Below are positions 1 through 64,000 of a stretch of 64,000 bases of DNA, in pieces. The notes under the pieces are model-generated. The model saw nothing but the letters and a program-made list of their open reading frames with translations. It did no database searches and was not told where the DNA came from. Positions within the stretch are counted from its first letter, which is position 1. Every line of letters begins with the position of its first letter. The stretch covers positions 139,635-203,634 of the forward strand of contig JAQTZZ010000002.1 of assembly GCA_028687545.1 (NCBI GenBank), given 5' to 3'. The stretch is from Candidatus Wallbacteria bacterium. GTDB taxonomy: Bacteria; Muiribacteriota; JAQTZZ01. Both the position numbers and the translations under genes were made by a program.

Positions 1-1989
1 AAGCTGATTCTGGAGAAAGCCCTTTTTTTTTCCGAGTCCGGCGATCAGGCTGAAGCGCTCAGGCTGTATCTGAAACTGGCTGAAAAGGATCAAGCGCAGG
101 CTGGAGAATATCTGGTCAAGGCAGGTAACCTGGCGCTTGGATTGAATCGGGTGAAACTGGCGCTGTCCTGTTACGAGCGTGCCTGTGCCTGTCATGACGA
201 TCAGCTGGTCAATGAAATGCTGGCTTTACTGTATCATAAAACAGGAGATTGCCTTAAATCCAGCCGCCTGTTCCTCGATTTATACAGAAAATACGGAAAT
301 CAGCACTATTTACTGGAATTTTTACGCATCCTCACCCTGAATCAGGAAACAGCGGCCCTGTTCCAGGCTGATTTGACTGATCTGGATAAAAACACTGCTG
401 AAATCGAAGCTCTTTTTCTGCTGTTTACTCTCAACCGATTTCTGAATCGGACTGAAATCTGCTCTCGGATCGCAGACCGGATTTTGCGTGGTGGGGGCAC
501 TTTTCATGCCGGGGAATGCGCCTTGTTTCTGTTCGGGCATTTTTCTGATGCCGGGAATTATGCGGAGGCCCTTAACAGCCTGAAAAAGGGTAAAAAATTC
601 ATCAATCCGGATATTTTTAATTTTCAGGCAGGGGAAATCCTTTGCCAGGCCGGTAAAAAGAGTCAGGCTTTGAAATACTTCAGCCGCCTTGGTGCAGCAG
701 GACTGGAACGGACACTGGCTCTGCTTGAATCGTTAGATAGACATCAGGAAGTGCTGGAGCAATGCCGCAATCTGGATCTGAATCAAAGAAACTGGGGGAT
801 AGTGAAGCTTTATCTCTCGTCCTTGTGGAAAACAGGTAAATATAAGGAAGGCCGGGAATTGCTGAACACAGGTGATTTTGCTAAAAACGAGGAATATTTC
901 CGCCTGAGAGAGGGATTCGTTCTGAAGGTGAAGGAGTGTGATCTCTTTCTAGCGGATTGTTATTACGCTGCAGGGTATTATGCCGCTGCCCTTTTAAAAC
1001 TGAAAAAGGGTAAAAATCTGATGGAGCAAAGGATTTTCAATTATAAAGCCGGGGAAATCCTTGATCAGGCCGGCAAAAAAAGGCAGGCCCTGAAATACTT
1101 TCAAAGGCTGGGAAAGAGCGAACTGGAACGGACACTGGCTCTGCTTGATTCGCTGGGCAGGAATCAGGAAATACTGGAGCAATGCCGCAATCTGGATCTG
1201 AATCAGGAGAATTGGGGTGTGGCGAAACTGTACCTCTCTGCCCTCTGGAAAACCGGCAATTATCGTGAAGGCCTGCAATTACTGAATGGCGACTTTGATA
1301 AAAACAGGGAATATTACAAACTGCAGAATGGATTCATCCAGAAGGTGAAAGAATGCGATTTGCTTTTAGCTGAGTGTTATTTCGCTGCCGGAGATTATGC
1401 TGCAGCCCTCGCAAAATTAAAAAAGGCGAAAACCCTGATGGACCGGAAGATATTCAATTATAAGGCAGGAGAAATCCTGGATCAGGCCGGCAAAAAAAGG
1501 CAGGCCTTGAAATACTTCCGCTGTCTTGGGATGATCGGGCTGGAACGGACACTGATGCTGCTTGATGAACTGGGCAGGGATCAGGAAGTGCTGGAGCAGT
1601 GCCGAGCGCTGGATCTGAATCAAATGAACTGGGGAATCGCGAAATTGTATCTCTCGACTTTATGGAAAACCGGGAATTATCGGGAAGGCCTGCAATTGTT
1701 CCAAAACTGCAATTTCGAAAAAAACAAGGAGTATTACCGGCGGCTGGGGGGATTCGCCCTGGAAACCGGTGAATACGAAACAGCTCTGGAAAGTTATTCC
1801 AGGCTGGAGAGTTCAGCAAAAAACCGGAAAGAAAGCCTGGAATTTCTGGAAACCGAAGGCTACATTCTCAGAAAATTAGGCAGGAGACTGCCGGCCTTGA
1901 AAAAATACCTGCAGCTTTTGAAGTTGCCAGGCCGGAAAATTCAAGCATTGAAAGCCATTCTCTGCACGCTGATTCCTGGGAAAAACTGA
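1..1989 (+). CDS. TPR-repeat C-terminal part of a radical SAM/SPASM–TPR fusion paralog; 5' end lies outside the window
   Basis: Frame 1 is open from base 1 to TGA at 1987-1989. Translation from base 1 (KLILEKALFFSESGD...) aligns with the mid-region of the two downstream paralogs. Three tandem ~140-aa modules (AGNYA.AL..LKKGK...FNY.AGEIL.QAGKK.QALKYF.RLG...LERTLALL.SL.R.QE.LEQCRNLDLNQ.NWG..KLYLS.LWKTG.Y.EG) and the shared tail ...LKAILCTLIPGKN. Confidence 0.75.
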   Translation, partial: KLILEKALFFSESGDQAEALRLYLKLAEKDQAQAGEYLVKAGNLALGLNRVKLALSCYERACACHDDQLVNEMLALLYHKTGDCLKSSRLFLDLYRKYGNQHYLLEFLRILTLNQETAALFQADLTDLDKNTAEIEALFLLFTLNRFLNRTEICSRIADRILRGGGTFHAGECALFLFGHFSDAGNYAEALNSLKKGKKFINPDIFNFQAGEILCQAGKKSQALKYFSRLGAAGLERTLALLESLDRHQEVLEQCRNLDLNQRNWGIVKLYLSSLWKTGKYKEGRELLNTGDFAKNEEYFRLREGFVLKVKECDLFLADCYYAAGYYAAALLKLKKGKNLMEQRIFNYKAGEILDQAGKKRQALKYFQRLGKSELERTLALLDSLGRNQEILEQCRNLDLNQENWGVAKLYLSALWKTGNYREGLQLLNGDFDKNREYYKLQNGFIQKVKECDLLLAECYFAAGDYAAALAKLKKAKTLMDRKIFNYKAGEILDQAGKKRQALKYFRCLGMIGLERTLMLLDELGRDQEVLEQCRALDLNQMNWGIAKLYLSTLWKTGNYREGLQLFQNCNFEKNKEYYRRLGGFALETGEYETALESYSRLESSAKNRKESLEFLETEGYILRKLGRRLPALKKYLQLLKLPGRKIQALKAILCTLIPGKN

Positions 1990-2000
1990 ATCTCGCTGAG

Positions 2001-4640
2001 GTGTGCGTGAACTTAAGAAAAATCGATATCCTCCAGTTTGCAGTCACTGACCGCTGCAACCTGAAATGCATCATGTGCCATCATGGTACGCTTGAGTATC
2101 AGAGGCAGTTGAAAAGTGATTTCAGCCTGGACCTTTTCCGGGGAGTGCTGGACGACATGGCTGGAAACGGCTTCAGTGCAAGGGCGCTCTATTTTTTCTG
2201 GAACGGGGAAGCTTTTCTGCTGCCGGATTTTTTGCCGATGCTCCAGTCTGCTTACAGTCTGAATTCAAGAACCCGGCTGTTCGACGTGGTTTACCTGAAC
2301 ACTAATGCCGGATTGCTCGATCCTGAAAAATCAGATCAGCTGCTTTCCCTTTTGAGCACTGACAAATCTAATGCTTTCTGCGTGCTGAATTTTTCCATAG
2401 ACGCTGTGAATGAGCAGACATACAACTCCATCCGCAGGGGCGGAAATTTCAGGAAAACAGTGGAAAACATCAAGTACCTGGTGAGAAAAGGATCTGAATC
2501 AGGGTTATCCAGCCTCTATTTCATCTTCCAGATCATAGTTCAGCCTGGAAATTTCAGCGAAGTGGGAGATTTTGCAGCTTACTGGAGCGGATTCCTCTCT
2601 GAACTTCAGCTGCCGCATGAAACCGTGGCGCTTATGGATCTGTCGTATTTAGGGATCCAGGAAAAAAAGAAACATCTGATAAACATCAGGCCGCTTCTGT
2701 TGAAAGGTTCCCCTGAATTCGACCGCAAAACAGAGGGAATCTGGAACTACTGGAAAAAAGTCCTGACTGAAGGTGAAAATCCTCCACTTCCGGAACTGCC
2801 GGATGATCGGCATTACATCGTGCCGCTTCCTGAACTGAATCTGGCGGCAAGAGAAAAACTCGCTCCGCAAAGGCGGTTCTTAGGCGGAGATTATCTCCGC
2901 AAAAATCCCTGCCCTTATTTGTTTAAAAATGTGCTGATCAGGCCTGACGGGGAAGTCAGCGTCTGCTGCCGCGACCCGTTTTCCCTTGGCAACCTGAAAA
3001 ACAGCAGATTCTCTGAAATCTGGCTTTCTGCCGAGGCAGACCAGATGCGAAAATTGAGCTTGAATCTGGATTTTGCATCCCTCTCGCCAGGCTGCGTCCA
3101 TTGCAGTGAAAGCGACGAATCTTTCTGGGAGATGCTGCATCTTGCGGAAATCAGCAGTTTTTACCAGGACCATCCGCCTGAGCGGATTGTATCTTTTGTG
3201 AGAACACTTCCTGAAGAGGATCAAAAGCTGATTCTGGAGAAAGCCCTCTTTTTTTCCGAATCCGGAGATCTTCCTGAAGCATATCGCCTGTTTTCAATGC
3301 TTGATGACTCGATGATCAGCTTGTCAGCACGGGCTTATTATGAATTCAAAACCGGGAAAATGGAAGAAGCTGTAAAGGATTATCTGAAACTGCTTCAATA
3401 CCCTGAATTGAAAAACCGCGGTGAAGTCATGCTTTCGCTGGCGATTTTGAAAATCGGGGAACAGAAGAATGAAGAAGGACTCTACTGGCTGGAGCAGGCT
3501 GAAAAAATTATTCCGAAACATCCCTTGGTGATTGAACAAAAAGCATACCTTTTAATGTCTGCTGATCCGCAAAAAGCTCTGGAGTACTTCAATCAGGCAG
3601 GGTCGTTTTTTAAGAATCAGCTTTTAACCCGGGAAAAACAAGATCTCTTTAGTTCTGAGCGAGCTTCCGGATATTATGCAAATGAAAGACATCTGAATGA
3701 GATGCTGGCTTTGTTATACAATAAAACAGGAGATTATCCCAAATCCTGTTGCTGGTTTCTCAGTTTGTACAAGAAATACGGAAACGAACATTATTTGCTT
3801 GAATTTTTACGCATCCTCTCTCTGAATCCGGATACTGCGCCTTTATTCAGGGACGATTTGACTGATCTGGATAAAAATGCCGGTGAAACTGAATCGCTCT
3901 TCCTTCTGTTTACACTCAACCGCTATCTGAACAGGAATGAAATCTGTTTCAGGGTCGCAAACCGGATCCTACGCGAACAACCAGGCACGCTTCCTGCCAG
4001 AGAATGCGCTTTGTTTCTGTCTGGTTATTGTATGGACGCCGGAAACTATGCAATTGCCCTCTCTGGATTGAAAAAGGGAAAAAAACTTATGGATCAGGAG
4101 ACATTTAATTACAAAGCCGGGGAAATTTTAGAAAAGGCAGGGAAAAAGAAGCAGGCCTTAAAGTACTTCATGCGTCTTTCTGAGGACGGTTTGGAACGGA
4201 AGCTGGCTTTGCTTGATTCTCTGGGCAGATCTCAGGAAATACTGGAATTTTGCAGCAGCGTGGATTTGAATCAAAAAAGCTGGGGTGTGATGAAAGTGTT
4301 TCTCTCCTCATTGTGGAAGACAGGAAAATACCAGGAAGGCTTGAAACTGATTAACAATTTTAAATTTGATAAAAATGAAGATTACTATCGGATGCAGGGT
4401 GGATTCGCCCTGGAAGGGGGTGAATATGAAACTGCCCTGAAAAGTTACGCCCTGCTGGAAAATAATACGGAAAACGGAAAGGATCGGCTGGAATTTCTGG
4501 AAACAGAAGCCTACATTCTCAGAAAACTGGGCAGAAAGCTGGAAGCTTTGAAAAAATACCTGCGGCTGCTGAAGTTTCCTGGCAGGCGAATTCATGCATT
4601 GAAAGCCATGCTCTGCACGCTGATCCCGGGGAAAAACTGA
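2001..4640 (+). CDS. radical SAM/SPASM domain protein fused to C-terminal TPR repeats (879 aa)
   Basis: GTG start 11 nt after the upstream stop. N-terminus FAVTDRCNLKCIMCHHG carries a CX3CX2C radical SAM motif, followed by FFWNGEAFL (GGE-like) and NTNAGLL. A Cys-rich SPASM/twitch-like segment follows (NPCPYLF...VCCRDPFSLGNL...SPGCVHCSESDE), then TPR-like repeats and the paralog-conserved C-terminus. Confidence 0.8.
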   Translation: MCVNLRKIDILQFAVTDRCNLKCIMCHHGTLEYQRQLKSDFSLDLFRGVLDDMAGNGFSARALYFFWNGEAFLLPDFLPMLQSAYSLNSRTRLFDVVYLNTNAGLLDPEKSDQLLSLLSTDKSNAFCVLNFSIDAVNEQTYNSIRRGGNFRKTVENIKYLVRKGSESGLSSLYFIFQIIVQPGNFSEVGDFAAYWSGFLSELQLPHETVALMDLSYLGIQEKKKHLINIRPLLLKGSPEFDRKTEGIWNYWKKVLTEGENPPLPELPDDRHYIVPLPELNLAAREKLAPQRRFLGGDYLRKNPCPYLFKNVLIRPDGEVSVCCRDPFSLGNLKNSRFSEIWLSAEADQMRKLSLNLDFASLSPGCVHCSESDESFWEMLHLAEISSFYQDHPPERIVSFVRTLPEEDQKLILEKALFFSESGDLPEAYRLFSMLDDSMISLSARAYYEFKTGKMEEAVKDYLKLLQYPELKNRGEVMLSLAILKIGEQKNEEGLYWLEQAEKIIPKHPLVIEQKAYLLMSADPQKALEYFNQAGSFFKNQLLTREKQDLFSSERASGYYANERHLNEMLALLYNKTGDYPKSCCWFLSLYKKYGNEHYLLEFLRILSLNPDTAPLFRDDLTDLDKNAGETESLFLLFTLNRYLNRNEICFRVANRILREQPGTLPARECALFLSGYCMDAGNYAIALSGLKKGKKLMDQETFNYKAGEILEKAGKKKQALKYFMRLSEDGLERKLALLDSLGRSQEILEFCSSVDLNQKSWGVMKVFLSSLWKTGKYQEGLKLINNFKFDKNEDYYRMQGGFALEGGEYETALKSYALLENNTENGKDRLEFLETEAYILRKLGRKLEALKKYLRLLKFPGRRIHALKAMLCTLIPGKN

Positions 4641-4652
4641 ACACGCGATGAG

Positions 4653-7600
4653 GTGTGCGTGAATTTAAGAGAAATCGAGATTCTTCAGTTTGCAGTCACT
4701 GACCGCTGCAATCTCAAATGCATCATGTGCCATCAAGGCACGCTGGAGTATCAGAAACAGATAAAGCGTGATTTCAGCCTGGACCTTTTCCGGGGAGTGC
4801 TGGACGACATGGCCGGAAACGGCTTCAGTGCAAGGGCGCTTTATTTTTTCTGGAACGGGGAAACGTTTCTGCATCCGGATTTTCTATCAATGCTTCACTA
4901 TGCATACAACCTGAATGCAAAAAACAGGATCTTTGACGTGGCTTATTTGAACACCAATGCAGGGTTGCTGGATCCTGAAAAATCCGATCAGCTGATTTCC
5001 ATCCTGGACAGGAGCGGCTCGAATGTTCTCAGCATCCTGAATTTTTCGATAGACGCAGTGAATGAACAGACTTACAAAGCCATCCGCAGGGGCGGGAATT
5101 TCAGAAAAACAGTGGAAAACATCAAGTATCTGGTCAGGAAAAGATCTGATTCAGGGTTGTCCAGCCTCTATTTTATTTTCCAGATCATAGTGCAGCCCGG
5201 AAATTTCAATGAAGTGGAGGATTTTTCTGCTTACTGGAGCGGATTCCTGTCGGAACTGAAATTACCGCATGAAATTGTAGCGCTTGAGGATCTGTCGTAT
5301 CTGGAAATAAGTGAGAAAAAGAAGCATTTGATTAACATCAGGCCTCTTCTGACCAAGGGAATTCCTGACTTCGACCGCAAAGCAGCTGGAATCTGGAATT
5401 ACTGGAAAAATGTTCTGATCCGAAGAGAGCGGGAAAATCCCCAGCTTCCGGAAATACCGGATGATCGATGTTACATCGTTCCGATTCCAGAACTCAATCT
5501 GGCTGCTTTAGAAAATCAGGCACCGCAAAGGCGATTCCTAGGCGGAACATACCTGCGGAAAAATCCCTGCCCCTACCTATTTAAGACCGCGTTGATCAAA
5601 CCTGACGGAGAGGTTACTGTCTGCTGCCGAGACCCGTTCCACCTGGGGAATCTGAACCAGAACAGATTTTCTGAAATCTGGCTCTCCCCTGATTCTGATA
5701 AAAAGAGAAATCTGAGTTTGAACTTGGACTTTGCCGCACTCTCTCCTGGTTGTGTCCATTGCAGTGATTGTGATGAATCATTCTGGAAAATGCTTTATCT
5801 TCCTGAAATCAGTAATTTTTATCAAAACAATCCTCCTGAGCAAGTTGTTTCCTTTGTAAGAACTCTTCCGGAAAAAGAGCAAAAACTGATCCTGGAGAAA
5901 GCTCTCTTTTTTTCCGAATCCGGTGATATTGCCTTGGCAGATCGCCTGTTTTCAATGCTCGATGATTCGGCGATCAATTTGATCGCCCGTGCCTCTTTTG
6001 AAGTCAAAACAGGGAAAACCGGGGAAGCGGTAAGAGATTATCTGAGACTGCTTGAATATCCTGAGCTGAAAAACCGGGGAGAGATTTTCCTCTCAGTGGC
6101 GATTCTGAAAATCAGGGAACATAAAAATGGTGAAGGTCTGCACTGGTTGGACCAGGCTGAAAATTTGATTCCTGATCACCCAAAATTGATTGAACAAAAA
6201 GCCTATCTTTTAATGTCCGCTGAACCGCAAAAAGCGCTGGAATATTTTCTCAGACTGGCCGCTCTGGCTGATAAATCCGAAAAGATCAGGATTTATCTGA
6301 ACTGTGCTCTACTCTGCTTTAAAACTCAAAATTCCGAGAAAGCCCTGGAATATTTGTGTCAAGCAGAACCGTTTCTTCCGGAAAACATTAGTGCTCCCGA
6401 AGATCTGGCCATCCGGGCATATCTGCTGGAAAAATTTGGAAAAACAGATGATGCGGTCAGGGATTATCTGAAACTGCTTGATTATCCGGATTTGAAAAAC
6501 CGGGGAGAAATAATGCTTTCGCTGGGACTCCTAAAACTCGGGATCCAAAAAAATGATGAGGGGCTGTATTGGCTGAATCAGGCTGAACAATTGATTCCTG
6601 ATCACCCCAAACTGATCGAACAAAAAGCCTATCTTTTGATGTCCGCTGAACCGCAAAAAGCGCTGGAATATTTTCTCAGACTGGCCGCTCTGGCTGATAA
6701 ATCCGAAAAGGGACGGATCTATCTAGCTTCCGCGTTTCTATCACAAAAAATGCGAAACCCTGAGAAAACCCTGGAATATTTGAGACAGGCTGAGCCATTT
6801 CTTCCGGATGAGATTGTTACTGGGGAAGTGCTGACCCAGAAAGCACATTTACTGGAAAATCTGGGAAAAACTGAAGAAGCATTCCAGGCATATCTGAAAT
6901 TAATCGAAAAAAATGGCCCGGCGACAGGAGAACATCAGCTCAAAGCCGGATATCTTGCACTGGAATTGAAAGATGAAAAGCAGGCATTGACCTGCTTTGA
7001 GAGCGCTTCCAGATATTGCACCAATGAATTGAGAATTAACGAAGTTCTGGCTTCCTTATACCGTAAAGAAGGAGATTATTCCAAATCCTGCTGCCTATTT
7101 CTCGGTTTGCATAAAAAATTCGGAAGCGAGCATTATCTGCTGGAATTTTTACGGACCCTCTCCCTGCATCCGGAAGTAGTGCCTTTATTTAGTGATGATT
7201 TGACTGATCTGGATAAAAGTGCCACTGAATCTGAAGCGCTTTTTCTTCTGTTCTCACTCAACCGCTCCCTGAATCGGACTGAAACCTGCTTCAAAATCAC
7301 AGAACGGCTGTTATCTGAAAAGGCCGCCAGTCCATATGAAAAAGAGTGCGCTTTGTTTTCAGCAGAGTATTTTTCAGCAGCCGGCAATTACGCTGCTGCC
7401 CTTTTCAGGCTGAAAAAGGGGAGAAAGCAGATTGATCAGCAGACTTTTAATTATCAGACAGGTGAAATCCTTAATAAAGCAGGCAAAAAGAGACTGGCAC
7501 TTAAATATTTCAGGAAGCTTGGTGAAGCCGGATTGGAACGCACCCTGGCTCTGCTTGATTCCATGGACAGATCTCTGGAAGTGCTGGAACTTTGCCGAAA

Positions 7601-7982
7601 TCTGGAGCTGATTCAAAAGAACTGGGGTAAAGTGAAATTGTATCTCTTGTCTTTATGGAAAACAGGAAAATATCAGGAAGGCATGCAAGTGTTCAATAAT
7701 GGCAATTTTGACAAAAATGAGGAATATTACAGGCTGCAGGGTGGATTTGCGCTTAAAACAGGGGAATCTGAAACGGCCCTGGCAAGTTACGCGATGCTTG
7801 AAAATACGGCAAAAAGCGAGAAAGACAGGTTGGAGTTCCTGGAAACCGAGGGATACATTCTCAGAAAATTGGGCAGGAAGAGAGAGGCCTTGAAAAAATA
7901 TTACCGGATTTTGAAGTCGTCTGGCCGTAAAATTCATGCTCTGAAAGCCATGCTCTGCACGTTTCTTCCAGGGAAAAACTGA
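4653..7982 (+). CDS. radical SAM/SPASM domain protein fused to C-terminal TPR repeats (1109 aa); longest paralog
   Basis: Same architecture as 2001..4640 (CNLKCIMCHQG; WNGETFL; VCCRDPFHLGNL; SPGCVHCSDCDE). The 5' ~110 nt are about 90% identical to the paralog. Extra length comes from inserted TPR modules, including a near-identical internal duplication. Confidence 0.8.
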   Translation: MCVNLREIEILQFAVTDRCNLKCIMCHQGTLEYQKQIKRDFSLDLFRGVLDDMAGNGFSARALYFFWNGETFLHPDFLSMLHYAYNLNAKNRIFDVAYLNTNAGLLDPEKSDQLISILDRSGSNVLSILNFSIDAVNEQTYKAIRRGGNFRKTVENIKYLVRKRSDSGLSSLYFIFQIIVQPGNFNEVEDFSAYWSGFLSELKLPHEIVALEDLSYLEISEKKKHLINIRPLLTKGIPDFDRKAAGIWNYWKNVLIRRERENPQLPEIPDDRCYIVPIPELNLAALENQAPQRRFLGGTYLRKNPCPYLFKTALIKPDGEVTVCCRDPFHLGNLNQNRFSEIWLSPDSDKKRNLSLNLDFAALSPGCVHCSDCDESFWKMLYLPEISNFYQNNPPEQVVSFVRTLPEKEQKLILEKALFFSESGDIALADRLFSMLDDSAINLIARASFEVKTGKTGEAVRDYLRLLEYPELKNRGEIFLSVAILKIREHKNGEGLHWLDQAENLIPDHPKLIEQKAYLLMSAEPQKALEYFLRLAALADKSEKIRIYLNCALLCFKTQNSEKALEYLCQAEPFLPENISAPEDLAIRAYLLEKFGKTDDAVRDYLKLLDYPDLKNRGEIMLSLGLLKLGIQKNDEGLYWLNQAEQLIPDHPKLIEQKAYLLMSAEPQKALEYFLRLAALADKSEKGRIYLASAFLSQKMRNPEKTLEYLRQAEPFLPDEIVTGEVLTQKAHLLENLGKTEEAFQAYLKLIEKNGPATGEHQLKAGYLALELKDEKQALTCFESASRYCTNELRINEVLASLYRKEGDYSKSCCLFLGLHKKFGSEHYLLEFLRTLSLHPEVVPLFSDDLTDLDKSATESEALFLLFSLNRSLNRTETCFKITERLLSEKAASPYEKECALFSAEYFSAAGNYAAALFRLKKGRKQIDQQTFNYQTGEILNKAGKKRLALKYFRKLGEAGLERTLALLDSMDRSLEVLELCRNLELIQKNWGKVKLYLLSLWKTGKYQEGMQVFNNGNFDKNEEYYRLQGGFALKTGESETALASYAMLENTAKSEKDRLEFLETEGYILRKLGRKREALKKYYRILKSSGRKIHALKAMLCTFLPGKN

Positions 7983-7994
7983 AGTTTCTATACC

Positions 7995-8108
7995 ATGTAC
8001 GGTAAATTTTGGTGGTGTGCAGCCGGATGTTTTTCGTGGACAATGATTTGTGGCGGGTCCTGTCTCTGCGTTACCCTTTTCTTTTCTTCGGTGGGCTCAG
8101 AAAATTAA
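7995..8108 (+). CDS. speculative 37-aa Cys/Trp-rich peptide ORF (MYGKFWWCAAGCFSWTMICGGSCLCVTLFFSSVGSEN)
   Basis: ATG at 7995, TAA at 8106-8108, 12 nt downstream of the third rSAM/SPASM–TPR gene. Five Cys and three Trp. No clear Shine-Dalgarno, and the region is GT-rich, which inflates Cys/Trp/Gly codons in this frame. Confidence 0.15.
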   Translation: MYGKFWWCAAGCFSWTMICGGSCLCVTLFFSSVGSEN

Positions 8109-8171
8109 AGGGTAACTCCGGCCACCCCACAAGGTTTCAGAAGAATAAATTGGAAAATTTACCCGCACGAA

Positions 8172-9332
8172 TCACTTTCTCAATATCTCAGCTTCCAGCG
8201 CCTGATATTTCTTCATGTTTTCATAAACAGCCAGATCAAAGCCATCCCAGTCGGGCATCACAACTGACTCCAGCGCTGAAATAAGTTCAGCCGCGTCACT
8301 GATTTTCACTCCGATCCTGAGCCGCTCCAGCAGTTCAGACTCGATTGCGAAATTCCGCATGAACGGCCCGTAAATCACCCGGCAGCCGGCCTGGGCCGGT
8401 TCCAGGATATTGTGGCCTCCCAGATTGAGGAAACTTCCGCCCACAAAGGCAAATTGAGCCCTGCCGTAAAATTCAGCCAGCACTCCCATCCTGTCGATCA
8501 GCAGAAAGTCGCCATACCAGTTTTCCCCTGAGCTTAAAAGTTTGCCTGTAAAACCAAGATTCGACGCGTCTTTCAGCACCTGCCTGCAGCGTTCCACATT
8601 GCGCGGTGCCAGAGCTACCCTGAAGCCCTGCTTCCTGATTTCCCGCAAGGCAGCGAACAGGACTTTTTCATCCTCAAAATGCGTGCTGCCTGCAATCAGC
8701 AGTTTTTCCTTATGCGCCACTTTTACACAGCCTGGCAGGAGCTTGAAATTCACAGGCAGCCGGCAGATGATGCCCGCTTCGTTCAGAAATCTCTGATTAA
8801 GTTCGTCTTTGGGATAGACGTTCCCATTTTTCAGACAGATTCTGTAGAGCGAAAAAAAGCGCAAAAGCTGACGATTTGCGTTAGAGAGGCGCACATTCAG
8901 CCAGAAAAGCGGGATATAGCGTTTCTTTGCAGCCAGCATCAGATTCGGCCACAGGTCCACTTCAGAGACTACTATTTTTCTTGGTTGGACTGTATCAAGC
9001 ATTTTCCCGACTGCAAAGGAGAAGTCCAATGGCGCGAGCATCACTCTGCGCGTCAGGTTTTCCCAGTTTTTCTTCAAGTGAGCAACTAGCTCTGTGTCAG
9101 GAGACAGCACCAGGCAGGAGCTGGCTCGCTCGGCCATCCCTGCAATGTTTCTGAATTCCCCGAAAGAGACAGTAAAAAAAACAACTGGTTTATCAAGTTC
9201 AGGGTAATCCACAAAACCCAGCCAGGACTTGAAATTCGCGAAGCTGATCAATTCCTTGTTGTATAAATAAACCAGAATCAGCGGAGAACAAAGCAGCAGG
9301 AAAAAAAGATAGGCAAGATCAATCAAGGCCAT
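8172..9332 (-). CDS. waaA: 3-deoxy-D-manno-octulosonic acid (Kdo) transferase
   Basis: Translation carries Kdo-transferase motifs (GSTHFEDE, FVGGSFLNLGGHNILEPAQAG) and an N-terminal membrane anchor. Start set at the ATG giving MALIDLAYLFF (cat at 9330-9332), a 14-bp overlap with the upstream acyltransferase gene. Confidence 0.8.
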   Translation of the reverse strand: MALIDLAYLFFLLLCSPLILVYLYNKELISFANFKSWLGFVDYPELDKPVVFFTVSFGEFRNIAGMAERASSCLVLSPDTELVAHLKKNWENLTRRVMLAPLDFSFAVGKMLDTVQPRKIVVSEVDLWPNLMLAAKKRYIPLFWLNVRLSNANRQLLRFFSLYRICLKNGNVYPKDELNQRFLNEAGIICRLPVNFKLLPGCVKVAHKEKLLIAGSTHFEDEKVLFAALREIRKQGFRVALAPRNVERCRQVLKDASNLGFTGKLLSSGENWYGDFLLIDRMGVLAEFYGRAQFAFVGGSFLNLGGHNILEPAQAGCRVIYGPFMRNFAIESELLERLRIGVKISDAAELISALESVVMPDWDGFDLAVYENMKKYQALEAEILRK

Positions 9333-10140
9333 AGGTACGCTTCTTAAATCTGTCGTAAAACAACTGCCACTGTTCAGGCACTTTCCTGACAACCTGGTCG
9401 TAGAATTCAAGGTATCTGCGACTTTGATCCTCAACCGATTCATCCGGATTGGCTGAAGTCAGATTCTCAAGCACAATCCTGTGAAATCCATTTTTTTTCC
9501 GCTTCAGGTAAATTCCCACTACAGGAAGCCCGTATCGCTTTGAGAGCCTGGCAGGCCCTGCCGGGAATGACACATCGCATCCGCACCAGGAGAGCCTGAT
9601 CCCGTTCGGTCCTCCGTCATGGTCTGAGATCAGGCCCAGCACTTCCTTTTTCCTGATCAGCCTGAGAACCCCCAGAATGTTGTCATGGTCGATCAATCTG
9701 ATTCCGACCTTATCCCTGTAACTGTTCAATATTTTCTCCTGCAGTTCGCTTCTGGCGCGCAAGTAGATCGAAGTGAGCGGCAGCCCGTATGCCACCAGAG
9801 CACCTCCCAGCAGTTCCCAGTTTCCCAGATGCATTGAGAGAAAAATCATGGCTTTCCCGCTGCTGCGCGCTTTTTTCACCAGTTCCTGATCGAGCTCGTC
9901 AAAACGCACGATCCGCCTGATCTGATCCGGAAACAGGCTGAAATAAAAAAGTTCAAAGAGCAGCTGCCCCTGCTGTCTGAAAAATTCCCTGACAGTCTTC
10001 TGAAGCTTAAATTCACTGATGTCAGGGAAAAGAGCCCGCAGATTCCGCTCAGGCACCTCGGCCAGGGAGGGGGCGCACCGATAAACAAACAGCCCGATAA
10101 GCCGGGCTGTTGAACTTCCAATCCTGTATAAAAGCATCAC
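9319..10140 (-). CDS. lpxL: lipid A late acyltransferase, LpxL/HtrB (lauroyl/myristoyl acyltransferase) family
   Basis: 273-aa product with the family's size and layout (MHLGNWELLGG; DHDGGPNGIRL). Overlaps the giant gene's stop by 4 bp and waaA's start by 14 bp. The exact paralog (LpxL, LpxM or LpxP) is not resolvable. Confidence 0.7.
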   Translation of the reverse strand: MMLLYRIGSSTARLIGLFVYRCAPSLAEVPERNLRALFPDISEFKLQKTVREFFRQQGQLLFELFYFSLFPDQIRRIVRFDELDQELVKKARSSGKAMIFLSMHLGNWELLGGALVAYGLPLTSIYLRARSELQEKILNSYRDKVGIRLIDHDNILGVLRLIRKKEVLGLISDHDGGPNGIRLSWCGCDVSFPAGPARLSKRYGLPVVGIYLKRKKNGFHRIVLENLTSANPDESVEDQSRRYLEFYDQVVRKVPEQWQLFYDRFKKRTYGLD

Positions 10141-13100
10141 TCTTTTTCAGCTTCCAGGTCTTTCCAGAAGGTGGTATTGACACGCTTGGGCTTGAGCATT
10201 TCCTGCGCTTCCCTGGTGATCTCGCTGTCTACAGGAGCCAGGTTGACGACTACGATGAACTCTGCCACAGCCTCGTCGATCATGCCTTTATCGCGGTAAG
10301 CTTTGCCAAGGTAGAAATGCGCATTGACATTGTTCTCGTCCAGAGCGATGATCCGTTTGTATTCCAGCACAGCGTCGTCCAGTCTGCCCTTCTTCAGATA
10401 GAGGGAAGACAGGCTGAAATGGGCATCCAGGTTGCGGCTGTCCCGGCGCAGGCCCTCTTCCAGCATCTTGGCGGCTTCCTCGAATCTGGAAAGCTCTTTA
10501 TAAACTTCTGCCAGCATGAAATAACCCTGGGCTCCCTCAGGCATCAGGCCGATCACCTTCTGCAGTTCTTCCAGCGCGTAATCGTACAGTTCGCGGTCCA
10601 GATAGATCTGGGCCAGCATGTTATGCGCCTCAGTTTCCTGGGGATTTTCGCGGATAATGTCCTTGTAGGCGGTGATGGCACGGTCGTAAAGCTTCTTGTC
10701 CTTGTAGATCCTGGCGAGCGACAGTCTGGCCTTGAGACTCACAGGCTCCACTTCGATCGCTTTCTTGTAATATGAGATCGCTTCCTCCATCATACCCTTG
10801 CCGACGTAGAGGTCTCCAAGATAGATGTATGGTTCGGCCTTGCCAGGTTCGATCTTGCGGCATTTTTCCAGCACCACGATCGCATTGTCGTTCATCTTGA
10901 GGCGCAGGAAAAGCTTGCCCATTCCCATGTGAATCCTGTAATCCTGCGGCCGCTTTTCCGAGAGCTTCTGATAGATCTGCCTGGCTTTCTCGTCCTCGTT
11001 CAGCCCCTCGTAACATTCCGCCTCTTTCCTCAGCAGTTCCTCGTCGTCCTCCCGCTCCAAGAGCAGCTTCTGGAAATAGCGCAGGGCTTCCTGGAATCTG
11101 TTCTTCTTGAAATAGATGTTGCCGATGATTTCCAGTGATTCCTGGCTGTCCGGGAAATTGCCGAGCACTTCATGCAGGAGAGGCAGGGCGTCATCCAGTT
11201 TGCCGATTCTCACGTAGCAGCGGGCGAGGCGGATCTTCAATTCGTGATCCTGAGAGACTTCCATCGCCTTCTTGATCTCAGCCACAGTTTCCGAAATCAT
11301 GTCCCTGCTGTAGTAGATGTCTGCCAGGAGTTTGTAAGCTTCCACCGAATTCCTGGGGTAATATTCCTTGATCTTGGAAAGCACAGTCACGGATTTCTCG
11401 AAATCACGCAGATGCCAGTATGTTTTACCCATCCAGAGCAGCAGATCAGGGTCTTTTTCCTTCAGCTCCCTGGCTTTTTTAAAATAGTCCAAAGCTCCTT
11501 CTGGATTTTTTTTAGTTGCTTCGATCGTGCCCAGGCGGTAGAAGGCTTCGAAGGAATTGGGGTCGAGATAGAGGAGTTTCTGGTAGAGTTCTTCCGCTTC
11601 CTTGAAGCGTTTCATCGAGAGATAAACCTCTCCCATTTCCCGCAGGAATTCCTGATTATTCATGCGCAGGTGGACAGCCCGCTCGAGACAAGGCAGGGCG
11701 GCCTTGAGGTCACCCCTGCTGCGGTGGATTCTGCCCATTTCGAAATAGGCTTCCACAAAATTGGGGCTGACTTCGATCGCTTTCTGGAAAAGGCGGATGC
11801 TGTCCTCAAGAAGCTTCCGCTCCAGATAAATCATGCCCAGATAATAATATGCTTCGGCCCGGTTGGGGTCATTCAGAACTACCTGTTCCAGATGCTTGAG
11901 CGCCAGGTTGAAATCGTGTTCCTGGTAATAGATTGTCCCCAGCTCGAAGAAGGCGTTGATATCTTCCCCGTTCTTTTCAAGATATTTCTCCAGGTTTTCC
12001 TTGGCTTCCGAAGTTTTACCCATGCCCTTTTCAAGCAGTGCCAGCCTGTAGCGGGTGTCCTTGTAACCTCCGGTCATCTCGATCACTTTCAACAAATTCT
12101 GATACGCCTTATCCGGCTTGCCGAGCTTCTGATATACATAACCTGAGAGGTAATACGCTTCAGGCTCGCCGATCGACAGATTGCGGGCTTTTTCATACTG
12201 CGCGATGGCCTCGTTCAGCATGTGGGCTTTCTCATAAGCAGTTCCCAGAGTGATCCGCAGGTCGTAAGAAGCCTCGTCGAGATAAGTGGCTTTCTCCAGG
12301 TAGGAAATGGCTTCGTCGATCCTGTCGCGCTCGATCAGGATCTTCCCGATGTCGTGCATGGCAGGCTTGAATCTCGGATTGTACTGGATAGCCCGCTCCA
12401 TGTTCCTGGTGGCCGCGTCCAGCATGTTCTGCTGCCAGTAAATGCGGGCCAGCCAGTAATAAGCTTCGGCCGTTTCCGGCCAGCGCTCGATCAGACGCTT
12501 GAAGAGCGACTGGGCGGAATCGTATTTTTTCTTTTCGAAATAGCATTTCGCCAGCAGCAGGTTGGTTTCCCTGTCGTCAGGAGTCAGGCGTGACTGCTCG
12601 TCCAGAAATGGAATGGCATCATCGATCTGGTCCTCTTTCAATCTGAGCTTTGCCAGATACAGATTCACCTGTTCAAAAGCATTGTTTAAAGAGTAAACCT
12701 TGCGGAAGAGGTCGGCGGCTTTATTCAGATCGCCAAGTTTGAAGGAGATCAGCCCGAGTTCGTAATCCACAGTCGGAGTGCTTTCCTTCTCCATCTGCCG
12801 CAATTCCTGAAGCTCGATCTCAGCTTCGCTGAAACGCTCCTTTTCCCGGTAGAGTCTGGCAAGATAGATCCTGACTCTGGGTTCAGCGGGAAGCAGTTCT
12901 TTCAGTTTCTGGAATTTGAACAGCGCGTCCTCGAAATCACCGTTGTAGTAGTGGGCTTCCCCGAGATTCATAAGAATTTCAGGGGTTTCCTTCCTCTCCA
13001 CGACAGCGCGATATTCATGGACAGCTTCTGCATATCGTCCCATCTTGAAATAGACCTGTGCCAGCCTGCTCCTTACCCCGACGTCGTCGGTATTGAAATT

Positions 13101-16100
13101 CAAAGCTCTGCGCAAGGATTCCTTGGCTTTCTCATTTTCGTTCATAGCGATGAAAATTTCCGCTTCGATGGACAGAAGTTCGGCGTCCTTATCACGGGCC
13201 GGAACAGGTTCCAGGGTTTTAAGGGCCTGATGGGTGTTTTCACTAAGCAGATAGGCTCTGGCAAGCAGCTTGCGGCCTTCACAGTCCTGCGGGCAGATCT
13301 TCATGAAACGTTCCAGTTCCAGGATGGAATTGGCGTAATCGCACTTGGCGAAATAGCTCTGCGCAAGCAGCAGGCCGTAACGCGCTTCCCCGGTATTTAC
13401 CATCAGCTTGCGGAAAAGTTCCACGGATGTTTCCAGGTCTCCCCTTGCTCTGGCGATCAGTCCTCCCAGTTCCTCGATCCGCTGCTCTCCGGCTCCCCCT
13501 GCCTTTCCGAGCCATTCGGAGGCCTGCTCGAAATTTCCCTGCTTGTAATTCAGCAGCGAGAGGTAATATTCGGAGCCTGCATCAGGAGATTGAACCAGCA
13601 CAGCTTTGAAATCAACAAGGGCCTGATCGTATTCTCCGTTCTCGAGATGAATTTTCCCGATCTCCAGATTATTCTTGCACTTTTCAAAACAAAGGAGCGC
13701 TTTTTCCCGTTCGTTGCCCGCAAGATACAGCCTGGCAAGTTTTTCGAACATCTCAGGGGGCTTGTCGCCGGGAAAATTTTCCAGCGCTTTGACCGCACCG
13801 GTAAGATTGTTCTGCTCTTCCATGATTTGTGAAAGCATCATCCGCAAGTCCATCTGCACCGGGGATAAGAAGATGGCACGTTCCAGCAGGAATGCCGCCT
13901 TGTCCAGCTTGCCGTCCTCCCGGTAAATCATGGCCAGAAGCTGATAAGGGAGAAAATTGTCAGGTTTGAGCGGGATCACTTTTTCCAGGATCTTCTCGGC
14001 TTCCCGCTTGAGCTTCCTGTCGAAATACGCGGCTGCCAGTTCGGAGAGGAGGGTAAGATTTTCCGGATCCTTATGCCTGGCCTTTTCCAGGATGGAAATG
14101 GCATCACCGGCCCTTTTGTCTTCCCTGAGCATCCGGCCGAGTTCGATGTATGAGTCCAGATAGTTAGGCAGATTCTCGATCAGTTCCTCCAGGATCTTCC
14201 TGGCTTCTTCCCGTTTGCCGGCCAGCTGATAAATCCGGGCCAGATTGTAACGCGCGCTCTCATGATACGGGTTGAGCATCAGGAGCTTTTTCACGGCTTC
14301 TTCTGCCAGGTGATAATGTCCCTGCTCGAAATAGATCCGGCTCATGAACAGCCAGGGATCCTCGCTGGACGGATGATGGCTCAGATATTCCTCGAAATCC
14401 TTCTGCGCCAGCACATGTTTTTTCAGATTGAAATTGATCTTGCCTGAGAGCAGGATATATTCAGGGTTGGGGTCAGGGGTTTCCCTCAAAAATTCCACTT
14501 TTTCCGCCGCTTTTTCGTAATTCCCGGTTTCAAGGTAGCAGACTGTCAGCAGATAACCGACATCTTCTGAAACCCGGTCCAGCTTCTCGGCTTTCTGCAG
14601 GAAGGAAACCGCATCCCCGTGACGCTTCTGATCGATCAGAATCCTGGCTGCATCGAGCAGTACCGCGAGTTTCTCCGGAGCAAGCTCCACCGCCTTATCC
14701 AGGGACTTTCTGGCCAGATCGTGTTTTTCCTGACAGGCCAGCACTCCGCCGAGCATCAGGTAAGCCTGGCTTTCGCGCTTGTCTTTACAGATTTCCCGTA
14801 GAATCTCCTCAGCCTTGGCATGGCTCCCCTTTTTCCAGTATGCATCGGCCAGTACCATGCCTGCGGAATAATTCCCGGGCCAGAGCGGCCGCAGGAGCTC
14901 AATCACCTGGCCGAATTCCTTCCTGGTCAGATAGATTCTCCCGAGAAATTCACGGACTTCAGCGTTTTCGGGCTCGAATTTCAAATATTGCCTGAAGTTC
15001 GCTTCGGCCTGGACGAAATCCTGTTTGTGATAATAAATCCTGCCTGCCTGCAGGAAAGCCTGCTTGAAGCTGGGATTCAGTTCCATCACTTTTTCCATGG
15101 CCAGCAGGGCATCCTGCTCTTTGCCAAGTTTCTGATAGACCTCGCCAATTTCAAAATAGGCCTGATATGAGGAAAAGTCGATCTCGACAGCCCTGTGGAA
15201 CTCGTTCAGAGCCTCTTCAAACAGACCCTGTTCCTTGAGTATTTTTCCCAGGTAAAAGTAAGCGTCAAAAAACTTCGGCTGATGAAGCAGGGCTTTCTGC
15301 AGAAGTTCCTTGGCGTCATTGAGCATTTTCTGTTCCTTGTAGACCATGGCCAGCCCCAGCAGCGCCTGGAAGTTTTCGGGTTCATTGTCCAGAATGGACT
15401 TGAAGAGCAGGTTGGCTTCAGTCACTTCGCCGTTGGCAAGATATGCCTGCCCCAGTTCCAGGTAAGCGCCGAAATCGCTCGGAGTTTGAGAAATTGCCGT
15501 TTTGAACGCTACTATCGCATGAGAAAGCTTGCCGCGCAGCCTGAGTATCTTTCCCAGCAGGTAATGATAACCCGGGACTTTTCGCTCTTCAGGGATTTCC
15601 CTGATGATGCGCTCAGCATCGACGACCCGGCCCAGCTCGAAATATGCCCGGACCAGTTTGAGCTTCAGCTCAGGGCTTTTCAGACCGGAGGGCAGGCCTT
15701 CCAGGAAATCGACCGCCAGCAGGTAGTTGTTCATCTCAATCAGGCAGTCGGCTTTCCGGGAATACACCTCACGGTCGGATGGAGAAATCTTCAGCGCACG
15801 GTCGTAAAGTTTCAAAGCCTCGTCGAACAGTTTCCGCTTCCTGTACGCGCTGCACATGCACAGGTAAGCATCAACGCTTTCAGGCTTGATCTCCAGAAGT
15901 TTCTTCAAAATGGAAATCCCGTCGTCAAAATTGCTGTTCCTGAAAAAGGCTTCAGCCAGCATCAGATGGAATTTCTCATTTTCCCTCTGTATGCTCAGTG
16001 CTTTCCCGAGATATTCGGTGGCCAGTTCCAGCCTGCCTGCGTTCAGGTTCGCTTCACCAAGACAGGCATAAATCTCTGCGTCCCGGTCCTTTTCCTCGAT

Positions 16101-18107
16101 CCTTTCCAGGTATTCGCAGGCGTCCTGCCATTTGGAAAGTTTGAGGCTGATGCTGCCAAGATTCCTCAAGGCTTCCAGGCATTCCGGAGCCTTAGCCAGC
16201 ACGTCCCTGAAACAGGCGTAGCCTCCTTCCAGGTCGTGTTCCTCAAGCAGCAGCTTCCCTTTGAGAAGCAGCGGATTATAATCGTCAGGCTTGAGGGTCA
16301 GGCATTTTTCGATGAAACGTCCGGCCTTGCGGTAATCTTTCTGACTGCCGGAAAGCATTGCCAGAAAATAATAGGCATCCGCATTTTCTTCGATTTCCAG
16401 GATTTTCTTAAGGTACTGTTCCGCCTGCTGAGGCTTTCCGTTCTGAAAGCAGACCTCAGCCAGTTCAGAGAGCAGATTCAGATGCCTGCTCCCGGTATCG
16501 AGCGAGACGGCCTTTTCCAGGTAATAGATCGTTTCCTCGATCAAACCCCTCTCACGGGAAATCTTTCCGAGGTAATAATAAATCTCATTCTGGTAGGGAT
16601 TGAGTTCAGCCACTTTCTTGAATTCCAGAAAGGCTTTTTCCAGGTCTTTCTGCTCAAAATAAGCCTTGGCGAGATAGAAATGCAGCCTTTCATTGAAGGG
16701 TTCATATTCAAGGGCTTTCAGCCACTCGCGGGTTGCTTCGCCGGTCTTTCCCTGTTCGTAGAAAGAGAGCCCCAGCTCGAAATAACTGCGGAAACTGTCC
16801 AGCCCCATGTTTTCCAGAATCGAGGAGGCTTTCTCGCGCACGAGCTGGGATTTGTCCTTGAGTGCTCCGATGAGAGCTTCGGTGGCTTCGCTGCTGCCTA
16901 TCCCGGCCAGGGCTTCCACAACCGCCACCCTTACTTCTTCCTGCGGATCAGACAGATATTTCATCAATTCAGGTACTGCTTCCTTATACCCCATGAATTT
17001 GATCGTGTTGATAGTTTCCACCCTGATGAAAGGTGAAGGTGATGACATTGTATTCAGGAGCAGCCGATAGATTTCTTCGCAGGGAAAATTCCGGAGAGCC
17101 TGGAGTGCGACTTTTTTCAGCTCCAGGTCATCGCTTTCCAGGGCAGAAATGAAGATGCCCTTGCTCTTCTCGTCCCCGATTTTGATCAGGGCGCTCAGGA
17201 TTTCCTTCTTCACTTCCCGATGGGTATCGTTGAATGCGTTGATCAGTGCTTCCTGTGTGGTTTCCAGGCCGAGCCGTTCCAATGCCCGGGCTGCATTCCT
17301 CCTGACTTCCCACTGGTGGTCTGCAAGGGCTTTGACCAGGTTGGGGGCAGACTTTTCGTCTGACAGTTCACCCATCGCCCAGACGCAGTTTTTCCGCACA
17401 TCAGGGTTGGAGTCCTCCATAGCTCGGATCAGAGCGTCGACAGCTGAGGAATTGCCAACTCTACCCAAGGCACGGGCTGCCAGAGAACGCACTTTACCGT
17501 TCTGGTCCTTGAGGGATTCCAGGATCGCCGGAATCGCCCGCTCGTCTCCGAGCTGAAAGAGCATTTCCAGAGCCTTGCTCCGAAGCTGCGGGGCCGGATC
17601 ATTCAAGGCGGCGATCAATGCATCGATTGAGCGCTTGTCATGGAAGACTTCCAGAGCTTCCAGCACCTGGCCTCTGACTTCCCGGTTCTCATCCGACATG
17701 ATCTGCAGCAATGGTTCCAGAGCCCGTTCGTCGCCAATGTTCTTCAGGGCATCGATTGCAGTTTTGCGTACATCGCTGTTCTGGTCTCTGAGCATCGGCA
17801 GCATGCATTCGACGCTGCCCTTGTTCCTGAATTCTCCCAGAGCCCTCGTGGCTATGATCCGGATTTCTTTGTTATTCTCCCGGAGAAGCTGCTCCAGAAC
17901 CGGTATGATTCTGGTGTCTTTCAGTTCCAGAAAAATCTCCACCACCCTGACTACAACCTGCTGGTTGAGGGTTGGGAGCAGCCTTTTAATGTCTTCGAAA
18001 TAGTCCAGCAGCCTGTTCTTGCGAATTAATTCCAAGGCTTCGAGTTTATCCAGCAGGGACGGACTTTCTAAACCCTTGATAATCTTTTCTTGTTCAGCAC
18101 TTTTCAT
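10137..18107 (-). CDS. giant (2656 aa) HEAT-repeat plus TPR-repeat protein
   Basis: Uninterrupted ORF. N-terminal ~450 aa are PBS-lyase-type HEAT repeats (DVRKTAIDALKNIGDERALEPL; NREVRGQVLEALE...). The rest is dozens of 34-aa TPR-like units (A.YYLG..Y...G....A...F.KA.E.DP). GGGGGA Shine-Dalgarno before the ATG at 18107. Confidence 0.85.
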   Translation of the reverse strand: MKSAEQEKIIKGLESPSLLDKLEALELIRKNRLLDYFEDIKRLLPTLNQQVVVRVVEIFLELKDTRIIPVLEQLLRENNKEIRIIATRALGEFRNKGSVECMLPMLRDQNSDVRKTAIDALKNIGDERALEPLLQIMSDENREVRGQVLEALEVFHDKRSIDALIAALNDPAPQLRSKALEMLFQLGDERAIPAILESLKDQNGKVRSLAARALGRVGNSSAVDALIRAMEDSNPDVRKNCVWAMGELSDEKSAPNLVKALADHQWEVRRNAARALERLGLETTQEALINAFNDTHREVKKEILSALIKIGDEKSKGIFISALESDDLELKKVALQALRNFPCEEIYRLLLNTMSSPSPFIRVETINTIKFMGYKEAVPELMKYLSDPQEEVRVAVVEALAGIGSSEATEALIGALKDKSQLVREKASSILENMGLDSFRSYFELGLSFYEQGKTGEATREWLKALEYEPFNERLHFYLAKAYFEQKDLEKAFLEFKKVAELNPYQNEIYYYLGKISRERGLIEETIYYLEKAVSLDTGSRHLNLLSELAEVCFQNGKPQQAEQYLKKILEIEENADAYYFLAMLSGSQKDYRKAGRFIEKCLTLKPDDYNPLLLKGKLLLEEHDLEGGYACFRDVLAKAPECLEALRNLGSISLKLSKWQDACEYLERIEEKDRDAEIYACLGEANLNAGRLELATEYLGKALSIQRENEKFHLMLAEAFFRNSNFDDGISILKKLLEIKPESVDAYLCMCSAYRKRKLFDEALKLYDRALKISPSDREVYSRKADCLIEMNNYLLAVDFLEGLPSGLKSPELKLKLVRAYFELGRVVDAERIIREIPEERKVPGYHYLLGKILRLRGKLSHAIVAFKTAISQTPSDFGAYLELGQAYLANGEVTEANLLFKSILDNEPENFQALLGLAMVYKEQKMLNDAKELLQKALLHQPKFFDAYFYLGKILKEQGLFEEALNEFHRAVEIDFSSYQAYFEIGEVYQKLGKEQDALLAMEKVMELNPSFKQAFLQAGRIYYHKQDFVQAEANFRQYLKFEPENAEVREFLGRIYLTRKEFGQVIELLRPLWPGNYSAGMVLADAYWKKGSHAKAEEILREICKDKRESQAYLMLGGVLACQEKHDLARKSLDKAVELAPEKLAVLLDAARILIDQKRHGDAVSFLQKAEKLDRVSEDVGYLLTVCYLETGNYEKAAEKVEFLRETPDPNPEYILLSGKINFNLKKHVLAQKDFEEYLSHHPSSEDPWLFMSRIYFEQGHYHLAEEAVKKLLMLNPYHESARYNLARIYQLAGKREEARKILEELIENLPNYLDSYIELGRMLREDKRAGDAISILEKARHKDPENLTLLSELAAAYFDRKLKREAEKILEKVIPLKPDNFLPYQLLAMIYREDGKLDKAAFLLERAIFLSPVQMDLRMMLSQIMEEQNNLTGAVKALENFPGDKPPEMFEKLARLYLAGNEREKALLCFEKCKNNLEIGKIHLENGEYDQALVDFKAVLVQSPDAGSEYYLSLLNYKQGNFEQASEWLGKAGGAGEQRIEELGGLIARARGDLETSVELFRKLMVNTGEARYGLLLAQSYFAKCDYANSILELERFMKICPQDCEGRKLLARAYLLSENTHQALKTLEPVPARDKDAELLSIEAEIFIAMNENEKAKESLRRALNFNTDDVGVRSRLAQVYFKMGRYAEAVHEYRAVVERKETPEILMNLGEAHYYNGDFEDALFKFQKLKELLPAEPRVRIYLARLYREKERFSEAEIELQELRQMEKESTPTVDYELGLISFKLGDLNKAADLFRKVYSLNNAFEQVNLYLAKLRLKEDQIDDAIPFLDEQSRLTPDDRETNLLLAKCYFEKKKYDSAQSLFKRLIERWPETAEAYYWLARIYWQQNMLDAATRNMERAIQYNPRFKPAMHDIGKILIERDRIDEAISYLEKATYLDEASYDLRITLGTAYEKAHMLNEAIAQYEKARNLSIGEPEAYYLSGYVYQKLGKPDKAYQNLLKVIEMTGGYKDTRYRLALLEKGMGKTSEAKENLEKYLEKNGEDINAFFELGTIYYQEHDFNLALKHLEQVVLNDPNRAEAYYYLGMIYLERKLLEDSIRLFQKAIEVSPNFVEAYFEMGRIHRSRGDLKAALPCLERAVHLRMNNQEFLREMGEVYLSMKRFKEAEELYQKLLYLDPNSFEAFYRLGTIEATKKNPEGALDYFKKARELKEKDPDLLLWMGKTYWHLRDFEKSVTVLSKIKEYYPRNSVEAYKLLADIYYSRDMISETVAEIKKAMEVSQDHELKIRLARCYVRIGKLDDALPLLHEVLGNFPDSQESLEIIGNIYFKKNRFQEALRYFQKLLLEREDDEELLRKEAECYEGLNEDEKARQIYQKLSEKRPQDYRIHMGMGKLFLRLKMNDNAIVVLEKCRKIEPGKAEPYIYLGDLYVGKGMMEEAISYYKKAIEVEPVSLKARLSLARIYKDKKLYDRAITAYKDIIRENPQETEAHNMLAQIYLDRELYDYALEELQKVIGLMPEGAQGYFMLAEVYKELSRFEEAAKMLEEGLRRDSRNLDAHFSLSSLYLKKGRLDDAVLEYKRIIALDENNVNAHFYLGKAYRDKGMIDEAVAEFIVVVNLAPVDSEITREAQEMLKPKRVNTTFWKDLEAEKE

Positions 18108-18162
18108 CTATCCCCCAACTTTTTCAAATACAAAATGGTTTACCCTTCAGACAGACCCGCTA

Positions 18163-18192
18163 ATGATAATTAATCAGGCTTTATTTTGTCAA
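18163..18192 (-). promoter_or_regulatory. putative sigma70-type promoter of the giant HEAT/TPR gene
   Basis: On the - strand: TTGACA (complement of 18187-18192), 18-nt spacer, TATCAT (complement of 18163-18168), about 55 nt upstream of the ATG at 18107. Confidence 0.3.
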
Positions 18193-18220
18193 ATTAAGTA
18201 AAGAATGAGCATTGAAGTAG

Positions 18221-18240
18221 AGACGCGCCATGGCGCGTCT
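18221..18240. promoter_or_regulatory. perfect 20-bp palindrome AGACGCGCCATGGCGCGTCT
   Basis: Exactly self-complementary. Sits ~30 bp upstream of the putative -35 of the giant gene and ~40 bp downstream of the small ORF at 18280..18399. Could be an operator or a hairpin. Confidence 0.35.
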
Positions 18241-18279
18241 TTACCCTCGGATGTTGCAAGAAATTTGCCGACTCAACAA

Positions 18280-18399
18280 TCAGATGTGTTTGAATACCGG
18301 TTTCAGGGCATCAATGGCCTTGAAAAAAAGTTCCACCCCGACGAAAGATACGATCAGCGGGAGAAAAATGCAGAGCATGACCAGTAAAAGCAGTTCCAT
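18280..18399 (-). CDS. possible 39-aa small membrane protein (MELLLLVMLCIFLPLIVSFVGVELFFKAIDALKPVFKHI)
   Basis: ATG at 18397-18399 preceded by AAGGGGATAAG (Shine-Dalgarno-like); a single predicted transmembrane helix. An alternative upstream start at 18462 would give 60 aa. Confidence 0.25.
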   Translation of the reverse strand: MELLLLVMLCIFLPLIVSFVGVELFFKAIDALKPVFKHI

Positions 18400-18613
18400 C
18401 TTATCCCCTTGCCTTCGGCAGCTTTTTTTCTGAACTGAGTTGAGTATCTGAGACGGTATCAAGTATTGCCGTCAAACTCAGGAATTGTTCAGACATTCTG
18501 CCTGAAGAATCGTATATAATACTCATCGGTACATATTGCATAAAAAATTATGCTAAACAATCCGCAAAATGTTTTTTCGAAAATCGGGAAAACTTTTTAC
18601 TGAAGTCTCGAAT

Positions 18614-19960
18614 TCAAAATCCTGCTTCTACCGCTTCTTCCAGAGAACAGACTTCAATTATTTCCACACCTTCAAAGGATTCGGTGATTTTTTCCTTGCC
18701 TTTGGGGAGGATCATTTTTTGATAGCCGAGTTTCGCTCCTTCCCTGATCCGTTCATTCATGAAGGGTACTATCCTGATCTCAGAAGTCAGGCTCAATTCT
18801 CCCAGACTGAACAGGCAACGCGGGGGTTTGTTCCTGAAAGACGAATAAACTGCAAGCGCTACTGCGAGATCTGAAGCAGGATCAAAAACTTTAAGCCCGC
18901 CCACGACATTGACGTATACGTCGTATTCCGCTGTTTTTATTCCGAGATACTTTTCGATCACCGCGATAATGGAAAAAATCCTGGTGACTTCGATACCCTG
19001 TGCAAGCCTCCGTCCATTACCGAATGAACTGTAATTAGTAAGACTCTCGATCTCGCAAAGCATCGGTCTGGTGCCTTCCATTGATGTCGTCACCTGTATT
19101 CCGGCCCTGGAAGCAGACCTGTCAGACAGGAACAGTTCAGCAGGGTTTAAGACTTCTGAAAGTCCCTGCCCGGTCATCTGGAAAATCCCGATTTCATTGG
19201 TGGAGCCGAAACGGTTTTTTACAGTGCGCAGGATCCGGAAATTGAACTTCCGTTCGCCTTCGAAATAGATCACTGTATCCACCATGTGCTCCAGAATCTT
19301 CGGGCCTGCAATGGTGCCCTCCTTGGTGACATGTCCCACGATGATCAGGCTGGTTCCGGATTCCTTGGCATGCGCCACCAGCTTCTGAGTGCATTCCCTG
19401 ATTTGAGAGACAGTCCCTGGAGCGGATTCGCAGGAAGCGGTATTCATGGTCTGGATGGAATCAATCACCACTACGGCCGGCGAGTTGTTTTTAATGGCAT
19501 CCAGTATGAATTCCACCGTGGTTTCAGGAAAGAGCAGCAGGCTGCCGGCCCCGGAAATTCCCAGGCGCTCAGCCCTCATTTTCAGCTGCTGCGGCGATTC
19601 TTCGCCCAGGACGTACATCACCTTGGCTTTAGCAGAAAGCAATGCAGACATCTGCAGAAGCAGAGTGGACTTGCCGATGCCCGGCTCACCCCCAACCAGT
19701 ATCACTGATGCAGGTACTATCCCTCCGCCAAGGACGCGGTCGAATTCTCCGCAGCCGGTAGAAATCCGCTGATGGCTGATGCTTTCGATTTTTTCAAGTG
19801 ACAGCACTGCAGCGGATTGATGCCCGGCAGTTTTGTGATTTTCGGTCTTCTCTTCGGTAAGAGAATTCCACTTGCCGCAGTCCGGACATTTGCCCAGCCA
19901 CTTTGGGCTCTGAAAACCGCAGCTCTGGCAGGTGTAGATGATTTTATTCACTTGATTCAT
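18614..19960 (-). CDS. radA: DNA repair protein RadA/Sms
   Basis: N-terminal zinc ribbon (CQSCGFQSPKWLGKCPDCGKWNS), RecA-like ATPase with Walker A GGEPGIGKSTLLLQ, and a C-terminal Lon-protease-like domain; 448 aa. Confidence 0.9.
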   Translation of the reverse strand: MNQVNKIIYTCQSCGFQSPKWLGKCPDCGKWNSLTEEKTENHKTAGHQSAAVLSLEKIESISHQRISTGCGEFDRVLGGGIVPASVILVGGEPGIGKSTLLLQMSALLSAKAKVMYVLGEESPQQLKMRAERLGISGAGSLLLFPETTVEFILDAIKNNSPAVVVIDSIQTMNTASCESAPGTVSQIRECTQKLVAHAKESGTSLIIVGHVTKEGTIAGPKILEHMVDTVIYFEGERKFNFRILRTVKNRFGSTNEIGIFQMTGQGLSEVLNPAELFLSDRSASRAGIQVTTSMEGTRPMLCEIESLTNYSSFGNGRRLAQGIEVTRIFSIIAVIEKYLGIKTAEYDVYVNVVGGLKVFDPASDLAVALAVYSSFRNKPPRCLFSLGELSLTSEIRIVPFMNERIREGAKLGYQKMILPKGKEKITESFEGVEIIEVCSLEEAVEAGF

Positions 19961-20358
19961 CCGAAAAAATACTGCTTCAGTGCAGGCAGAGTATAGGTAC
20001 CGCGCATCATTTCAAAATACAGGATGAGTAATACCTGAAAAACGAAATAGCAGGAATACAATCTGAAATCCGTCCTTCCGAAATAGCGCTCTGCAAGATA
20101 AACGAACCCGTTTGAATAAAACATGAAGAGTATCATCCCGCTGGAAATCAGGATCAGAATGGTCTGCAGGGAAAAATCCAGCACAAACAGGGATCCGATG
20201 AAAATCGCGAGTCCCAGCCCGAAAAAGAGATTGTTGTAATATGAGACAAGTTCGGTCCAGCGTTCTGGTTCAGACTTCCCGAGCGAGAGGAAAAGCGCAA
20301 CCCCGCAGACCATCACAGTGGAAAGATAGACAGAGTTCAGTATCAGTTCTTCGTGCAT
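19957..20358 (-). CDS. hypothetical small integral membrane protein (133 aa, ~4 TM helices)
   Basis: ORF overlaps the radA start by 4 bp (translational coupling); hydrophobic segments throughout; no recognisable motif. Confidence 0.45.
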   Translation of the reverse strand: MHEELILNSVYLSTVMVCGVALFLSLGKSEPERWTELVSYYNNLFFGLGLAIFIGSLFVLDFSLQTILILISSGMILFMFYSNGFVYLAERYFGRTDFRLYSCYFVFQVLLILYFEMMRGTYTLPALKQYFFG

Positions 20359-20469
20359 TTTTTCTCCTGATCAGCGAAAATCAACTTATCCTTCATTATT
20401 TATTCAGCATTAACAAATTGTCAACTTTTCGTGGGAAAGATCACTTTGCATTGCACCATAAATCTCTGT

Positions 20470-20994
20470 TCAGATCCAGTCAAGCAGATTCTCAAGCGAT
20501 TCCACTACGCAGCAGTCCAGTCCAGCCACCTTGCCCTGCTCACTCTCCCCGTAACCTGTCAGCACCAGAAAGCTCTTCTTCAACCCGGCGTTGAGTCCGC
20601 AAAGGACGTCAGAGTGCTTGTCGCCCACGAGGAATGATGATTCAAGGTCCAGTACGTATCTGTCCCGGGCCTCAAAGATCATACCAGGTTCAGGCTTCCG
20701 GCAGCTGCAGGGTCCGCTGTAATCCGGATGATGCGGGCAGATCAGAAAATCGTCGATCAGTCCGCCTGATTTCCGATTCAGTTCTTCGTTTACGGCCTGG
20801 GCAGCGGCCAGGTTGTACATCCCTTTGGCGATCCCGGCCTGGTTTGTCACAACGAGCAGGAGAAATCCCATTTCTTTCAGTTTTTTCAGGACTTCCGGAA
20901 CACCGGGTAACAATGCAACTGCAGCCGGATCGTGCAGGTAGTTCCGTTCAACTATCAAGGTCCCGTCACGGTCAAAAAAGAAAGCTTTTTTCAT
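20470..20994 (-). CDS. gmhB: D-glycero-beta-D-manno-heptose 1,7-bisphosphate 7-phosphatase (HAD family)
   Basis: FFFDRDGTL (HAD motif I), VVTNQAGIAKG, and the GmhB zinc-binding signature CPHHP...C.CRKPEPGM; 174 aa. Confidence 0.8.
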   Translation of the reverse strand: MKKAFFFDRDGTLIVERNYLHDPAAVALLPGVPEVLKKLKEMGFLLLVVTNQAGIAKGMYNLAAAQAVNEELNRKSGGLIDDFLICPHHPDYSGPCSCRKPEPGMIFEARDRYVLDLESSFLVGDKHSDVLCGLNAGLKKSFLVLTGYGESEQGKVAGLDCCVVESLENLLDWI

Positions 20995-21005
20995 CTCAAA
21001 AGCCC

Positions 21006-22100
21006 TCAGCTTCCGATTCCCAGAACTTTTTCATAGGCTGAAAGAGTTTTCCTGGCTGTTTTCTCCCAGGTGAATTCTTTGCTGACTCTCTCTTTCAGAC
21101 GGCTGTTAGGCTGGGCTTTCCAGGCCCCTCTTAAAGCCTCCGCAATGCTGTCGACATTTCCCGGATCGCAGTAAAAGGCTTGATCCCCGAAATATTCCCT
21201 GGTGCACCCACCTTCGGTCACCACGAGCCTGCAGCCGAACAGGGCTGCCTCCAGCGAGGCGAGTCCTGGAGTTTCGAACCAGCTGGGCAGGGCATGTACC
21301 CTGGCCCTGCGATAAAACTTGCAAAGTTCCCGCTGCGGCATCGCCGATAATATTTCAGCGTTCCGGCCCTTCTCAAGCATGATTTTCGCATAAAGCTTCC
21401 GGTAACGCTTTTTCCCTGAAACAGAGCCGATGATCACTAGCGGCAGGTCGAGAAGGTTGGCGGCCCGGACCAGATTCAACCTGTTCTTGCGGTCATCGAT
21501 CCTGCCGACAGAGAGAACGAAATCCTCGAAGTCAATCCCTGGAGGGGATTCATCTCCTGTGGTCTCAACCAGATCCGAGTCGACGGCGTTCGGGATCACC
21601 ACAGCTTCAGCGGTTTTCCCGAAAAACCGCTCGAGATTGGAGATTTCCGCTCTGGAATTCGGCAGCAGCAGATCCACCCGGGAGAGGACGTCTCTGATCG
21701 CCTGGTAGTTTTTCAGGCTGGTGCTGCCTCCCCTGAACCTGCGGAAAGCTCTTTTAAAACCGAGCGAAAGGAAATCGATCAAATCCTGGGCAAGGTGCCG
21801 CAGCGGAATCTCCTGGTACCAGAAAACAGTGGAAAGGACGACTGGAGGCCGATTCGCCGGAAGTGCGTTAAAAAAAGAGATTACCTCATCCGAAAATCGG
21901 AAAAGGTGTATCAGGTCGCATTCTTTGGATTCAGCCGGATGGTTGAGGTACCGCACCTCACAGCCAAGTTTCCTCAAGTGCTGAGCAGTTTTATAGATCT
22001 GGGTCTCGGCACCCCCAGTCCGGAATTCCAGCCCTTCCAGAAGTTCAGAATAGAAGCCGATTTTCAAACTACTTAATTCCCTGTAAAGTCTGATAATCAT
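21006..22100 (-). CDS. glycosyltransferase family 4 (GT-B fold)
   Basis: C-terminal GT4 motif region (RARVHALPSWFETPGLASLEAALFGCRLVVTEGG). Start placed at the ATG at 22100; the track's TTG at 22127 would overlap rfbG more deeply. Confidence 0.7.
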   Translation of the reverse strand: MIIRLYRELSSLKIGFYSELLEGLEFRTGGAETQIYKTAQHLRKLGCEVRYLNHPAESKECDLIHLFRFSDEVISFFNALPANRPPVVLSTVFWYQEIPLRHLAQDLIDFLSLGFKRAFRRFRGGSTSLKNYQAIRDVLSRVDLLLPNSRAEISNLERFFGKTAEAVVIPNAVDSDLVETTGDESPPGIDFEDFVLSVGRIDDRKNRLNLVRAANLLDLPLVIIGSVSGKKRYRKLYAKIMLEKGRNAEILSAMPQRELCKFYRRARVHALPSWFETPGLASLEAALFGCRLVVTEGGCTREYFGDQAFYCDPGNVDSIAEALRGAWKAQPNSRLKERVSKEFTWEKTARKTLSAYEKVLGIGS

Positions 22101-23136
22101 CGATCTGTGCGTCAGTGAGAGCCGCAAGATCGGTTTTTTTCAGATAAAACGCCTTATACCAGTCGCAAGTATTGCTGATCATCCGTTCCTGCAAGAGCAA
22201 TGGATGCCAGCCGAGCCGGAAAAAGGCCTTGTCGCAATTCAGCCTTAGAATATTCGCTTCCTGAAACGAACCGCCAGAAGCGCGATAAGCGTTTTCCGGC
22301 TTGTCAAAGCCCCAGATCTCACTCATTTTTCTCACAAGTGTTTCCACGATGAGGTTCCCGGATGCCTGAGGACCGAAGTTGAAACTTTCGCCGCTTGGAA
22401 CTTTTCCTGTAAACAAAGCCTCAGCAAGCAGCAGGTACCCTCGCAGCGGCTCAAGCACATGCTGCCAGGGCCTGACTGACTGGGGATTGCGGATCAGCAC
22501 GGGTTCCCCCTTGCTCCAGGCTCTGACACAGTCCGGCACAAGCCTGTCAGGGGCCCAGTCGCCGCCTCCGATCACGTTTCCGGCTCTGACCGAAGCTATC
22601 TTGACAGGCAGATTCCCGAAAAAAGAACGGGAATATGATGAAAACACGATTTCAGCGGCCCCTTTGGAAGCGCTGTAAACATCTCTTCCCCCGAGCCTGT
22701 CGTTTTCCCGATAGCCAAAGTCCCAGTCCTTGTTTTCATAGCATTTATCGCTGGAGACGATTACTGCAGCGCAGGGATAAGCCAGTTCTCTCAAGGATTC
22801 CAGCAGATTGGCGGTTCCCATGATGTTTGAGGAGAAAGTTTCAATCGGATCGGCATACCCTTTGGAAACAATGGCCTGCGCCGCCAGATGGAAGACGAAT
22901 TCCGGCTGGATGTCGGAGATGATTTTCCTGAGGATTCTCAGATCCCTGATATCTGCAACATAATGGATGATCCGGCGCTCCAGGTTCAGTGTCTCGAACA
23001 TTGAGGGAGAACTGGGCACATCTTTAGATACTCCATATACTTTTGCACCAGCCCGGACCAGCCAGGCTGTAAGCCAGGAACCCTTGAACCCGGTGTTGCC
23101 GGTGATCAGTACTTTCCTGTCGCGGAAAAAATCCAT
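22069..23136 (-). CDS. rfbG: CDP-glucose 4,6-dehydratase
   Basis: Rossmann N-terminus (KVLITGNTGFKGSWLTAWL), DKCYEN, YSASKGAAE catalytic region, VRAGNVIGGGDW and IRNPQSVRPWQHVLEPL, matching the RfbG layout. Confidence 0.8.
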   Translation of the reverse strand: MDFFRDRKVLITGNTGFKGSWLTAWLVRAGAKVYGVSKDVPSSPSMFETLNLERRIIHYVADIRDLRILRKIISDIQPEFVFHLAAQAIVSKGYADPIETFSSNIMGTANLLESLRELAYPCAAVIVSSDKCYENKDWDFGYRENDRLGGRDVYSASKGAAEIVFSSYSRSFFGNLPVKIASVRAGNVIGGGDWAPDRLVPDCVRAWSKGEPVLIRNPQSVRPWQHVLEPLRGYLLLAEALFTGKVPSGESFNFGPQASGNLIVETLVRKMSEIWGFDKPENAYRASGGSFQEANILRLNCDKAFFRLGWHPLLLQERMISNTCDWYKAFYLKKTDLAALTDAQIDDYQTLQGIK

Positions 23137-23282
23137 CAGTCCTCCCAGACAAGTGAGAATGATATATCTCCTGCATTCACCCGCAGGTTATTTGTCGCTC
23201 AATCCAGATTTTATCATAAATCCTGCAATTTCATCAATTCAGAGAGTGGATAAAATCTTGTTTCTGAGATACAATTCGTGTC

Positions 23283-24320
23283 ATGGGAAACAAGAAAATC
23301 CTGGTGATCGCGGCCTACGCAGGAATCGGAGATTTTTTCCTGTCCCTGCCGATGTTCGAAACCCTGCATCAGCAATACAACACGAAATTCGACATCCTGG
23401 TGCGCTCTGACGCCAGATTTCTGCCGTTTATCAGGACTGTCGACCTGTTCAGCCATGTCTATATTTATGACCGCAAAGGAAAGCACAGTTCCTTTTCAGC
23501 CCAGTTCAGGCTCCTCAGAAGGTTGCGCCGGCAGAATTATGAGATCGGATTCACCCTTCATCCAGGCAAGCGCTATGTCCTGATGCTGTATCTGTCCGGA
23601 GCTGAAATCCGTGTCGGCGGATATGAATACTCTTTTCTCAAATATTTCCTGACCCACCCGGTCCCGGACCTTAAGGCCGACCCGATCTTTTTCAGGAAAT
23701 TCCAGGCAGGGGAAGTCCATGGACTGGACTGTTTTTTCTATTTTCTGGACTGCCTGGGCTTGAAATACGAGCGGAAAAAACCGGTAGTGTCCCTTGGAGA
23801 AATCGAAAAAAGTGCCGCTATCCTGATTTCCGGACTGAATAAGCCTCTGATCGGCATCAACACCGGATCTTCAGGCGAAGCCAAAAACTGGCCGCTGGAG
23901 AATTTTCTCGCTCTTGCTGAAAATCTCAAGAAGGAAAAAAAGGCTTCTCTGATCTTTTTCGGCGGTCCGGGAGAGGCCGATAAATTTTCGGTTTTTAAAA
24001 GCAGATTCCCTGCTGATCTGTATGCCATCGGAAACGATTTCCCGATTCTTCTCAACACAGCCCTCCTGAAAAAATGCGACCTGCTGATCTCCAACGACAC
24101 AGGCCTGGTGCACATCGCCTCATTTTTCGATCTGCCTGTCATCTCCATCGGTGGAGGCGCAAGAACAGGCAAGGCTTTTCTGGCCTGGAGCAAAAAATCC
24201 CGTAATCTTCTTGAATCAGTTGACTGCAATCTGCTCTGCAGAGAATGCGGCAATTGTGCCTGCGTAAAGAATATCAGGGTAGAGAGTGTGCTGAAGGCTG
24301 TGGATGAACTGCTTTCGTAG
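23283..24320 (+). CDS. glycosyltransferase family 9 (LPS heptosyltransferase-like)
   Basis: GT9 hallmarks: ILVIAAYAGIGDFF near the N-terminus and ISNDTGLVHIASFFDLPVISIGG near the C-terminus; 345 aa. Confidence 0.8.
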   Translation: MGNKKILVIAAYAGIGDFFLSLPMFETLHQQYNTKFDILVRSDARFLPFIRTVDLFSHVYIYDRKGKHSSFSAQFRLLRRLRRQNYEIGFTLHPGKRYVLMLYLSGAEIRVGGYEYSFLKYFLTHPVPDLKADPIFFRKFQAGEVHGLDCFFYFLDCLGLKYERKKPVVSLGEIEKSAAILISGLNKPLIGINTGSSGEAKNWPLENFLALAENLKKEKKASLIFFGGPGEADKFSVFKSRFPADLYAIGNDFPILLNTALLKKCDLLISNDTGLVHIASFFDLPVISIGGGARTGKAFLAWSKKSRNLLESVDCNLLCRECGNCACVKNIRVESVLKAVDELLS

Positions 24321-24344
24321 GGAACGGTCGCGACTGTTCCCTAC
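24317..24344. terminator. 28-bp near-perfect palindrome spanning the stop codons of two convergent glycosyltransferase genes
   Basis: GTAGGGAACGGTCGCGACTGTTCCCTAC is self-complementary except for one G·T pair; it contains TAG at 24318-24320 (+ gene) and the complement of CTA at 24341-24343 (- gene). No flanking T-tract. Confidence 0.4.
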
Positions 24345-25516
24345 TCCCGGCAGAGATTCTCAATTATCTCTAAAAATCTCGCGGAAATCACGCTGGTGTC
24401 GAAGAGGCGCACTGCACGCTCGCGGGCCATTTTTCCGAGCCTGGCGGCAGATCCGGGATGGGCGACCAGATTCAGCACCGCACCGCAGATTTCCGCGGCA
24501 CTGCGCTCATGCACAAGCACCGCTGCGTCCCCGACCACTTCCGGGATCGAGCCGCAGTAAGTAGTGACGATCGGAAGCTCACAGCTCATGGCTTCCACCA
24601 GTGCGATCCCGAACTGCTCTTCCCAGCTTTTCAAGGAAATGCTGCCGTGGATAAACACATCTGCCAGATTCAGGTATCTGCACAAATCCTTGTTGGGTAT
24701 GAAACCGGTGAACCTGGAACATTTATCAAGTCCCATTTTCCGGGCCTGTTCGAGATAACTGTCAAACAGCTTGCCGTTTCCCAGATAGTAATGGACAAAG
24801 CTGAAACCTTTCTTTTTCATGATCCCGTCAGCTTCGAGCAGGAAATCCAGACCTTTATTCTCTTCAATCTTTCCCACTGTCATCAAAACAGTTTCTCCGG
24901 AAAGTCCAAGCTCTCCGACCAGGTTCATGTCCTTGGGCTTTTTCCGGAAATTATCAGTATAAATGCCGTCATACAGCACAACCGACCGACCAGGATCAAC
25001 TCCTTCGATGATTTCCTTGTTTCTGATCCTGTTTGTCCAGGGCAGGAAAAGATTAGTCTCCCTGTTGATGGCTTTCCAGACATGGCGCATGTCAGACTTG
25101 CCCTGATAAAGGAAGGGAATGGTCTCAGCGTCGCGGAAGATAGTCTTATATCTGTAGTGATGCTCTTTCCTGAGCTTCAGCACGCAATAAGCTTCAAGGT
25201 CGCCCAGTGGGATGCAAAGGTCCATCTCAGCGAGAAAGCCGTCGTCAAAGCAGGGATATTCGGCCGACCTCCCGATAAAAAATTCAGGTCTGATCGGCGT
25301 AGCCAGCTTCCAGACTTCATACAGAGCCTTGCGGAAAAAGTTCCTGTTTTTCCTCTCCTGATTCGGGTAACAGCAGTTTACGCAACAGAGATTTCCTTCC
25401 CTGCCTTCGAAATAATATTTGTCTGTGATCCAAAAAAATTCATGCTTTTTAAAAGCTTCCGCAAAAATCCTGATTTCGCGGATATCCACGAGGTTGGACA
25501 GCACTGCGATCTTCAT
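24341..25516 (-). CDS. glycosyltransferase family 4
   Basis: C-terminal GT4 signature (SWEEQFGIALVEAMSCELPIVTTYCGSIPEVVGD); 391 aa; 4-bp overlap with the upstream GT2 gene. Confidence 0.85.
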   Translation of the reverse strand: MKIAVLSNLVDIREIRIFAEAFKKHEFFWITDKYYFEGREGNLCCVNCCYPNQERKNRNFFRKALYEVWKLATPIRPEFFIGRSAEYPCFDDGFLAEMDLCIPLGDLEAYCVLKLRKEHHYRYKTIFRDAETIPFLYQGKSDMRHVWKAINRETNLFLPWTNRIRNKEIIEGVDPGRSVVLYDGIYTDNFRKKPKDMNLVGELGLSGETVLMTVGKIEENKGLDFLLEADGIMKKKGFSFVHYYLGNGKLFDSYLEQARKMGLDKCSRFTGFIPNKDLCRYLNLADVFIHGSISLKSWEEQFGIALVEAMSCELPIVTTYCGSIPEVVGDAAVLVHERSAAEICGAVLNLVAHPGSAARLGKMARERAVRLFDTSVISARFLEIIENLCRE

Positions 25517-26274
25517 GTCCCACCCTCTTTTCGGGACTTGTCCAGGTAGAAAGCGTAAATCAGCCCGGTATGGAAAGATTCCAGCAGGCAGAGGTAAAAA
25601 CCGCGGATCCCGTCCCTGTATCCAAACTTCTGAAAATAGCGCTTGGCAAATGATTTCAACATTCTATGGATCACAAAGAAAGGGGTGATTCTCCTGGAAA
25701 ATCCATCCTGGCTGAGCTTCTCACCCTCAATCGCCGCATACCGGATTGTTTTTAGCGTAAACTGGTAGAGGTCACGCGCATTATCATGATAGCACCAGCC
25801 GGATAACCGCCCTACTGATCCGGCATAATCAAGAGATTCATGCACTGGTTTGTGGAAACGGCCGCTGCCTCGCCTGAACAGGCGGGGCATTGAAGTGTAA
25901 GTGTTGTAATCGCAATATAGAATTATCTCGCCCAGGAACAGATGCTTCCGTTTGAAATCATAAGCCTCATGTTCAGGCCTGTCCAGAGTGCTCCTGATGC
26001 TTTTCACCAGTTTTTCGGACAGATATTCATCGGAATCCAGCATCAGGATCCAGTCTCCTGAACATTGATCAATGCCGAAATTCCTCTGTTCCGAGAAATC
26101 GACCATTTTTCTGCGAAAGGTTTTAGCCTTGGGAAGATCGTCCAGCTGATTGAGCGTACCGTCTGAACTGAAATCGTCTACAATCACAAACTCATCGGCG
26201 ATTTCATAGGCTGAGAATACAGCCTTCTTGACCGTTTCTTCGCAATTTTTCGTGAGCATCACCACGGAGAGCAT
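25513..26274 (-). CDS. glycosyltransferase family 2
   Basis: N-terminal GT-A signature (LSVVMLTKNCEETV...VIVDDFSSDGT) and the DxD-type LDSDE motif; 253 aa. Confidence 0.8.
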   Translation of the reverse strand: MLSVVMLTKNCEETVKKAVFSAYEIADEFVIVDDFSSDGTLNQLDDLPKAKTFRRKMVDFSEQRNFGIDQCSGDWILMLDSDEYLSEKLVKSIRSTLDRPEHEAYDFKRKHLFLGEIILYCDYNTYTSMPRLFRRGSGRFHKPVHESLDYAGSVGRLSGWCYHDNARDLYQFTLKTIRYAAIEGEKLSQDGFSRRITPFFVIHRMLKSFAKRYFQKFGYRDGIRGFYLCLLESFHTGLIYAFYLDKSRKEGGT

Positions 26275-26406
26275 GCTGTCTCCAAATATTTTTCAGCTAT
26301 GTATTGTCTCAATATATGGGCTCCCAAAAGCAAAGTCAACAGCAGCCTGCCGATATTTATGAGGCTGTTGCTTGATTCAAGCCTGAGACACGCATATAAT
26401 TTTCTC

Positions 26407-27213
26407 ATGATTTGCGCGATCTGCGGTTTTTCCCGGAACCGGCTCTTCAGAGTAAAAGAGATGATGTTTGGCTTTCCCGAGGAATTCGATTATTTCGAGT
26501 GCGGATCATGCGGCTGTGTCCAGATTGCGGCAGTGCCTGACGACCTGTCCAGATATTATCCAGATAATTATTACAGCTATAACCGGATAGCCGGGAATGA
26601 AGAACCCGGTTTCAGGAGTTTCTGCAGATCTATCAGGAACAACCTGAAATTTTTTCGGGAATCATTGATCTGCAGAAGTACCCCGGTTTTGAGGTCCCCC
26701 CTGTTTGCAATCTTTAAAAGCCAGGATCTGCAGCTTCTGTTCAGGACCGGAATCACTGTCGATTCATCGATCCTGGACGTGGGATGCGGGACAGGCGCTT
26801 ATCTTTCAAGGCTTTCTGCCATCGGATTCAAAAACCTGCTTGGAATTGACCCTTATTTGAAATCCGACATCCGATATAAAAGCGGCCTCAGAATCCTCAA
26901 AAAAACAGTCCATGATCTGCAGGACCAGTTTGATCTTGTGATGCTTCATCACTCCCTCGAGCATATCCCGGACCAGCTCGCGACTCTCACAGCGTGCCAG
27001 CGACTTTTGAAAAGCGGCGGAGCCTGTCTTGTCCGGATTCCTGTGGCAGATTCTTACTGTTATCAAAGGTATGGGAAAAACTGGGTCAACCTGGATGCTC
27101 CCAGGCATCTCTTCCTGCATACTGCAAAAAGCCTGGCACTGATTTCAGGGAAAGCCGGTTTCAGGATCAGGGAAATCAATTATGACTCCAGTGATTTTTC
27201 TCTCTGGGGATAG
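26407..27213 (+). CDS. class I SAM-dependent methyltransferase with N-terminal Cys4 zinc-ribbon
   Basis: CAICGF...CGSCGC zinc ribbon; SAM-binding motif I ILDVGCGTGAY; DLVMLHHSLEHIPD. Start set at the ATG at 26407 (MICAICGF); the track ORF begins at 26299. Confidence 0.7.
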   Translation: MICAICGFSRNRLFRVKEMMFGFPEEFDYFECGSCGCVQIAAVPDDLSRYYPDNYYSYNRIAGNEEPGFRSFCRSIRNNLKFFRESLICRSTPVLRSPLFAIFKSQDLQLLFRTGITVDSSILDVGCGTGAYLSRLSAIGFKNLLGIDPYLKSDIRYKSGLRILKKTVHDLQDQFDLVMLHHSLEHIPDQLATLTACQRLLKSGGACLVRIPVADSYCYQRYGKNWVNLDAPRHLFLHTAKSLALISGKAGFRIREINYDSSDFSLWG

Positions 27214-27405
27214 AGCAGTATGAAAAAAACATCCCGCTGCGAGCGGAAAACTCTTACAGTGAAAATCCAGCCAAATCTATTTTCTCCAGGACCCAGATTC
27301 TCGATTTCAGGATACAGGCGGAAAGCCTGAATCTGGAAAAGAAAGGTGATCTGGCAGCCTTTATCCTAAGAAAGGACTGATCTGAAAAAAGCTTATATCC
27401 TTGTC

Positions 27406-28407
27406 TTGAACTGGAATGGCCTGCCGGATACTGTTGAATGCCTGGAATCAGCGCTGAAGCAGTCTTACCGGAATTACCAGATAATCCTGGTCGAAAACGG
27501 CTCGACCGACGGTTCCTATGAAAAAATCCTCGAGTACTTCAAAGGGCACCTGGATTGCGGATTTCTTTCTTCCTCACCTCACAAAGATAAAATTTTCCCT
27601 CTCTCGGAAAAGCCGCTGGATTTTATAGAATGCCGGGGGCAGCAGGACAGCGGGCAGCGGGTTGTGCTGATCAGAAATGAAATCAACCAGGGCTGGTCAG
27701 CCGGATTCAAGACCGGGCTCGACTTTTTCCTGAAAAAGAACGACGGCGATTATCTGCTGGTTTTGAATAATGATGTAGTGATCGAAGCTGATTATCTGGG
27801 AAAACTGGTTGAAACTGCGGTCAGAAACCCGGATTTCGGAGTAATCGGCTCCATTGCTTACTGGTATGAATACCCGGAGCGGATCATGTCTGTCGGTGGA
27901 GAATTCACATTTGCGGACTGGCAGCTTTATACTGATCTGTCAGACTTGAAAAGAAAGGCGGAAATGTCTTTCCCCAACGAATACCTGGTCAGCGTTCTGA
28001 CAGGATGCAGCATGTTCTTCCAGAAAAAATCCTTTTCCGTAGTCGGGCCAACCCCTGTTTATTATCATTTCTGGGAAGATCTGGAATTGTACTACAGGCT
28101 CAGAAATGCCGGGTTCGGCCTGATCCTGAACACTGACGCCAGGCTCTGGCATAAAGGAGGCACAGCCGAAAACTATCATCAGGGGCCGACAAAATTTTCT
28201 TCCTATTACGGCATCCGCAACAAGTTCATTTTTGCGAAGCGCAATCTGGGAATCCTGGAAAAAAGTTATATTTACACGGTCTTTGCGGCAAAAATGATGA
28301 TCAGAGTCTTCTTTTACAGAATCTCAAAGGAAGTCAAGCAGGGAATGCTCCGGGGCGTACTGGACGGATTCAGAGGCGTAACCGGTAAAATTGATTTAAA
28401 AAACTGA
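27406..28407 (+). CDS. glycosyltransferase family 2
   Basis: YILVLNWNG...IILVENGSTDGS and LVLNNDVV motifs. The frame is open back to 27370 with no ATG; the start is TTG at 27406 or CTG at 27382, after an AAAGGA site. Confidence 0.7.
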   Translation: MNWNGLPDTVECLESALKQSYRNYQIILVENGSTDGSYEKILEYFKGHLDCGFLSSSPHKDKIFPLSEKPLDFIECRGQQDSGQRVVLIRNEINQGWSAGFKTGLDFFLKKNDGDYLLVLNNDVVIEADYLGKLVETAVRNPDFGVIGSIAYWYEYPERIMSVGGEFTFADWQLYTDLSDLKRKAEMSFPNEYLVSVLTGCSMFFQKKSFSVVGPTPVYYHFWEDLELYYRLRNAGFGLILNTDARLWHKGGTAENYHQGPTKFSSYYGIRNKFIFAKRNLGILEKSYIYTVFAAKMMIRVFFYRISKEVKQGMLRGVLDGFRGVTGKIDLKN

Positions 28408-28424
28408 CTCCCAGTGAGTGACCA

Positions 28425-29267
28425 CTAATAATTTTTCAGCTTTGAATTATCACCCCAGAATTTCAAAGGTTCATAGTCAGGATACGGATACACTCCCAGA
28501 TCAAGCTCGATGCTCTTCCCGGTCCTTGAAAGATAATCCAGCACCATCTGACGCACAGTCACTGGTTTGCCGCTGCAGATGTTGAATATGCCGGATTCCA
28601 GCTCCTGGAGGGCCACCCTGGCGATGTAGCAGACGGCCAGTTCCACGGGCAGATAGTCCCGCACCTGCTCCCCGCCGGACATGGGAAACGATTTTTCCCC
28701 TTTGGACAATGCAAGATCGAGTTGAGAAAACAGCGATTTTTCACTTTGCCCCTTGCCATGCAGGTAAAAAGGACGCAGCCACTTCAGGGCAAAAGGTTTT
28801 TTCACTGCGAATTCCTCCAGGAACCTGCGCAGAGTATCCTTGGCCAGTGCATATGGCAGGACCGGCCTGACATCCATCTTTTCAGAGAGGCATCCTTCCT
28901 GCATTCCGTATTCCAGGCAGGTCCCCAATGCCGTAACATTCTCAAGACCGTGCTCGACAAGATTCTTCAGGAAAAAATAGCTCTGGGGAAGGTTCCGTTC
29001 AAAATGGAAAAGCTCTTTGTAATTGGGCAACCCTTGCCAGGCCAGGTGAATCACCAGATCTGGATTTCCGAAATATCTGAAAAGATCCCGCTCGTCTTCT
29101 CCAACGATCTGATACTGGATATATCTGACCCAGCCCCACCAGTCGGATTTGGCGGCGCGAGCCTGGTCGCAGTCCGTAGCCACCACCACATGCCCCAATC
29201 TCAACAACTCCGTGATCAGATGATTTCCCATGAAACCGGCTGCGCCTGTCACTAATATTTTCTTCAT
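28425..29267 (-). CDS. NAD-dependent epimerase/dehydratase family protein (likely nucleotide-sugar reductase/epimerase)
   Basis: Rossmann N-terminus MKKILVTGAAGFMGNHL and a short-chain dehydrogenase-like fold; 280 aa; sits inside the CDP-sugar tailoring set. Confidence 0.75.
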   Translation of the reverse strand: MKKILVTGAAGFMGNHLITELLRLGHVVVATDCDQARAAKSDWWGWVRYIQYQIVGEDERDLFRYFGNPDLVIHLAWQGLPNYKELFHFERNLPQSYFFLKNLVEHGLENVTALGTCLEYGMQEGCLSEKMDVRPVLPYALAKDTLRRFLEEFAVKKPFALKWLRPFYLHGKGQSEKSLFSQLDLALSKGEKSFPMSGGEQVRDYLPVELAVCYIARVALQELESGIFNICSGKPVTVRQMVLDYLSRTGKSIELDLGVYPYPDYEPLKFWGDNSKLKNY

Positions 29268-29282
29268 GGGCTCTCCTCCGTC

Positions 29283-30503
29283 TTACAATACTTCCAGTTT
29301 CGGGATCGGCTTCACGAATTTTCCTTCCCACTCCCCGATATATCCAAGTTGAGACATGATCTCATCAGACAGATTCCAGGGCAGGATCAGGATCAGATCC
29401 GGTTTTGTTTTCCGGATTTCATCCTCAGACATGACAGGGATATGGCTTCCAGGCAGGAACTTCCCGATTTTGTGGGGTGATTTATCCACCACATAAGAGA
29501 TCAGATCCCGTTTGATTCCGCAGTAGTTGAGCAGTGTGTTCCCTTTGGCGGCAGCGCCGTATGCAGCAACCGTCTTCCTGCTTTTTTTCGCATCGATCAG
29601 GAACGATAAAAGTTCATTTTTTACAGAGTCCGCCTGGGCTTGAAATCCTCGATAATAATCCGGATCCGACATCCCCTCTTTTTCCTCCCTGTTCAGTAAG
29701 TCATTGTATCTGCTCGATAACTGGCAGTTCCCGGAATGTGCGGCATAGATCCTCAGCGAGCCGCCGTGGGTGGGAAGTTCGTCCACATCGAAAATCGTCA
29801 AACCGTGGGAGCTGAAAATCCGGCTGACTGTGGTCAGGGAGAGATAGGAAAAATGCTCATGATAGATTGTATCGAACTGGTTCCCTGAGATCAGTTTCAT
29901 CAGATGTGGGAATTCCATCGTGATGGTGCCTCCTGGTTTAAGCACAAGTTTCATGCCTGAGACAAAATCATTGATGTCAGGCACATGGGCCAGCACATTG
30001 TTGCCGACCAGCAGGTCGGCCTGCAGGCCTTCCCGGCAGAGTTCGAAGGCAGCTTTTTCAGTGAAAAACTCCACCCTGGTCTGTATCCCTTTCTGAATGG
30101 CTTCAAAGGCGGTGTTACGGGCTGGCTCGATTCCCAGGACCGGGATTCCGTCTTCCTTGAAATACTGCAGCAGATATCCGTCATTGGAGGCGATTTCCAG
30201 AACGAGCGACTGGGGTCCCAGGGACAGGCGCCGCCTGATCAGGCCGGCAAAATTCCTGCAGTGCATAAGCCAGCTCTGGGAATAAGAGGAAAAATATGCG
30301 TAATCAGCGGAAAAAATCTCATCATGCCGCTTGAATTCATCGATCTGTACCAGAAAACAGCTATCGCAAACAAATATTTTCAGCGGGTAAAAAGTCTCAG
30401 GTTCGTTGAGCTGCAGTTCGGTAAGGAATGAATTGGAGGGCGGGGAATTTCCCAGGTCGATCAGCACGTGATTCAACGGTTTTTTGCAGTAGCGGCAGTT
30501 CAT
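29283..30503 (-). CDS. nucleotide-sugar C-methyltransferase-like (zinc-ribbon plus class I methyltransferase plus C-methyltransferase C-terminal domain)
   Basis: N-terminal CRYCKKP...CDSC zinc ribbon, SAM-binding LEIASNDG and DLLVGNNVLAHVPD, a C-terminal domain typical of TylC3-type sugar C-methyltransferases; 406 aa. Confidence 0.7.
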   Translation of the reverse strand: MNCRYCKKPLNHVLIDLGNSPPSNSFLTELQLNEPETFYPLKIFVCDSCFLVQIDEFKRHDEIFSADYAYFSSYSQSWLMHCRNFAGLIRRRLSLGPQSLVLEIASNDGYLLQYFKEDGIPVLGIEPARNTAFEAIQKGIQTRVEFFTEKAAFELCREGLQADLLVGNNVLAHVPDINDFVSGMKLVLKPGGTITMEFPHLMKLISGNQFDTIYHEHFSYLSLTTVSRIFSSHGLTIFDVDELPTHGGSLRIYAAHSGNCQLSSRYNDLLNREEKEGMSDPDYYRGFQAQADSVKNELLSFLIDAKKSRKTVAAYGAAAKGNTLLNYCGIKRDLISYVVDKSPHKIGKFLPGSHIPVMSEDEIRKTKPDLILILPWNLSDEIMSQLGYIGEWEGKFVKPIPKLEVL

Positions 30504-31048
30504 TTTATCCCTCTGTAATCAGGCTTGAGCAGCTCGAAATTCCTGTCCCGCTCAGAAATCTCACTGATTTCCAAGGGCCATCTGATGCCAAGAATCGGGT
30601 CATCAAAGCGCAGACCCCGTTCATGCTCCCTGGAATAGAAACCAGTGTGGCAATACAACATTTCGCAATCGTCAGTCAATGTCTGAAACCCGTGAGCAAA
30701 ATATTCAGGCACAATCAGCATGAGTCTGTTCTCCGCAGAAAGTTCTACCCCTGCAAAGTGCAGAAAGGTGTCGGATCCGGCCCGCAGATCGACGATTACA
30801 TCGTAAACAGCTCCCCTGATGCACCTGACCAGCTTCATTTCGCTGCTGGGAGGGATCTGATAATGCAGGCCGCGGATAGCGGATGCCATTTTTGTATAGG
30901 TATGGTTCATCTGAACTATCTCCTTCTGGAAACCGATCTCTTTGAATTCATTCCTGCAGAAAACCCTGGCAAACCAGCCCCGGTTGTCGCTGATCGGTTC
31001 CGGTTCGATCAGGTGTGCTCCTTCCAAGCCGATTCCGGTAAATTTCAT
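30500..31048 (-). CDS. dTDP/CDP-4-dehydro-6-deoxysugar 3,5-epimerase-like (RmlC cupin family)
   Basis: 182-aa cupin with RmlC-like motifs (DNRGWFARVF; GLHYQ; GFYSREHERGLRFDDP); 4-bp overlaps with both neighbours. Confidence 0.75.
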   Translation of the reverse strand: MKFTGIGLEGAHLIEPEPISDNRGWFARVFCRNEFKEIGFQKEIVQMNHTYTKMASAIRGLHYQIPPSSEMKLVRCIRGAVYDVIVDLRAGSDTFLHFAGVELSAENRLMLIVPEYFAHGFQTLTDDCEMLYCHTGFYSREHERGLRFDDPILGIRWPLEISEISERDRNFELLKPDYRGIK

Positions 31049-31902
31049 AAATCCCTTCGCATTGGTCTGAAGCTGCAGTTGAGCACATCGTTAATTTCCA
31101 GAGCCCGTTCGATCAGTTCTTTCTTAAGGATCCGGTTTGTTTTGAGGTCAAACACTCTGTACCCCTGAGCCCGCATCAGCCGGATCAGATCATATGCGCT
31201 GTGCCCGAGCATTTTGTAAATCTGCGGGGAAAGTTCGATCAGAATGACCGGTTTCCGTGTGAGGGATGACAGGAAGTTCTGCATTCCAAGCAGGACCTTG
31301 TATTCATACCCTTCGCAGTCGATCTTGATCATGCCCACATCATGCAGAGGATGATCCGCTACATAATTATCAAAGGTGTCGATCATCACCACTTCCTCGG
31401 ATTCAAGCTCGTCCTTACCGGGAACAAAGCTGTTGGCACCGATATTTCCCTTAGCCACGTAAATGGTCTGCCTGCCAGTGGTGTCGCCGAGCGCGAAATT
31501 ATTGAGCTGAAATGCAGGACTGGGATTCAATTCCTTCAGTCTCTGCAGGCGGTTGAAATACTTCGGTACAGGTTCGAATGCGTGGACAGAGCCGTGGCTC
31601 CCCACCAGACCTGCGGCATAAGCGGAAATGTAGCCGATGTTGGCGCCGATGTCCACAAAAGTCTGTCCTCTGGTCAGGAACCGCTTCAATTCCACCAGAA
31701 TGTCGATTTCATATCTGCCATGATACATTTCCGCGATCATACCGTCCCTGAGCCCGAAATCAAACTCAAACGCAATTCCATTCACACGGCCTAAATGCCT
31801 TCCTGAGACGGGGGGGGTTCTGAAGCACATACCGGTTCTGGTCGTGATCCTGCGAATCAGCAGCCTGGGATTCTGAAACATCATTTTCAATATTCGATTC
31901 AT
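31045..31902 (-). CDS. FkbM-family methyltransferase
   Basis: FVDIGANIGYISAYAAG...VHAFEP is the FkbM SAM-binding signature; 285 aa. Confidence 0.7.
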   Translation of the reverse strand: MNRILKMMFQNPRLLIRRITTRTGMCFRTPPVSGRHLGRVNGIAFEFDFGLRDGMIAEMYHGRYEIDILVELKRFLTRGQTFVDIGANIGYISAYAAGLVGSHGSVHAFEPVPKYFNRLQRLKELNPSPAFQLNNFALGDTTGRQTIYVAKGNIGANSFVPGKDELESEEVVMIDTFDNYVADHPLHDVGMIKIDCEGYEYKVLLGMQNFLSSLTRKPVILIELSPQIYKMLGHSAYDLIRLMRAQGYRVFDLKTNRILKKELIERALEINDVLNCSFRPMRRDL

Positions 31903-32029
31903 GGATTACCTCAGAAGAAATATTCAGGATGATATGATAATGGATGTCTTTTTTCAACTGTTAAACTTTCATTAAAACTCAAATTTCAATCCGGAAAAAG
32001 GCTTTCACACCTATATCTTCCTTCTCCTA

Positions 32030-32830
32030 ATGTCGATGGGTTTAAAAATCATCCCAGGTGGAACCATGATTGATACAGATAAACTGCAGGTACTGATCGA
32101 GAAAGCCGGAAACCTCCAGATCCGGGATTATAAATCTCTGGACACGATCGTGCACGAAGCTGAATCAATTTTCGATCGAACTCCCGATAATTCCCGCTTT
32201 CTGAACAAATTGAAAAGCATCAATTTCTCCCCGCTTTCGATCGGCGCCTCCTCGCAGGAACTCAGCACTTCCTGGACATCCGGCAGAGATAAGATTATTT
32301 CTTTCTTCAAAGATATAATCGAAGAGAGCAGACTCAATTTTTTCTTCGAAAATTCAGGGGAAATCTCAGAACATTTTTCGGTTAAAGCGGATGAATTCTT
32401 CATCTGGCAGTTCCACGACGAAGAAATGCGGGGACAGCTGGAGGAACTTTTAGAGAAATTGACGGCTTCACCCGTACTTCATCTTGCAGTGCCGGGGAAA
32501 ATGCGTTTCCACGACCTGGACCAGATTATTCCAGACCTCAGAATGGCGATCTTTCTGCTCTCTTTCCGGGAAAGCAACTATCCTGACTTCAAACTCTCGC
32601 TCCCGATTCCGGAAGCCCTGCTTCAGGAAATGTTCGTGCAGCTGGGTTATTTTCTGGGAAAACTCGGCCCGGAAAAAGTGCTGATATTCGTCAGAGAGGG
32701 CCAGGGCATTAAGAAACCGTCATTTCTGGAAAACCTGGATCATGTTGTTTTCACGGACAAGGGAAGCTGGAAAAATGAATTCACCTCAAAGTTTCAGGGT
32801 GAGAATCGGAAAAAAATCATTCTTCACTAG
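32030..32830 (+). CDS. hypothetical protein (266 aa), no confident family
   Basis: Long ORF with a plausible start region; the 3' end overlaps the convergent zinc-ribbon gene by 14 bp; no diagnostic motif recognised. Confidence 0.45.
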   Translation: MSMGLKIIPGGTMIDTDKLQVLIEKAGNLQIRDYKSLDTIVHEAESIFDRTPDNSRFLNKLKSINFSPLSIGASSQELSTSWTSGRDKIISFFKDIIEESRLNFFFENSGEISEHFSVKADEFFIWQFHDEEMRGQLEELLEKLTASPVLHLAVPGKMRFHDLDQIIPDLRMAIFLLSFRESNYPDFKLSLPIPEALLQEMFVQLGYFLGKLGPEKVLIFVREGQGIKKPSFLENLDHVVFTDKGSWKNEFTSKFQGENRKKIILH

Positions 32831-34085
32831 GAATTTCCGGATTATCTTCGGCAAAATCCAGTGACTCGCAGCCAAACAGGTCGTCATAGGCAAAGTAGAT
32901 CATTCCCGCACTCAACGGCAGCGTGGCCAGCAAACCGATCCCGGCAAGAAGAGCCCCAAGTAAATTGATTGAAAACAGCGACAGCCCGAATTTGACAAAT
33001 CCGGCCCTGTTTTTGCTGATCAGCTTGATACTGTAAAGTGTGGCCTCCTGATATTCGAGTTTGCGGTCAATCACCAGCAGAGTGGTGAAAATGTAATGCA
33101 CAAAAAGCACTATCCCGGGAATCACCAGCAGAATAGTACCTACGCTGATCTGAATGCCAGTGACGACACCCAGCAGCACCAGGGGCTTTCCGTAAATCTG
33201 CCCCATCTGCAGGTCCTGATATCCCGCATCCTTGAACTGGGAGACATGATGGCAGAACTGATAAAAACCGGCGCTCATGACCGGAGTGATGATCAGAGCC
33301 ATCAGCAGTGTGGAGAAATACAGCACTGCCGGGGGGAACATCAGGTGGACTGAAAGATAGAGTACTGAGAAAAACAGGGTTGCGATGAATAAAAACAGAA
33401 AAGACCAGATCAGGGTAATGGCTGGTTCGGTTTTCAGGATATCGATGCTTTTAAACAGATATTCCTTGGTTTTTCCTGGCAGGATGATGGCGCTCTTATA
33501 AGCGATCCCGATGTCTGAGGTGTTTTTTTTCTGCGTTGATTTGCTCACAGCTCCTCCTGCCGGAGCCTCAATTTTCGGTTCATCCTTCTTTTCGATTTCA
33601 GTCAGGAGACTGCCAATCAAATGCTCTTTCTGAATAATCTTCTTTTTATGCTCGTCTGTATCAGGGGACATCTGCTTTAATCCATCCAGCAGATCTTCAT
33701 CAACCAGTTCATCCGGTAAACTTTTTTTATCAGCTGGAAGGGATGCTTTATCATTCACTGCAGGTTTCTGCGTGGTGCCAGTCTTGGAAACCTGGGCCGG
33801 CTTGGAGGGGATGCCGGGTTTGGCAGGAGTTTTGGGAGCTGCTGAAGATAATGGGGCAGCGGTTTTGGAAGCGGCAGCCTGCTTAGGAGGAGTTGCACTT
33901 TTTTCGGTTGCTTTCTGTGCCTGTGGAGTTGTTCCGGATTTCTGCCCGGTCCCTCCTCCACCTTTCGCAGCTGCATCAGGCTGGGCTGGTTCGAGACCGT
34001 CTACCCTGCTGCCGCAACTGGCGCAAAATCTCTTCCCCCTTGCCTTGTAATCGCCGCATTTAGGACAAGCCATCTCACCCTCCAA
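32817..34085 (-). CDS. zinc-ribbon domain membrane protein with a Pro/Ala/Lys/Thr-rich linker
   Basis: N-terminal CPKCG...CASCG zinc ribbon, ~150-aa low-complexity linker, C-terminal multi-pass membrane domain. Confidence 0.6.
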   Translation of the reverse strand: MEGEMACPKCGDYKARGKRFCASCGSRVDGLEPAQPDAAAKGGGGTGQKSGTTPQAQKATEKSATPPKQAAASKTAAPLSSAAPKTPAKPGIPSKPAQVSKTGTTQKPAVNDKASLPADKKSLPDELVDEDLLDGLKQMSPDTDEHKKKIIQKEHLIGSLLTEIEKKDEPKIEAPAGGAVSKSTQKKNTSDIGIAYKSAIILPGKTKEYLFKSIDILKTEPAITLIWSFLFLFIATLFFSVLYLSVHLMFPPAVLYFSTLLMALIITPVMSAGFYQFCHHVSQFKDAGYQDLQMGQIYGKPLVLLGVVTGIQISVGTILLVIPGIVLFVHYIFTTLLVIDRKLEYQEATLYSIKLISKNRAGFVKFGLSLFSINLLGALLAGIGLLATLPLSAGMIYFAYDDLFGCESLDFAEDNPEIPSEE

Positions 34086-34215
34086 AGAAGAAACTGTCGG
34101 AAAATCTTACTCTCTTCATCGAAAAAAACTTGAAGAACATTAGAGCCATGCTACCTTTTTCCAGTCGGCAACAGATTAACAAATAACAGCATGACAGTCA
34201 ACAATCGGTTGCAGT

Positions 34216-35418
34216 TCATTTCATTTCGCCATACAGGACAGGCATTCTGAATTCACTGACAGAGACCATCGCGACCGTATTGCGGCGGACCTGTCCGGAG
34301 AAGCATATTTTCAGATAATTTTCCGAAAAACCAGTGTTCAGACCTTTTTTGGATTCCTCGACGAGTACCGGAAGGGACCGGCCCAGATAGCGCCTCCTCC
34401 TCGATTCAAACAGGGTGTCCCGCAAGCTGGTGATCAGCCTGATCCGCTCCCCCATCACCTGCCTGGACAGAGCCGATTCCTTCAGATCCATGGCTTTAGT
34501 CCCTTCGCGGAATGAAAACGGGAAAACATGCAGATAGGCGAATTCCCCCGCCTCAACTACTGCCATGGTTTCCTTGAAGTCCCTGTCTGTCTCTCCCGGA
34601 AAGCCGACGATCACGTCTCCGGTGATCTCCATGCCGGGAACATTCTGCAATTCGGATACAACACGCAGAATGTCGGCAGCCGTATAGCGTCTGTTCATCA
34701 GCTTCAACACTCGATCCGATCCTGACTGCATGGAAATGTGCAGATGAGGCATCAGCTTATGATCGTAAAACGCCTTGATCAATGCCGGAGTTATCTCCTG
34801 GGGGTGCAGCGAGCCAAGCCTCAGCCTCAGCAGGTCTTCGATCCCTGAGATTCTGTCGATCAGTTCGGGAAGGTATCGGGGTTCCCCCAGATCGAATCCG
34901 TATTTTCCCAGATGCACTCCTGTCAACACGATTTCACGGAATCCGTTTTTTACCAGATTTTCGACCTCTGAAACTGCTTCAGTCATTACTTTACTCTCCA
35001 GGGCAGGCCTGAGCTTTGGTACTATGCAATAGGCACAGAAACTATCGCAGCCATCCTGGATTTTGACGAAAGCACGGGTATGGGATGCGAATCCTGAAAT
35101 CCGGCTGGCAGTGATTCCGAATTTGTCTCTGAAAGCGGCAGTCTCAAAATATTCCACGCTGTAATTGGAAAGCCTTGCCCTGAGATTTTCCGAAATGCAT
35201 CCCACGAGCCAGACTGATTTGCCGCTGTTCCGGGCGGATTTCACAAGCCTCGCCACTTTGCATTCGGACTCGGAGGTCACGACGCAGGATTTGACGATCA
35301 GAAGCTCGGCTTCGCTGAATCCGGTTGACTGATACCCAAGCCTGCTCAGTTCTTCGCGGATCAGTTCACCCTCGTACTGGTTGACTTTGCAGCCGAACGC
35401 ATGCAGGTGGAATTTCAT
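34216..35418 (-). CDS. MiaB-like radical SAM methylthiotransferase (MtaB/RimO-like)
   Basis: N-terminal MTTase domain (KFHLHAFGCKVNQYEGE), radical SAM region and a C-terminal TRAM-like tail. Start set at the ATG at 35416-35418 (MKFHL), a 4-bp overlap with rsmE. Confidence 0.75.
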   Translation of the reverse strand: MKFHLHAFGCKVNQYEGELIREELSRLGYQSTGFSEAELLIVKSCVVTSESECKVARLVKSARNSGKSVWLVGCISENLRARLSNYSVEYFETAAFRDKFGITASRISGFASHTRAFVKIQDGCDSFCAYCIVPKLRPALESKVMTEAVSEVENLVKNGFREIVLTGVHLGKYGFDLGEPRYLPELIDRISGIEDLLRLRLGSLHPQEITPALIKAFYDHKLMPHLHISMQSGSDRVLKLMNRRYTAADILRVVSELQNVPGMEITGDVIVGFPGETDRDFKETMAVVEAGEFAYLHVFPFSFREGTKAMDLKESALSRQVMGERIRLITSLRDTLFESRRRRYLGRSLPVLVEESKKGLNTGFSENYLKICFSGQVRRNTVAMVSVSEFRMPVLYGEMK

Positions 35419-36134
35419 CTGAGCGAGCCTTTCCGCTGGAGGAGAAGCGCAGCGATCACAGTGGCCGCGTTGGAAGTGCGCAGGATGTTGCCTGAGAGCC
35501 TGACCGGAATAAAACCGTTCGCTCCTGCCAGTTCCATTTCTCCACATGTAAAATCTCCTTCAGGACCCACAAGCGCTAGAATTTCCGAATGCCTTATCTC
35601 CATTTCAGCTAAGCATCTGGAATTCGCTTCCAGCGAAAAAATCAGTTTCTGGTCTGCAGCCGATTTCACCAGTTCCGTGAACAGGATCGGTTCGGAGATT
35701 GATGGGATCTTTTTTCCTCTGCACTGTTTCGCAGCTTCCTTCGCGATTCCGAGCCAGCGTTCCCTGAGCTTTTGATTTTTCCCAGCGACTGGGCGGATGA
35801 TCGTCCGCTCCGAAATAAAAGGGATGATCCGGTCCACATTCAACTGGGTAAGATTATCGATTACAGACTCAAAGTCCCGCTTCACGAGAGAAATTCCCAT
35901 TGTAACACCGGATTGGTCTGTAATTTTTGATCTCTTGATTAAAATGCAGCGCACAATTTTCAGGCTTGGGTCGAATTCCATCACTGATGCAAGATAATAA
36001 TTTCCGGCATTGTCGATGATCTCGATCCTGTCCTGCGGCTGGACTCGCAGCACATTCTTCAGATGGTGGAATTCCTCGCTGAACTCAATTACATCGCTTC
36101 CGGATAAAACAGGTTCCAGAAAGAGTCGGATCAT
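35415..36134 (-). CDS. rsmE: 16S rRNA (uracil1498-N3)-methyltransferase
   Basis: 239 aa; N-terminal PUA-like region with HHLKNVLRVQPQDRIEIIDNAGNYYLA; SPOUT C-terminal domain. Confidence 0.8.
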   Translation of the reverse strand: MIRLFLEPVLSGSDVIEFSEEFHHLKNVLRVQPQDRIEIIDNAGNYYLASVMEFDPSLKIVRCILIKRSKITDQSGVTMGISLVKRDFESVIDNLTQLNVDRIIPFISERTIIRPVAGKNQKLRERWLGIAKEAAKQCRGKKIPSISEPILFTELVKSAADQKLIFSLEANSRCLAEMEIRHSEILALVGPEGDFTCGEMELAGANGFIPVRLSGNILRTSNAATVIAALLLQRKGSLR

Positions 36135-36175
36135 ATCCCGGATTCTAAGTCATTCTGTCTGTTATTTGCAAGAGT

Positions 36176-37855
36176 CTATCCCAGGTCCAGAACCTCTATC
36201 CAGTAATTTTTCTCATTTTTGTCCAGGCTCTCCCCGAACAATGACAGGCCATTGCCGTCATCGCAGATGAATGAGAGGCGGCACTCCCGGTCCAGGCAGG
36301 GACTGGTGAAAAACACCGATATTTCACCGCCCTGCTGAGACTTGCTGGGCAGCCTGGCTTCCTTTTCAGTTCCGTTCAGAGATACTTTCATTGTCCCGGC
36401 ATTCCCGGATTGCGTGCTGGCTCTGAATCTGATACAGAGTTTGCGGGAAGAGGCTGCAGCGGAAAAAATGTACTCAATCCTGCCCTTGAATCTTCCGACC
36501 AGATGCGCCCAGCCGGTCCGGCACCACTGATCGCCAGACCAGTAATTCAGAGGAATCGGCTCGAATTTTCCGGAACTGTAATCTCTGATCTCGATTGCCA
36601 GAGTCCCGCCAGCTTGAAGGTGGTATTTTCCTCTTGGGATCGCTGCTCCGGTTTCCGGTCTGATACCTGTATGCAGAAAGTAAAATTCACTCAGGGCTTC
36701 TCTAGTCAGGTCCTTGGGCAGATAGGAAATCACAGCAGGATTCTGCCTCCCGAAATCAGTTTCTTCCAGCTGCCCGGTCTGACTGAAAAGCTCTGATCCA
36801 GGCATTGGACGGTAGAAACTTAATCCATAGCGTACATTATTTTGCCTGAGATGAGAGAGAAATTCCCCGGTCTTTGATAAATCTTCCATTGTCTCGCCTG
36901 GCAACCCGGCAATCGCCAGCACGAAGGGTTCAATGCCGTGGCAGTGGCAGATCTCCACTGCCCGCAATACCTGCTCGGGAGTAATGTTTTTCCTGATCCT
37001 CGCAAGCATTGAAACAGACCCGCTTTCCAGTCCGATGTCCAGCCGCCTGCACCCCATCCGGCGCAGCAGGTCTGCCACATGATCCGATATGTTGTCGGCT
37101 CGCGCATGAGAGCGGAATCTGATTTCCAGGCCATTTTTCTCAATCAATGCTGCCAGTTTCTGCAACTCCCTGAAATCTGTCAGCAGGTCTGCATCTTCAA
37201 AGGAAAAGCAGTCGATTCCGATTGTCCTGAAGTATTTGAATTCACTGATCAGCATTTCAGGATTGCGGAAATCTACCGTACCTTCGTAAAAAAAAGGATT
37301 GATACAGAATGTGCATTCATGTGGACAGCCACGGGAATAAAAAGTCAGCGCAGTTTTCGGCCCTTCGGGATTCTCAACGTCTTTGAGAGCAGGTTCCTGG
37401 TAAAGAGTCTGTCCCGGGTATTTAATGTATGGAAATTCAGATAAAGTTCCCAGATATTTCAACTGGGATGAAAGCAGTCCATGCCTGTATTTGTCGCTTT
37501 CCAGGCAGTCCAGCAGACTCTGAAAACGATTTTTGTAAATGATATAGTCGAATCCGGCATCCAAGTATTGCTTGAAATAATCGAAATACTCATGAAAAAA
37601 AACAATTCTGCATTGCCCTGACTTCAGTGCCCTGATTTTCATGGCCAGCTCCAGCACTCTCTTTTCTCTGGAAGTGAGGATGAAAATATCGTATAGAGCA
37701 AAGTCCTGGGGGAGGGTATTGTCCTGCAGCTCGAAAAAGGAATAATCGAACTTCCCTTCGCAGAGAGCACCGATGGTGAGAAGATTGAGCACCTCGTTCC
37801 GGCAGTATGAACCGGGACTTGTGGCATTAATAAGAGCAAGCCTGGATTTGACCAT
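36176..37855 (-). CDS. B12-binding-domain radical SAM protein with an extra C-terminal beta-rich domain
   Basis: N-terminal cobalamin-binding-like domain; radical SAM motif YSRGCPHECTFC (CX3CX2C); ~150-aa uncharacterised C-terminal extension; 559 aa. Confidence 0.8.
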   Translation of the reverse strand: MVKSRLALINATSPGSYCRNEVLNLLTIGALCEGKFDYSFFELQDNTLPQDFALYDIFILTSREKRVLELAMKIRALKSGQCRIVFFHEYFDYFKQYLDAGFDYIIYKNRFQSLLDCLESDKYRHGLLSSQLKYLGTLSEFPYIKYPGQTLYQEPALKDVENPEGPKTALTFYSRGCPHECTFCINPFFYEGTVDFRNPEMLISEFKYFRTIGIDCFSFEDADLLTDFRELQKLAALIEKNGLEIRFRSHARADNISDHVADLLRRMGCRRLDIGLESGSVSMLARIRKNITPEQVLRAVEICHCHGIEPFVLAIAGLPGETMEDLSKTGEFLSHLRQNNVRYGLSFYRPMPGSELFSQTGQLEETDFGRQNPAVISYLPKDLTREALSEFYFLHTGIRPETGAAIPRGKYHLQAGGTLAIEIRDYSSGKFEPIPLNYWSGDQWCRTGWAHLVGRFKGRIEYIFSAAASSRKLCIRFRASTQSGNAGTMKVSLNGTEKEARLPSKSQQGGEISVFFTSPCLDRECRLSFICDDGNGLSLFGESLDKNEKNYWIEVLDLG

Positions 37856-37856
37856 C

Positions 37857-39503
37857 TTATCGATTGTTGAGAAAAGCTCCCTGAATCTCAGGAGCTGAGT
37901 TGTTTTTCAAACAGGCCATTCCTGAAAGCAGCAGCAGTATCTTTTCAAATCCTTTATACCCTAAATTCCTGGTGTCTTCAAAAAGGCGCTGAGGCTCGAT
38001 TTTCACTCCATTCGAGGCGGAGAATTCACTCAGCATTTTGCAGAAAAAAGGTCTGCCTTTTTCAAACCAGCGGTCAATCGGCACTTTCAGGGGTGTTTTG
38101 GGTCTTGTGAGTACCTGTTCAGGCAGGTCATTGCGCATCAGTTCATGGAGGATGAATTTGCTCTTTTTCCCGTTCAGCCGGAAATCGTCGGGTAAAGACT
38201 GGAAAAAATTACGGAATCTATAATCTGCAAACGGAACCAATATTTCCGATTCAGCAGCATCAGCAATCCCCCTGATTCTAGGTAACTGATTGTCAGGAAG
38301 GAGTTCATCGTACTGAAAATCAGTCAGCGAATTCATGGGCTTCATCCATTCAATCCAGAAATGTTCCGGTTCAGTCCAACCTTTTTGAAACATCTCCTTT
38401 AATTCGTCTGAATTGAAATATGGCGTAAGATATTCCCTGTGATCAAAGATTTCCTGAAGTTCATCATTGAAAATGTCCTTCAGGATCGTGTTGCGGGGGA
38501 GATTGTCAAGCATCTCTACCGGAAAAAGACTGTAATAGCGGCTCTGCCGCTCTCTCTTTGCCAGAGCGGATAACTGATAATCATATCCCAGCAGCCCTTC
38601 ATCGCTCCCTGCACCATTCACAAAGCTGGAATGCCTTCCTGATAATGCAGCTATGAAGCTGAGCTGCCCCTGAGAACGAAGCAGGAAAGCCTTTTCAGAC
38701 AGAAGTTTTACCATCCAGTGTTTGAACATCTCAAATGTCAAATGGATTTTTTCATGTTTGATCCCAAGATATCTGGCAACTGCCTCGGCAGATTGAATCT
38801 CATTGTAATCAGGTTCGTCAAAAGTAATGGTATAGGCAGTCAAATTCCTGCCCAGCTTTTTCCCGGCTACTGCCAGTGATGACGAATCTATGCCTCCTGA
38901 CAGTAAAAGATTCAAGTCTTTACCGCATCTTAAATTCAGTGCATCCAGAATCAGAGCAAGCAGCGCCTTCTTTGCCTCAGCGAAACTGCCTCTGAAAACT
39001 TCAGCTTTCCAGGTATGGTATTTATCGATTTTCAGAGATTTTAAATTTAATTCCAGACAGTTCCCGGCTGGAAGGGATTGTACTCCAGTCCAGAAGGTCT
39101 GTGTCCCTGGAAGATAAGAATAGCGAAGAAATGACTGGACAGCATTCAGATTCGGAAGTGCCGGTTTCCCGGCCAGAATCGAAACATCGCAGGGATTTTC
39201 ACTGAAACTCAGCACACCCTGCTCCAGACTGTAATAAATCTGCCTGCAACCCATCCGGTCACGAATCAGCAGGCCCAGTTTTTTTTTCTGGTCATGGATC
39301 AGGATCACGGCTTCAAAGTTGAATTCGCGGCAGGCAGCAAGCCCCTTTGTCCTGTATTGTTCACAAAACAATGCTGCAGGGTTGGAAAGTTCAGACAATC
39401 CGAAAAACCTTCCTGATACCGCTACAGTGATCTCACTGGCTGAATGGACCAGCGCTTCTGAACAGATCAGCAGGTTTGATGAGAGGTCCAGCGTACCTCT
39501 CAT
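37857..39503 (-). CDS. asparagine synthetase B-like amidotransferase/adenylating enzyme lacking the N-terminal Cys nucleophile
   Basis: PP-loop LLSGGIDSSSLAV (the AsnB SGGxDSS motif). The N-terminus is MRGT, not MCG, and the ATG is fixed by an ATGA overlap with the upstream TPR gene stop. Confidence 0.8.
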   Translation of the reverse strand: MRGTLDLSSNLLICSEALVHSASEITVAVSGRFFGLSELSNPAALFCEQYRTKGLAACREFNFEAVILIHDQKKKLGLLIRDRMGCRQIYYSLEQGVLSFSENPCDVSILAGKPALPNLNAVQSFLRYSYLPGTQTFWTGVQSLPAGNCLELNLKSLKIDKYHTWKAEVFRGSFAEAKKALLALILDALNLRCGKDLNLLLSGGIDSSSLAVAGKKLGRNLTAYTITFDEPDYNEIQSAEAVARYLGIKHEKIHLTFEMFKHWMVKLLSEKAFLLRSQGQLSFIAALSGRHSSFVNGAGSDEGLLGYDYQLSALAKRERQSRYYSLFPVEMLDNLPRNTILKDIFNDELQEIFDHREYLTPYFNSDELKEMFQKGWTEPEHFWIEWMKPMNSLTDFQYDELLPDNQLPRIRGIADAAESEILVPFADYRFRNFFQSLPDDFRLNGKKSKFILHELMRNDLPEQVLTRPKTPLKVPIDRWFEKGRPFFCKMLSEFSASNGVKIEPQRLFEDTRNLGYKGFEKILLLLSGMACLKNNSAPEIQGAFLNNR

Positions 39504-39901
39504 GATTTACTTTTCCTGCAGTATTCGATCAATTCGAGAATTTTTTCATCCCGCTCATTTTCAGGAATTTTCTCAAGATAATCTAGAGCTTTCACGAAAT
39601 CACCGGACTGCTTGAAAAGGTTGCCGGTTTCATAAAGTGCTTCTGAATCAGAACCCAGTGCCAGCGCTTTTTCAAAATATCCGAATGACTCATCGAATTC
39701 TCCCATTTCACGCAACAGGATCCCCAGTCTGACATAATCGGTTTTTCCAGGATGCGGGTCGTCTTCAAGCCTTTCCTTGAGGATGCTGTAAGCGATCTGG
39801 TAGAGAGCTTTCAGGTAGTACTTGTCATCGCTTTTCGCCTGTTTCAGCAATTCTTTCAGCACCTGGTCATTATCAAGAAGATAAAATGAGTTATTCGACA
39901 T
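39500..39901 (-). CDS. small TPR-repeat protein (133 aa)
   Basis: Two to three TPR-like units; GAGGCGG Shine-Dalgarno before the ATG; stop overlaps the AsnB-like start. Confidence 0.6.
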   Translation of the reverse strand: MSNNSFYLLDNDQVLKELLKQAKSDDKYYLKALYQIAYSILKERLEDDPHPGKTDYVRLGILLREMGEFDESFGYFEKALALGSDSEALYETGNLFKQSGDFVKALDYLEKIPENERDEKILELIEYCRKSKS

Positions 39902-40120
39902 GCCGCCTCAATTGCACACATTGAGATATTATTTACAATAGCATTTTCCATTGCTCATTTCAAACCCGGGTTGTATTGCATCCGTTTTTTTTGCATCCGT
40001 TTTTTTGATTGACATATGAGCTTCATGCAAAAATGACAGTAAAATTTGAAAGTGCCTCTTGAAATTACCACGCTGAGTATATAGATTAAATAATGTACTT
40101 ATCGATTATTTGGGGGTGCA

Positions 40121-40939
40121 ATGAAAGTCATTATCACTGCAGCAGTCACAGGTGCAGAAACCACCCGCGCCCAGCAGCCGAATCTGCCGGTAACTCCGGC
40201 GGAAATCGCCCAGTCCACATATGAAGCCTGCATGGCCGGTGCAGCCATCGTCCACCTGCATGTACGAAAAGACGACGGGACTCCTACCCAGGATGTGGGT
40301 ATCTTTGAGAAAACAATTAAACTGATCCGCGAGAAATGCGAGATTGTGATCGAGATCACCACAGGCGGAGCAGTGGGCATGAGCGATGATGAGCGAGTGG
40401 CTCCGGTCAAACTCAAGCCCGACCTTGCGTCCCTCGACTGCGGCTCAGTCAATTTCGGCGACGACATCCTGCCCAACGGTTTCCCCAGCCTGCGCAGATT
40501 CGCCCGCCTGATGCGCGAACATGGCGTCAAGCCCACCATTGAATGCTTCGATTACGGCCACATCAACAATGCCAAGCTCCTGATCAAGGAAGGCCTGATC
40601 GATCCGCCTTATTATTTCACCTTTGTGACTGGTGTACCGGGTGGAATTCCGGGCACAGTCAAGAATCTTGTCTTCATGCGGGATGAGCTGCCTGAAAATA
40701 CTGTCTGGTCCAGCATCGGCATCGGCGGCAAGGCGTCGCTTCCCATGGGCCTGGCAGCCCTTCTGATGGGCGGCAATGTGCGCACCGGGTTCGAAGACAA
40801 CATCTATTTCAGGAAAGGCCAGCTCGCCAAGAGCAACGCCCAGCTCGTAACCCGGATCGTGGAGTTCGCCAAGGAACTGGGGCACGAGATCGCCACCCCG
40901 GCGGAAGCGAGAGAGATTTTAGGATTGAAGAAAAAGTGA
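40121..40939 (+). CDS. kce: 3-keto-5-aminohexanoate cleavage enzyme (BKACE/DUF849 family)
   Basis: N-terminal VIITAAVTGAETT...PNLPVTPAEIA...AGAAIVHLHVR matches the BKACE family; 272 aa; GGGGGTG Shine-Dalgarno; next to kdd and kamA. Confidence 0.8.
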   Translation: MKVIITAAVTGAETTRAQQPNLPVTPAEIAQSTYEACMAGAAIVHLHVRKDDGTPTQDVGIFEKTIKLIREKCEIVIEITTGGAVGMSDDERVAPVKLKPDLASLDCGSVNFGDDILPNGFPSLRRFARLMREHGVKPTIECFDYGHINNAKLLIKEGLIDPPYYFTFVTGVPGGIPGTVKNLVFMRDELPENTVWSSIGIGGKASLPMGLAALLMGGNVRTGFEDNIYFRKGQLAKSNAQLVTRIVEFAKELGHEIATPAEAREILGLKKK

Positions 40940-40976
40940 ATATCAGTCTGACAAAATTTTTCATTGAGGAGGTTAA

Positions 40977-42017
40977 ATGAAAGGCAATAAGTTCGGAACC
41001 CATCGCGTGATCGAGCCCAAAGGAGTGCTGCCCCAGCCCGCGCTGGTGATCGACAATGACATGAATAAACTATACGACAATGAAATACTCTGCGATGTGA
41101 CCACGCTGAACGTAGACTCGGCAAGCTTCACCCAGATCAAGGACGAAGCCGTAAAAGACCCCAAAAGAATCGAAGAAATAATGCTCGGGATTGTAGAACG
41201 CTTTGGCAAGCATAAAAATCCTGTCACAGGCTCAGGAGGCATGTTCATCGGTAAAGTAGCCAGAATTGGTAAAGCGCTTAAAGGCAAGATCCCTCTTCAG
41301 GAAGGAGACAGAATCGCAAGCCTGGTCTCGCTCTCGCTCACTCCGCTGAAGATCAAGAAAATCAAGAAAATCCACATAGACAAAGATCAGGTGGACATCG
41401 AAGGCCAGGCCATCCTGTTCGAGTCAGCGATTTACGCCAAGCTGCCGGAAGACCTGGACGAGAAACTGGCGCTGGCAGTGCTGGATGTGGCAGGTGCGCC
41501 TGCTCAGACCGCCAAACTGGTGCGGCCGGGCAATACAGTGCTGGTGATAGGCGCAGCAGGCAAATCCGGCCTTCTCTGCTGCTATGTAGCCAAGAAATAT
41601 GCCGGTTGCACCGGCCGTGTGATTGCCCTGGTGCATAGCGAAAAAAGCCTGGACCTGATGAAAAAAGTGAATTTCATTGATAACGTGATCGTGGCCGAAG
41701 CCTCAAACGCAGTGGATGTGCTGGAAAAGGTGGAAGCAGTCACCAACGGACAGCTCTGCGACCTGGTGATCAACTGCGTGAGCCGTGAAAACACGGAGAT
41801 GGGATCGATTCTCCCCTGCAAAGACAATGGTACGGTCTATTTTTTCTCCATGTCCACGAGTTTCACCAAAGCAGCTCTGGGCGCCGAGGGAGTAGGCAAG
41901 GACGTGACCATGGTGATCGGCAACGGCTATACCAAGGATCATGCCGCGATCACTATCGATTTAATGAGGGAATCCGAATGGCTGAGGAAATATTACGAGA
42001 AAAAGTACGTCGGCTGA
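40977..42017 (+). CDS. kdd: L-erythro-3,5-diaminohexanoate dehydrogenase (probable)
   Basis: 346 aa with Rossmann motif VLVIGAAGKSG; GAGGAGG Shine-Dalgarno; sits between kce and kamA as in lysine-fermentation operons. Assignment leans on context as well as sequence. Confidence 0.65.
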   Translation: MKGNKFGTHRVIEPKGVLPQPALVIDNDMNKLYDNEILCDVTTLNVDSASFTQIKDEAVKDPKRIEEIMLGIVERFGKHKNPVTGSGGMFIGKVARIGKALKGKIPLQEGDRIASLVSLSLTPLKIKKIKKIHIDKDQVDIEGQAILFESAIYAKLPEDLDEKLALAVLDVAGAPAQTAKLVRPGNTVLVIGAAGKSGLLCCYVAKKYAGCTGRVIALVHSEKSLDLMKKVNFIDNVIVAEASNAVDVLEKVEAVTNGQLCDLVINCVSRENTEMGSILPCKDNGTVYFFSMSTSFTKAALGAEGVGKDVTMVIGNGYTKDHAAITIDLMRESEWLRKYYEKKYVG

Positions 42018-42028
42018 AAGGAGTGCCT

Positions 42029-43273
42029 ATGGCTAGAGTCTTTTCGGATGTGCCTGAAAAAAAGTGGCAGGACTGGCAGTGGCAGCTGCAGAACCGCCTT
42101 ATGAAACTGCCTGATCTGAAGAAATGCTACCCTCTGACTGGCCAGCAGGTCAAGGATATCCAGAAAGTGCTGGTCAGCTTCAGGATGGCGATCACCCCAT
42201 ATTACCTTTCACTGATCGACCCTCAGAATCCTGACGATCCTGTGATGAAACAGGCTATTCCCACTATCCATGAAACAGAATTTTACCCCACAGATATGGA
42301 TGATCCCCTGCATGAGGAAGTGGATTCGCCTTGTCCTGGTCTCACCCATCGCTACCCTGACCGGGCGCTGCTTTTAGTGACTCATGTCTGCTCGATGTAC
42401 TGCAGGCACTGCACACGCAGGAGAAAAGTCGGAGACAATGAGGACCGGCACCTTCCCAAAAAGCAGCTGCTGGCCGGCTTTGATTACATCAGGAAAACGC
42501 CGCAGATCAGGGATGTGATTCTCTCAGGCGGTGACCCCTTCACCTTGACTGATCAGGAAATAGAGTGGCTGCTCTCTGAGCTTCGCAAGATCAAGCATGT
42601 GGAGATCATCCGTATCGGCACCAGGACTCCGGTCGTACTTCCCATGCGCATCACGGAAGCTCTCTGCCGGATGATCAAGAAGTACCATCCGGTCTACGTC
42701 AATACTCACTTCAATCATTTCCAGGAAATCAACGCAGACTCCAAACGGGCCTGCGAAATGCTTGCAGACCACGGTATTCCGCTCGGCAACCAGTCAGTGC
42801 TTTTAAAAGGAGTCAACGACAATCCGGCAGTGATGAAAAAGCTGGTCTGCGACCTCTTGAAGATCCGCGTCAAACCCTATTACATCTATGAATGCGACAT
42901 GTCCCGCGGCATCAGCCATTTCAGGACCCCTGTCGCCACAGGCATCAGCATCATGGAAAACCTGCGCGGACATGTCTCTGGCCTCGCTGTCCCGCATTTT
43001 GTAATCGACGCTCCAGGCGGAGGCGGAAAAGTGCCTGTGATGCCGACCTACATCATCTCCCAGGGGCCCGGTACGATCGTGCTGCGCAACTACGAAGGCA
43101 AAATCATTTCCTGCCACGACCGTCCGGGCGAAGCCGAAACCGAGGACCTGCCCAAAAACCTGAGCAGATACTATTCCATGGAAGGTGTGGCGGAACTCCT
43201 GAACACCCAGAATCACGCGCTGGATTACGGCAAGATCCTCAAGAAAGGTCCCAAGCGCGGAAAAAGAAAATAA
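42029..43273 (+). CDS. kamA: L-lysine 2,3-aminomutase (radical SAM, PLP-dependent)
   Basis: KamA N-terminal W.DWQWQL region, radical SAM CSMYCRHC, and a conserved C-terminal PLP region. Start set at the ATG at 42029 after AAAGGAG; the track's upstream start at 41978 overlaps kdd. Confidence 0.85.
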   Translation: MARVFSDVPEKKWQDWQWQLQNRLMKLPDLKKCYPLTGQQVKDIQKVLVSFRMAITPYYLSLIDPQNPDDPVMKQAIPTIHETEFYPTDMDDPLHEEVDSPCPGLTHRYPDRALLLVTHVCSMYCRHCTRRRKVGDNEDRHLPKKQLLAGFDYIRKTPQIRDVILSGGDPFTLTDQEIEWLLSELRKIKHVEIIRIGTRTPVVLPMRITEALCRMIKKYHPVYVNTHFNHFQEINADSKRACEMLADHGIPLGNQSVLLKGVNDNPAVMKKLVCDLLKIRVKPYYIYECDMSRGISHFRTPVATGISIMENLRGHVSGLAVPHFVIDAPGGGGKVPVMPTYIISQGPGTIVLRNYEGKIISCHDRPGEAETEDLPKNLSRYYSMEGVAELLNTQNHALDYGKILKKGPKRGKRK

Positions 43274-43317
43274 TTGCTCTGATTTTTAAACAGTCTGTTT
43301 CAAAATCGAATTCCAAG

Positions 43318-43350
43318 AAGAGAAATCCAACGGGTTTCTCTTCTTTTTTT
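43318..43350 (+). terminator. intrinsic terminator after kamA
   Basis: Perfect 9-bp stem GAAGAGAAA / TTTCTCTTC with a 9-nt loop, followed directly by a T7 run. Confidence 0.5.
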
Positions 43351-43395
43351 GAACCGATTCCATTTTTTTTCGTATAGTATGTAAAAGAAGGCAAA

Positions 43396-43899
43396 ATGGA
43401 CGCAAACGAAACACTCAAAAAATGGTTTTCCGAATATCACAGAGAGCTGTTTCTGTTCCTGCGGAAGCTGAGCAGAGACCATCATCTGGCGCAGGACCTG
43501 ATCCAGGAAACTTATGTCAGGGCTTACCTGAAATTCCACCTGTACGATCCCTCTCGCGGAAAACTGAAAAACTGGCTCTACCGGATCGCCATAAATCTTT
43601 ATCACGACCATCTGCGTTTTGAAAGCAGAGAACAGGAAACAGTCCGGAAACTGTCTGTGGAAAAACAGCTGGAATCCCAGGGCGACAAAAACGGAGAGGA
43701 ATGCTTTAAAATTCTACTGGAGCGAGCAGTGGACAGCCTGATTCCGGAGAAAAGGGAAATTCTGCTGTTATCGCTGGACAATAAGCTTGAAGAGGTAGGG
43801 CGGATTCTGGATCTGCCTGAGGGAACGGTAAAAAGCCGGCTTTTTCATATCAGACGGGAACTGCAGTCCCTGATCGAAAAACTGGAAACGGAGGCGTGA
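43396..43899 (+). CDS. ECF-type RNA polymerase sigma-70 factor
   Basis: Region 2 (HLAQDLIQETYVRAYLKF) and region 4 helix-turn-helix (LPEGTVKSRLFHIRREL); 167 aa. Confidence 0.85.
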   Translation: MDANETLKKWFSEYHRELFLFLRKLSRDHHLAQDLIQETYVRAYLKFHLYDPSRGKLKNWLYRIAINLYHDHLRFESREQETVRKLSVEKQLESQGDKNGEECFKILLERAVDSLIPEKREILLLSLDNKLEEVGRILDLPEGTVKSRLFHIRRELQSLIEKLETEA

Positions 43900-43900
43900 A

Positions 43901-44662
43901 ATGGGTATTAAAGACTTGAAGGAAAAACTGGACAGAATGGACGATTACATGCAGGACAAAAATGAGTCAATCCCGGAATGGGATGAGATTTCCGGCACTG
44001 TATACACGAAAATGGTGGACAGGACTTTCGGATATCTGATTTCATCACTGGCTGCGTGTTTCTTTCTGACGTTTGTGTTTCCAAGATATTATGCCGTCTG
44101 CAGCTTGAGCGGAAGCGATCCCGCAGAGTTCCTCAGACAGATAACGATTCTCTTTCTAAATCCCGGTATGCTGATTTCCACGATACTCGCCCTGCTTTTT
44201 TTCCTCGGGGGAACTGCACTTTATTTTTCCCATAACTGGGGACGGCTTCTGCTGAACTATTGCTTCGTGTTCTGGGGGCTGATAATCATCTATGAGATGC
44301 GCCACGGATTCGGCATGTTTCTCTCAGCAGAGATTTCCCAGAAGCTCCTGGCTCTGATGCTCTGGTTCTCAGTCATTCCTTTCATCTATGCCTATTTTGT
44401 CTATCATCAGCAGAGACTTTTTCATCTGAGCTTCTTGAAAGGCCTCATCCTGATCATGATGGCTGTCAATCTCTATATCATCTTCAACAGCATCTTCCTG
44501 GCACCGGCCGCGGCAGACAGACATGCCAATTACTTGCCGCTCGCCTTCTTTGCAGTCATCCTGATGCAGACTTACGAGGGACTCGGAACCTTCTTTCCCT
44601 CATTGCGTCAGATGCTGCATGGAAAATCAAAAGCCTCACAACCCCGTGAAACTGGAGCCTGA
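43901..44662 (+). CDS. polytopic membrane protein, possible anti-sigma factor partner
   Basis: Starts 1 nt after the sigma factor stop; soluble ~40-aa N-terminus then ~6 TM helices; no conserved motif. Confidence 0.5.
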   Translation: MGIKDLKEKLDRMDDYMQDKNESIPEWDEISGTVYTKMVDRTFGYLISSLAACFFLTFVFPRYYAVCSLSGSDPAEFLRQITILFLNPGMLISTILALLFFLGGTALYFSHNWGRLLLNYCFVFWGLIIIYEMRHGFGMFLSAEISQKLLALMLWFSVIPFIYAYFVYHQQRLFHLSFLKGLILIMMAVNLYIIFNSIFLAPAAADRHANYLPLAFFAVILMQTYEGLGTFFPSLRQMLHGKSKASQPRETGA

Positions 44663-44670
44663 GGCATGGT

Positions 44671-45684
44671 GTGTGTCTGGATTTTCGTGACAATACCGCG
44701 GGTTTGGGATACAATTACTGCATGCCGAAAGCCGCGCTTGAAAAACTCTTTTCAGAACCTGCCGTGTTCCTGACAGGCAACAGGAAAAATGCGGGGAAAA
44801 CCACGGTTCTGAATCACCTTGTCAGATACGCAAATTCGAAAAGAGAGGCGGAACATGTCTCTCTTTTTTCCATTGGCTGGGATGGCGAAGGACGTGACAG
44901 GATCTTTGAGAATCGGAAACCGGAAATCACTGTTTTCCAAGGCATGCGCTTTCTGACCGCTGAATACGCCCTGTCGCGAGCGGATTTCCCGTATCGGATT
45001 CTGTCAGGCTTCTCTTTCCGCTCCAATGCTGGAAATTACTATCTATGCCAAGCTCTGGCTGAAGGAAAAATCGAACTGATCGGACCTGAAGCTAATTATC
45101 AGCTGGATGAGGTTTTTTCGATTATCAAGGAATCGATGCCTGAAGGCACAGTATTGATCGACGGGGCGCTGGACAGGATCTCACAGATGGCTTCGCGGAA
45201 AGCGCCCGGCTTTGTCTTCATTTTCTCCCCTCTGCCGGGTAAAACCACTGAACAGATGCTGGCTGATTTCAGGCTGCAGCTCTCGCTTTTTGCACTTCCA
45301 AAAGCCGGATTGCTTTCACCCGGGGAGTCGGAAATCACGGGTTACAGTAAAGGCAAGGTCGTGCTGGAATGCGGAAAAAACGATCCTTTCACCGCTGAAT
45401 CGCTTGAGCTTGTTTATATTAAAGGCGCTCTCACCAGGAGCCTTGCCGATAAATTCCCCGGGGGGCTGGAACTGGTGGTGCAGGACTTCACCAGGATTTT
45501 TCTGGGTCCTGAAATTGAGCGGCGCAGGATCAGCGTGCTCGAACAGCCGGTGCCGCTGCTTTTCTGTTATAATCCAGGTCTGACAGGTATTGGTTTTCAG
45601 TCAATCCACAAAGAGCTTCTGGAAATGAATTCTGGATTTTTCCCCTCAGTCCGACTCTTAGATGTGATGGAACTGGAGAATTAG
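44671..45684 (+). CDS. hypothetical P-loop-containing protein
   Basis: Walker A-like FLTGNRKNAGKTTVLN near the N-terminus. GTG start at 44671 preceded by GAGG; the alternative ATG at 44722 has a weaker ribosome-binding site. Confidence 0.5.
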   Translation: MCLDFRDNTAGLGYNYCMPKAALEKLFSEPAVFLTGNRKNAGKTTVLNHLVRYANSKREAEHVSLFSIGWDGEGRDRIFENRKPEITVFQGMRFLTAEYALSRADFPYRILSGFSFRSNAGNYYLCQALAEGKIELIGPEANYQLDEVFSIIKESMPEGTVLIDGALDRISQMASRKAPGFVFIFSPLPGKTTEQMLADFRLQLSLFALPKAGLLSPGESEITGYSKGKVVLECGKNDPFTAESLELVYIKGALTRSLADKFPGGLELVVQDFTRIFLGPEIERRRISVLEQPVPLLFCYNPGLTGIGFQSIHKELLEMNSGFFPSVRLLDVMELEN

Positions 45685-45685
45685 C

Positions 45686-47263
45686 ATGGAAAGCGCAGTC
45701 CGCCTCTATACAAAGTATTCTCTGCAGAAAAGTAAAACCGCCAGGCTGTCCCTGCTCAAGAGGGTCTCAGCCGAACACCCGGAAATCCCGCTGCAGGGCG
45801 AAAAAGAAAAATTCTTTGAACTGGTGATAATTGAAGAGCAGGACAAGCCTCTGAGGGATTTTGCCCTTGGAATTTTACACAAGCTGAAAGGGTACGAAGT
45901 TAAGCCTGTAAAGACTGCCGGACGCCCTCCTGCCAAACCTGTCAAAATCGAGCAGAATTTCAGATTCTCGGTGCAGCGCGAAAATTTCCATGGCCCTCCT
46001 GCTCAGCTCAACAGCGAATTGAAAAAGCACTTTGCCGAACAATGCCGCGATCCGTTTTTTTCAGAAGTGCCGTTTCTCAACTACCTGCGCCGCGATCTGC
46101 GTGAAATCATCCGTAAAATCCTGAAAAAACCGCCTGTTTTCGGATTCTTTCAGTCAAAGCAGCACAATGGAGAAGCAGTTTATACTCTGGAAAAATCACT
46201 GGACCTGCAGCTTTTCTCAGGGCTGATCCCGCTGGACAGAGCGTTTTTTGCGGAAAATCACCTGCTGGACCCGGTGGCCAGGCTGGTGCCTGAACTCTAT
46301 TATACTCTCGTGCTGCTGGACCCGGATGGTCTGACACTGATCTTCAGGGGAGGCCTGGAACAGGTCAGCGCCTGCTATATGCGTCTGCCTGTTTCCGCTG
46401 TTTCGGACTGTTACTATCGAGACAATCGCTGCTTCCTAAAATTGACTGGCGAGATGCTGGTTTTCAGCGAGGTCTCAGAAGATGTTTCCTCTGAAATGGA
46501 GCTTGCCGTAAAGCTGAGCCGGGTTCTCGTTTCAGCGGAAGACCTTGGAATCATCGAGCGTGAAAAAAAGCGCCTTTCAGTGGAACTCAAGGGACGCATC
46601 ATCACGCAGGCGGTTTACAGCAAAAGACTTCAACTGATCACCCGGCTGAAGGATGCGATTTTTTCCCAGAGAAACATCGGCAGCATCCTGGGAAACCTGC
46701 TTTCTAAAAGTTCAGACGCCAGTAACAGGCTTATCTTCCGGGAATACGGGAAAGAGCTCTCGCTCCTTTTTTCGGACATCGTAGGCTTTACCAAAAAAAC
46801 TCAGCAGATCGGCACTGTCGGGATCATGGGAGTGCTTGCACTTTACGAAAAAATTGCGGAAAACGCAGCCGTAAAATATTCCGGACAGATCATCAAGAAA
46901 ATGGGAGACGGGATTCTGTTTTCCTTTGAAAAAAAGGAAAACGCAGCGCAATGCGCTTTCCATCTTCTTTCGGAAATCGATTCCACCAATCAAAATCTGG
47001 AGCATAACCACCGCTTTCAGATCAGGATCGTGCTTAATTCAGGCCTGATCTTTCAGAAAAACGGCGACATCTTCGGGGATCCGGTGAACATGATTTCCAG
47101 GATAGAAAAGGAAGCCGGGGCAGGGGAAATCGTAGCTACTGAAAGCTTCATCACCGGGATTTCTTCTGAATTTCAATGTCAGAGCCTGGGGGAAAAAAAT
47201 CTCAAGGGTTTTGAGGAACCAGTAACAATTTTCAGAATCATCAAAACCCCGGAGGACAGATGA
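45686..47263 (+). CDS. class III adenylate/guanylate cyclase-domain protein with ~330-aa uncharacterised N-terminal region
   Basis: C-terminal cyclase homology domain (LLFSDIVGFT...KKMGDGILFSF...RIVLNSGLIFQKNGDIFGDPVNMISRIEK); starts 1 nt after the upstream stop. Confidence 0.75.
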   Translation: MESAVRLYTKYSLQKSKTARLSLLKRVSAEHPEIPLQGEKEKFFELVIIEEQDKPLRDFALGILHKLKGYEVKPVKTAGRPPAKPVKIEQNFRFSVQRENFHGPPAQLNSELKKHFAEQCRDPFFSEVPFLNYLRRDLREIIRKILKKPPVFGFFQSKQHNGEAVYTLEKSLDLQLFSGLIPLDRAFFAENHLLDPVARLVPELYYTLVLLDPDGLTLIFRGGLEQVSACYMRLPVSAVSDCYYRDNRCFLKLTGEMLVFSEVSEDVSSEMELAVKLSRVLVSAEDLGIIEREKKRLSVELKGRIITQAVYSKRLQLITRLKDAIFSQRNIGSILGNLLSKSSDASNRLIFREYGKELSLLFSDIVGFTKKTQQIGTVGIMGVLALYEKIAENAAVKYSGQIIKKMGDGILFSFEKKENAAQCAFHLLSEIDSTNQNLEHNHRFQIRIVLNSGLIFQKNGDIFGDPVNMISRIEKEAGAGEIVATESFITGISSEFQCQSLGEKNLKGFEEPVTIFRIIKTPEDR

Positions 47264-48861
47264 AAGATATTTTCGTCCATCTAAGAATCGCCGAATTTCT
47301 GGAGCAGGAATGGGAGCTGTATTCTCCTGTCTGCCGCCGCCGGAAAGAGGATTTCCTTCACTTCCATACTCCAGGGGAGGAATGCAATTTGAGACATGAA
47401 TGGATGATCCAGCGGCATTTTCTGGAGTTTCTCACTAAGCTCCCGGATGCCGGTGAAAATGTCCGTGAATCACTGCGGAAAATTCCGGATGTCAGCAGCA
47501 TGCTCGAACAGGAGAATCTGGCTGTATTCGAACTTTTTGACCTGAAAAAATTTCTGCTGCATTTACGGAAAATCAGGGAAATCTGGTCCTCCAGCTCCTT
47601 AAGACCCTTTGTTTTCAAGCACGCTTATCAAAATCTCTGGCAGTTCCTGACTTTTTCCCAGGATGAGCATAGTTTCGCGATAGTATCAGGTTATTCCAGG
47701 GCATTAAGCAGCATCCGCACAAAAATTTCCAGCCTGCGCAATGCCCGCGACAGGCGCATCCAGGCTTTCTACAGACAGCTCGAACGGAAATTCAAGCTGA
47801 AAAAGCGGATCATGTCCGAAGAATTCACTGTTGATCTGGAGTCAAAACTTTTACCTGTTCTGAGAAAGTCCCCTCATTTTACGCTGATCGAAGAGAAAGG
47901 CGGCTATTGCCTGTTCAGGATCAGATTTCCTTCTGCTGTCGAACGCCTGAATCAATCGATCAACAATCTGCGCAGAAAGGAAGCCGCTGCCGAGCTGAAA
48001 GTGCTGGACAGGCTCAACGCCTGCTATCGGAAAGTCAGGTCTAATCTGAAAAAAGATTACGAAAACCTGATACTCTGGGAAAAGTATTTTTCCCTGGCCA
48101 GTATGTCGCAGAAACTGGGGCTAATTGAACCTGAATTGAGAAAGCGCGGAGTTTCTGTAAAAAACGGCCGTTATCTGCCTCTGGCAAAGGATCTGGCATT
48201 GCAGAATCTCAACTACACTCCGCTTGATTTCGAAACATCAACCAGCGCCAGCATCATCTCAGGCTCCAACATGGGCGGCAAGACACAGGTCCTGAAAGCC
48301 ATCGGATTCCTGCAGGGGCTGTTCCAGCTCGGTTTCTTCCTGCCGGCTGAGACATTTTCCTCAAGCCTCTTTTTTGAAATCTACTTTTCCGCAGCCGAGC
48401 GTTTTCCGGAAAAAGCCGGACTCTCCAGTTTCGGGTCAGAAATCAGCTACATCTCAGAAGCCCTGGAAAAGATAGACCACCGCTGCCTGTACCTGGTGGA
48501 CGAATTCTCGCGCACCACCAATATCCGCGAAGGCCTGGCCCTCAATTACGCGCTGCTCTCGCATTTTTCAGGGTCAAAATCCACTCTGGTGCTGACCACT
48601 CACTTTGACATTCTCACCGGATATCTCAAAGTCTCCCAGTTCCAGACCGGCGGCTTGAAAGGCAAAAAAGAACTTCCCTCCCTTTATAAACTCCACGGCC
48701 CTGAGCGCGCCGCATATTTCCACAAGCTGATGGACTACCACCTGCACCCGAAAAAGGGTTCCGCAGTGCCCGAAGAAGCGCTCACCATAGCCGAAATCCT
48801 GGGCCTGCAGCCCGGCATCATCGCTGATGCCAGGAAGTTTTTAGTTAAACTGAGAAAGTAA
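47260..48861 (+). CDS. MutS domain V-like ABC-type ATPase (no mismatch-binding or Smr domain evident)
   Basis: Walker A SGSNMGGKTQVLKA, Walker B LYLVDEF, and LVLTTHFD (MutS-type His motif); coiled-coil-rich N-terminal half; 4-bp overlap with the cyclase gene. Confidence 0.65.
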   Translation: MKDIFVHLRIAEFLEQEWELYSPVCRRRKEDFLHFHTPGEECNLRHEWMIQRHFLEFLTKLPDAGENVRESLRKIPDVSSMLEQENLAVFELFDLKKFLLHLRKIREIWSSSSLRPFVFKHAYQNLWQFLTFSQDEHSFAIVSGYSRALSSIRTKISSLRNARDRRIQAFYRQLERKFKLKKRIMSEEFTVDLESKLLPVLRKSPHFTLIEEKGGYCLFRIRFPSAVERLNQSINNLRRKEAAAELKVLDRLNACYRKVRSNLKKDYENLILWEKYFSLASMSQKLGLIEPELRKRGVSVKNGRYLPLAKDLALQNLNYTPLDFETSTSASIISGSNMGGKTQVLKAIGFLQGLFQLGFFLPAETFSSSLFFEIYFSAAERFPEKAGLSSFGSEISYISEALEKIDHRCLYLVDEFSRTTNIREGLALNYALLSHFSGSKSTLVLTTHFDILTGYLKVSQFQTGGLKGKKELPSLYKLHGPERAAYFHKLMDYHLHPKKGSAVPEEALTIAEILGLQPGIIADARKFLVKLRK

Positions 48862-48875
48862 ATATTGTCAACTAT

Positions 48876-50129
48876 TTATGCCGCACAAGATAACTCGACA
48901 TTTTCACATGTTTTCGCATCAGCTCTGTACCAACAGAATCTCAATGCTACAGCCAGAATGATCTGAACGATTGCAGACAGGATCAGGATCGCCCAGGCTG
49001 AGGTGAAAGCTGCGGCAAAAGTGCCGATCAGGAGCGATAAGATCGCGGCCGGGCTTTCCAGGAATGAGAACAGGGCAAAGACCTGGCCCCTGTTTTCGTC
49101 GGCCACCTGCTGCTGGACAATCGTGTTGAGAATGATGGTGTGAGCGGCGCTCGCCAGGCCCAGAAAAGCGAAAATCAGGATTGCCAGACGATTATAACCG
49201 TTCAGCAGGAACCACAGGAAAAACAGTCCGTCCCAGAAGAGGATGTTCAGGTAAAGTCTGAGCGGATTGCGGCCATCCAGGATCAGGCCCAGAAGCAGAC
49301 TGCCGACTACGATCCCGATTCCGAGCGCTGAGAGAAGCACACCCCAGGCGAGCTCTGCCTTGTCGCCCAGGCCCAGGCCGTCCTTGAGATGGAAATAGAT
49401 CAGGATTCCCTGCATTGTCATGGCGATGGTCACGAAAGTGTTGATCAGAAGCATCCTGCGCAAGTTCAGGTCTGACCAGACTGCAGACAAACTCCTGCCT
49501 ATGGGCTGCCGGTTATTTTTCGATTTTACAGAAATATGTTTCTCATCGACCCTCAGATTGTAAATGATCAGGGCTGAGATCAGAAAGGTAGCGCCGTCGA
49601 TCAGGAAAGCAGGTGCAGTTCCAAGCAGCCCGGCCACGGCAGCGCCGAAGGCAGAGCCGCAGATCAGGTTGACATTGCTCAGGGATGAATTGAAGGAATT
49701 GTAAAGCACCAGGTCCTCGCGGCGCACCAGGTTCGGTTCCAGAGCGCTCTGGGCCGGCTGCCTGAATACATAGACCAGGGAGCTCAGGAACGCAAAGAAG
49801 TAAATCCCTGGCAGGCTGTCCACAAAAATCACGCAAGCAATGGCCAGGGCGGAAAAGACATCGCAGAGCACCATTACCATCCTGCGGGACAAGCAGTCCA
49901 CGATCCGTCCTGCGAACAGCCCGCACAGCAGGAATGGCACGAATTTCATGACTGTCAGGAAACCCAGGTCAGTGATTCTCCCGCCTGAGATGTCATAGAC
50001 TTTTTTCAGAAGCGCGAAATAGCTGACATGATTCCCGAGGCTCGAAATAAAACCCGCGGAAATCAGCAGCATCACCGGCCGGTTGGCAAACAGCATCCCG
50101 TATTTTTTGAGTGCAGCCAGTCTTTTCAT
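48876..50129 (-). CDS. MFS transporter
   Basis: 417 aa, ~12 predicted TM helices, MFS-like loop motifs. Confidence 0.8.
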   Translation of the reverse strand: MKRLAALKKYGMLFANRPVMLLISAGFISSLGNHVSYFALLKKVYDISGGRITDLGFLTVMKFVPFLLCGLFAGRIVDCLSRRMVMVLCDVFSALAIACVIFVDSLPGIYFFAFLSSLVYVFRQPAQSALEPNLVRREDLVLYNSFNSSLSNVNLICGSAFGAAVAGLLGTAPAFLIDGATFLISALIIYNLRVDEKHISVKSKNNRQPIGRSLSAVWSDLNLRRMLLINTFVTIAMTMQGILIYFHLKDGLGLGDKAELAWGVLLSALGIGIVVGSLLLGLILDGRNPLRLYLNILFWDGLFFLWFLLNGYNRLAILIFAFLGLASAAHTIILNTIVQQQVADENRGQVFALFSFLESPAAILSLLIGTFAAAFTSAWAILILSAIVQIILAVALRFCWYRADAKTCENVELSCAA

Positions 50130-50153
50130 GATTCACACCTTTATTGAGCTTTT

Positions 50154-50226
50154 GCGCCATAAAGAATGGTGTTCTCGAATGCATCTCAGCAGAGATGAGG
50201 CGAATCCAAAGTGTTCTTTATGGCGT
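50154..50226 (-). promoter_or_regulatory. long dyad-symmetry element in the MFS leader (12-bp perfect inverted repeat enclosing an inner hairpin)
   Basis: CGCCATAAAGAA (50155-50166) pairs with TTCTTTATGGCG (50214-50225); an inner CATCTC/GAGATG hairpin lies between; ~25 nt upstream of the MFS ATG. Confidence 0.35.
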
Positions 50227-50604
50227 TAAAGATCATTAATCCCCTTTCCCGGTCCGGTTGGACCGTAAGAAAACCATTTTTCAGAGCGATAAACTGAAAC
50301 AGTTTAACGCTCAGAAAACAGAGCTGAAGCGAACAAAAATGAGCTCCGCGGGGATTGATGTGAGATGCTGTCAGTGATCTGACTGAAGGATCAGGAATCG
50401 AATCCCGCAGGGAGCAAACGTTCAGGGCCTTGGGAACTCAAGTCATCCATATTGCCTCCCTGTAGGATATTTGGAAGAGTTCGGAAAATCCCTCTTCCAA
50501 ATTAATTATACAGCAAATATCGGCATAAAGCCAGATAAGATTAAGAACCAGCCGGCTTGTCATGGTCTGAAACCCGGGTTATATGTTGTACAGATGGGGA
50601 GACA

Positions 50605-52182
50605 ATGAAACTATCTGTTTTAATTTCACTGCTGTTCATGTCCGTCGTTTCGGCGGGACCGCTTTCGCTTACTCCCATGCAGAAAGCTTCCGACTTTTAT
50701 GCCCTGACCAAGATCATGGAAACAGGTTATGCGATGCTGGAATACAAGAAAACCAATATCCTCAAGGAAGATTACCTGCAGATAAAGAAGCGGTATTTCT
50801 TCGATATCTCGAAAACCAGAACTGATGCGGAATACTATACATTGCTTTTCAAGTACATCCATGAATTCAAGGACGGCCACCTTTACCTGGACGGTGTGTT
50901 CAATCTGGACCTGGCAATGCTGCCGGTAGATTTTCGGTATCTTGAGGGAAAAGTGGTGGTATCCGACATCTACATTACTGGGACAAAGTTCGGAATCGGG
51001 GATGAACTGATCGAATTCGACGGCAAACCGACCGCATCTGTCCTGGAAGAGCTGGCTCCTTATTACACCGGCGGAGGCTCAGCCGGACATCAGCTGAAGG
51101 GGATATTGCAGGCAATCGGTTACCGCTCCAGCAACAGGCTGATGCCTGCTGACGGGAGCAGCGCGGTTCTCAAGCTGAAAAGCAGGAAAACCGGCTCCGA
51201 GTATTCCGATACAGAGGCTTGGGTCATCAAGAAATACAGCGAGATCTATTCCAGGGGATTCAGGCTGCCAGCCAGGCTCCACTCGTTCTATGAAAACGAC
51301 GGGAATTGGAGTTTTGACCCTCTGTATGTGCAGACGCTGATCAGGAAGCAGCTTATGGGCAGTCCTGTAGCCGGCCAGAGGCTTGAAGATAACCTGACCG
51401 CAGAAATAATACTGTACACCTCCGGATCGAAACAGTACAAAATCGGCAGGATCAGGGTTCCGGACTATGATGGATGGGCTATTGAATCGTTCGACACTCT
51501 GCTCAGCGGACTTGCTGACTGCGACGGCCTGATTTTGGACCAGAGGGACAACCCGGGCGGTTACATCGATCTCTGCCAGAACCTGGTTTCTCGTTTCCTG
51601 GATGCACCTCTGACAAATCTGGAGTTTTCCGTTCCGCTCAACCGGCACTGGCTGAATAATGTTGAACTCAAGCTCAAGTTGTATACTCAAGCCCAGTATC
51701 CTGCTGATCAGATCGCCGTGGTAAAGACCTGCAGGGATACGATGTACGCAAATGCCAATGCAGGCAAGAAAATGAGTGATTTCATACCGTTCTTCTATGC
51801 AAGCAAACTCCAACCTGCTGAGCTGAAATTTCTTAAGCCGGTGCTGGTCCTGATTGACTCAGGCTGCTTCAGTTGCGGGGATCTGGTGCCTGCATCGTTC
51901 AGGCAGAAAGACTGGATGGGCAAACTCAAGCTTTTCGGAGAGACAACAGGCGCCGGAGGAGGAAATGTAGTCCAAGCCGGCCCGCTTCCTCTCAGTGAAA
52001 CAATGTTCCACGTCACAGCCAGCCTGGCCCGCTGGGGTGGAAAAAACATCATCGAAAACAATGGGATCAGCCCGGATGTGGTTTCCCCATATACAATCTC
52101 CGACCTGTACAGCGAGGCTGTAGAAAATAAAAACACATACCTGGAAAAGGCCTGTGCCGAACTGGTCAAGATGATAAACTGA
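50605..52182 (+). CDS. S41-family peptidase (C-terminal processing protease-like), secreted
   Basis: Signal peptide MKLSVLISLLFMSVVSAG; S41-type DQRDNPGGYIDL motif. Start set at the ATG at 50605 after GGGGAG. Confidence 0.7.
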   Translation: MKLSVLISLLFMSVVSAGPLSLTPMQKASDFYALTKIMETGYAMLEYKKTNILKEDYLQIKKRYFFDISKTRTDAEYYTLLFKYIHEFKDGHLYLDGVFNLDLAMLPVDFRYLEGKVVVSDIYITGTKFGIGDELIEFDGKPTASVLEELAPYYTGGGSAGHQLKGILQAIGYRSSNRLMPADGSSAVLKLKSRKTGSEYSDTEAWVIKKYSEIYSRGFRLPARLHSFYENDGNWSFDPLYVQTLIRKQLMGSPVAGQRLEDNLTAEIILYTSGSKQYKIGRIRVPDYDGWAIESFDTLLSGLADCDGLILDQRDNPGGYIDLCQNLVSRFLDAPLTNLEFSVPLNRHWLNNVELKLKLYTQAQYPADQIAVVKTCRDTMYANANAGKKMSDFIPFFYASKLQPAELKFLKPVLVLIDSGCFSCGDLVPASFRQKDWMGKLKLFGETTGAGGGNVVQAGPLPLSETMFHVTASLARWGGKNIIENNGISPDVVSPYTISDLYSEAVENKNTYLEKACAELVKMIN

Positions 52183-52357
52183 TTCTTATTTTTTCTCCAG
52201 CAGAATCCACTCATCCTGGAAATTCACGATGTCTTCGATGAACTTCTTGTAACTCGCGTATTCAGAAGCCGGATAGGTGTCGCCGACTCTCTTGAAATCC
52301 AGGTTGACTTTCAAAATACTGCGGCTGCTTGTATCGAATGAGGCTGTAAACTCCATG
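52182..52357. repeat. direct repeat copy 1 (176 bp, identical to 60035..60210)
   Basis: Base-by-base comparison shows an exact 176-nt identity, same orientation; identity ends abruptly after ...GTAAACTCCATG. Confidence 0.95.
52186..52357 (-). pseudogene. orphan 3'-terminal fragment (last 57 codons) of the DUF3857/transglutaminase-like gene at 60039..62087
   Basis: Encodes MEFTASFDTSSRSILKVNLDFKRVGDTYPASEYASYKKFIEDIVNFQDEWILLEKK, identical to the C-terminus of the intact gene; upstream codons are unrelated. Confidence 0.75.
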
Positions 52358-52481
52358 TTCAGATCGACCTGCTGAAAATATTCAATTTCTTCAAAGTTTG
52401 AATACACCTCCTTTATTAGAGTATCCGCTCAAATCCACGATTCCGGCTTTACACTTATCGGATGTGCCAGCATGGCTCAAG

Positions 52482-53606
52482 CTAACGGGTAATCTCTCCC
52501 TGTTTAGCGGGCTCCAGAATCACTGTCTGGGTCGGAAATGCAAATTCGACCCCCAGCGCTTTAAAGGAATCCGCAATTTGAAGATTTATCTCTTGATGAA
52601 TGTCCATATATTTATTGTAGTCATTGCCGTTTATCAAATAAGAAGTCTCTATGATCAGGTTGAAATCTCCATACTCTGCGAAATGGCAGCGGTTAAACAT
52701 CGTATCTTCAGTGTTATCAATGATTGCTTTGATGACTGAAGGAATTTTCCTCAATTTGTCAGTGCCAGTCTGATAAGTAACTCCTAACCGGAACGTCACT
52801 CGCCGACGGGTCATTTTCTTGTAATTCCTAACTCTGCTGCCAGTCAGATCCGAATTCGATAAAATTATTTCTTCCCCGTTGAGGCTTGCCAGCCTTGTTG
52901 TTTTAATGCCGATATGCTCCACACTCCCCAGAAAATCTCCAATTACGATAAAATCTCCTTCCTCAAACGGCCTGTCAAAGAAAATCACGAAATAATTAAA
53001 CAAATCATTCAGTATGTTCTGAGAAGCCAGGGCTATTGCCACACCGCCGATACCAAGCCCGGTAATCAGCGTGGTCAGGTTGAAGCCAAGATTATCAAGG
53101 ATCAGGGTGAAACAAAGCATCCAGAAAAACATTTTCAGAATACCGACAATCCCTGCGGAAGTGGTTGGGGATATTCTGGATTCTTCTTTTTTCAGCCAGC
53201 GCTCCTCAAAAAAATAGACTGCAACGCAAATGGCAAATCTCGTAGTCTGGACAATCACAAAGATCAGGCCAATCCAGTCAACCAGTCTTTTTACCGCAGG
53301 ATTAAGATCAAGTTCATTTACGGAGAAATAAAAAGCTATGTAAAAAAGAAGCGGGAAGAGATATTTTTCCACCAGTTTAGAAATAATGCTGTCCTGGCTG
53401 AGTTTTCCTGTTATAACCAGAGATTTAAGGCGACATAGAATAAATTTCTTCACAAATCGCATGCAGGAAAAAGCGAAAAGCAGAGTGATGAAAGCTATCG
53501 CATAACGGGAAAAAGGATTGCCCAGGAACACCCAGGACCAGATTTCATTCCTGAAAAATAACTCCTCCATTAAAGACAAAAGATTGTCGAAATGTTGTTG
53601 AAGCAT
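52482..53606 (-). CDS. small-conductance mechanosensitive channel (MscS family)
   Basis: MscS pore helix/beta domain signature (LGIGGVAIALASQNILNDLF...GDFIVIGDFLGSVEHIGIKTTRL); 374 aa. Confidence 0.85.
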   Translation of the reverse strand: MLQQHFDNLLSLMEELFFRNEIWSWVFLGNPFSRYAIAFITLLFAFSCMRFVKKFILCRLKSLVITGKLSQDSIISKLVEKYLFPLLFYIAFYFSVNELDLNPAVKRLVDWIGLIFVIVQTTRFAICVAVYFFEERWLKKEESRISPTTSAGIVGILKMFFWMLCFTLILDNLGFNLTTLITGLGIGGVAIALASQNILNDLFNYFVIFFDRPFEEGDFIVIGDFLGSVEHIGIKTTRLASLNGEEIILSNSDLTGSRVRNYKKMTRRRVTFRLGVTYQTGTDKLRKIPSVIKAIIDNTEDTMFNRCHFAEYGDFNLIIETSYLINGNDYNKYMDIHQEINLQIADSFKALGVEFAFPTQTVILEPAKQGEITR

Positions 53607-53656
53607 GCCTAACTCCTTATGGACATTACTGGCACAAAACGATCATGCCTGGCGCT

Positions 53657-55009
53657 CTAAAACGCATAGTATCTCACCCATACATAGACTGCCGACATTG
53701 TTACGGTCATAACCATTACCGGCATCCCGTAACGCATGAACTCGACAAAGGTGATCTTCCGGCCGTGCTTCTCGGAAATCCCGGCCACTACCACATTGGC
53801 GGAAGCGCCGATGATCGTGCCGTTTCCCCCGAGACACGCACCCAGGGCCAGTGACCACCAGAGTGGCAGCAGATCCGCATGGTGGAGAAGATCGGTTCCG
53901 GATACACCCGGCCAGAGCTGTTTCGCCATGTCGATGATCAGAGGGGTCATGGTAGCAACATAGGGGATATTGTCTATGAAGGCTGAGGCAAAGGCAGAAA
54001 ACCACAGGATCCCCATGCTGGCAGCGAGAAGGTTGCCTCTTGTGAACTCCAGTACTTTCACCGACATCCAGCTGATCAGCCCCACTTTCACCACTGCCCC
54101 GATGATGATGAACAGGCCGATGAAGAAAAACAGGGTGCCCCATTCGGCTTCAGCCAGGATATGATGAGGGTCATGCGTTCCTGAGATCAGGAGCAGCAGG
54201 CTGGCCCCGAAGAGCGCGACAGTGGCAGGCTCCAGATGAAGGGCTCCATGGGCTACAAATCCGGTCAGGGTCAGGCCGAGTACGAACAGGGATTTCTTCA
54301 GCATCAGGTGGTTTTTGATCACTATCGTTTCGTCCATCAGCATGATCCTCTGTTTCAACTCTTCTCTGGTTTTGAGCTTCTTGCCCCAGATGAATTTAAC
54401 TGCCAGGCAGAAGACCAGCATGATGACCAATATCACTGGAGTCAATTGATAGATGAAGTCCATGAATGTCAGCTCAGCTTTGGATGCGATCATGATGTTG
54501 GGCGGGTCCCCGATCAGGGTGGCAGTGCCGCCGATGTTGGAAGCCAGGGTGCAGGCGATCAGGTAGGGGACGAAATCAACTTCCAGCGCTTCGGCAATGT
54601 AGACGATCACCGGCGCGATGAGAAGGACTGTGGTGACATTGTCCAGAAAGGCGCTCAGCACGGCAGTTACAACAGAGAAGATCACCATGATGCTGATCGG
54701 GTCTCCCTTTCCAAGCTTGGCGCTTCTGATGGCTACGTATTCGAAAACTCCGGTCGGCCGCATCAGGTTGATGATCACCATCATGGAGAGGAGCAGGAAT
54801 ATCACGTTCCAGTCCACACCCAGTTCTTCGACATGAAAGGCTTCGTGCTGTGAAAGCAGCTTGAGCACAAGGACCAGGGAAGCCCCGAACATTGCTACAA
54901 TGGTTTTATGGACTCTCTCGGAAATGATGATTGCGTAAGAAATAATGAATATGGCTGTAGCTGTCCAGAACAGGCCGTCCATGACTATAGGTTGAAGATT
55001 ATTTTGCAT
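53657..55009 (-). CDS. ArsB/NhaD-superfamily ion transporter
   Basis: 450 aa, ~12 TM helices; ArsB/NhaD permease-like repeats (SAFLDNVTTVLLIAPV; SAFIDNIPYVATMTPL). Confidence 0.75.
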   Translation of the reverse strand: MQNNLQPIVMDGLFWTATAIFIISYAIIISERVHKTIVAMFGASLVLVLKLLSQHEAFHVEELGVDWNVIFLLLSMMVIINLMRPTGVFEYVAIRSAKLGKGDPISIMVIFSVVTAVLSAFLDNVTTVLLIAPVIVYIAEALEVDFVPYLIACTLASNIGGTATLIGDPPNIMIASKAELTFMDFIYQLTPVILVIMLVFCLAVKFIWGKKLKTREELKQRIMLMDETIVIKNHLMLKKSLFVLGLTLTGFVAHGALHLEPATVALFGASLLLLISGTHDPHHILAEAEWGTLFFFIGLFIIIGAVVKVGLISWMSVKVLEFTRGNLLAASMGILWFSAFASAFIDNIPYVATMTPLIIDMAKQLWPGVSGTDLLHHADLLPLWWSLALGACLGGNGTIIGASANVVVAGISEKHGRKITFVEFMRYGMPVMVMTVTMSAVYVWVRYYAF

Positions 55010-55114
55010 TCATCCTCCACAAGCCGGCAGATGCGTGAGCGGCTATTTATCAACTTCTTCAGGCAATATGTCGGCAGCGCATAGCTTTCTGGAATCAGCA
55101 TCGATTGCCAGAAT

Positions 55115-57334
55115 TTATTCCCTTGATTGGGATGCGGTGATCAGGTTTTCCAGCAAATCAAGCAGTCCGGAACAACTCACCAGATTGAATCTGGCAATAG
55201 ACTGATCCATGCCGATTCTGATGGAATAGGCATCCGGCGGAAGCACTCTGAAAAGGTCTTCATCAGTCACGTCATCACCGGCAGCCATGATGAAATCAGG
55301 GTTTTCCTTGAGCATGAAGTCCATGGCTCCGGAGCCTTTGTTCACTCCCGCATTCCTGACTTCAACCACTTTGTTCCCTGACATGATCTGAACATCAATG
55401 TTGGCCGTGAAATTCACCAGCTGATCGGTTAATTCCTTGGAAAGCAGTGAAGCGGATTCCTGATCCGCCATCCGGTAATGCCAGACCAGGGAAAAATCCT
55501 TTTCCTCAATGAATGAACCTGGTAAACGATCAACGTGCAATTGCAGAATCGGATAAATATGCTCTTTCCAGGTGCAGGTCATGGGTTTAGACAGAATCCA
55601 GTCACTGCCCCGCATCTTCAGCCAGGCCCCGTGTTCAGCGACAAATCCGATTTTGATACCTGGGAACCATTTATCCAGAGTTTTCCTGTCCCTGCCTGTT
55701 ACAATGATCACTTCCGTATCCCGAATGTCCGTTAACTCCTTGAGGATCTTCAGCACTCTCTGAGTAGGTATGGCTGCTGAAGGCTCCTTGGCAAAAGGGA
55801 CCAGAGTGCCGTCATAATCAAGAAAAATGGCTCTCCGCTCAGATTTGTTGAAATCCGAGCACAGTTTATTTCGGATATTTTTGGATATAAGCCGGGCTTT
55901 TAAAGTATCCTGTTCGGCCCTGATGCCGACTAGAGTCCCGCAGAAATCCTCAGCCCAGCGGATTATGTTGTAGCGTTGAAGCCTTGCCAGCATGGGTCTG
56001 TTGCGGCTGATCTGTTCTTCCTTCGGCATTTCCAGGGCATTTTTTATCGCTGCTGCTATTTCATCCCTGTGATTCGGATTGACGATGATTGCTTCTCGCA
56101 TTTCAGGGGCTGCTCCCGCCATTTCGCTCAAGATCAGCACCCCGTCCCCATCTTTCCCATGGGATGCCAGATATTCCTTGGCCACCAGATTCATTCCATC
56201 CCTCAGCGGGGTAATCAGAGCTACATCGCTGATTCCGTAGACTGCGGATAATGCCTTGAAAGACAATGATCGGAATTGATAAATAACCGGATTCCAGTGG
56301 ATCGTGCTGTATTTTCCGTTGAGCCTGCCCACATATTCGTCGATCTGCTTTTTCAGCTGATGATATTGTTCGACTTCTACCCTGGATGGAACTATTACCA
56401 TGAAAAGAGACACTTTTCCATGCCACTGAGGGTTCTTCTCCAGGAACAGCTCAAACGCCTCCAGCCTGTTTATTATGCCTTTGACATAGTCCAGGCGATC
56501 TACAGAAAGTATGGCTTTAAGTTGCCCGAGCTTGCTTCTGAGTTTGCCGATCTCTTCCCGGACCTCTGGAGTTCCAGCGCTTTTATAGAATAGATCATAA
56601 TCAATCCCCATGGGAAATGTCTTGGCTTTTACGATCCTGTCTTCAATGGTCAGGCGGCCGAAATTGTTTTCATGGCCGAGTATTCTTGATACGCATCTCA
56701 AAAAATACTGGGTATAATCCTGGGTATGAAATCCGATCAGATTGGCTCCCAGCAGCCCTTCCAGAATTTCTCTGCGCCAGCCGGTGGGCAGCAGCCGGAA
56801 AATCTCAAATGACGGGAATGGGATATGCAGGAAAAAACCGATCTGCGCATCAGGTTTCTTTTCCCTGATCAGTTTGGGAAGCAGCATCAGATGGTAGTCG
56901 TGCACCCAGACGATGTCATCATCGTCCATGATTTCCAGGATGGCATCCCTGAACAGCATGTTCACACTTCTATAATTCTGCCAGGATTTCTCTTTATATA
57001 CTGCCAGAGATGGAAAGTACTGAAATAAAGGCCAGATAGTCTTATTGCAGAAACCAAGATAAAATTCATCCATCACTTTCTGAGATAGAAAAATCGGATA
57101 AGCCTGATGGTTTTTAATTAAATCAGCCTTGAGATGTTCCCTCAGCTTTTTTTCCGCACTGATACCGGGCCAGCCTACCCAGAAATAGCCTTTTTCTTTT
57201 ATTGAATTGTTCGGTGAGGCCAGATAGGATCTCATTCCTGTAGCGAGCCCGCCGGAGCTTTTATGAAACTTGATCTTACGCTTTTCCCTGGCAAGAGTGA
57301 TCGGCAGGCGATTGGACACTATGATGAACTTCAT
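55115..57334 (-). CDS. bifunctional trehalose-6-phosphate synthase (GT20) / trehalose-6-phosphate phosphatase (HAD)
   Basis: N-terminal OtsA-like domain (IIVSNRLPI; [10 protein letters not shown]) and C-terminal HAD phosphatase ([13 protein letters not shown]; [10 protein letters not shown]); 739 aa. Confidence 0.85.
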
Positions 57335-57546
57335 TCAACCTCCAGAACGGAATATTATCTAAACCAAATTTCTATCAGCACCATCACAGTAAGAGCAAGC
57401 CGGAAAAATGAGGATGTTAATTTTATTTGTTGTGGCTACAGGTTTGTTTTCGACAGGAGCAGAAAAACTGTTTCATTATAATTTAATACTATCTTTTCTA
57501 TTTTCATGTGTCAATAATATTTATCGATCAGTTTTACTTAGTTTAT

Positions 57547-57575
57547 TGACCACCTTGTTTTCTAAGGTTATAATA
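57547..57575 (+). promoter_or_regulatory. putative sigma70 promoter upstream of the TetR gene
   Basis: TTGACC (57547-57552), 17-nt spacer, TATAAT (57570-57575); ~195 nt upstream of the TetR ATG. Confidence 0.35.
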
Positions 57576-57769
57576 ATATTGTAAGTTGTCGATAATTAAC
57601 TTAGAAGGCAATAGCAATACTGCAGGAAAAGACAAGGACCTTTGACAGAGGGGCCTTGAAGCTGGCAAAATAGTACTCTGGTCACCGGACTAATCCAAAT
57701 GGGGGGTCAGCGCCCGAGCATGTAATTGAACAGCCGGACACTGAGCCGGCCGATCAAGAGGAATATAAA

Positions 57770-58423
57770 ATGCAGACAAATGTGATCAAGGAACGCAGCA
57801 GAAGAATCGAAACGAAAGCCATTCGCCCAAAAGCCACTCTCAGAAAGACCACCGTGATCAGACGCAGGGAACTGATTCTTACCGCTCGCTCGATCATCTT
57901 CAACGAAGGCACCGGCAATTTCACCTTGCGCCGCCTGGCTGATGAAGTCGGGCTCACTGAAGCAGCAATCTACCGTCATTTCGATAACAAGGAAGAGATT
58001 CTCCTTGCCCTGGTGGATTTCATGTATGACGGCTGGGACAGAAAACTCAACGCACTCCTGGAAAAGAAAATCCCTCCAAGAGAGAAACTGATGAAGCTCG
58101 GAAAAATCCACCTGACTCAGCTGCTCAAGCATCAGTTCAACCCAGTCATGCTCTTCTCCGAAGCCGTTGACCCAAGGCAGCCGAAAATCGCCGAAGCAAT
58201 CATTATGAAAAGGAAACGCCTGTTCGAAGTGATCGGAATCATCGTCAGGGAAGGTTGTGATACCGGCATCTTCAGATCCAGGCTCGATGTCCAGGCTGCT
58301 GTCCTGGCTCTGTCAGGGGTGCTGCAGAACTGCATCATCCGCTGGACTCTCACCAAGAAAACTAAATTTCTCAAGAGCGAGATGGAGCGAGCCATGGCTC
58401 TGATCATTGACGGACTGAGCTGA
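57770..58423 (+). CDS. TetR/AcrR-family transcriptional regulator
   Basis: N-terminal helix-turn-helix (LILTARSIIFNEGTGNFTLRRLADEVGLTEAAIYRHFDNKEEIL); AGAGGA Shine-Dalgarno; 217 aa. Confidence 0.85.
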   Translation: MQTNVIKERSRRIETKAIRPKATLRKTTVIRRRELILTARSIIFNEGTGNFTLRRLADEVGLTEAAIYRHFDNKEEILLALVDFMYDGWDRKLNALLEKKIPPREKLMKLGKIHLTQLLKHQFNPVMLFSEAVDPRQPKIAEAIIMKRKRLFEVIGIIVREGCDTGIFRSRLDVQAAVLALSGVLQNCIIRWTLTKKTKFLKSEMERAMALIIDGLS

Positions 58424-58456
58424 TGTGCAAATCCAAGACACGAAAAGGAGCTGGTG

Positions 58457-58537
58457 ATGGATATCAACTTTTCCTTTGCGATTTTATGGCTCATCATAGT
58501 TGGTGTTTTGGTAGCCATTATAAAAAAATACAAATGA
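58457..58537 (+). CDS. 26-aa hydrophobic peptide (MDINFSFAILWLIIVGVLVAIIKKYK)
   Basis: ATG preceded by AAAGGAG; a single TM-like helix with a basic C-terminus; paralogous to the peptide at 59903..59986. Confidence 0.4.
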   Translation: MDINFSFAILWLIIVGVLVAIIKKYK

Positions 58538-58561
58538 TCACAATGAAGTCATACCACTGAA

Positions 58562-59842
58562 ATGAAGAAACGACTGATCGAAGAAGGTTTACTATTACTC
58601 GGCGTCACCAAATGGGTGGTTTTTTCGGTAATTATTGGCTGCATTGTCGGGGTATCGACTGCGATTTTTTTAAAGACCTTGAACTGGAGCATTTCCGCAG
58701 CTGCCAGATATCATTATTACTTTCTGCTCATGCCACTCGCTTTCTTTGTCAGCGCATTGCTGATCAAGTATCTTTCACCAGGCGCAGAGGGCCATGGAAC
58801 CGAGAAAGTAATCGAAGCCATACATCAGAACGATTCCATCATCAATGCATCAGTAGTTCCGGTCAAGCTGCTGGCCACTGTGATCACGATTGCCTGCGGA
58901 GGCTCAGCCGGAAAAGAAGGTCCCTGCGCCCAGATAGGAGCCGGGCTGGCTTCCCTGTTTGCCAGAATTTTCAGATTTGACAGCGAGGACCGGAAAAAAC
59001 TTGTCGTCTGCGGTATCAGCGCCGGCTTTGCATCAGTATTCGGAACTCCGATAGCAGGCGCGATTTTCGGAGTTGAAGTTTTGTTCGTAGGAAGCCTTCT
59101 CTACGATGTTCTCCTGCCATCCTTTATCGCAGGCATTATCAGTTTCCACATCACTTCAATGTTTGGCTGCACTTACTTCTATCATCCTCTGAACATCTCT
59201 CCCAATCTGGACAATTTGTCTTTCATCTGGGTTCTTGTATCAGGTGTGGTTTTCGGAATTGTTTCAGTGATGCTGATAGAACTGCTGAGAATGGGAAGCA
59301 AGCTGTCTAAAAGAATTCATTGCTGGAGCCCGCTCAAGGGAATAGCCGGTGGAACTATCCTGGTGATCCTGGCCTCATTGTTTTCAACGCAATATTTAGG
59401 ATTGGGGTTGAGCACGATCGAAAGTTGCCTGCAGGGAGTGAAAGTCAGCGGGTTTGCCTTTTTCCTCAAGGCGCTTTTTACCAGCCTGACCCTTAACTTT
59501 GGAGGAAGCGGAGGTATAGTCACACCCATTTTTTTCATAGGCAGCACATCCGGGAATCTTTTCGCCCAGATCTTCAATCTGAATATTGGCATCTTTTCAG
59601 CCTTGGGGTTTGTAGCCCTGCTGGCTGGTGCTGCCAATACGCCGATCGCGGCAAGCATCATGTCCATTGAGCTGTTTGGCCCTACGATCGCGCCTTATGC
59701 GGCGATCGCCTGCGTGGTCAGCTTTCTGATCAGCGGCCACCGCAGCGTGTATCCATCGCAAATCCTGGCGTTCAGAAAATCTAAGTTCATTGATGTCGAG
59801 ACAGGCAAGGTGATGGCTGAAGTCAGAGTCGAGTTTCCCTAG
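58562..59842 (+). CDS. ClC-family chloride channel / H+-Cl- antiporter
   Basis: ClC selectivity-filter-like motifs GGSAGKEGP and GTPIAGAIFGVEV; 426 aa, multi-pass. Confidence 0.85.
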   Translation: MKKRLIEEGLLLLGVTKWVVFSVIIGCIVGVSTAIFLKTLNWSISAAARYHYYFLLMPLAFFVSALLIKYLSPGAEGHGTEKVIEAIHQNDSIINASVVPVKLLATVITIACGGSAGKEGPCAQIGAGLASLFARIFRFDSEDRKKLVVCGISAGFASVFGTPIAGAIFGVEVLFVGSLLYDVLLPSFIAGIISFHITSMFGCTYFYHPLNISPNLDNLSFIWVLVSGVVFGIVSVMLIELLRMGSKLSKRIHCWSPLKGIAGGTILVILASLFSTQYLGLGLSTIESCLQGVKVSGFAFFLKALFTSLTLNFGGSGGIVTPIFFIGSTSGNLFAQIFNLNIGIFSALGFVALLAGAANTPIAASIMSIELFGPTIAPYAAIACVVSFLISGHRSVYPSQILAFRKSKFIDVETGKVMAEVRVEFP

Positions 59843-59902
59843 TCTCCAAATTATAATGCAGAGTCAGATAGATTGCGGTAACTTTAGTCTAAAGGAGGAA
59901 AA

Positions 59903-59986
59903 ATGGATTTGAATCTTCTCGAAATGCTTGGCTTGCTTGTCGCAGTGGCAATATTCGCATCTTTTCTAAGAAAACACCTGAAGTAA
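59903..59986 (+). CDS. 27-aa hydrophobic peptide (MDLNLLEMLGLLVAVAIFASFLRKHLK)
   Basis: Strong Shine-Dalgarno AAAGGAGGA 6 nt before the ATG; same MD.N / TM helix / basic tail layout as 58457..58537; followed by a hairpin. Confidence 0.45.
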   Translation: MDLNLLEMLGLLVAVAIFASFLRKHLK

Positions 59987-60004
59987 GACCATTCATAGTT
60001 GAGA

Positions 60005-60024
60005 GGGCGGTCCTTGAACCGCCC
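60005..60024. terminator. GC-rich hairpin between convergent genes
   Basis: 7-bp stem GGGCGGT / ACCGCCC with a 6-nt loop, between the small peptide ORF and the stop of the - strand DUF3857 gene; no immediately adjacent T-run. Confidence 0.35.
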
Positions 60025-60034
60025 CTGCGTGGTA

Positions 60035-60210
60035 ATTCTTATTTTTTCTCCAGCAGAATCCACTCATCCTGGAAATTCACGATGTCTTCGATGAACTTCT
60101 TGTAACTCGCGTATTCAGAAGCCGGATAGGTGTCGCCGACTCTCTTGAAATCCAGGTTGACTTTCAAAATACTGCGGCTGCTTGTATCGAATGAGGCTGT
60201 AAACTCCATG
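60035..60210. repeat. direct repeat copy 2 (176 bp, identical to 52182..52357); this copy is the 3' end of the intact gene
   Basis: Exact identity to 52182..52357 by direct comparison. Confidence 0.95.
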
Positions 60211-62087
60211 CCGCCGAAATTCAGCTTCCTCTTCTCCGGGCAAAAGGCCAGTCCGTAATCTTTGGGCAGCTTCACCTGGTAGACAAAGTGACTCTCAGTC
60301 ACACCATGGAAAAACATCGGGTAAGCTCTCTGTTCCCTGGCCACTTCAGAGGCTGAAAAGAGATAGAATTCAGGAAGCTGGAACGCCAGCATGGATCCTG
60401 CCCTCTTCGGGTATTCAGAAGCACTGAATGAGTAAGAAATTCCCAGATTGTTCGTGAGATCTCCCAGATTCTGGTATTCATATTTTTGGAGTACAGCCCT
60501 GGGATGGATTCTGGCGATACTCTTCTCCCACTCCTTATCCAGTTCATTTTTTGAAAGATAATAATTCTTGCGGTAATTATTCTGAGTGCTGCCTTCGAAT
60601 TTGTCTGTCACAGAGGCTCTCAGATCTCCGTTTTCGTTCAGATTCAGGTCGAAAGTGCTGAAACTCTTGGCAGGCACATAAGGCAGGTCGACCAGTTTCC
60701 GCTCCGCGAGCGACAAAGCCGGAGAACCCTGGCAGCCGCCCGGGAAATCACCCATAGTCATGGAGTCGTCATTGACATAGATCAGTTTGCCGTTGTCCAG
60801 CTTTAATCCAAGATTGCCGAACTGTTCGACACACGGCACAGAAACCTCAAGTGAACCTGAATTGCGGTCCGAGAGCAGCAGAAAGTCGCTCTTCACTCCA
60901 AGTTCGGAAAGCAGAGCATGAAACAGAAACGTCTTGTCAACTTTGGAGCCCATTTTCTTTTCGTAAATGACGGCCGGATCCAGCGGATAGTAATGAGTAT
61001 TGGAGAGGCTGACCCAGGCTGTGACTATATTCTTGGTCAGGAACTGGTAGAGTGCGGCAATCTTTTCTTCCCGGCTTTTTGCGGAAGCCGTGATGGTCTC
61101 GCAGGCTGATTTAAGGGCAGGGGAACTTTTATCCCAGGCGGAATATTTTGCCGCGAGAGCTGCTGCGATCCCTGCATAGTCATAGGCAGGCGAGACGGTC
61201 AGAGTCGGAAATACATCCGAAACGGGCGGTGTGTTTTCCTCTTCCTGGTAAGGCGGGATTTTCTTCATTTCAAAACTGTATGCAACTCCTGCGCCTGAGC
61301 CGGACTTTTTCAGGAGATTCCTGTCCGCATTCCGAAGTGACAGATTCAGTTTGAGCCCTGCCGGAGCTTCGATGCGGACTCTGGCGCTGAGATACGGTAC
61401 GGACGAAGTGAAGGATTCGACAAAACATTGAGGATTGTCCAGGATGTCCCTGGAAGTATATCGCTCTTCATAGGAATACTCCACGAAAGATCCGCTCTCC
61501 ACCTTGGGGATGATCACCTTGACTTCCCTGGCTTTTTCATAAAGCGGATAAGAGGAATAAGTGGAAGTATCTGTGACTGCATAGTCATTGGCATATGTGA
61601 TCCTGCCGTCAGTGATCGAGCGGGCGTACCTGATCGTGAAATCCGACCTGCCCGGGATATAGTTGAGATAGAAGGTCCCGATGCTCTTGCCGCCTTCTTT
61701 GTTGACCCTGCCCAGGAAATGATGGGAAAAAACGGCTCCGCCGTCGGTCTTATAGGTAATGGTGGTGTCCGACATGAAGCAGATATAATCATACTGGTCG
61801 TATTCTTTGAAGTCCTTGCGGGAAATCACTTTTCTCACCAGCTGATCCTTGATCTCTTCAGGCTTGTAGACACCCTTTTCCTCGTATTCGCGGAAAAGGT
61901 CCAGCCTGGTCAGCTTGTCCTGTTCGATCGTGATGTTCTTGCCGGTTTCCCTCTCGCAGAACACGATCGCGCCCTTGCTGTACTCCACTAAACGGCCGTT
62001 GATTTCCTTGCCGTCCTTGAGTATCAGCAGGTCGGCACAGGCAGAGAACCCGAAAACAAGCAGAAGAGCTAAAAGGATGTTTCTCAT
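60039..62087 (-). CDS. DUF3857-like / transglutaminase-like domain lipoprotein (682 aa); the transglutaminase core appears to lack the Cys
   Basis: Lipoprotein-type signal peptide (MRNILLALLLVFGFSAC). The region that aligns with the neighbour's GDC segment reads VDKTFLFHALLSELGVKSD; 4-bp overlap with the upstream paralog. Confidence 0.7.
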   Translation of the reverse strand: MRNILLALLLVFGFSACADLLILKDGKEINGRLVEYSKGAIVFCERETGKNITIEQDKLTRLDLFREYEEKGVYKPEEIKDQLVRKVISRKDFKEYDQYDYICFMSDTTITYKTDGGAVFSHHFLGRVNKEGGKSIGTFYLNYIPGRSDFTIRYARSITDGRITYANDYAVTDTSTYSSYPLYEKAREVKVIIPKVESGSFVEYSYEERYTSRDILDNPQCFVESFTSSVPYLSARVRIEAPAGLKLNLSLRNADRNLLKKSGSGAGVAYSFEMKKIPPYQEEENTPPVSDVFPTLTVSPAYDYAGIAAALAAKYSAWDKSSPALKSACETITASAKSREEKIAALYQFLTKNIVTAWVSLSNTHYYPLDPAVIYEKKMGSKVDKTFLFHALLSELGVKSDFLLLSDRNSGSLEVSVPCVEQFGNLGLKLDNGKLIYVNDDSMTMGDFPGGCQGSPALSLAERKLVDLPYVPAKSFSTFDLNLNENGDLRASVTDKFEGSTQNNYRKNYYLSKNELDKEWEKSIARIHPRAVLQKYEYQNLGDLTNNLGISYSFSASEYPKRAGSMLAFQLPEFYLFSASEVAREQRAYPMFFHGVTESHFVYQVKLPKDYGLAFCPEKRKLNFGGMEFTASFDTSSRSILKVNLDFKRVGDTYPASEYASYKKFIEDIVNFQDEWILLEKK

Positions 62088-64000
62088 TTGCCACCTCCAA
62101 CTTCTTCAAGGAAGACAACTTTCTGGAAGCAGTCCTCCACTTTCTTGGTGAATTCGCGGTACATCTGATAATCGGAGACAGGCACGAAATCTTCCTTGAA
62201 AGACAGAGCCATGCTGAAAGTGAATCCACCTTTTGTCAGCCTGTAATCCTGCCAGAAATTAGCATATTTATTGGAGAGGGAGACATTTTCCGGTAACTGC
62301 TTGACCTTCAGGGTCGAGGGCAGCTTAACATGGTATTCATATTTCTCCATCGAGCTCGAATTATATAAAATCGGATATCTGCGACAGAGAAGCGAAGTCT
62401 CTTCGAAGGCCTGGCTGTTTTTGAAATCCATCACCCGGTAATTCCCGGATTTCTTCATCACTTCAGGACAGCTCCAATACAGTTCGCGCGAAAAAGGCTT
62501 GCTGATGTCAAAGGCATTGCTGATCTTGTATCTGAGCAGTTTCGCATCCGGGTAATCCTGGGTGATCATGCTTCTCAGCTCATCTTCCCACATGTCTTCG
62601 CGGCGGTACATCCAGTAGCCGCGTGCACCGGACTCATAAGATCCGGTATAACTGGTGCGATAATAGATCCTGGCACTCTCATCCATGTCAACAGTGATGA
62701 TCTGGTACTTCCGGAAACAGTTGTCCGAAGGTTTAGGAAGTTCCGTCTTATAAAATTCACCTTTGAAATAGTTTTCGATCCAGACGCCCTGATCGTCCTC
62801 ACGGAAAGTCGGATAGCGCTGGGTAGTGGCTGTGGAATCCAGTGTCAGGCGTGTGCCGTTCAGATAGACCGCATTGATGGCATGGTTGATCCCGAAATTC
62901 GGGATCCTGAGATCCCGGGCAGCCCCGGGTTTAGTGTTGAGAGCGACAGGATAGGCCTCGATCCCGGCGACTTTCAGCATAGTGGCCATCAGGATCGCCT
63001 TGTCGATGCAGTCGCCGAATTTGTTTTTAAAGGTCATTTCAGCGGGATGGCCGCTCATGCCTGAAGCGATTCCGCTCTTGATCGAGATATAGCGGATGTT
63101 CTGCTGCAGCCAGTGATAAATTGAGGCCAGCATCTCTTCCTGGGTCTGGCAGCCGGAGATTATCTTCTTTGTTTCCTCTTCCAGAAATGGAGTCAGGACC
63201 ATGCGCTCCTCAGCCATCTTCTTCTCCCAGGCGAAATAACCATTCCAGTCCTTCATGGTGGAACATTTGACGCGCTTGGCAATGTCATAGTAATCGGGCA
63301 TCTTGGGTTCATTGATGATTGGAGCCGAATTTCTGACTTCCCAGTAGAAATGCTTGCCCTGCTCATCGGTACGGCGTCTGGGTTCGCTGCCGCGGTCCAT
63401 GTTCAGCGGAGCCCAGTAAAGTTCCTTGTCTGTAGGGATCACTACGTCAAGGCTGGAGAGCCTGACAGGGACATTGTCTTCAAAGCCAAAGGCAGGGAAG
63501 AAGAAATCCCTGTTGAACGGATTGTAAGTATACTCTTCATAAATATATTCGATGATCGAACCAACTGTGACCTTGGGCAGTGCGATAGTGATCATTTTTC
63601 CCTGGCTGATGAAATCCGCGCCTTCGTCGGCAGGAGTGGAGACTGAAATGTCGCTGCTCTGCGGATATTGAACGCTGCCCTCAGGGCTGATCACGCGCAC
63701 CAGATAAAATGTCATCCGGTCGCGGTCTTCTTCCCAGAAAAACTGGAGATTGTTGAGGATCGCGTTTTCCTTGAGAATTTTCATTGCCCTGTGGTAGATA
63801 TAAGTTCTCTCGCCGTTTTCAAAGAGCAGATTCTGCCCGCAGTCTCTGAGCACGAGCGAGTCCACATCCGGATAATTCTTCTGAAAAGCCAGGGCATCCG
63901 CAGCCAGCGCCTGGATGTCTCCCAGCTTGCCGGTAAAAGGTTTCACAAACGGCTCTGATGAGGATTTTCCGTCAATCGCGGCGACTTCCCCGGCTGTTTG
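62084..64000 (-). CDS. DUF3857-like / transglutaminase-like domain protein with a Cys-containing core; 5' end probably beyond the window
   Basis: FGDCIDKAILMATMLKVAGIEAYPV fits the transglutaminase-like G-D-C core. The frame stays open from the GTG at 63946 to the window edge at 64000. Confidence 0.7.
   Translation of the reverse strand, partial: QTAGEVAAIDGKSSSEPFVKPFTGKLGDIQALAADALAFQKNYPDVDSLVLRDCGQNLLFENGERTYIYHRAMKILKENAILNNLQFFWEEDRDRMTFYLVRVISPEGSVQYPQSSDISVSTPADEGADFISQGKMITIALPKVTVGSIIEYIYEEYTYNPFNRDFFFPAFGFEDNVPVRLSSLDVVIPTDKELYWAPLNMDRGSEPRRRTDEQGKHFYWEVRNSAPIINEPKMPDYYDIAKRVKCSTMKDWNGYFAWEKKMAEERMVLTPFLEEETKKIISGCQTQEEMLASIYHWLQQNIRYISIKSGIASGMSGHPAEMTFKNKFGDCIDKAILMATMLKVAGIEAYPVALNTKPGAARDLRIPNFGINHAINAVYLNGTRLTLDSTATTQRYPTFREDDQGVWIENYFKGEFYKTELPKPSDNCFRKYQIITVDMDESARIYYRTSYTGSYESGARGYWMYRREDMWEDELRSMITQDYPDAKLLRYKISNAFDISKPFSRELYWSCPEVMKKSGNYRVMDFKNSQAFEETSLLCRRYPILYNSSSMEKYEYHVKLPSTLKVKQLPENVSLSNKYANFWQDYRLTKGGFTFSMALSFKEDFVPVSDYQMYREFTKKVEDCFQKVVFLEEVGGGK

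Follow-up and report, generated by a model that had tools for sequence, protein, structure and literature searches.

Three genes on the minus strand of the window (the whole 64,000-nucleotide stretch of DNA that was analysed) encode what we read, with a probability of about one half, as a conserved module of a glutamine-independent AsnB-like enzyme and a B12-independent radical SAM enzyme, with a TPR protein in front and a small molecule as substrate. The AsnB-like protein has lost its glutaminase site and kept the residues of its ATP site, the radical SAM protein has no B12 signature, and the pair is conserved at a second locus. The three open reading frames are:

39500..39901, minus strand: small TPR protein, 133 aa (Pfam TPR_12 1.7e-11, TPR_2 1.3e-09)
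37857..39503, minus strand: AsnB-like protein, 548 aa, with a glutaminase-dead N-domain and an intact PP-loop synthetase domain (Pfam Asn_synthase 7e-35)
36176..37855, minus strand: radical SAM protein, 559 aa, with a Rossmann-like N-domain, a radical SAM core and a C-terminal beta-sandwich (Pfam Radical_SAM 1.6e-24)

The coordinates of the reading frames and their junctions bear out the three-gene coupling described in an earlier note on this DNA. The stop codon of the TPR gene and the start codon of the AsnB-like gene overlap in ATGA, and a single nucleotide separates the AsnB-like gene from the radical SAM gene (TAA g ATG). The 559-aa start of the radical SAM protein is backed by N-terminal homology (RNEVLN) with its relative P0123. 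A separate Logan assembly, probably built from the same reads, is identical across 11,293 bp, so the locus is not an artefact of one assembler. The source is an uncultured Wallbacteria genome. Genes neighbouring the AsnB-like gene are those for the TPR and radical SAM proteins, rsmE, mtaB and kce. The intergenic region upstream has no Rfam match, and its features are:

39902..40120, no strand: divergent intergenic region, shared with lysine-fermentation genes
39963-39935, minus strand: promoter-like site
39976-40006: perfect 15-nt tandem repeat

Loss of the glutaminase and retention of the ATP site are seen in the following parts of the AsnB-like protein:

39159..39503, minus strand: vestigial Ntn (glutaminase) domain, residues 1-115, from alignment with 57 canonical AsnBs
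38880..38900, minus strand: PP-loop SGGIDSS, residues 202-208, from translation, in invariant columns of the alignment and conserved in the second locus, L018
38583..38615, minus strand: GAGSDEGLLGY, residues 297-307, with Ala298 at the AsnB Glu348 position and D301, E302 and Y307 kept

The protein begins with MRGT and carries the SGGIDSS PP-loop, as had been noted before, but more has changed than one Cys-to-Arg substitution in an otherwise complete AsnB. Compared with the 57 canonical AsnBs, the first ~50 Ntn residues are absent, including Cys1, the HRGPD helix and the R49 region (R-L). In E. coli numbering, we take the glutamine site to comprise the nucleophile Cys1 with R49, N74, E76 and D98. 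The leftover glutamine-site residues are replaced (NGE by SGR, with S30, R32 and G35 for N/E/N), and SDTE is deleted. The view that this AsnB homologue cannot hydrolyse glutamine is therefore upheld, with Cys1 and the glutamine-site residues gone and the ATP/PP-loop site kept. S202-S208, D301, E302, Y307, K449 and K469 all fall in invariant alignment columns. In the literature on E. coli AS-B, the E348A change reportedly abolishes formation of beta-aspartyl-AMP. The acidic residue at this position is missing (Ala298 here, Ala149 in L018), which may compromise adenylate formation; AS-like enzymes are reported to depend on a Glu-Tyr dyad to activate the carboxylate (PMC13060819).

The AF2 model (pLDDT 85.9) has the two-domain AsnB fold, with TsnB9, beta-lactam synthetase (BLS), AsnB and CarA about equally close, and the PP-loop region also matches QueC (Pfam 3.3e-06; PADLOC QueC 2.4e-07). 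Every NCBIfam match of the protein lies under its cut-off: asparagine synthetase B, glutamine-hydrolysing (TIGR01536), at 144.1 bits vs 267.1; the XrtA/PEP-CTERM EPS amidotransferase (TIGR03108), whose glutaminase site is lost here, at 112.7 vs 816.9; and the lasso cyclase (NF033535) at 56.9 vs 525, over residues 68-228 only and below generic AsnB models. The families that had been proposed for comparison, namely lasso cyclase, beta-lactam synthetase and WbpS/EPS-type amidotransferase, all fail at curated thresholds. The best AsnB-like relatives from a protein search are ~26% identical; the same search missed the 34%-identical homologue in L018, so it gives a minimum view of how widely the subfamily occurs.

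That homologue belongs to a second, distant genome (L018/L025), in which a glutaminase-less AsnB-like gene lies directly upstream of a radical SAM gene of the same family. The reading frame (392 aa, L018:5296-6474) is on the same strand as the radical SAM gene, and its product matches the window protein at 196 bits (E 1e-61), whereas tblastn against the three canonical AsnB loci L009, L008 and L007 gave 149, 138 and 115 bits. Its Ntn domain is deleted entirely. Both proteins keep the PP-loop, D301, E302, Y307, K449 and K469, and both replace the Asp/Glu348 equivalent with Ala, DEPxxD with (E/D)K(A/K)xx(L/V), and R with L/F. The two AsnB-linked radical SAM proteins group with the relative P0122, apart from permease-linked ones of Muiribacteriota. 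The genes in L018 are 350 bp apart and are known there as neighbours, not as one transcript. Since the two genes adjoin again in a distant genome, the pair, found at two loci, probably works together, and the sequences suggest a conserved and functionally linked two-gene module. The TPR gene is outside this conserved unit: L018 has no TPR counterpart, and the protein is a singleton cluster in a collection of 15 billion proteins. Its role in the module is putative.

The recurrence bears on a further reading, namely that the AsnB-like protein is a lineage-specific relic without catalytic function, derived from a polysaccharide amidotransferase as a paralogue in decay, and that its gene came to lie beside the radical SAM gene by accident. 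The N-terminal truncation would fit such decay, as would the loss of 58 of the 108 near-invariant AsnB residues, the failure of the protein search to return a relative above 26% identity, and the GC3 of the TPR (0.463) and AsnB-like genes, 0.46-0.48, lower than the 0.55-0.65 of the radical SAM gene and the genes around it. We nevertheless consider a relic very doubtful, as the 548-aa frame is intact, the fold is confidently modelled, and the ATP-site residues are selectively kept. Moreover, a locus only 34-39% identical shows these substitutions again, with a partner of the same kind, which argues for selection.

The partner enzyme belongs to a very small family, with five clusters at 50% identity among 1.84 billion representatives, the window's own counted, and further members in L010 and L018 from DNA scans. 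Its principal parts are:

37496..37855, minus strand: N-terminal flavodoxin/Rossmann-like domain, residues 1-120, a five-strand fold in the model
37583-37600, minus strand: invariant FFHEY motif in the N-terminal domain
37304..37327, minus strand: CX3CX2C motif CPHECTFC (C177, C181, C184), from translation and invariant in family alignments
36179..36607, minus strand: C-terminal beta-sandwich, residues 417-559, with the motif HLVGRFxGxxxY in all five full-length members

The C-terminal domain (predicted beta-strands in residues 457-557 of the model) has no Pfam or PDB sequence match, and Foldseek returned weak matches to glycoside hydrolases with TM below 0.3, most of which presumably bear CBM6/CBM35-type modules. 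The domain linker is modelled poorly (pLDDT below 50, residues 405-455). A methylthiotransferase of the MiaB/RimO/MtaB type was ruled out: the family alignment has no conserved Cys in the N-domain, the UPF0004 Cys triad is lacking, and there is no match to PF00919 (UPF0004) or TRAM. The Muiribacteriota homologues are encoded in translational coupling with an ArsP_1 permease, and this points to a small molecule that is transported.

Earlier, the protein had been labelled as B12-binding, a type described as typically a methyltransferase. Closer analysis does not bear the label out. Pfam identifies only the radical SAM core, and PF02310 is absent even at E<=10 from the N-domains of four family members, whereas it is present in 19 of 24 more distant matches (P0124-P0147). 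Where B12-radical SAM enzymes have their motifs, all members carry bulky residues, in the window protein FFHEY for GGxH and YKNRF for GEGE. Cobalamin-dependent radical SAM enzymes bind their cofactor without a strict sequence motif, so the absence of PF02310 is not proof that B12 is absent, and His88, invariant within FFHEY, might conceivably serve as a cobalamin ligand. The closest structure, and clearly the best, is AprD4 (6FD2), followed by QCMT and TsrM. AprD4 is a cobalamin-independent sugar diol dehydratase whose Rossmann-like fold does not bind B12, and cobalamin-free enzymes are known inside the B12-radical SAM similarity network (PMC12931638). With no cobalamin signature and AprD4 as the closest structure, methyltransferase function does not follow. 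Taken together, motifs and model make it improbable that vitamin B12 is a cofactor of this protein.

A cobalamin-dependent radical SAM methyltransferase acting with the AsnB-like enzyme is consequently unlikely in our view. The core does score highest against class B families (PhpK 82 bits, TIGR04013 81, HpnJ 77, QCMT 75.5), and the five-strand N-domain and the next-best structures agree with that class. All these scores are, however, far under the family cut-offs, and the relative P0122 is without most of the N-domain. Similarity to "B12-radical SAM" families should not count as evidence of methyltransferase function.

A glycan/LPS locus ends 4.3 kb downstream of the module, with four genes between (rsmE, mtaB, a zinc-ribbon membrane protein gene and a TIR-like gene). 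The adjoining rsmE and mtaB raise the idea of an RNA-modification operon, in which all three genes would be co-transcribed with these two and act on a nucleoside, for instance on t6A/ms2t6A of tRNA through activation of its free carboxylate. This seems very improbable indeed: a promoter-like site lies within the 41-nt gap preceding rsmE, adjacency of rsmE and mtaB is common by itself, the radical SAM protein is not of the UPF0004/TRAM type, and RNA-modification neighbours occur at none of the related loci.

The earlier note had left the substrate between a peptide and a sugar, and had named residence of homologues in polysaccharide loci as the mark of a sugar amidotransferase. Two of the three nearest canonical AsnB relatives (~26% identity; P0002 and P0003) are indeed in O-antigen/EPS loci, among glycosyltransferases and Wzy/Wzt genes. 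This evidence, like the nearby glycan locus, from which the housekeeping genes rsmE and mtaB separate the module, is circumstantial; it leans towards a sugar over a peptide. L025 has Wzy_C and GT9 genes 2-10 kb off on the other strand. The alternative is a RiPP or lasso-like module, in which a ribosomal peptide, presented by the TPR protein, would be cyclised or amidated by the AsnB-like enzyme and modified by its radical SAM partner. It was previously stated that no protease or precursor gene is adjacent. There is no protease, RRE or transporter adjoining the module, and no transglutaminase-like or PqqD-like gene among the neighbours; a candidate precursor, weak as evidence, does occur:

39929-40015, minus strand: 28-aa ORF just upstream of the TPR gene, MSIKKTDAKKTDAIQPGFEMSNGKCYCK

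Lasso peptide cyclases are Cys-less AsnB homologues, NCBIfam lists a lasso-cyclase match, and this ORF, on the strand of the module, fits the lasso pattern of Thr(-2), Ala as core residue 1 and Glu at core position 7, as do 13 of the 563 small ATG-ORFs of the window (2.3%). Its leader has only 12 residues, however, its ribosome-binding site is poor, it overlaps the predicted promoter and the 15-nt tandem repeat, and by sequence it has no counterpart in L018. Between the pair at that locus, the coding strand carries no small ORF, and the sole one upstream of its AsnB-like gene (37 aa) does not, by reading, match the lasso pattern. With the low lasso-cyclase score, the missing B-type protease and the lack of a TPR gene in L018, we regard a peptide pathway as quite improbable; a sugar-derived or other small molecule is the more likely substrate.

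For the small-molecule module, we infer the chemistry, the order of steps and the substrate class as follows. The AsnB-like protein would bind ATP at the PP-loop, adenylate a carboxylate of the substrate, and after that join it, through an amide or related bond, to a nucleophile other than glutamine-derived ammonia; this could be ammonia in free form, a different amine, or one that belongs to the substrate itself. The radical SAM protein would use the [4Fe-4S] cluster at its CX3CX2C motif and SAM to generate a 5'-deoxyadenosyl radical, which would start hydrogen abstraction and change on the same substrate, and the C-terminal beta-sandwich would probably help to hold it. Because the protein most resembles AprD4, a B12-independent rearrangement or elimination is more likely than B12-dependent methyl transfer.

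A more specific proposal is offered tentatively, as possible rather than probable. The AsnB-like proteins may form a new branch of the AsnB fold, with a decaying or deleted glutaminase, a rebuilt substrate pocket and Ala in place of the general base, which together with a dedicated AprD4-like cobalamin-independent partner might install an amide, lactam or nitrile on a sugar- or nucleoside-like small molecule, in an undescribed pathway confined to bacteria of the Wallbacteria and Muiribacteriota type. Beta-lactam rings and lasso knots are products of AsnB-fold enzymes that do not hydrolyse glutamine, hydroxamates and peptide nitriles come from AS-like relatives, and so far every new branch of such enzymes has brought a new reaction. 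The glutaminase domain has been lost stepwise, being shortened in one of the genomes and gone from the other. The partner of this branch comes from a radical SAM family that is very rare and has a novel C-terminal domain, and all this is found in candidate phyla without cultured members. If active, the pair would point to an undescribed metabolite or glycan modification.

Among known systems, BLS (1JGT), CarA (1Q15) and the lasso cyclases likewise have a two-domain AsnB fold with a PP-loop, no N-terminal Cys and a non-canonical residue at the Glu348 position, so the earlier likening to enzymes that lost the glutaminase and retained the PP-loop holds at this level. In structure, BLS and CarA match at Foldseek E 1e-19 to 1e-15 (TM 0.54-0.63), no better than AsnB or TsnB9. 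Unlike in those enzymes, the N-domain is ~50 residues shorter here and absent in the L018 orthologue, sequence similarity to BLS and lasso cyclases is very low, and none of the partner genes of beta-lactam, carbapenam or lasso pathways is present. The catalytic Tyr of BLS and CarA is, as we take it, at position 348 (345 in CarA), where Ala298 stands. A pathway in which the AsnB-like enzyme acts like CarA/ThnM or BLS to close a lactam ring, and the radical SAM enzyme then tailors the product in the manner of ThnK/L/P, is extremely unlikely: the BLS sequence match has E 1e-5 over just 118 residues, no CarB/ThnE-type crotonase or CEAS occurs among the Pfam-scanned neighbouring genes, and the radical SAM protein is without B12 features, although the good structural matches and the combination of CarA/ThnM with radical SAM enzymes in complex carbapenem clusters (PMC9407657) would suit such a pathway.

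The hydroxyamidotransferase TsnB9 (7YLZ; 1e-9 by sequence, TM 0.66) and the AsnB paralogues of polysaccharide loci (WbpS-like; EPS amidotransferase model TIGR03108) are the best matches in sequence and structure. The AsnB homologues compared, only ~26% identical, by contrast keep an intact glutamine-hydrolysing domain and mostly start with MCG (TsnB9 being outside this comparison), and their invariant substrate-side residues are replaced here. AprD4, the apramycin radical SAM 1,2-diol dehydratase, is only 17% identical to the radical SAM protein (model NF033070, 59.5 bits vs a cut-off of 500), which differs in having a further beta-sandwich of 140 residues and, as far as was seen, no reductase partner of the AprD3 type. 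In 7-deazapurine synthesis, the radical SAM enzyme QueE is followed by QueC, an ammonia-dependent PP-loop enzyme. There is no homology to our pair beyond the PP-loop, and as a mechanistic model only, the module may follow a similar logic with unrelated enzymes, that of a radical SAM enzyme and a PP-loop ATPase working without a glutaminase.

The module consists of three open reading frames (ORFs), listed here with two features of its surroundings in window coordinates.

39500-39901, minus strand: TPR ORF, 133 aa, with Pfam TPR repeats
37857-39503, minus strand: AsnB-like ORF, 548 aa, Pfam Asn_synthase (7e-35)
36176-37855, minus strand: radical SAM ORF, 559 aa, Pfam Radical_SAM (1.6e-24)
39976-40006: perfect 15-nt tandem repeat TTGCATCCGTTTTTT, 2.1 copies, in the divergent promoter region
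8172-31902: LPS/glycan biosynthesis region, ending 4.3 kb from the module

At the first junction (...AAA TCA TGA) the TPR stop codon is overlapped by the ATG of the AsnB-like gene (ATGA), and at the second (CGA TAA g ATG) a 1-nt gap precedes the radical SAM gene. All three proteins are annotated in the NCBI metagenome-assembled genome of Candidatus Wallbacteria (MDD2714579-81), and a separate Logan assembly is identical to the window across 11,293 bp. ORFs, junctions, Pfam matches, annotation and the second assembly together therefore confirm the physical description in the earlier note, including the ATGA overlap and 1-nt gap; translation likewise agrees with its PP-loop SGGIDSS and MRGT N-terminus of the AsnB-like protein. 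GC3 is lower in the TPR and AsnB-like genes than in the radical SAM gene, and the TPR gene was found at the window only, with no counterpart at the other loci compared.

The AsnB-like protein had been described as unable to use glutamine for want of the N-terminal Cys. Glutamine use has indeed been lost, yet the degeneracy goes further than the missing Cys. In an alignment with 57 canonical AsnB homologues, which mostly begin with MCG, ~50 residues are missing from the start of the protein's Ntn domain, S30-G-R32 stands in place of the NGE of the glutamine site, and SDTE has been deleted. Matches to PDB sequences start at its residue 58, corresponding to residue 118 of TsnB9. The synthetase domain retains the PP-loop, D301, E302, Y307, K449 and K469; E302 and Y307 are the counterparts of the Glu-Tyr dyad of AS-like enzymes, which mutagenesis has shown to matter for carboxylate activation (PMC13060819). 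Many substrate-side residues that are invariant among the 57 homologues are lost: the acidic residue at the Glu348 position of AsnB is Ala298, DEPxxD reads EKAxxL, and an Arg conserved at 100% in canonical AsnBs is Leu422. A decaying relic, third in a rough order of five alternatives, would be compatible with these losses, and has to be set against the retained ATP-site residues and the second locus described below.

Comparison with curated families placed the protein in none of the lasso cyclase, beta-lactam synthetase or WbpS-type families to which it had been likened, because its NCBIfam scores (generic AsnB, 144 bits; EPS amidotransferase, 113; Ngg amidotransferase, 76; lasso cyclase, 57; macrolactam cyclase, 40) are far under the cut-off of every curated model matched. 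Its three nearest relatives share ~26% identity with it, and two of the three lie inside O-antigen/EPS loci; judged by sequence, the protein is a divergent offshoot of glutamine-hydrolysing AsnB paralogues. A word-indexed homologue search returned canonical AsnBs only, at ≤26% identity. Its apparent orphan status is partly a search artefact, since this search missed the relative at locus L018, recovered later by scanning metagenomes for a DNA pattern.

In the radical SAM protein, Pfam recognizes the radical SAM core alone. An exhaustive HMMER search of 1.84 billion representatives yielded a full-length family of only five clusters, the window's included, beyond which scores fall from 328 to 212 bits; the named members come from Candidatus Muirbacterium halophilum and Muiribacteriota metagenome-assembled genomes. 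The family combines a Rossmann-like N-domain, a CX3CX2C core (C177/C181/C184) and a conserved C-terminal region of ~140 residues that carries an HLVGRFxGxxxY motif, has no relatives by Pfam or PDB sequence search, and is predicted to form a beta-sandwich. A profile search with an alignment of this region gave zero matches and is uninformative, because known family members also failed to appear. In one relative (P0122; locus L004, positions 1-320) roughly 70-84 residues are missing from the beginning of the N-domain, and the tail of an ORF for a GT-C/PIG-U-like membrane protein overlaps the start of its gene; this may reflect a dispensable N-domain or a rearranged locus.

The protein had been labelled B12-binding and typically a methyltransferase, and a true B12-dependent methyltransferase heads the five alternatives. 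Of the more distant radical SAM matches, 19 of 24 contain the B12-binding domain PF02310. The N-domains of four family members gave no PF02310 match at E≤10, and the GGxH and GEGE motifs of the distant relatives are replaced in the window's family by invariant FFHEY and YKNxF. AprD4 and ArsL homologues bind no cobalamin though they fall within the B12-radical SAM similarity network (2026 review, PMC12931638). The label is therefore unsupported, and B12 binding rather unlikely. A link to ArsL and arsinothricin, suggested by an ArsP_1 neighbour and a weak ArsL match, was dropped: ArsQ is GntP-like, and ArsL belongs to a different family, one that has a C-terminal Cys motif.

In four Muiribacteriota loci of the family, an ArsP_1-family permease gene precedes the radical SAM gene with a 4-nt overlap (a 2-nt gap at L001). 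A divergent DUF123 gene (GIY-YIG-like) lies upstream on the opposite strand, and a gene for a Bmp (PnrA-like) lipoprotein or a rhodanese follows downstream. Near these clusters (L001/L002, L005, L006 and L010) are Pel or Wza/Wzz polysaccharide genes, a xanthine/uracil permease gene or pyrBI. Homologues of the AsnB-like or TPR genes were sought in these loci and none was found, so the module at first did not look like a functional unit.

The second locus, represented by L018 and by a 30.9-kb ENA contig (L025) encoding the same AsnB-like protein, bears on this directly. Here an Asn_synthase ORF of 392 aa is separated by 350 bp from a downstream radical SAM gene on the same strand, whose product is 39% identical to the radical SAM protein of the window. 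The L018 ORF matches residues 194-530 of the window AsnB-like protein at 34% identity (196 bits, E 1e-61), and is nearer to it than three canonical AsnB loci (149, 138 and 115 bits by tblastn). The two AsnB-like proteins have in common Ala at the Glu348 position, (E/D)K(A/K)xx(L/V), Arg to Leu/Phe and Gly to Pro, and every ATP-site residue is kept in the L018 ORF. The N-terminal glutaminase domain is missing from this ORF entirely, and a search upstream of the gene detected no remnant of N-domain coding sequence. Neighbour-joining places the radical SAM proteins of the two AsnB-linked loci with P0122, separate from the permease-linked clade. That two very rare families are adjacent in two loci diverged to 34-39% identity is strong evidence for a functional pair, and the proposed coupling of the two enzymes is upheld. 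Both contigs (L018, JGI, at 7913; L025, ENA, at 12619) stop at the same radical SAM codon, residue 363, which suggests a repeat or strain-variable junction.

Downstream of the radical SAM gene, rsmE and mtaB continue on the same strand with no terminator-like site after it, and a promoter-like site lies within the 41-nt gap before rsmE. An RNA-modification operon with these genes is the fourth, unlikely alternative. The longest mtaB ORF (34216-35547) is 443 aa long and shares 133 nt with rsmE. With its UPF0004 domain beginning only at residue 45 and a Logan gene call of 400 aa, translation probably starts near 35415. Upstream and divergently transcribed are the lysine-fermentation genes kce, kdd and kamA (40121-43273), with kamA of AblA type and over the equivalog cut-off. 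Beta-lysine 5,6-aminomutase (kamDE) and 3-aminobutyryl-CoA ammonia-lyase genes are absent within the window; an ECF sigma factor gene comes in their place.

The LPS/glycan region encodes a Kdo transferase, lipid A acyltransferase, GmhB-like HAD phosphatase and GT4, GT9 and GT2 glycosyltransferases, together with two SAM methyltransferases, NAD epimerases/dehydratases, a TylCIII-type sugar C-methyltransferase, an RmlC-like epimerase and an FkbM methyltransferase. A giant ORF of 2656 aa (10137-18107, minus strand) separates the lipid A acyltransferase gene from a RadA-like gene. At 142-7982, tandem genes for two large radical SAM-SPASM proteins (879 and 1109 aa) lie behind that for a 615-aa TPR protein; both carry TPR/NatA-like repeats at the C-terminus, an unusual fusion, and GC3 is low here. 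A TIR-like protein (32030-32830, plus strand; weak Pfam CAP12/Pycsar TIR match; PADLOC candidate PDC-S35, 2.7e-13) may be a single-gene defence candidate; its gene converges on one for a zinc-ribbon membrane protein related to the BPSS1780 family (32817-34085, minus strand). For the module itself, a defence role was rejected: PADLOC gave generic PP-loop and radical SAM matches only. A scan of viral contigs gave no match.

A RiPP or lasso-like system, second among the alternatives, draws on a 28-aa ORF directly upstream of the TPR gene that matches the lasso precursor pattern, with a background rate of 2.3%. This ORF has a poor ribosome-binding site, contains a predicted promoter and the 15-nt repeat, which encodes KKTDA twice, and has no similar counterpart at L018. 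The repeat could serve as a site for a regulator or have arisen by slippage, and Rfam found no riboswitch or other RNA family in the whole window, the intergenic region or the L018 spacer. As the earlier note had stated, no protease is encoded by the neighbouring genes; nor was an RRE, transporter or crotonase found near the module, the last bearing on a carbapenem-like pathway, the remotest of the five. Each alternative is improbable rather than refuted; each fails at least one membership test.

Most likely, the AsnB-like enzyme would use its intact PP-loop site to adenylate a carboxylate on the substrate, which would next be joined to some nucleophile, though not to ammonia derived from glutamine. 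Its radical SAM partner would carry out a hydrogen-abstraction-initiated step on the same substrate, probably independent of cobalamin, with its beta-sandwich contributing to substrate binding. Circumstantially, a sugar-derived or other small molecule is favoured over a peptide: in the sister clade the radical SAM gene is coupled to a permease gene, the AsnB-like gene has its ancestry in polysaccharide loci, the radical SAM protein resembles AprD4, and peptide-processing genes are absent. The earlier observation was largely right, and its interpretation holds on the loss of glutamine use and on the pairing of the enzymes; its B12 reading is wrong or unsupported, and lasso or beta-lactam family membership fails. 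The AsnB-like and radical SAM proteins are a conserved, undescribed pair in candidate phyla, within known superfamilies. The catalytic competence of the AsnB-like enzyme is subject to one caveat, the Ala at the Glu348 position, where beta-lactam synthetase and CarA likewise have a non-acidic residue. The confident AlphaFold model of the AsnB-like protein (pLDDT 85.9) lies about equally near TsnB9, beta-lactam synthetase, AsnB and CarA (TM 0.54-0.66).

Follow-up and report, generated by a model that had tools for sequence, protein, structure and literature searches.

A probable truncated and rearranged copy of the lysine-fermentation cluster in a Candidatus Wallbacteria genome

The canonical lysine-fermentation cluster, of the Fusobacterium nucleatum/Clostridium sticklandii type, has the order kce-kdd-kamA-kamB-kamC-kamD-kamE together with kal and atoAD, and kce to kamE in this order is also the dominant arrangement in metagenomes (exemplified by our locus L014). 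A Kat variant of the fermentation is known from Candidatus Cloacamonas acidaminovorans and Bacteroidetes (Perret et al. 2011, PMC3149608), and in Cloacimonas acidaminovorans the pathway is functional despite scattered lysine-fermentation genes (PMC3149608). Kdd is reported to be strictly specific for its native substrate (PMC9902596), and the 5,6-aminomutase (5,6-LAM) has an ATP-dependent activating protein, E2, of ~80 kDa (PMC3958899). We infer that KamB and KamC act on KamDE, an annotation-level assignment that is consistent with the 5,6-LAM 'E2'. In the searchable literature we found no experimental link between KamB or KamC and E2, and nothing relevant on KamB/KamC experiments or on lysine metabolism in Wallbacteria.

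We analysed a stretch of 64,000 nucleotides (hereafter the window) from a Candidatus Wallbacteria genome, and our best reading is that it carries a truncated, rearranged copy of this standard cluster. The pathway itself would probably be an ordinary lysine fermentation that has been split, with kamDE elsewhere in the genome. The first operon and its flanking signals are as follows:

40059..40094, + strand: two overlapping sigma-70-like promoter matches (consensus scan only, 9/12 each)
40121..40939, + strand: kce, 272 aa; Pfam BKACE PF05853 (1.5e-108), NCBIfam equivalog NF052387
40977..42017, + strand: kdd, L-erythro-3,5-diaminohexanoate dehydrogenase, 346 aa; NF052381
42029..43273, + strand: kamA, lysine 2,3-aminomutase (radical SAM/PLP); TIGR03820, PDB 2A5H
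43315..43352, + strand: putative intrinsic terminator; 14-bp stem (43315-43345), 3-nt loop, U7 tail

An earlier note on this DNA had named these three genes in this order, and each product indeed passes its NCBIfam equivalog cutoff and matches a solved enzyme over its full length. In profile searches Kce scores 387 bits against NF052387, just over the cutoff of 382, and KamA 554 bits against TIGR03820 (cutoff 525). Kce aligns with PDB 2Y7D (1e-79) at the HxH, E and R..ED active-site positions and is 78-83% identical to its counterparts on other Wallbacteria-like contigs, and KamA aligns with PDB 2A5H (8e-154) at the CSMYCRHC, QCD/ECD and IDAPGGGGK motifs. A lysine 2,3-aminomutase is marked by a radical-SAM CxxxCxxC motif, a PLP-binding Lys and two Asp that bind the lysine epsilon-amine. 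The possibility that kdd encodes an unrelated dehydrogenase, raised in the same note, is contradicted by a profile score of 267 bits against the Kdd equivalog NF052381 (cutoff 200) and by an end-to-end match to PDB 7DL3, a solved 3,5-diaminohexanoate dehydrogenase (E = 1.8e-122; identity ~60%, judged by eye). The equivalent of Glu310 is kept, and ~105 invariant columns are common to this Kdd and 28 homologues, whose gene contexts are in part canonical and in part not. The three genes form one operon, with gaps of 37 nt (kce-kdd) and 11 nt (kdd-kamA), and kamA likely starts at the ATG at 42029, which a putative GGAG ribosome-binding site precedes. Both sigma-70-like matches lie in the 219-nt gap 5' of kce, and an Rfam search found neither a lysine riboswitch nor any other Rfam family in the kce leader or the intergenic regions.

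The hairpin and U-tract after kamA form a putative Rho-independent terminator with a free energy of -18.8 kcal/mol (z = -3.5 vs shuffles). It lies 42 nt from the kamA stop codon, inside the intergenic gap, and is the strongest of the 16 terminator-like sites of the region, which is not enriched in such sites (11.7 +/- 3.4 expected). The claim of a clear intrinsic terminator thus holds. The description of a compact cluster ending in that terminator holds only in part: the signal is present, but the cluster does not stop there. Next comes a second, tightly packed operon that includes homologues of kamB and kamC, and after it a convergent gene:

43396..43899, + strand: ECF-type sigma factor; Sigma70_r2 (4e-17), r4_2 (4e-7), TIGR02937
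43901..44662, + strand: 253-aa polytopic membrane protein, hydrophobic; no family match
44722..45684, + strand: kamB', divergent KamB-family P-loop protein; NF052386
45686..47263, + strand: cyclase-domain protein, 525 aa; N-terminal domain of unknown function (~350 aa) and class III nucleotidyl cyclase domain
47260..48861, + strand: kamC', KamC-family MutS-like ATPase; NF052383, MutS_V
48876..50129, - strand: MFS transporter (TIGR00900, 1.5e-42), at the cluster end and the expected place of kamD

A promoter-like site (43349-43378, consensus scan) precedes the gene of the ECF sigma factor, which has no homologue in any related locus that we examined. The membrane-protein gene begins 1 nt past the sigma stop codon, and this position suggests that its product is possibly an anti-sigma partner. 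Among the loci compared, the sigma/membrane pair occurs in this window only. In close relatives (L001, L011, L096, L099) nothing separates kamB' from kamA: the terminator is missing there and kamA overlaps kamB'. Hence the terminator, together with the sigma/membrane pair, has been inserted in this lineage into the four-gene unit kce-kdd-kamA-kamB', which is conserved in Wallbacteria-like lineages. The search for repeats or mobile-element scars flanking this insertion gave short chance matches only.

KamB' scores 149 bits against NF052386, under the cutoff of 210, with nearly the whole profile covered. It keeps 22/22 of the columns that are invariant in an alignment of 26 KamB proteins, KNxGKT, IGxDGE and IDGAxxR being among the family invariants, and is 38-41% identical to the KamB' encoded 3' of kamA in L011, L099 and other protein-search contigs. 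Its AF2 model (pLDDT 86) has a generic P-loop NTPase fold, and a Foldseek search with it found no PDB neighbour at E <= 0.001, only generic P-loop folds. The cyclase domain of the 525-aa protein (PF00211, 1e-11) aligns with the Ma1120 cyclase of the PDB (9e-17), with FSDIVGFT, KKMGDG and GDIFGDPVNMISR present, and also GDPVN..SR; these presumably supply the two metal-binding Asp, the substrate-specifying Lys/Asp and the transition-state Asn/Arg. Among 1.84 billion representatives, just three are related to this protein over its full length, and a fused KamB domain at its N-terminus was ruled out (hhalign probability 0.6%). KamC' reaches 343 bits against NF052383 (cutoff 300) over the full-length profile and keeps the Walker A GSNMGGKT, DEF.RTTN and THF motifs. 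Its closest non-self relatives (28-29%) sit directly 5' of kamD-kamE. In a second Wallbacteria genome, KamC' is paired with the cyclase-domain gene and not with kam genes, so its tie to lysine metabolism in this window is uncertain.

KamB' and KamC' share no more than 28-33% identity with their canonical counterparts. As KamB/KamC identity is also low among canonical clusters (25-40%), this divergence is no sign of decay, and we could rule out that the two are decaying relics: canonical KamB and KamC diverge from one another just as far, all family invariants and ATPase motifs are kept, and the ORFs are intact. Across Wallbacteria-like lineages, KamB' has a pS of ~0.8 (saturated) vs a pN of 0.44, and the pN of Kce, Kdd and KamA is 0.06-0.22. 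That KamB' stays intact despite saturated synonymous sites, and that the pN of the other three is low, indicates at the level of substitution patterns that kce, kdd, kamA and kamB' are all under purifying selection.

What the window lacks is the rest of the pathway. With canonical-locus queries, including two KamD and two KamE sequences, tblastn against the 64-kb window gave nothing below E = 0.03 for KamD, KamE, Kat, AtoA or AtoD. The earlier statement that kamD and kamE are not adjacent can thus be extended to 40 kb upstream and 21 kb downstream, and the same search found no KamD/KamE remnant at the kamC'/MFS junction, where 14 nt separate the kamC' stop from the convergent gene. Family scans found no Kal-type domain among the ORFs of the 64 kb and no AblB-type (GNAT) acetyltransferase in the ORFs neighbouring kamA, and assigned the remaining ORFs to envelope/LPS genes, transporters and similar functions. 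Osmotic-stress genes (trehalose-P synthase, MscS) lie nearby.

The window keeps the canonical order from kce through kamC and ends at the kamC|kamD junction. A break exactly on this boundary, in a metagenome-assembled genome, raises the question of whether kamDE truly follows kamC' and the kamC'/MFS junction is a chimeric or collapsed join in the contig. We find such an assembly or binning artefact scarcely credible: the assembled contig is 222 kb, GC content stays level through the junction, the cyc-kamC'-MFS...DUF3857-DUF3857 arrangement recurs in an independent Wallbacteria assembly (L100), and on independent contigs, too, the kam unit stops with no kamDE. Four other Wallbacteria-like contigs (L011, L096/L097, L099, and L008, the last with 9 kb upstream only) carry the four-gene unit in differing neighbourhoods, ending at kamB', with kamC, kamD and kamE not adjacent.

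Absence of kamD from the neighbourhood is common beyond this lineage. Among the 58 Kdd loci with adequate flank, the window included, 15 (about a quarter) have no kamD within ~10 kb; kamA, kamB/C and kamD occur together in 38 fetched loci. Most of the kamD-less loci are scattered over the Kdd tree amid canonical clusters, the exceptions being the group of the window and Myxococcota-like loci, and the Pseudothermotoga orphans. Canonical clusters come no closer than ~55-67% to the window's enzymes. A scan of genome contigs with Kdd gave 9 loci. In split clusters elsewhere (L012, L049, L074), kamB/C accompany kamDE, hence KamDE is the likely client of KamB. The earlier note offered two alternatives, a pathway split across loci or another beta-amino-acid route, and these are still the relevant ones. 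Because kamB/C travel with kamDE, and because KamB' is conserved here, these comparisons of gene content favour the first, a split pathway with kamDE elsewhere. Four observations count against it: the four-gene unit, ending at kamB' in varied neighbourhoods, looks self-contained; the nearest Kdd relatives, the Myxococcota-like L002 and L003, also have no kamDE nearby; kamDE is absent over the 40 kb upstream and 21 kb downstream; and KamC' adjoins a cyclase-domain gene in the second Wallbacteria genome.

That the four-gene unit recurs with no kamC/D/E, in four or more lineages that diverged deeply and in differing neighbourhoods, could also mean that kce-kdd-kamA-kamB' is a complete lysine-degrading module that works without the B12 aminomutase. 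Either Kdd would deaminate beta-lysine at C3 and Kce would cleave 3-keto-6-aminohexanoate to acetoacetate and 4-aminobutyryl-CoA, or a non-homologous enzyme would perform the 5,6-amino shift. Loci with kdd-kamA or kce-kdd-kamA and no kamDE outside Wallbacteria (L002, L030, L038, L078) are in line with this, as is the functional diversity of the BKACE family, several Kce-like NCBIfam equivalogs for other substrates being among the weaker matches. We nevertheless judge it unlikely. First, Kdd and Kce score above the cutoffs of their specific equivalogs, all columns that do not vary among homologues in canonical contexts are kept in Kdd, and Kdd is described as strictly specific. Second, no recurrent extra gene able to replace KamDE is found in the kamDE-less loci. 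Third, KamB' is retained and its relatives travel with kamDE, which argues for a KamDE client. Fourth, 4-aminobutyryl-CoA would, by chemical reasoning, be prone to lactamise. A compound proposal holds that lysine breakdown in Wallbacteria-like bacteria, and perhaps in some of the Myxococcota-like relatives, proceeds by such a self-contained unit (Kdd/Kce acting on the 3,6-diamino/3-keto-6-amino series, or an unrecognised shift enzyme) and that, separately, a KamC-family ATPase has been recruited to an adenylate-cyclase-domain protein; we regard it as decidedly unlikely.

Orphan kdd genes in unrelated contexts (Pseudothermotoga, near panC; L043-L045, L061, L070) open another route, in which kamDE is gone and each of the enzymes left has a role of its own: KamA could make beta-lysine as an osmolyte or building block, and Kdd/Kce could use 3,5-diaminohexanoate or a related beta-amino acid that neighbouring organisms release. 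KamA does score above the AblA-type equivalog cutoff (TIGR03820), and the osmotic-stress genes of the window would fit an osmolyte. Yet the AblB-type acetyltransferase or GNAT is absent next to kamA, while the short gaps, the co-transcription and the order conserved with the canonical catabolic cluster argue for one pathway, and kce, kdd and kamA are jointly under strong purifying selection. We consider a partial pathway for another purpose very unlikely.

In the preferred split pathway, KamA would convert L-lysine to beta-lysine, which a B12/PLP-dependent KamDE from another locus would turn into 3,5-diaminohexanoate; the KamB' kept here, and perhaps KamC', would serve this distant KamDE. [quoted passage not shown] Genes for the later steps (Kal or Kat, CoA transferase, butyryl-CoA dehydrogenase) would likewise lie at other loci, and the inserted ECF sigma factor may now drive kamB'-cyc-kamC' as a separate transcription unit. 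If kamDE is indeed elsewhere, little more than two points is gained: lysine fermentation is probable for the candidate phylum Wallbacteria, and lysine clusters often break up, about a quarter of the sampled Kdd loci being without kamDE nearby; pathway-calling pipelines based on synteny should allow for such fragmentation. Should kamDE truly be missing from near-complete genomes with kce-kdd-kamA-kamB', the classic fermentation pathway would have a branch that does without cobalamin, and the role of the uncharacterised KamB would need rethinking. The conserved pairing of the KamC-family ATPase with the cyclase domain hints that this 'reactivase' family is used outside lysine metabolism.

Compared with the canonical cluster, the window has the same enzymes for steps 1, 3 and 4, the same order from kce through kamC, and homologues of the accessory 'HP' and 'mutS' genes, now KamB and KamC (PMC3149608). 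It differs in having 1) no kamD, kamE, kal or atoAD; 2) a terminator, an ECF sigma factor and a membrane protein between kamA and kamB'; and 3) a cyclase-domain gene between kamB' and kamC'. With the Kat variant, which is clustered in L014, L020, L028, L032 and L084, it shares the core genes, and Cloacimonas, whose pathway works with its genes spread over several loci, sets a precedent for splitting; the window has no kat (class III aminotransferase). The methanogen AblA/AblB pathway for the osmolyte N-epsilon-acetyl-beta-lysine also has an aminomutase of the type recognised by TIGR03820, but the kamA of the window has no adjacent AblB and shares its operon with the catabolic genes kdd and kce. 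KamB', a P-loop NTPase, and KamC', an ABC/MutS-type ATPase, resemble the auxiliary ATPases of AdoCbl enzymes (5,6-LAM 'E2', MeaB-type G-protein chaperones, diol dehydratase reactivase), although the structural similarity of the predicted KamB' model to MeaB and SRP GTPases is weak and not significant, and the presumed client mutase is not adjacent in the window. In other genomes, their relatives are found directly 5' of kamDE.

The earlier note had described a compact kce-kdd-kamA lysine-fermentation cluster that ends in a terminator and lacks kamDE in the window, and had proposed either a split pathway or another route. The three gene calls are borne out by equivalog cutoffs and by matches to 2Y7D, 7DL3 and 2A5H:

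40121-40939, plus strand: kce (step 4), a BKACE protein; NCBIfam Kce equivalog, 387 bits against a cutoff of 382; 2Y7D, 1e-79
40977-42017, plus strand: kdd (step 3); Kdd equivalog, 267 bits against a cutoff of 200; 7DL3, 1.8e-122
likely start ATG 42029 with a GGAG site ahead, plus strand: kamA (step 1); TIGR03820, 554 bits against a cutoff of 525

The margin is narrow for Kce. Kdd aligns over its full length with 7DL3, a solved 3,5-diaminohexanoate dehydrogenase, including the equivalent of Glu310. KamA matches lysine 2,3-aminomutase (2A5H) at 8e-154, and the iron-sulfur, PLP-lysine and lysine-binding Asp motifs align. Since the intergenic gaps are of 37 and 11 nt, the three genes form one operon. 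The terminator also stands: 42 nt past the kamA stop, a 14-bp hairpin is followed by seven U (-18.8 kcal/mol, z = -3.5 against shuffles). Yet it does not end the cluster, because a second, tightly packed plus-strand block with kamB' and kamC' lies beyond it:

43396-43899, plus strand: ECF sigma factor
43901-44662, plus strand: 253-aa polytopic membrane protein
44722-45684, plus strand: kamB', a KamB-like P-loop protein; NF052386, 149 bits, below the cutoff of 210, with the profile covered nearly end to end
45686-47263, plus strand: 525-aa protein, an N-terminal domain of unassigned function followed by a class III cyclase domain at the C-terminus
47260-48861, plus strand: kamC', a KamC-family MutS-like ATPase; NF052383, 343 bits against a cutoff of 300
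from 14 nt past kamC', convergent to it: MFS transporter gene

Gaps or overlaps between called ORFs in this block are ≤8 nt; with the NCBI-annotated start (44722), the gap ahead of kamB' is 59 nt. The window belongs to a Candidatus Wallbacteria metagenome-assembled genome (locus tags PHW04_; contig of 221,925 bp), and proteins identical to its Kdd, KamB' and KamC' are on record.

All contigs whose Kdd is 78-90% identical to that of the window have the unit kce-kdd-kamA-kamB', and in them kamB' overlaps kamA or abuts it. They are L001, which ends within kamB', L008 and L011 (both from the Wallbacteria MAG STB_16, GCA_028711905.1), L096, L097 and L099. Compared with these contigs, only the window has a terminator and a sigma/membrane pair separating kamA from kamB'; they are an insertion specific to its lineage, and no repeats flank it. 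Upstream neighbourhoods of the unit vary among L011, L096 and L099, and no kam-related genes follow kamB' in these three: the next gene is a HicA-like ORF in L011, a DUF134 gene in L096 and a carbamoyltransferase gene in L099, the latter two convergent. The HicA-like toxin ORF (L011 2930-3154) lies directly past kamB', where the STB_16 kam unit ends. Synonymous sites are saturated between these lineages (pS 0.67-0.85), against a pN of 0.06-0.22 for kce, kdd and kamA and of 0.44 for kamB', so all four genes have long been kept intact by selection.

KamC' has another partner. Full-length relatives of the 525-aa protein number three among 1.84 billion representative proteins, and the closest (38%) is in a second, deeply diverged Wallbacteria genome (locus L100), where it immediately precedes a KamC' (44%) as in the window (window 45686-48861; L100 6588-9782). 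This repeated pairing indicates that the conserved partner of Wallbacteria KamC' is the cyclase-domain protein, whose cyclase domain keeps the usual putative catalytic motifs. In the second genome the pair is on a different contig from kce-kdd-kamA-kamB', and more distant relatives (29%) of the 525-aa protein have no KamC neighbour. The part of KamC' in lysine metabolism here is uncertain. An N-terminal KamB-like domain in the 525-aa protein was considered and rejected by comparison. Past kamC', L100 has an MFS gene, which differs from that of the window in family and in strand relative to kamC', and then both DUF3857 genes matching window 60039-63946. This tandem pair (minus strand in the window; L100 11169-15333), one member of which has a transglutaminase-core domain, is syntenic between both genomes (48% and 63% identical).

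The remaining pathway genes are missing from the window: KamD, KamE, Kat, AtoA and AtoD from canonical loci gave no tblastn match across all 64 kb, as the earlier note had stated for kamDE. The other ORFs code for envelope/LPS functions, for transporters and for TPR and radical-SAM proteins. Divergent from kce, a minus-strand set (36176-39901) encodes a radical SAM protein with best matches to B12-binding families, an asparagine-synthase-like amidotransferase and a small TPR protein, the last two syntenic in L001; these may be peptide- or lipid-modification genes. The stretches 2001-7982 and 10137-18107 encode two large tandem radical-SAM/SPASM proteins (879 and 1109 aa), of which the second has TPR repeats, and, on the minus strand, a giant protein of 2656 aa built of TPR/HEAT repeats. 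A 541-aa protein (50557-52182) gives a clear match, though below cutoff, to the CPAF family (chlamydial protease-like activity factor; 1.9e-41), which is unusual outside Chlamydiae.

Scanning metagenomes with the Kdd alignment yielded 80 further loci, classed by tblastn. The full canonical order is exemplified by a JGI contig (L014): HTH-atoD-atoA-kce-kdd-kamA-kamB-kamC-kamD-kamE-kat. The genes kamA, kamB/C and kamD occur together in 38 loci, mostly in canonical order. Among the 58 Kdd loci with adequate flank (the window included), kamD lies within ~10 kb in 43 and is absent there in 15. The kamDE-less loci are mostly dispersed among canonical clusters on the Kdd tree, and include kdd-kamA-kamB followed by MatE (L030), kdd-kamA-kamB-kamC followed by truA (L038), kce-kdd-kamA with a permease further on (L078) and several orphan kdd genes. 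Two groups consistently lack kamDE: the window with L001, sister to the Myxococcota-like L002 and L003, and the Pseudothermotoga orphan kdd genes. Kdd loci have often lost their adjacency to kamDE, and comparison with both kinds of loci shows that the window keeps the canonical order, ending at the kamC/kamD junction.

The Pseudothermotoga kdd genes (L007 10001-12561, L004, L010; 60% identical) stand apart from kce, kamA and kamDE, none of which occurs within 10 kb, and are separated by two genes' distance from panC (pantoate-beta-alanine ligase), which is downstream; Kdd may thus have another role there, with a different beta-amino acid. Many canonical clusters have two tandem kdd paralogues between kce and kamA, ~57-60% and 65-67% identical to the query (metagenome loci L017, L018, L019, L025, L036, L048, L063, L079 and L085). 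One Kdd (L098 4431-5834) has 467 aa against the usual ~346, and its two tblastn segments overlap (residues 3-215 and 85-344), which indicates that part of the protein is duplicated internally. An Elusimicrobiales contig has two short copies of a kamE segment (L012 15283-15390 and 15553-15660; ~36 aa, 92-97% identical) 1.4-1.8 kb downstream of an intact kamE.

We regard an ordinary lysine pathway split across loci as the most likely reading, with moderate confidence. KamA, Kdd and Kce would perform steps 1, 3 and 4, other genomic loci would encode KamDE and the enzymes that act later, and KamB' would be kept because its client, KamDE, is present. Two papers add support: Kdd is reported to be strictly specific for its native substrate (PMC9902596), and in Cloacimonas acidaminovorans the pathway genes are scattered yet functional (PMC3149608). 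Two findings count against it: in several lineages the four-gene unit acts as a self-contained module, and kamDE are absent within 40 kb upstream and 21 kb downstream. A lysine route independent of KamDE seems unlikely, a partial pathway retained for other uses is improbable, and misassembly is very improbable. If these lineages wholly lack kamDE, the finding would be notable; otherwise, it is modest.

KamB' and KamC' are only 25-33% identical to the canonical proteins, which is the normal range for KamB/KamC between canonical clusters (KamD and KamE: 55-66%). In a family alignment of 26 members, every one of the 22 invariant columns is conserved in KamB', the Walker A KNxGKT, IGxDGE and IDGAxxR motifs among them; KamC' has likewise retained Walker A, DEF.RTTN and THF. 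The AlphaFold model of KamB' (pLDDT 86) is a P-loop NTPase without significant PDB neighbours, MeaB, SRP GTPases and MobB appearing at E > 0.01 only. When clusters split elsewhere, kamB/C accompany kamDE (L012, L049, L074), so that, judging from gene content, their client is likely the 5,6-aminomutase and not KamA; clusters with kamA and kamDE lacking kamB/C also occur (L023, L046, L086). Our literature search found no experimental link between KamB/C and E2, the ATP-dependent auxiliary protein described for 5,6-LAM (PMC3958899). The lysine cluster is larger and more rearranged than the earlier note described, within a system that is well known, and KamB/C with a 5,6-aminomutase client would fit the auxiliary protein E2 of that system.

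Follow-up and report, generated by a model that had tools for sequence, protein, structure and literature searches.

A gene for a nucleotide cyclase, lodged between those for a P-loop protein and a MutS-like ATPase in an operon headed by an ECF sigma factor, raises the question of whether a new kind of signalling system is encoded here or a known one in an unfamiliar arrangement. The locus lies in a 64,000-nucleotide stretch of the metagenome-assembled genome of a Candidatus Wallbacteria bacterium (hereafter the window, 64 kb), and a first-pass annotation had read it as an undescribed module joining a second-messenger synthase to a stand-alone ATPase. We propose, with moderate confidence, that one Wallbacteria lineage has re-wired a locus for lysine fermentation by the beta-lysine / 3,5-diaminohexanoate pathway, and that the five genes make up the accessory and regulatory arm of this locus.

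The operon and its boundaries

Five closely packed open reading frames span 43396-48861 of the + strand and encode products of 167, 253, 337, 525 and 533 aa, in this order:

43396..43899, + strand, ECF-type sigma-70 family sigma factor
43901..44662, + strand, polytopic membrane protein, candidate anti-sigma factor
44671..45684, + strand, kamB, for the P-loop subunit of a reactivase annotated for lysine 5,6-aminomutase, GTG start
45686..47263, + strand, sensor-type class III (IIIc-like) adenylyl cyclase
47260..48861, + strand, kamC, for the MutS2-like ATPase subunit of that annotated reactivase

Read from the sequence, the first three junctions are gaps of 1, 8 and 1 nt and the last is a 4-bp ATGA overlap, and a GGAG-type ribosome-binding site precedes each of the four junction starts. 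The coordinates and the tight spacing given in the first-pass annotation are thus borne out, as are its domain assignments for all five products, and an independent gene caller returned the same five products from the Logan assembly of the same organism. Three features mark the ends of the operon:

43315..43345, + strand, terminator-like hairpin between kamA and the sigma factor gene, with a 14-bp stem and a T-run (-18.8 kcal/mol)
43350..43374, + strand, ECF-type promoter-like motif TGAAC-N16-CGTA, 22 nt 5' of the sigma factor start codon
48876..50129, - strand, convergent MFS transporter gene (TIGR00900-type), the 3' boundary of the operon

The 122 nt between kamA and the sigma factor gene hold the hairpin (z = -2.97, with equally good folding in 1 of 200 shuffles) and then the promoter-like motif. 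The latter is the sole match within 64 kb, against an expectation of 0.4, but at least one match arises in 35 of 100 shuffles and the motif is not statistically significant alone; it also overlaps a sigma-70-like match (TTGAAC-18-TATAGT), and as an ECF promoter it is suggestive only. Taken together, a hairpin and a promoter-like motif following kamA support the view that the five genes form their own transcription unit.

The sigma factor contains regions 2 and 4 only (Pfam Sigma70_r2 at 11-78, r4_2 at 107-156) and scores 74.1 bits on TIGR02937 against a cutoff of 42.9, its best subfamily matches being SigM, SigY and SigW, each below its own cutoff. The adjoining membrane protein, for which the hydropathy profile indicates a cytoplasmic N-terminus of 41 aa followed by about 5-6 transmembrane segments, matched no family in Pfam, NCBIfam or PADLOC. 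Its gene begins 1 nt past the sigma factor stop codon, and it is by this position that we regard the protein as a candidate anti-sigma factor, a role that the short cytoplasmic N-terminus also suggests.

Lysine-fermentation genes directly upstream

The undescribed-module reading had overlooked what lies just 5' of the operon:

40121..40939, + strand, kce (387 bits on NCBIfam NF052387, cutoff 382; annotated with Pfam BKACE by the independent gene caller)
40977..42017, + strand, kdd, L-erythro-3,5-diaminohexanoate dehydrogenase (267.3 bits on NCBIfam NF052381, cutoff 200)
41978..43273, + strand, kamA, lysine 2,3-aminomutase (553.9 bits on TIGR03820, cutoff 525.4)

These three genes are the core of lysine fermentation, and all exceed their equivalog cutoffs. 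The kdd product is 60-64% identical to those of canonical clusters, and kamA probably starts at 42029, as in the independent gene call, giving a protein of 414 aa. Genes for kal or kat, CoA-transferase and thiolase, which also belong to the lysine-fermentation cluster, were not found within the 64-kb window. Likewise, tblastn gave no signal for kamD or kamE anywhere in the window or in the 17.6-kb contig of a second Wallbacteria genome (L001) discussed below; in this genome the two genes are presumed to be encoded outside the cluster, if at all.

Identity of the P-loop protein and the MutS-like ATPase

From their sequences we identify the P-loop protein as KamB and the MutS-like ATPase as KamC, which form the conserved pair of accessory proteins encoded in lysine 5,6-aminomutase clusters, so that neither is the uncharacterised or stand-alone protein that it had seemed. 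KamC scores 342.8 bits on NF052383 (cutoff 300) over residues 14-527, within the range of canonical kamD-linked KamCs (311-351 bits, with 508 in L007). Its Walker A motif GSNMGGKT (335-342), GLSSFG-E (387-394), DE (414-415) and TH (447-448) are invariant in seven sequences. KamB scores 148.9 bits on NF052386, below the cutoff of 210; kamD/kamE-linked KamBs from four other lineages score 134-154 bits, and of those tested only that of L007 passes (357), so the model is too narrow to decide membership. KamB aligns over its full length with kamD/kamE-linked KamBs and shares their invariant G-x2-KNAGKT, S-x-G-x-DGE, KP, EL-x-GP and VDGA motifs (G36, K39-T44, S67, G69, D71-E73, K83-P84, E135-L136, G138-P139 and D164-A166, across four sequences). 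Both proteins are 27-33% identical to canonical copies, in the normal inter-phylum range of the family (25-46%). The position of kamB, between kamA and kamC, is also that of the known clusters, although here the sigma factor and membrane protein genes intervene on its kamA side and the gene for the cyclase on its kamC side.

No PDB relative of KamB was found by sequence, and the closest solved structures to KamC are those of MutS2, the endonuclease and ribosome-collision factor. Residues 129-455 of KamC align with the core/clamp and domain V of MutS2 (135-456 of 7qv3/8qpp, E 7e-18). KamC nevertheless differs from MutS2 in lacking the KOW, Smr nuclease and mismatch-binding domains, and it scores 143 bits on TIGR01069 against a cutoff of 400. 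Its only Pfam domain is MutS_V, at 332-457 of 533 aa, with no mismatch-binding or Smr domain in Pfam.

NCBIfam annotates KamB and KamC as a reactivase that uses ATP to restore lysine 5,6-aminomutase, a suicide-prone enzyme dependent on AdoCbl and PLP. An E2 component of this enzyme has been known biochemically since 1973, and is poorly defined in molecular terms. The predicted reactivase activity of KamB/KamC matches this component, and no experimental link between the two was found in the searchable literature. The role proposed for the pair is analogous to that of DdrAB, EutA and MeaB, which serve diol dehydratase, ethanolamine ammonia-lyase and methylmalonyl-CoA mutase respectively and use ATP or GTP to drive the exchange of damaged cobalamin on these radical AdoCbl enzymes; the folds, however, are unrelated, KamC being MutS-like rather than Hsp70-like or G3E-like. 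The auxiliary E2 protein of lysine 5,6-aminomutase serves in reactivation and in regulation by ATP (PMC9081730), and genes labelled "HP" and "mutS" were already drawn in lysine-fermentation clusters by Perret et al. (2011; their Fig. 2, PMC3149608).

The cyclase

The cyclase domain of the 525-aa protein (Guanylate_cyc, 357-516) lies above the PF00211 gathering score and has the class III fold, which places it in that family. Both metal-binding aspartates (D364 and D408), on which the first-pass annotation had made its reading depend, are kept, as are the adenine-type specificity pair K404 and D461 and the transition-state residues N468 and R472; all six align to Ma1120 and do not vary among the window protein, P0002 and P0003. 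The enzyme is predicted to be homodimeric and most likely makes cAMP. No cAMP receptor, whether a cNMP-binding or a CRP-type protein, is encoded within the 64-kb window.

At its N-terminus the protein has a helical bundle (aa 4-68), after which come a disordered linker, an alpha/beta region and a PH-like beta-sandwich (aa ~206-283); a helical linker (289-354) then leads to the cyclase domain (356-518). As the first-pass annotation had noted, the N-terminal region belongs to no known family; structural searches returned no convincing match, only generic helical-repeat and weak PH/PTB-like ones. This domain of about 340 aa occurs in five proteins among 1.84 billion representatives, all in Wallbacteria and Muiribacteriota. 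The protein is thus distinguished from the known class IIIc cyclases (Ma1120, Rv1264, the Rv1900c/LipJ type and Pseudomonas aeruginosa CyaB) by an N-terminal region with no sequence relatives beyond these five, and by a gene that lies inside the accessory operon of a B12 enzyme, between kamB and kamC and translationally coupled. In Muiribacteriota, members of the cyclase family are not beside kam genes, occupying instead an unrelated, conserved neighbourhood, and two of them have degenerate catalytic motifs; the family therefore has no intrinsic tie to lysine fermentation.

Gene neighbourhoods in other genomes

KamB and KamC, without the cyclase, are widely co-conserved, and in other phyla their genes are translationally coupled to kamD/kamE. 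The canonical order kce-kdd-kamA-kamB-kamC-kamD-kamE was found in L006, L007 and L017, and kamC-kamD-kamE in L005, L016, L018 and L019, such that kamD follows kamC in all seven of the other genomic contexts examined and in neither of the two linked to a cyclase. Compared with the kamB-kamC clusters of Fusobacterium nucleatum, Cloacimonas and the Bacteroidetes (PMC3149608), the locus has the same families in the same order, the same upstream kce-kdd-kamA, the same ATPase motifs and the same range of scores. It departs from them in three respects: the cyclase gene splits kamB from kamC; kamD/kamE are absent after kamC, their place being held by the convergent MFS gene; and the ECF sigma factor and membrane protein genes, with the terminator-like hairpin and promoter-like motif, stand between kamA and kamB. 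This combination is unusual.

The trio of KamB, cyclase and KamC was not found elsewhere, which largely undoes the notion of a co-conserved three-gene module. The adjacency of cyclase and kamC recurs in one other Wallbacteria genome (L001), at 38% and 44% identity for the pair. There an intergenic gap of 151 nt precedes the pair, and none of kamB, kamA, kdd and kce is nearby; the absence of kamB is odd for a two-subunit reactivase. L001 and the window also share wider synteny, a DUF3857 pair at 48-62% identity, and the adjacency may accordingly be inherited gene order. Both cyclase-linked KamCs have an altered N-terminus, in which a conserved "PYG" motif is missing and 3 residues are inserted; "PYG" is also lost in KamC P0053 of L018, which precedes kamD. 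Neither L001 nor L016 has counterparts of the sigma factor and membrane protein genes.

Regulators are found in kam clusters elsewhere: that of L007 has a sigma-54 activator, and that of L006 an HTH protein. In HGW-Wallbacteria-1, kamA-kamB and kamC-kamD-kamE are separated by a sensor kinase gene and three others that are unrelated; the kinase, a PAS/GAF hybrid, is encoded directly 5' of kamC. Since these regulators differ by lineage, the sigma factor and the cyclase fit a pattern of lineage-specific regulatory insertions.

Discussion

The identity of KamB and KamC, together with kce, kdd and kamA upstream, marks the locus as a re-wired lysine-fermentation cluster rather than an undescribed signalling or anti-phage module. 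We posit that KamB and KamC would maintain or reactivate lysine 5,6-aminomutase, whose genes presumably lie elsewhere in the genome, and that the ECF sigma factor and its membrane-embedded partner, if indeed an anti-sigma factor, would give this arm its own signal-responsive promoter. The cyclase, with its lineage-specific sensor domain, would be co-translated with KamB and KamC, most likely making cAMP, and a second-messenger signal would then arise together with the aminomutase-maintenance machinery or be gated by it. Several observations weigh against this proposal: the presumed client, KamDE, is missing from the 64-kb window and from the 17.6-kb L001 contig, kamB does not accompany the L001 pair, the window encodes no receptor for the signal, the Muiribacteriota cyclases are unlinked to kam genes, and KamB/KamC is a reactivase by annotation.

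Some of the same observations would be expected if the cyclase and KamC formed a two-protein signalling module specific to Wallbacteria, independent of the aminomutase, with KamC controlling the sensor-cyclase or being controlled by it. Their adjacency is the sole linkage that both Wallbacteria genomes preserve, it stands in L001 behind an intergenic gap on a contig with no kamB, kamA or kamD/kamE, kamD is missing from both cyclase-linked contexts and present in the seven others, and the two KamCs share their altered N-termini. We nevertheless consider such a module fairly unlikely, given that it rests on two genomes whose shared synteny may itself account for the adjacency, that "PYG" is missing from a kamD-followed KamC as well, that the cyclase-linked KamCs keep all invariant motifs and are not more diverged than canonical KamCs are among themselves, and that kamB, kamA, kdd and kce are all in the window. 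More specific versions, in which a KamC detached from the aminomutase and the rare sensor-adenylyl cyclase make up a new ATPase-gated cAMP unit, or in which the N-terminal domain of the cyclase docks on KamB/KamC and reports the repair state of the cobalamin enzyme as a second messenger, strike us as distinctly improbable. It is also unlikely that the kam cluster is simply breaking up in Wallbacteria, with the sigma factor, membrane protein and cyclase as unrelated passengers. The disrupted cluster of HGW-Wallbacteria-1, the conserved Muiribacteriota neighbourhood of the cyclase family and the lack of sigma factor and membrane protein counterparts in L001 or L016 speak for neutral scrambling, but random insertion would not be expected to leave a cyclase gene so tightly coupled on both sides (1-nt gap, 4-bp overlap, a ribosome-binding site at each), nor a cyclase-kamC adjacency that has outlived divergence to 38-44% identity.

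A cyclic-nucleotide defence against phage or stress, of the Pycsar or CBASS type, was suggested by the pairing of a nucleotide cyclase gene with an NTPase gene, which those systems share. The cyclase has a weak PADLOC match to PycC (E 3.4e-5, 21 bits, confined to the 59 residues 356-414) and KamC one to AbiLi (19 bits), and the L001 pair lies just 3' of defence-like genes, one for a BbrUII-like HATPase and one for an AAA ATPase whose N-terminus resembles PtuA/MADS3. The PADLOC matches, however, reflect generic, domain-level similarity, and the operon contains no cyclic-nucleotide-binding effector, nor any cNMP-binding, TIR, transmembrane-effector or nuclease gene. Moreover, the Lys/Asp specificity pair is of the adenylyl cyclase type, the flanking genes encode lysine-fermentation enzymes, KamB and KamC are indistinguishable from their metabolic family, and the distribution, limited to a single small clade, is not the patchy and mobile one of such systems. 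We regard a defence function as very improbable.

Should the cyclase and KamB/KamC have no functional link, this would be a lysine-fermentation cluster that has become scrambled in an uncultured lineage, and its value would be limited to correct annotation. In either case, a very rare sensor domain has been defined, with five representatives among 1.84 billion, in two candidate phyla. A functional link, as the re-wired lysine-fermentation reading would have it, would make this the first cyclic-nucleotide signal to be wired directly into the machinery that maintains a radical B12 enzyme, and it would offer a handle on the role of the barely studied KamB/KamC pair.

Operon structure and promoter region

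The five open reading frames called in the first-pass annotation were recovered at exactly the same coordinates, and an independent gene caller gave the same products from the Logan assembly of the same organism. Read from the sequence, the four junctions are gaps of 1, 8 and 1 nt followed by an ATGA overlap, and a GGAG-type ribosome-binding site lies 5' of each operon junction start.

Features of the operon and of the gap between the kamA stop (43273) and the sigma factor gene (window coordinates)
43315-43345, terminator-like hairpin, 14-bp stem and T-run (-18.8 kcal/mol, z = -2.97; the best of the region)
43350-43374, TGAAC-N16-CGTA motif, promoter-like
43396-43899, +, ORF, sigma factor
43901-44662, +, ORF, membrane protein
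44671-45684, +, ORF, P-loop protein (KamB)
45686-47263, +, ORF, cyclase-domain protein
47260-48861, +, ORF, MutS-like ATPase (KamC)

The ECF promoter consensus is 'AAC...CGT'. The motif upstream of the sigma factor gene is similar to it and is its sole match in the window, a count that is not significant by itself given the 0.4 matches expected. Taken together, the hairpin and the promoter-like motif suggest that the five genes plausibly form a transcription unit of their own. No lysine or cobalamin riboswitch, nor any other Rfam element, was found at the locus at gathering score or E <= 1. The sigma factor is ECF-type, with regions 2 and 4 (Pfam, NCBIfam; TIGR02937, 74 bits, cutoff 43). The membrane protein, with some 5-6 hydrophobic segments and 41 aa of cytoplasmic N-terminus, belongs to no family in Pfam or NCBIfam.

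The P-loop and MutS-like proteins as KamB and KamC

The MutS-like protein scores 342.8 bits against the NCBIfam equivalog 'lysine 5,6-aminomutase reactivase ATPase KamC' (cutoff 300), and the P-loop protein 148.9 bits against 'reactivase subunit KamB' (cutoff 210). The latter score is normal for the family, since the KamBs of four clusters linked to kamD/kamE, the genes for lysine 5,6-aminomutase (5,6-LAM), reach just 134-154 bits on the same model; the KamCs of those clusters score 311-351 bits, comparable to the window copy. Pairwise identity of the window pair to canonical copies is 27-33%, and that of canonical copies among themselves 25-46%. All invariant motifs are retained, KNAGKT among them in KamB, and GSNMGGKT, GLSSFG-E, DE and TH in KamC. 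From scores, identities and motifs, we infer that the two proteins are orthodox KamB and KamC. That they are divergent paralogs is not supported, since pairwise identities and NCBIfam scores alike lie within the normal range of the family.

In both cyclase-linked Wallbacteria KamCs, that of the window (47260-47400, residues ~20-45) and that of a second genome, STB_16 (locus L001, 8196-8330), the N-terminal '(S/T)P(Y/F)G(R/K)xxK' motif is degraded, with a common 3-residue insertion nearby. Loss of 'PYG' is not diagnostic of uncoupling from kamD/kamE, as another KamC (P0053), which kamD does follow, also lacks it.

Genes labelled 'HP' and 'mutS' have already been drawn within lysine-fermentation clusters (Perret et al., 2011; PMC3149608), and an auxiliary protein, E2, is reviewed as reactivating 5,6-LAM and conferring ATP regulation on it (PMC9081730). 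In the literature searched we found no experimental paper equating E2 with KamB/KamC, or behind the 'KamB/KamC reactivase' names, and the equation thus rests on the NCBIfam annotation.

A lysine-fermentation cluster lacking kamD and kamE

Directly upstream of the operon, on the same strand, lie kce, kdd and kamA, each scoring above its equivalog cutoff; they encode the core enzymes of the lysine-fermentation pathway that runs through beta-lysine and 3,5-diaminohexanoate. In its longest form, the kamA ORF shares 40 nt with kdd (window 41978-42029); the independent gene call starts at 42029 (414 aa), and the overlap disappears. Divergent from kce (window 36176-39900, -) are genes for a ~133-aa TPR protein, a 548-aa asparagine-synthase-like amidotransferase and a 559-aa B12-binding radical-SAM protein, which may constitute a peptide- or lipid-modification cassette.

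For comparison, we took the loci around KamC homologs of Elusimicrobiota, Muiribacteriota, HGW-Wallbacteria-1 and a delta-proteobacterial MAG, together with those on metagenome contigs of unassigned origin. The canonical order is kce-kdd-kamA-kamB-kamC-kamD-kamE, with kamD directly after or overlapping kamC in all seven compared cases. The closest known system is the accessory pair kamB-kamC found in lysine-fermentation clusters, to which the window pair belongs by sequence but from which its locus differs in lacking the adjacent kamD/kamE. Neither gene, intact or degraded, was found by tblastn in the 64-kb window or in L001; downstream pathway genes (kal/kat, CoA-transferase, thiolase) are absent from the window, and tblastn for downstream genes was also negative in L001. 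In the window, a convergent MFS gene occupies the expected position of kamD, the sigma factor and membrane protein genes are inserted between kamA and kamB, and the cyclase gene is wedged between kamB and kamC with tight coupling retained on both sides. Neither the sigma factor gene nor the membrane protein gene has an equivalent at the other Wallbacteria loci.

The cyclase and its neighbourhoods

The C-terminal domain of the 525-aa cyclase protein (aa 356-518) is a class III cyclase domain (Pfam, 45.3 bits against 21.9), and by sequence it is closest, among PDB entries, to the class IIIc adenylyl cyclase Ma1120 (E 9e-17). The catalytic metal-binding Asp residues, whose absence would have counted against the first-pass proposal by its own criterion, are present (D364, D408), as are the adenine-type specificity pair K404 and D461 and the transition-state residues N468 and R472; all six are invariant across the three best orthologs. 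The N-terminal ~340 residues are extremely rare: searched exhaustively with HMMER, 1.84 billion representative proteins yielded five matches of 513-525 aa, of which Wallbacteria contribute two and Muiribacteriota three. Scans of 185,579 species genomes and of JGI metagenomes yielded no new lineage, adding only Muiribacteriota loci. The idea that the N-domain exists by itself in canonical kam clusters was rejected, since all five matches are ~520 aa long and carry it joined to a cyclase or pseudo-cyclase domain. AlphaFold models, of moderate confidence (pLDDT 76-77.5 from a 5-sequence alignment), show a bundle of four helices at the N-terminus, then a disordered linker, an alpha/beta region, a six-to-seven-strand sandwich with a helix cap and, leading to the cyclase domain, a long helical linker. 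Among the class III (IIIc-like) adenylyl cyclases, the protein represents a new and very rare architecture.

In L001, a cyclase ortholog (38% identical) is directly followed by KamC (44% identity, 322.8 bits) and then by an MFS gene, without kamD/kamE; upstream are defence-like ATPases, not kamB or kamA. A DUF3857 gene pair farther downstream is common to both genomes (48-62% identity), which places the cyclase-kamC block in a syntenic region. This pair directly follows the MFS gene in L001 and is intact in the window at 60042-63994; a 57-aa stretch at window 52189-52359 (-), directly after an S41/CPAF-like peptidase gene, is 44% identical to the C-terminus of the L001 DUF3857 protein. The displacement suggests a possible insertion or rearrangement of ~8-10 kb in the window (MscS, ArsB/NhaD-like transporter, OtsAB, TetR, ClC). 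An MFS_3/TIGR00900-type transporter adjoins kamC in both genomes (window 48876-50129, -; L001 9832-11091, +). The two genes are probably not orthologs, being only 24% identical and oppositely oriented, and their adjacency to kamC reflects either chance or an old linkage that has since been rearranged. Directly 5' of the L001 block (3016-6436) are genes for a BbrUII/HgiDII-like HATPase_c_3 protein and an AAA_15/21 ATPase with a PtuA/MADS3-like N-terminus, with an overlapping 184-aa ORF of no family; the stretch looks like a small defence island.

HGW-Wallbacteria-1 (L016) has no cyclase. A gene for a 1088-aa PAS/GAF hybrid histidine kinase (4823-8089) lies directly upstream of its kamC-kamD-kamE, across a 7-nt gap, in the position of the window cyclase; its kamA-kamB are displaced by three genes, with DUF2059 and Amt genes on the opposite strand lying between them and kamC. 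The Muiribacteriota kam cluster is fully canonical, and the cyclase-family gene is found elsewhere, between a highly conserved ~400-aa GNAT-like gene, upstream, and rpmB. The GNAT-like gene is 70-76% identical between lineages, and the cyclase-family protein only about 20-30% identical to that of the window. The two genes overlap by 1-4 bp at two loci (L008, 8802-11575; L009, 8817-11542) and are 2 nt apart at a third (L003, 1823-4614). The ~400-aa protein was rejected as a KamB, as it is weakly GNAT-like and has no BLASTP similarity to KamB. Two Muiribacteriota cyclase-family copies (P0059, P0060) have lost catalytic residues and are therefore probably pseudo-cyclases. Across the compared neighbourhoods, only the window has the kamB-cyclase-kamC trio, two genomes share the conserved cyclase-kamC pair, and no general link connects the cyclase family with kam genes.

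Elsewhere in the window, a single 2656-aa ORF (10137-18107, -) consists almost wholly of TPR and HEAT repeats. Tandem genes at 2001-7982 (+) encode 879- and 1109-aa proteins, each with an N-terminal radical-SAM and SPASM module, the larger with TPR repeats fused to it as well; ahead of them comes a TPR protein of 615 aa.

Interpretation

We consider the most likely reading, with a little better than an even chance, to be a lysine-fermentation locus whose accessory arm acquired lineage-specific regulators. KamB and KamC would still serve in the ATP-dependent maintenance of a KamDE whose genes lie elsewhere, the accessory arm would owe a signal-responsive promoter to the ECF sigma factor and the membrane protein, and a sensor-adenylyl cyclase co-translated with KamB/KamC would produce cAMP. 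The regulators embedded in other kam clusters fit this reading in that they too vary: L016 carries a sensor kinase, L007 a sigma-54 activator and L006 an HTH protein. Its weaknesses are the missing client genes, an L001 arrangement without kamB, and the lack of a nearby cAMP receptor, none being found in the window. The cyclase and KamC might instead be a re-purposed signalling pair, which we hold to be unlikely, roughly a one-in-five prospect; neutral scrambling, with the genes as unrelated passengers, seems to us slightly less probable still. The first-pass annotation had likened the cyclase and NTPase to anti-phage signalling, a likeness we reject on a PADLOC scan that returned only generic and weak matches. 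Anti-phage defence is highly improbable: no effector is present, the cyclase carries adenylyl-type specificity residues, and the genomic surroundings are metabolic.

The same annotation had regarded the operon as an undescribed module, a view that finds only partial support here. Most of that mystery resolves into known families, and what stands is the unusual embedding of the cyclase: a predicted cAMP synthase, in two MAGs only, inside the putative repair operon of a B12 enzyme, uncoupled from the enzyme itself.

Follow-up and report, generated by a model that had tools for sequence, protein, structure and literature searches.

What is the 475-bp spacer between two divergently oriented genes of a Candidatus Wallbacteria bacterium, and why is it so rich in inverted repeats? 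On one side lies a gene for an MFS transporter and on the other a gene for an S41 peptidase. The original prediction held that this amount of dyad symmetry suggests a structured leader RNA, a small RNA gene or several operator sites rather than plain spacer. We asked how much of this holds when the spacer is compared with the rest of the 64-kb window, which is the whole stretch of DNA that was analyzed (64,000 nucleotides), and with other genomes. The features of the locus are listed in Table 1.

Table 1. Positions of the features in and around the MFS/S41 spacer, numbered from the first nucleotide of the window
Feature	Position	Strand	Details
Divergent intergenic region	50130..50604		475 bp, MFS (-) to S41 (+); from ORFs and Pfam
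MFS transporter gene	48876..50129	-	MFS_1/MFS_3 (Pfam); start ATG at 50129
S41 peptidase gene	50605..52182	+	Pfam; start ATG at 50605; N-terminus signal-peptide-like
S41 Shine-Dalgarno sequence	50596..50601	+	GGGGAG
MFS Shine-Dalgarno sequence	50136..50141	-	AAGGTG; 6 nt upstream of ATG, directly 3' of H1
H1, composite hairpin	50141..50239	both	99 nt; z -5.3 (+), -5.8 (-); 0/300 shuffles as good
H1 core	50155..50166 / 50214..50225		12-bp perfect inverted repeat CGCCATAAAGAA/TTCTTTATGGCG
H1 outer extension	50141..50166 / 50214..50239		26-nt arms, 85%
H1 inner hairpin	50182..50197		CATCTC-AGCA-GAGATG
H2	50250..50265		CGGTCC-GGTT-GGACCG, 6-bp stem; z -2.9/-3.8; 2-6/300 shuffles as good; marginal alone
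H3	50278..50296 / 50300..50318		19-nt arms, 89%; 3-nt loop; z -6.8/-6.6; 0/300 shuffles as good
H5	50402..50468		13-nt arms, 85%; z -2.2/-1.8; marginal
H5 core	50408..50414 / 50456..50462		CAGGGAG/CTCCCTG, 41 nt between
H6	50469..50502		11-bp perfect stem ATTTGGAAGAG/CTCTTCCAAAT (50469..50479 / 50492..50502), 12-nt loop; z -4.3/-3.4; 0/300 shuffles as good
Predicted MFS promoter, sigma-70-type	50505..50533	-	-35 TGGCTT (50533->50528), 17-nt spacer, -10 TATAAT (50510->50505)
Predicted MFS transcript start	~50498	-	from TGGCTT-17-TATAAT; at 5' edge of H6
Predicted S41 promoter	50557..50585	+	-35 TTGTCA (50557-50562), 17 nt, TATATG (50580-50585)
Candidate uORF1	50391..50450	-	19 codons, MDDLSSQGPERLLPAGFDS; Shine-Dalgarno GGGAGG in H5 5' arm; hypothetical
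Candidate uORF2	50186..50236	-	16 codons, MIFNAIKNTLDSPHLC; Shine-Dalgarno GGGGA; hypothetical
H1 arm motif CGCCATAAAG, first copy	50155..50164	+	
H1 arm motif, second copy	50216..50225	-	
H1 arm motif, third copy	50521..50530	+	CGGCATAAAG, 9/10 match to CGCCATAAAG; overlaps predicted MFS -35/spacer
GGA-enriched stretch	50380..50495	+	7 GGA in 116 nt; top 1% of windows

Both flanking proteins have identical entries in an NCBI MAG of Candidatus Wallbacteria bacterium, and the start of the S41 gene was confirmed by the identical 525-aa NCBI model. The Logan assembly of SRR22315507, which comes from the same sample, matched at 100% identity over 8.3 kb with zero differences. The MFS protein is DHA3/Mef/EntS-like, but it falls under every equivalog cutoff in NCBIfam, and its score is far short of the Mef cutoffs. 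The GC content of the MFS gene is ~0.55, which is higher than in its neighbors. No ORF of at least 50 aa is contained entirely within the spacer, and no tRNA or tmRNA genes were found. Among the genes scanned from 40.1 to 63.9 kb, there was no transposase, no recombinase or invertase and no regulator adjacent to the spacer. The closest TetR gene is 7 kb off, beside a CLC channel gene.

The hairpin cluster is real and statistically unusual. Minimum folding energies (MFE) were compared with those of dinucleotide shuffles, and the spacer had a z-score of -5.3 on the plus strand and -5.75 on the minus strand, with none of 100 shuffles as good. It was the most extreme of the 14 intergenic regions in the window, the others ranging from -3.1 to +1.9. 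In a set of 39 evenly spaced control windows of 475 nt, z averaged -0.68 (sd 1.03) and went no lower than -2.85. In addition, the 64 kb contain 12 long short-range inverted repeats, and two of these are found within this 475 bp, which is 0.7% of the sequence. The view that the region is more than plain spacer was, therefore, borne out statistically by the shuffles, the 14 spacers and the 39 windows.

Each hairpin was also tested singly against 300 shuffles. All the inverted repeats listed in the original prediction were present where they had been reported, including the CATCTC/GAGATG hairpin enclosed within H1 upstream of the MFS ribosome-binding site and the CAGGGAG/CTCCCTG arms, which form the core of H5. 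The GGAAGAG/CTCTTCC arms are actually part of an 11-bp perfect repeat, H6. Of these listed hairpins, H1 and H6 exceeded chance, whereas the CGGTCC (H2) and CAGGGAG (H5) hairpins individually did not. The strongest single hairpin, H3, was absent from the list. It contains two mismatches, A-A (U-U). No excess structure was found at 50340-50400 or at 50503-50604, the latter having a z-score of ~0. The base of H1 adjoins the MFS Shine-Dalgarno sequence with a gap of 0-1 nt.

Since the two genes are divergent, the hairpins are not terminators of the flanking genes. An intrinsic terminator was rejected more generally, as both genes point away from the spacer and no hairpin is followed by a U-tract. 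No terminator-like site was found on either strand from 49900 to 50800, and inspection of the sequence revealed no U-tract directly after any of the hairpins. H3 is flanked on both strands by TTTT on its 5' side and AAAA on its 3' side, which is not terminator-like. A z-score of ~-6 was also obtained at one homolog locus, where a simple terminator lies in a co-directional spacer. That type of explanation is inapplicable here because both genes point outward and there is no hairpin with a U-tract.

Assigning the structure to one strand by G-U pairs or folding energy was attempted and dropped, because the strands proved symmetric. G-U pairs are as rare on one strand as on the other (6/97 vs 5/95), and the cores of H1, H3 and H6 consist of Watson-Crick pairs with zero G-U pairs. 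H1 is ~4.6 kcal/mol stabler on the plus strand owing to three flanking G-U pairs. Equal folding of the strands and rare G-U pairs weaken the case for a function at the RNA level, since these properties are commoner in DNA-level or young palindromes than in an RNA that has long been under selection.

The spacer falls into two parts. The structured part is on the MFS side, and the unstructured distal part (50503-50604) contains, for each strand, the promoter-like site that scored best in the spacer. The MFS site had the best minus-strand score in the spacer with a position weight matrix (PWM), 8.5, which is in the top 0.09% window-wide. No minus-strand site from 50130 to 50500 scored better, the best being 5.9. 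On the plus strand, the best-scoring site sits a short way before the Shine-Dalgarno sequence of S41, and the top pairing of the PWM there was TATGTT with a 19-nt spacer. The PWM uses approximate sigma-70 hexamer frequencies, and the scan is rough. The best hits in the window were canonical TTGACA-17-TATAAT sites in other intergenic regions, which suggests that sigma-70-type scoring is informative in the host organism.

In a blastn search against phages, the only match was a 42-nt alignment (37/42) of the MFS promoter-like site with a spacer that reads TTGCTT-17-TATAAT in polluks, a T5-like Salmonella phage, and has the same orientation to its downstream gene as at MFS. We read this match as likeness to a strong promoter class, not homology. 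A blastn search against plasmids found nothing.

Taken together, we tentatively favor the reading that the cluster from 50141 to 50502 is the transcribed and folded 5' leader of the mRNA for the MFS efflux-type transporter, ~369 nt on the minus strand, although the chance that it is something else is considerable. Several results argue for this reading. The structure is far beyond chance and local background, and the structured part separates cleanly from the unstructured part that bears the promoter-like sites. No better minus-strand promoter-like site is found nearer to the MFS start, and the site that is there resembles a promoter-like spacer of a T5-type phage over 42 nt. Of the three options in the original prediction, a structured leader RNA fits best, given that the promoter-like sites are distal. 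The transcription start, the strand, the use of upstream ORFs and the switching described below are what we infer. The feature is real, and it is probably an ordinary lineage-specific regulatory leader.

The region next to the MFS gene also argues for a leader. H1 abuts the Shine-Dalgarno sequence, whose predicted unpaired probability is 0.32 in the full leader and falls to 0.08 when the 5' arm of H1 is masked, and there is an alternative hairpin that would hide it. Furthermore, two candidate upstream ORFs preceded by Shine-Dalgarno sequences fall inside H5 and H1. Candidate uORF2 spans the 5' arm of H1, and its stop codon is within the inner loop. The hexamer AUAAAG occurs twice, once in the 5' arm of H1 and once in the Shine-Dalgarno region, and either one can base-pair with CUUUAU in the 3' arm of H1.

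If the leader reading is correct, two back-to-back promoters would lie in the unstructured part of the spacer. Transcription of MFS would begin at the edge of H6 and would give an mRNA with a 5'-terminal stem-loop of the stabilizing type, and a start at ~50498 would place H5, H3, H2 and H1 all inside the leader. The 3' arm of H1 (CUUUAU) could pair with the 5' arm (AUAAAG, in uORF2), which would leave the ribosome-binding site free. Alternatively, it could pair with AUAAAGGUG of the ribosome-binding region, which would hide the site. Ribosome occupancy of uORF2, or some other H1-opening factor, could then tune the translation of MFS. Given that there is no terminator in the leader, any control would be expected to act on the translation or the stability of the mRNA, and for the same reason transcription attenuation is unsupported.

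Other results weaken the leader reading. The -35 of the MFS site, TGGCTT, is poor, agreeing with TTGACA at just 2/6 positions. The PWM score of 8.5 is under the top scores of the window, which are 12-15, and a strict sigma-70 consensus scan of 49900-50800 called no promoter, the MFS and S41 sites included. The switch model is weakened because the alternative and long-range pairings are individually not above chance. The alternative hairpin that would cover the Shine-Dalgarno sequence, ACACC...GGUGU, has an energy of -9.1 kcal/mol and a z-score of just -1.0, which is not above chance; the chance level for long-range helices of 7-11 nt is our own estimate. The lack of a homologous spacer in the collections searched and the absence of this leader from five MFS homolog loci also count against the leader reading.

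These searches covered both known RNA families and related loci. Rfam 15 gave zero matches at the gathering threshold for the whole window. At E<=10, the region 49900-50800 returned generic-hairpin noise only, such as mir-5615 (20.6 bits vs a threshold of 82) and ctRNA_pND324 (19.6 vs 45). Among 5.8 billion proteins, and setting aside their own identical entries, the nearest homolog of the MFS protein is 52% identical and that of the S41 protein 46%. No locus related by its MFS protein was found in the genome contig collection. Six homolog loci were read (five for MFS and one for S41); none was syntenic and none had this spacer. Local alignments of the homolog upstream regions to the spacer were not above shuffles.

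The hairpins themselves were also used as search patterns. The exact two-arm pattern of H1 had zero matches in genome contigs, and that of H3 had zero matches in metagenome contigs. A metagenome match to the H1 pattern was rejected as unrelated, as it is a fold-back assembly chimera in a nuoH-like gene. A viral match to the H6 pattern was dismissed as chance, since it lies inside a coding ORF of a phage and its flanks are dissimilar. Within the 64-kb window, no other copies of the H1, H2, H3 or H6 arms were found with 1-3 mismatches allowed.

Leaders and hairpins of known function offer some comparisons. The mef(E)/mel (msr(D)) leader of Streptococcus pneumoniae is 327 nt long, contains four inverted-repeat pairs and precedes a DHA3-type MFS efflux gene (PMC4335068). 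Its start has been mapped, its leader peptide Mef(E)L (MTASMRLR) is required, and it works by transcription attenuation through a Rho-independent terminator (PMC4335068). The present spacer is alike in the broad class of the gene, in length (327 vs ~369 nt predicted), in its multiple stem-loops and in having a short upstream ORF. The mef(E)/mel leader starts ~7 nt past a -35/-10 pair with 17-bp spacing, as the predicted leader here would. In contrast, the four inverted-repeat pairs of mef(E)/mel stand against three strong and two marginal hairpins here, the terminator has no counterpart, and the candidate peptides of uORF1 and uORF2 are unrelated to MTASMRLR. The spacer is not a member of the mef/mel leader family, but it may work in a similar way, acting on translation or mRNA stability.

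Translational attenuators of the erm/cat type combine a leader ORF with alternative hairpins, by which the Shine-Dalgarno sequence is either masked or exposed. The layout here is alike in that segment 1 (AUAAAG, in the uORF) and segment 3 (AUAAAGGUG) would compete for CUUUAU. Unlike in erm, the polarity would be reversed, with ribosome occupancy hiding the Shine-Dalgarno sequence rather than freeing it. Also, there is no stalling-peptide motif here, and the layout covers H1 alone of the five hairpins. Another type of element is the 5'-terminal stem-loop that stabilizes bacterial mRNAs, as in the ompA 5' UTR. H6 would be comparable if the predicted start at ~50498 holds, but this leaves H1 and H3 unexplained.

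Another possible explanation is that the hairpins are non-functional or relic DNA palindromes, either quasi-palindromes perfected by template switching or debris of a small mobile element, retained in a long and tolerant spacer. We consider this unlikely, though it is the alternative that we take most seriously. Cores without G-U pairs in H1, H3 and H6 that are equally stable on both strands are consistent with it, and so is the single occurrence of the element, no homolog of which was found in the collections searched. The flanking genes are orphan-like as well, with at most 52% (MFS) and 46% (S41) identity to other proteins and no synteny, and the GC content of the MFS gene exceeds that of its neighbors. 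However, three independent, unrelated and highly significant hairpins occur within 360 bp, and nothing comparable is seen in the 13 other spacers. The hairpins are also in an orderly arrangement, with the promoter-like block distal to them and the ribosome-binding site at their other end. As to mobile elements, no transposase or recombinase was among the genes scanned from 40.1 to 63.9 kb, and the lack of a second copy of the arms in the 64 kb argues against a REP or MITE family.

Palindromic repeats of the REP/BIME and MITE types are defined by their many copies per genome. The hairpins described here resemble them as short, near-perfect and strand-symmetric palindromes of a spacer, but they are single-copy in the 64-kb window. 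A REP/MITE family was, therefore, rejected as far as the 64 kb and the collections searched show, there being no copies in the latter either.

Next in probability, and improbable in our view, are protein-binding sites that act at the DNA level. A regulator would bind CGCCATAAAG and repress MFS, possibly by looping, and the other palindromes would serve other factors. Three copies of the motif are found in the spacer (Table 1), the third over the predicted promoter, and H1 provides an inverted pair of motifs 60 bp apart. Perfect strand-symmetric palindromes are also what dimeric DNA-binding proteins select. On the other hand, the arms of H1, H5 and H6 are spaced 12-47 bp apart, compared to 0-6 bp between typical operator half-sites, and most of the palindromes are removed from the predicted promoters by 130-370 bp in the downstream direction. 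With at most one mismatch, three of the six matches to the motif in the window sit in the spacer, but the total of six is not above chance (3.5 expected). The chance of a third copy matching at 9/10 positions is ~0.03 by our own post hoc estimate. Moreover, no regulator gene is adjacent, and the closest candidate is the TetR gene 7 kb away.

An independent gene for a small or medium non-coding RNA between MFS and S41, on either strand, also appears improbable, and slightly the more so. In one version, the RNA would be read from the plus strand and end at H6, followed by the U/A-rich tail UUAAUUAU. In another version, it would be read from the minus strand, with its 5' end at H6 and its 3' end short of the MFS gene. 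The local structure is strong, as such a gene would require, and both the greater stability of H1 and the GGA enrichment on the plus strand are in keeping with it. However, Rfam gave no match at either the gathering or the permissive threshold, no plus-strand promoter-like site was found upstream of the hairpins, an intrinsic terminator is absent on both strands, and the collections searched held no homolog. The GGA triplets are mostly in predicted stems rather than in loops, and a CsrA/RsmA sponge was rejected on this ground. A type I toxin was rejected as well, since the spacer contains no hydrophobic small ORF.

The least probable explanation by far is an invertible promoter (inverton) in which the CTTTATGGCG/CGGCATAAAG repeats (50216-25 / 50521-30) flank a ~295-bp segment carrying the -10: inverted copies of the motif do bracket a segment with TATAAT, but the repeat is just 13 nt at 85% and chance-level for its spacing, the -35 would fall on the repeat and not within the segment, no invertase or recombinase was among the genes scanned from 40.1 to 63.9 kb, and a second, independently made assembly from this sample has the same orientation.

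The leader reading also receives support by analogy, since the mef(E)/mel leader and the upstream regions of two MFS homologs of Wallbacteria, L004 and L009, are comparable. These two upstream regions are 430-570 nt long, with a distal canonical promoter and conserved short ORFs. In both, a conserved hairpin ends 1-2 nt before the Shine-Dalgarno sequence, with which the 3' arm of the hairpin is able to form an alternative pairing. The leader in the window has no sequence likeness to them above shuffles, and the peptides differ. There is a slim chance that the ~360-nt hairpin array is an undescribed, lineage-specific cis-regulatory RNA, a leader that senses a ligand or the ribosome and controls an efflux transporter. 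Such an RNA would perhaps be related in logic to the uORFs and anti-Shine-Dalgarno hairpins of these other Wallbacteria MFS exporters.

If the leader reading is true, this would be another efflux-type transporter controlled after initiation through a long, folded 5' UTR. With L004 and L009, it hints that leader-based control of MFS exporters may be common in the Wallbacteria lineage. To our knowledge, no regulatory RNA has been characterized in the uncultured candidate phylum Wallbacteria. The hairpin cluster of this spacer does not itself open a long-standing question. At L004, the overall structure is much weaker than that of the leader in the window, with a z-score of -2.85, and the inner stem of the conserved hairpin differs between L004 and L009.

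The predicted MFS promoter, on the minus strand of the spacer between the MFS transporter and S41 peptidase genes (50130-50604), resembles a phage sequence. Window positions 50493-50534 match Salmonella phage polluks (MT074456.1, 83423-83464, or L008:1501-1542) over 42 nt with 88% identity and an E value of 7e-5. On the side of this T5-like phage, the match is an intergenic sequence with TTGCTT-17-TATAAT, lying upstream of the gene polluks_106 in the same orientation, and the two sequences also have spacer bases in common. This likeness is probably due to convergence on a strong promoter type, though that would not by itself account for the shared spacer bases.

The MFS gene (48876-50129) is richer in GC (about 0.55-0.58) than both the spacer and the genes around it (about 0.43-0.50). 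Neither a close nor a syntenic homologue was found for the MFS gene or for the S41 gene. The two genes may be a laterally acquired module.

The exact two-arm search pattern for H1, the composite hairpin at 50141-50239, had a single metagenome "hit", L006 (JGI contig Ga0209386_1026767). At the start of this contig (1-185), some 90 nt from a nuoH-like gene fold back perfectly on themselves. The contig is an assembly chimera, and its hit was discarded as unrelated. On the plus strand, positions 50380-50495 carry seven GGA triplets in 116 nt, a density that ranks among the top 1% for windows of 110 nt. A CsrB-like reading was dismissed, however, because predicted stems contain most of these triplets.

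MFS homologues in two other Wallbacteria assemblies have upstream regions with a common arrangement (see table). In both, the promoter is canonical (TTGCGA or TTGCCA, 17 nt, TTTAAT). Each region also has two ORFs: a conserved upstream ORF (uORF) of about 23 codons that terminates in ..PM..VL...HR*, and another that terminates in IKDD*. Directly 3' of the IKDD* stop is a hairpin, GCGGAG-loop-CUCCGC, whose inner stem differs between the loci (GCUC/GAGC vs ACCAG/CUGGU). The alternative partner of its 3' arm, (C/U)CUCC, is the MFS Shine-Dalgarno sequence GGAG(G/A), and this pairing shows a C-G to U-A change between L004 and L009. The arrangement looks like a uORF-coupled translational attenuator.

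Elsewhere in the window, there is a cluster of lysine-fermentation type with an odd gene order, the cyclase-domain gene lying between the KamB-like and KamC-like genes. Two 28-bp palindromes start with GTAG.GA and end with T..CTAC or TTAC. They may represent a shared site or bidirectional terminators. One lies within a 506-bp spacer, and the other bridges the short gap where two genes converge, reaching into the end of each.

Coordinates of upstream regions, gene cluster and palindromes
Feature	Position	Details
Upstream region of MFS homologue P0004	L004:158-600	another Wallbacteria assembly
Upstream region of MFS homologue P0009	L009:339-915	another Wallbacteria assembly
Cluster, first genes	40121-48861 (whole cluster)	BKACE, Zn-dehydrogenase-like protein, lysine 2,3-aminomutase
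Cluster, then		ECF sigma factor, unknown 253-aa protein, KamB-like protein (score below cutoff)
Cluster, last		525-aa adenylate/guanylate cyclase-domain protein, KamC-like MutS_V ATPase (score above NCBIfam cutoff)
28-bp palindrome, no spacer	18217-18244	GTAGAGACGCGCCA / TGGCGCGTCTTTAC
28-bp palindrome, no spacer	24317-24344	GTAGGGAACGGTCG / CGACTGTTCCCTAC
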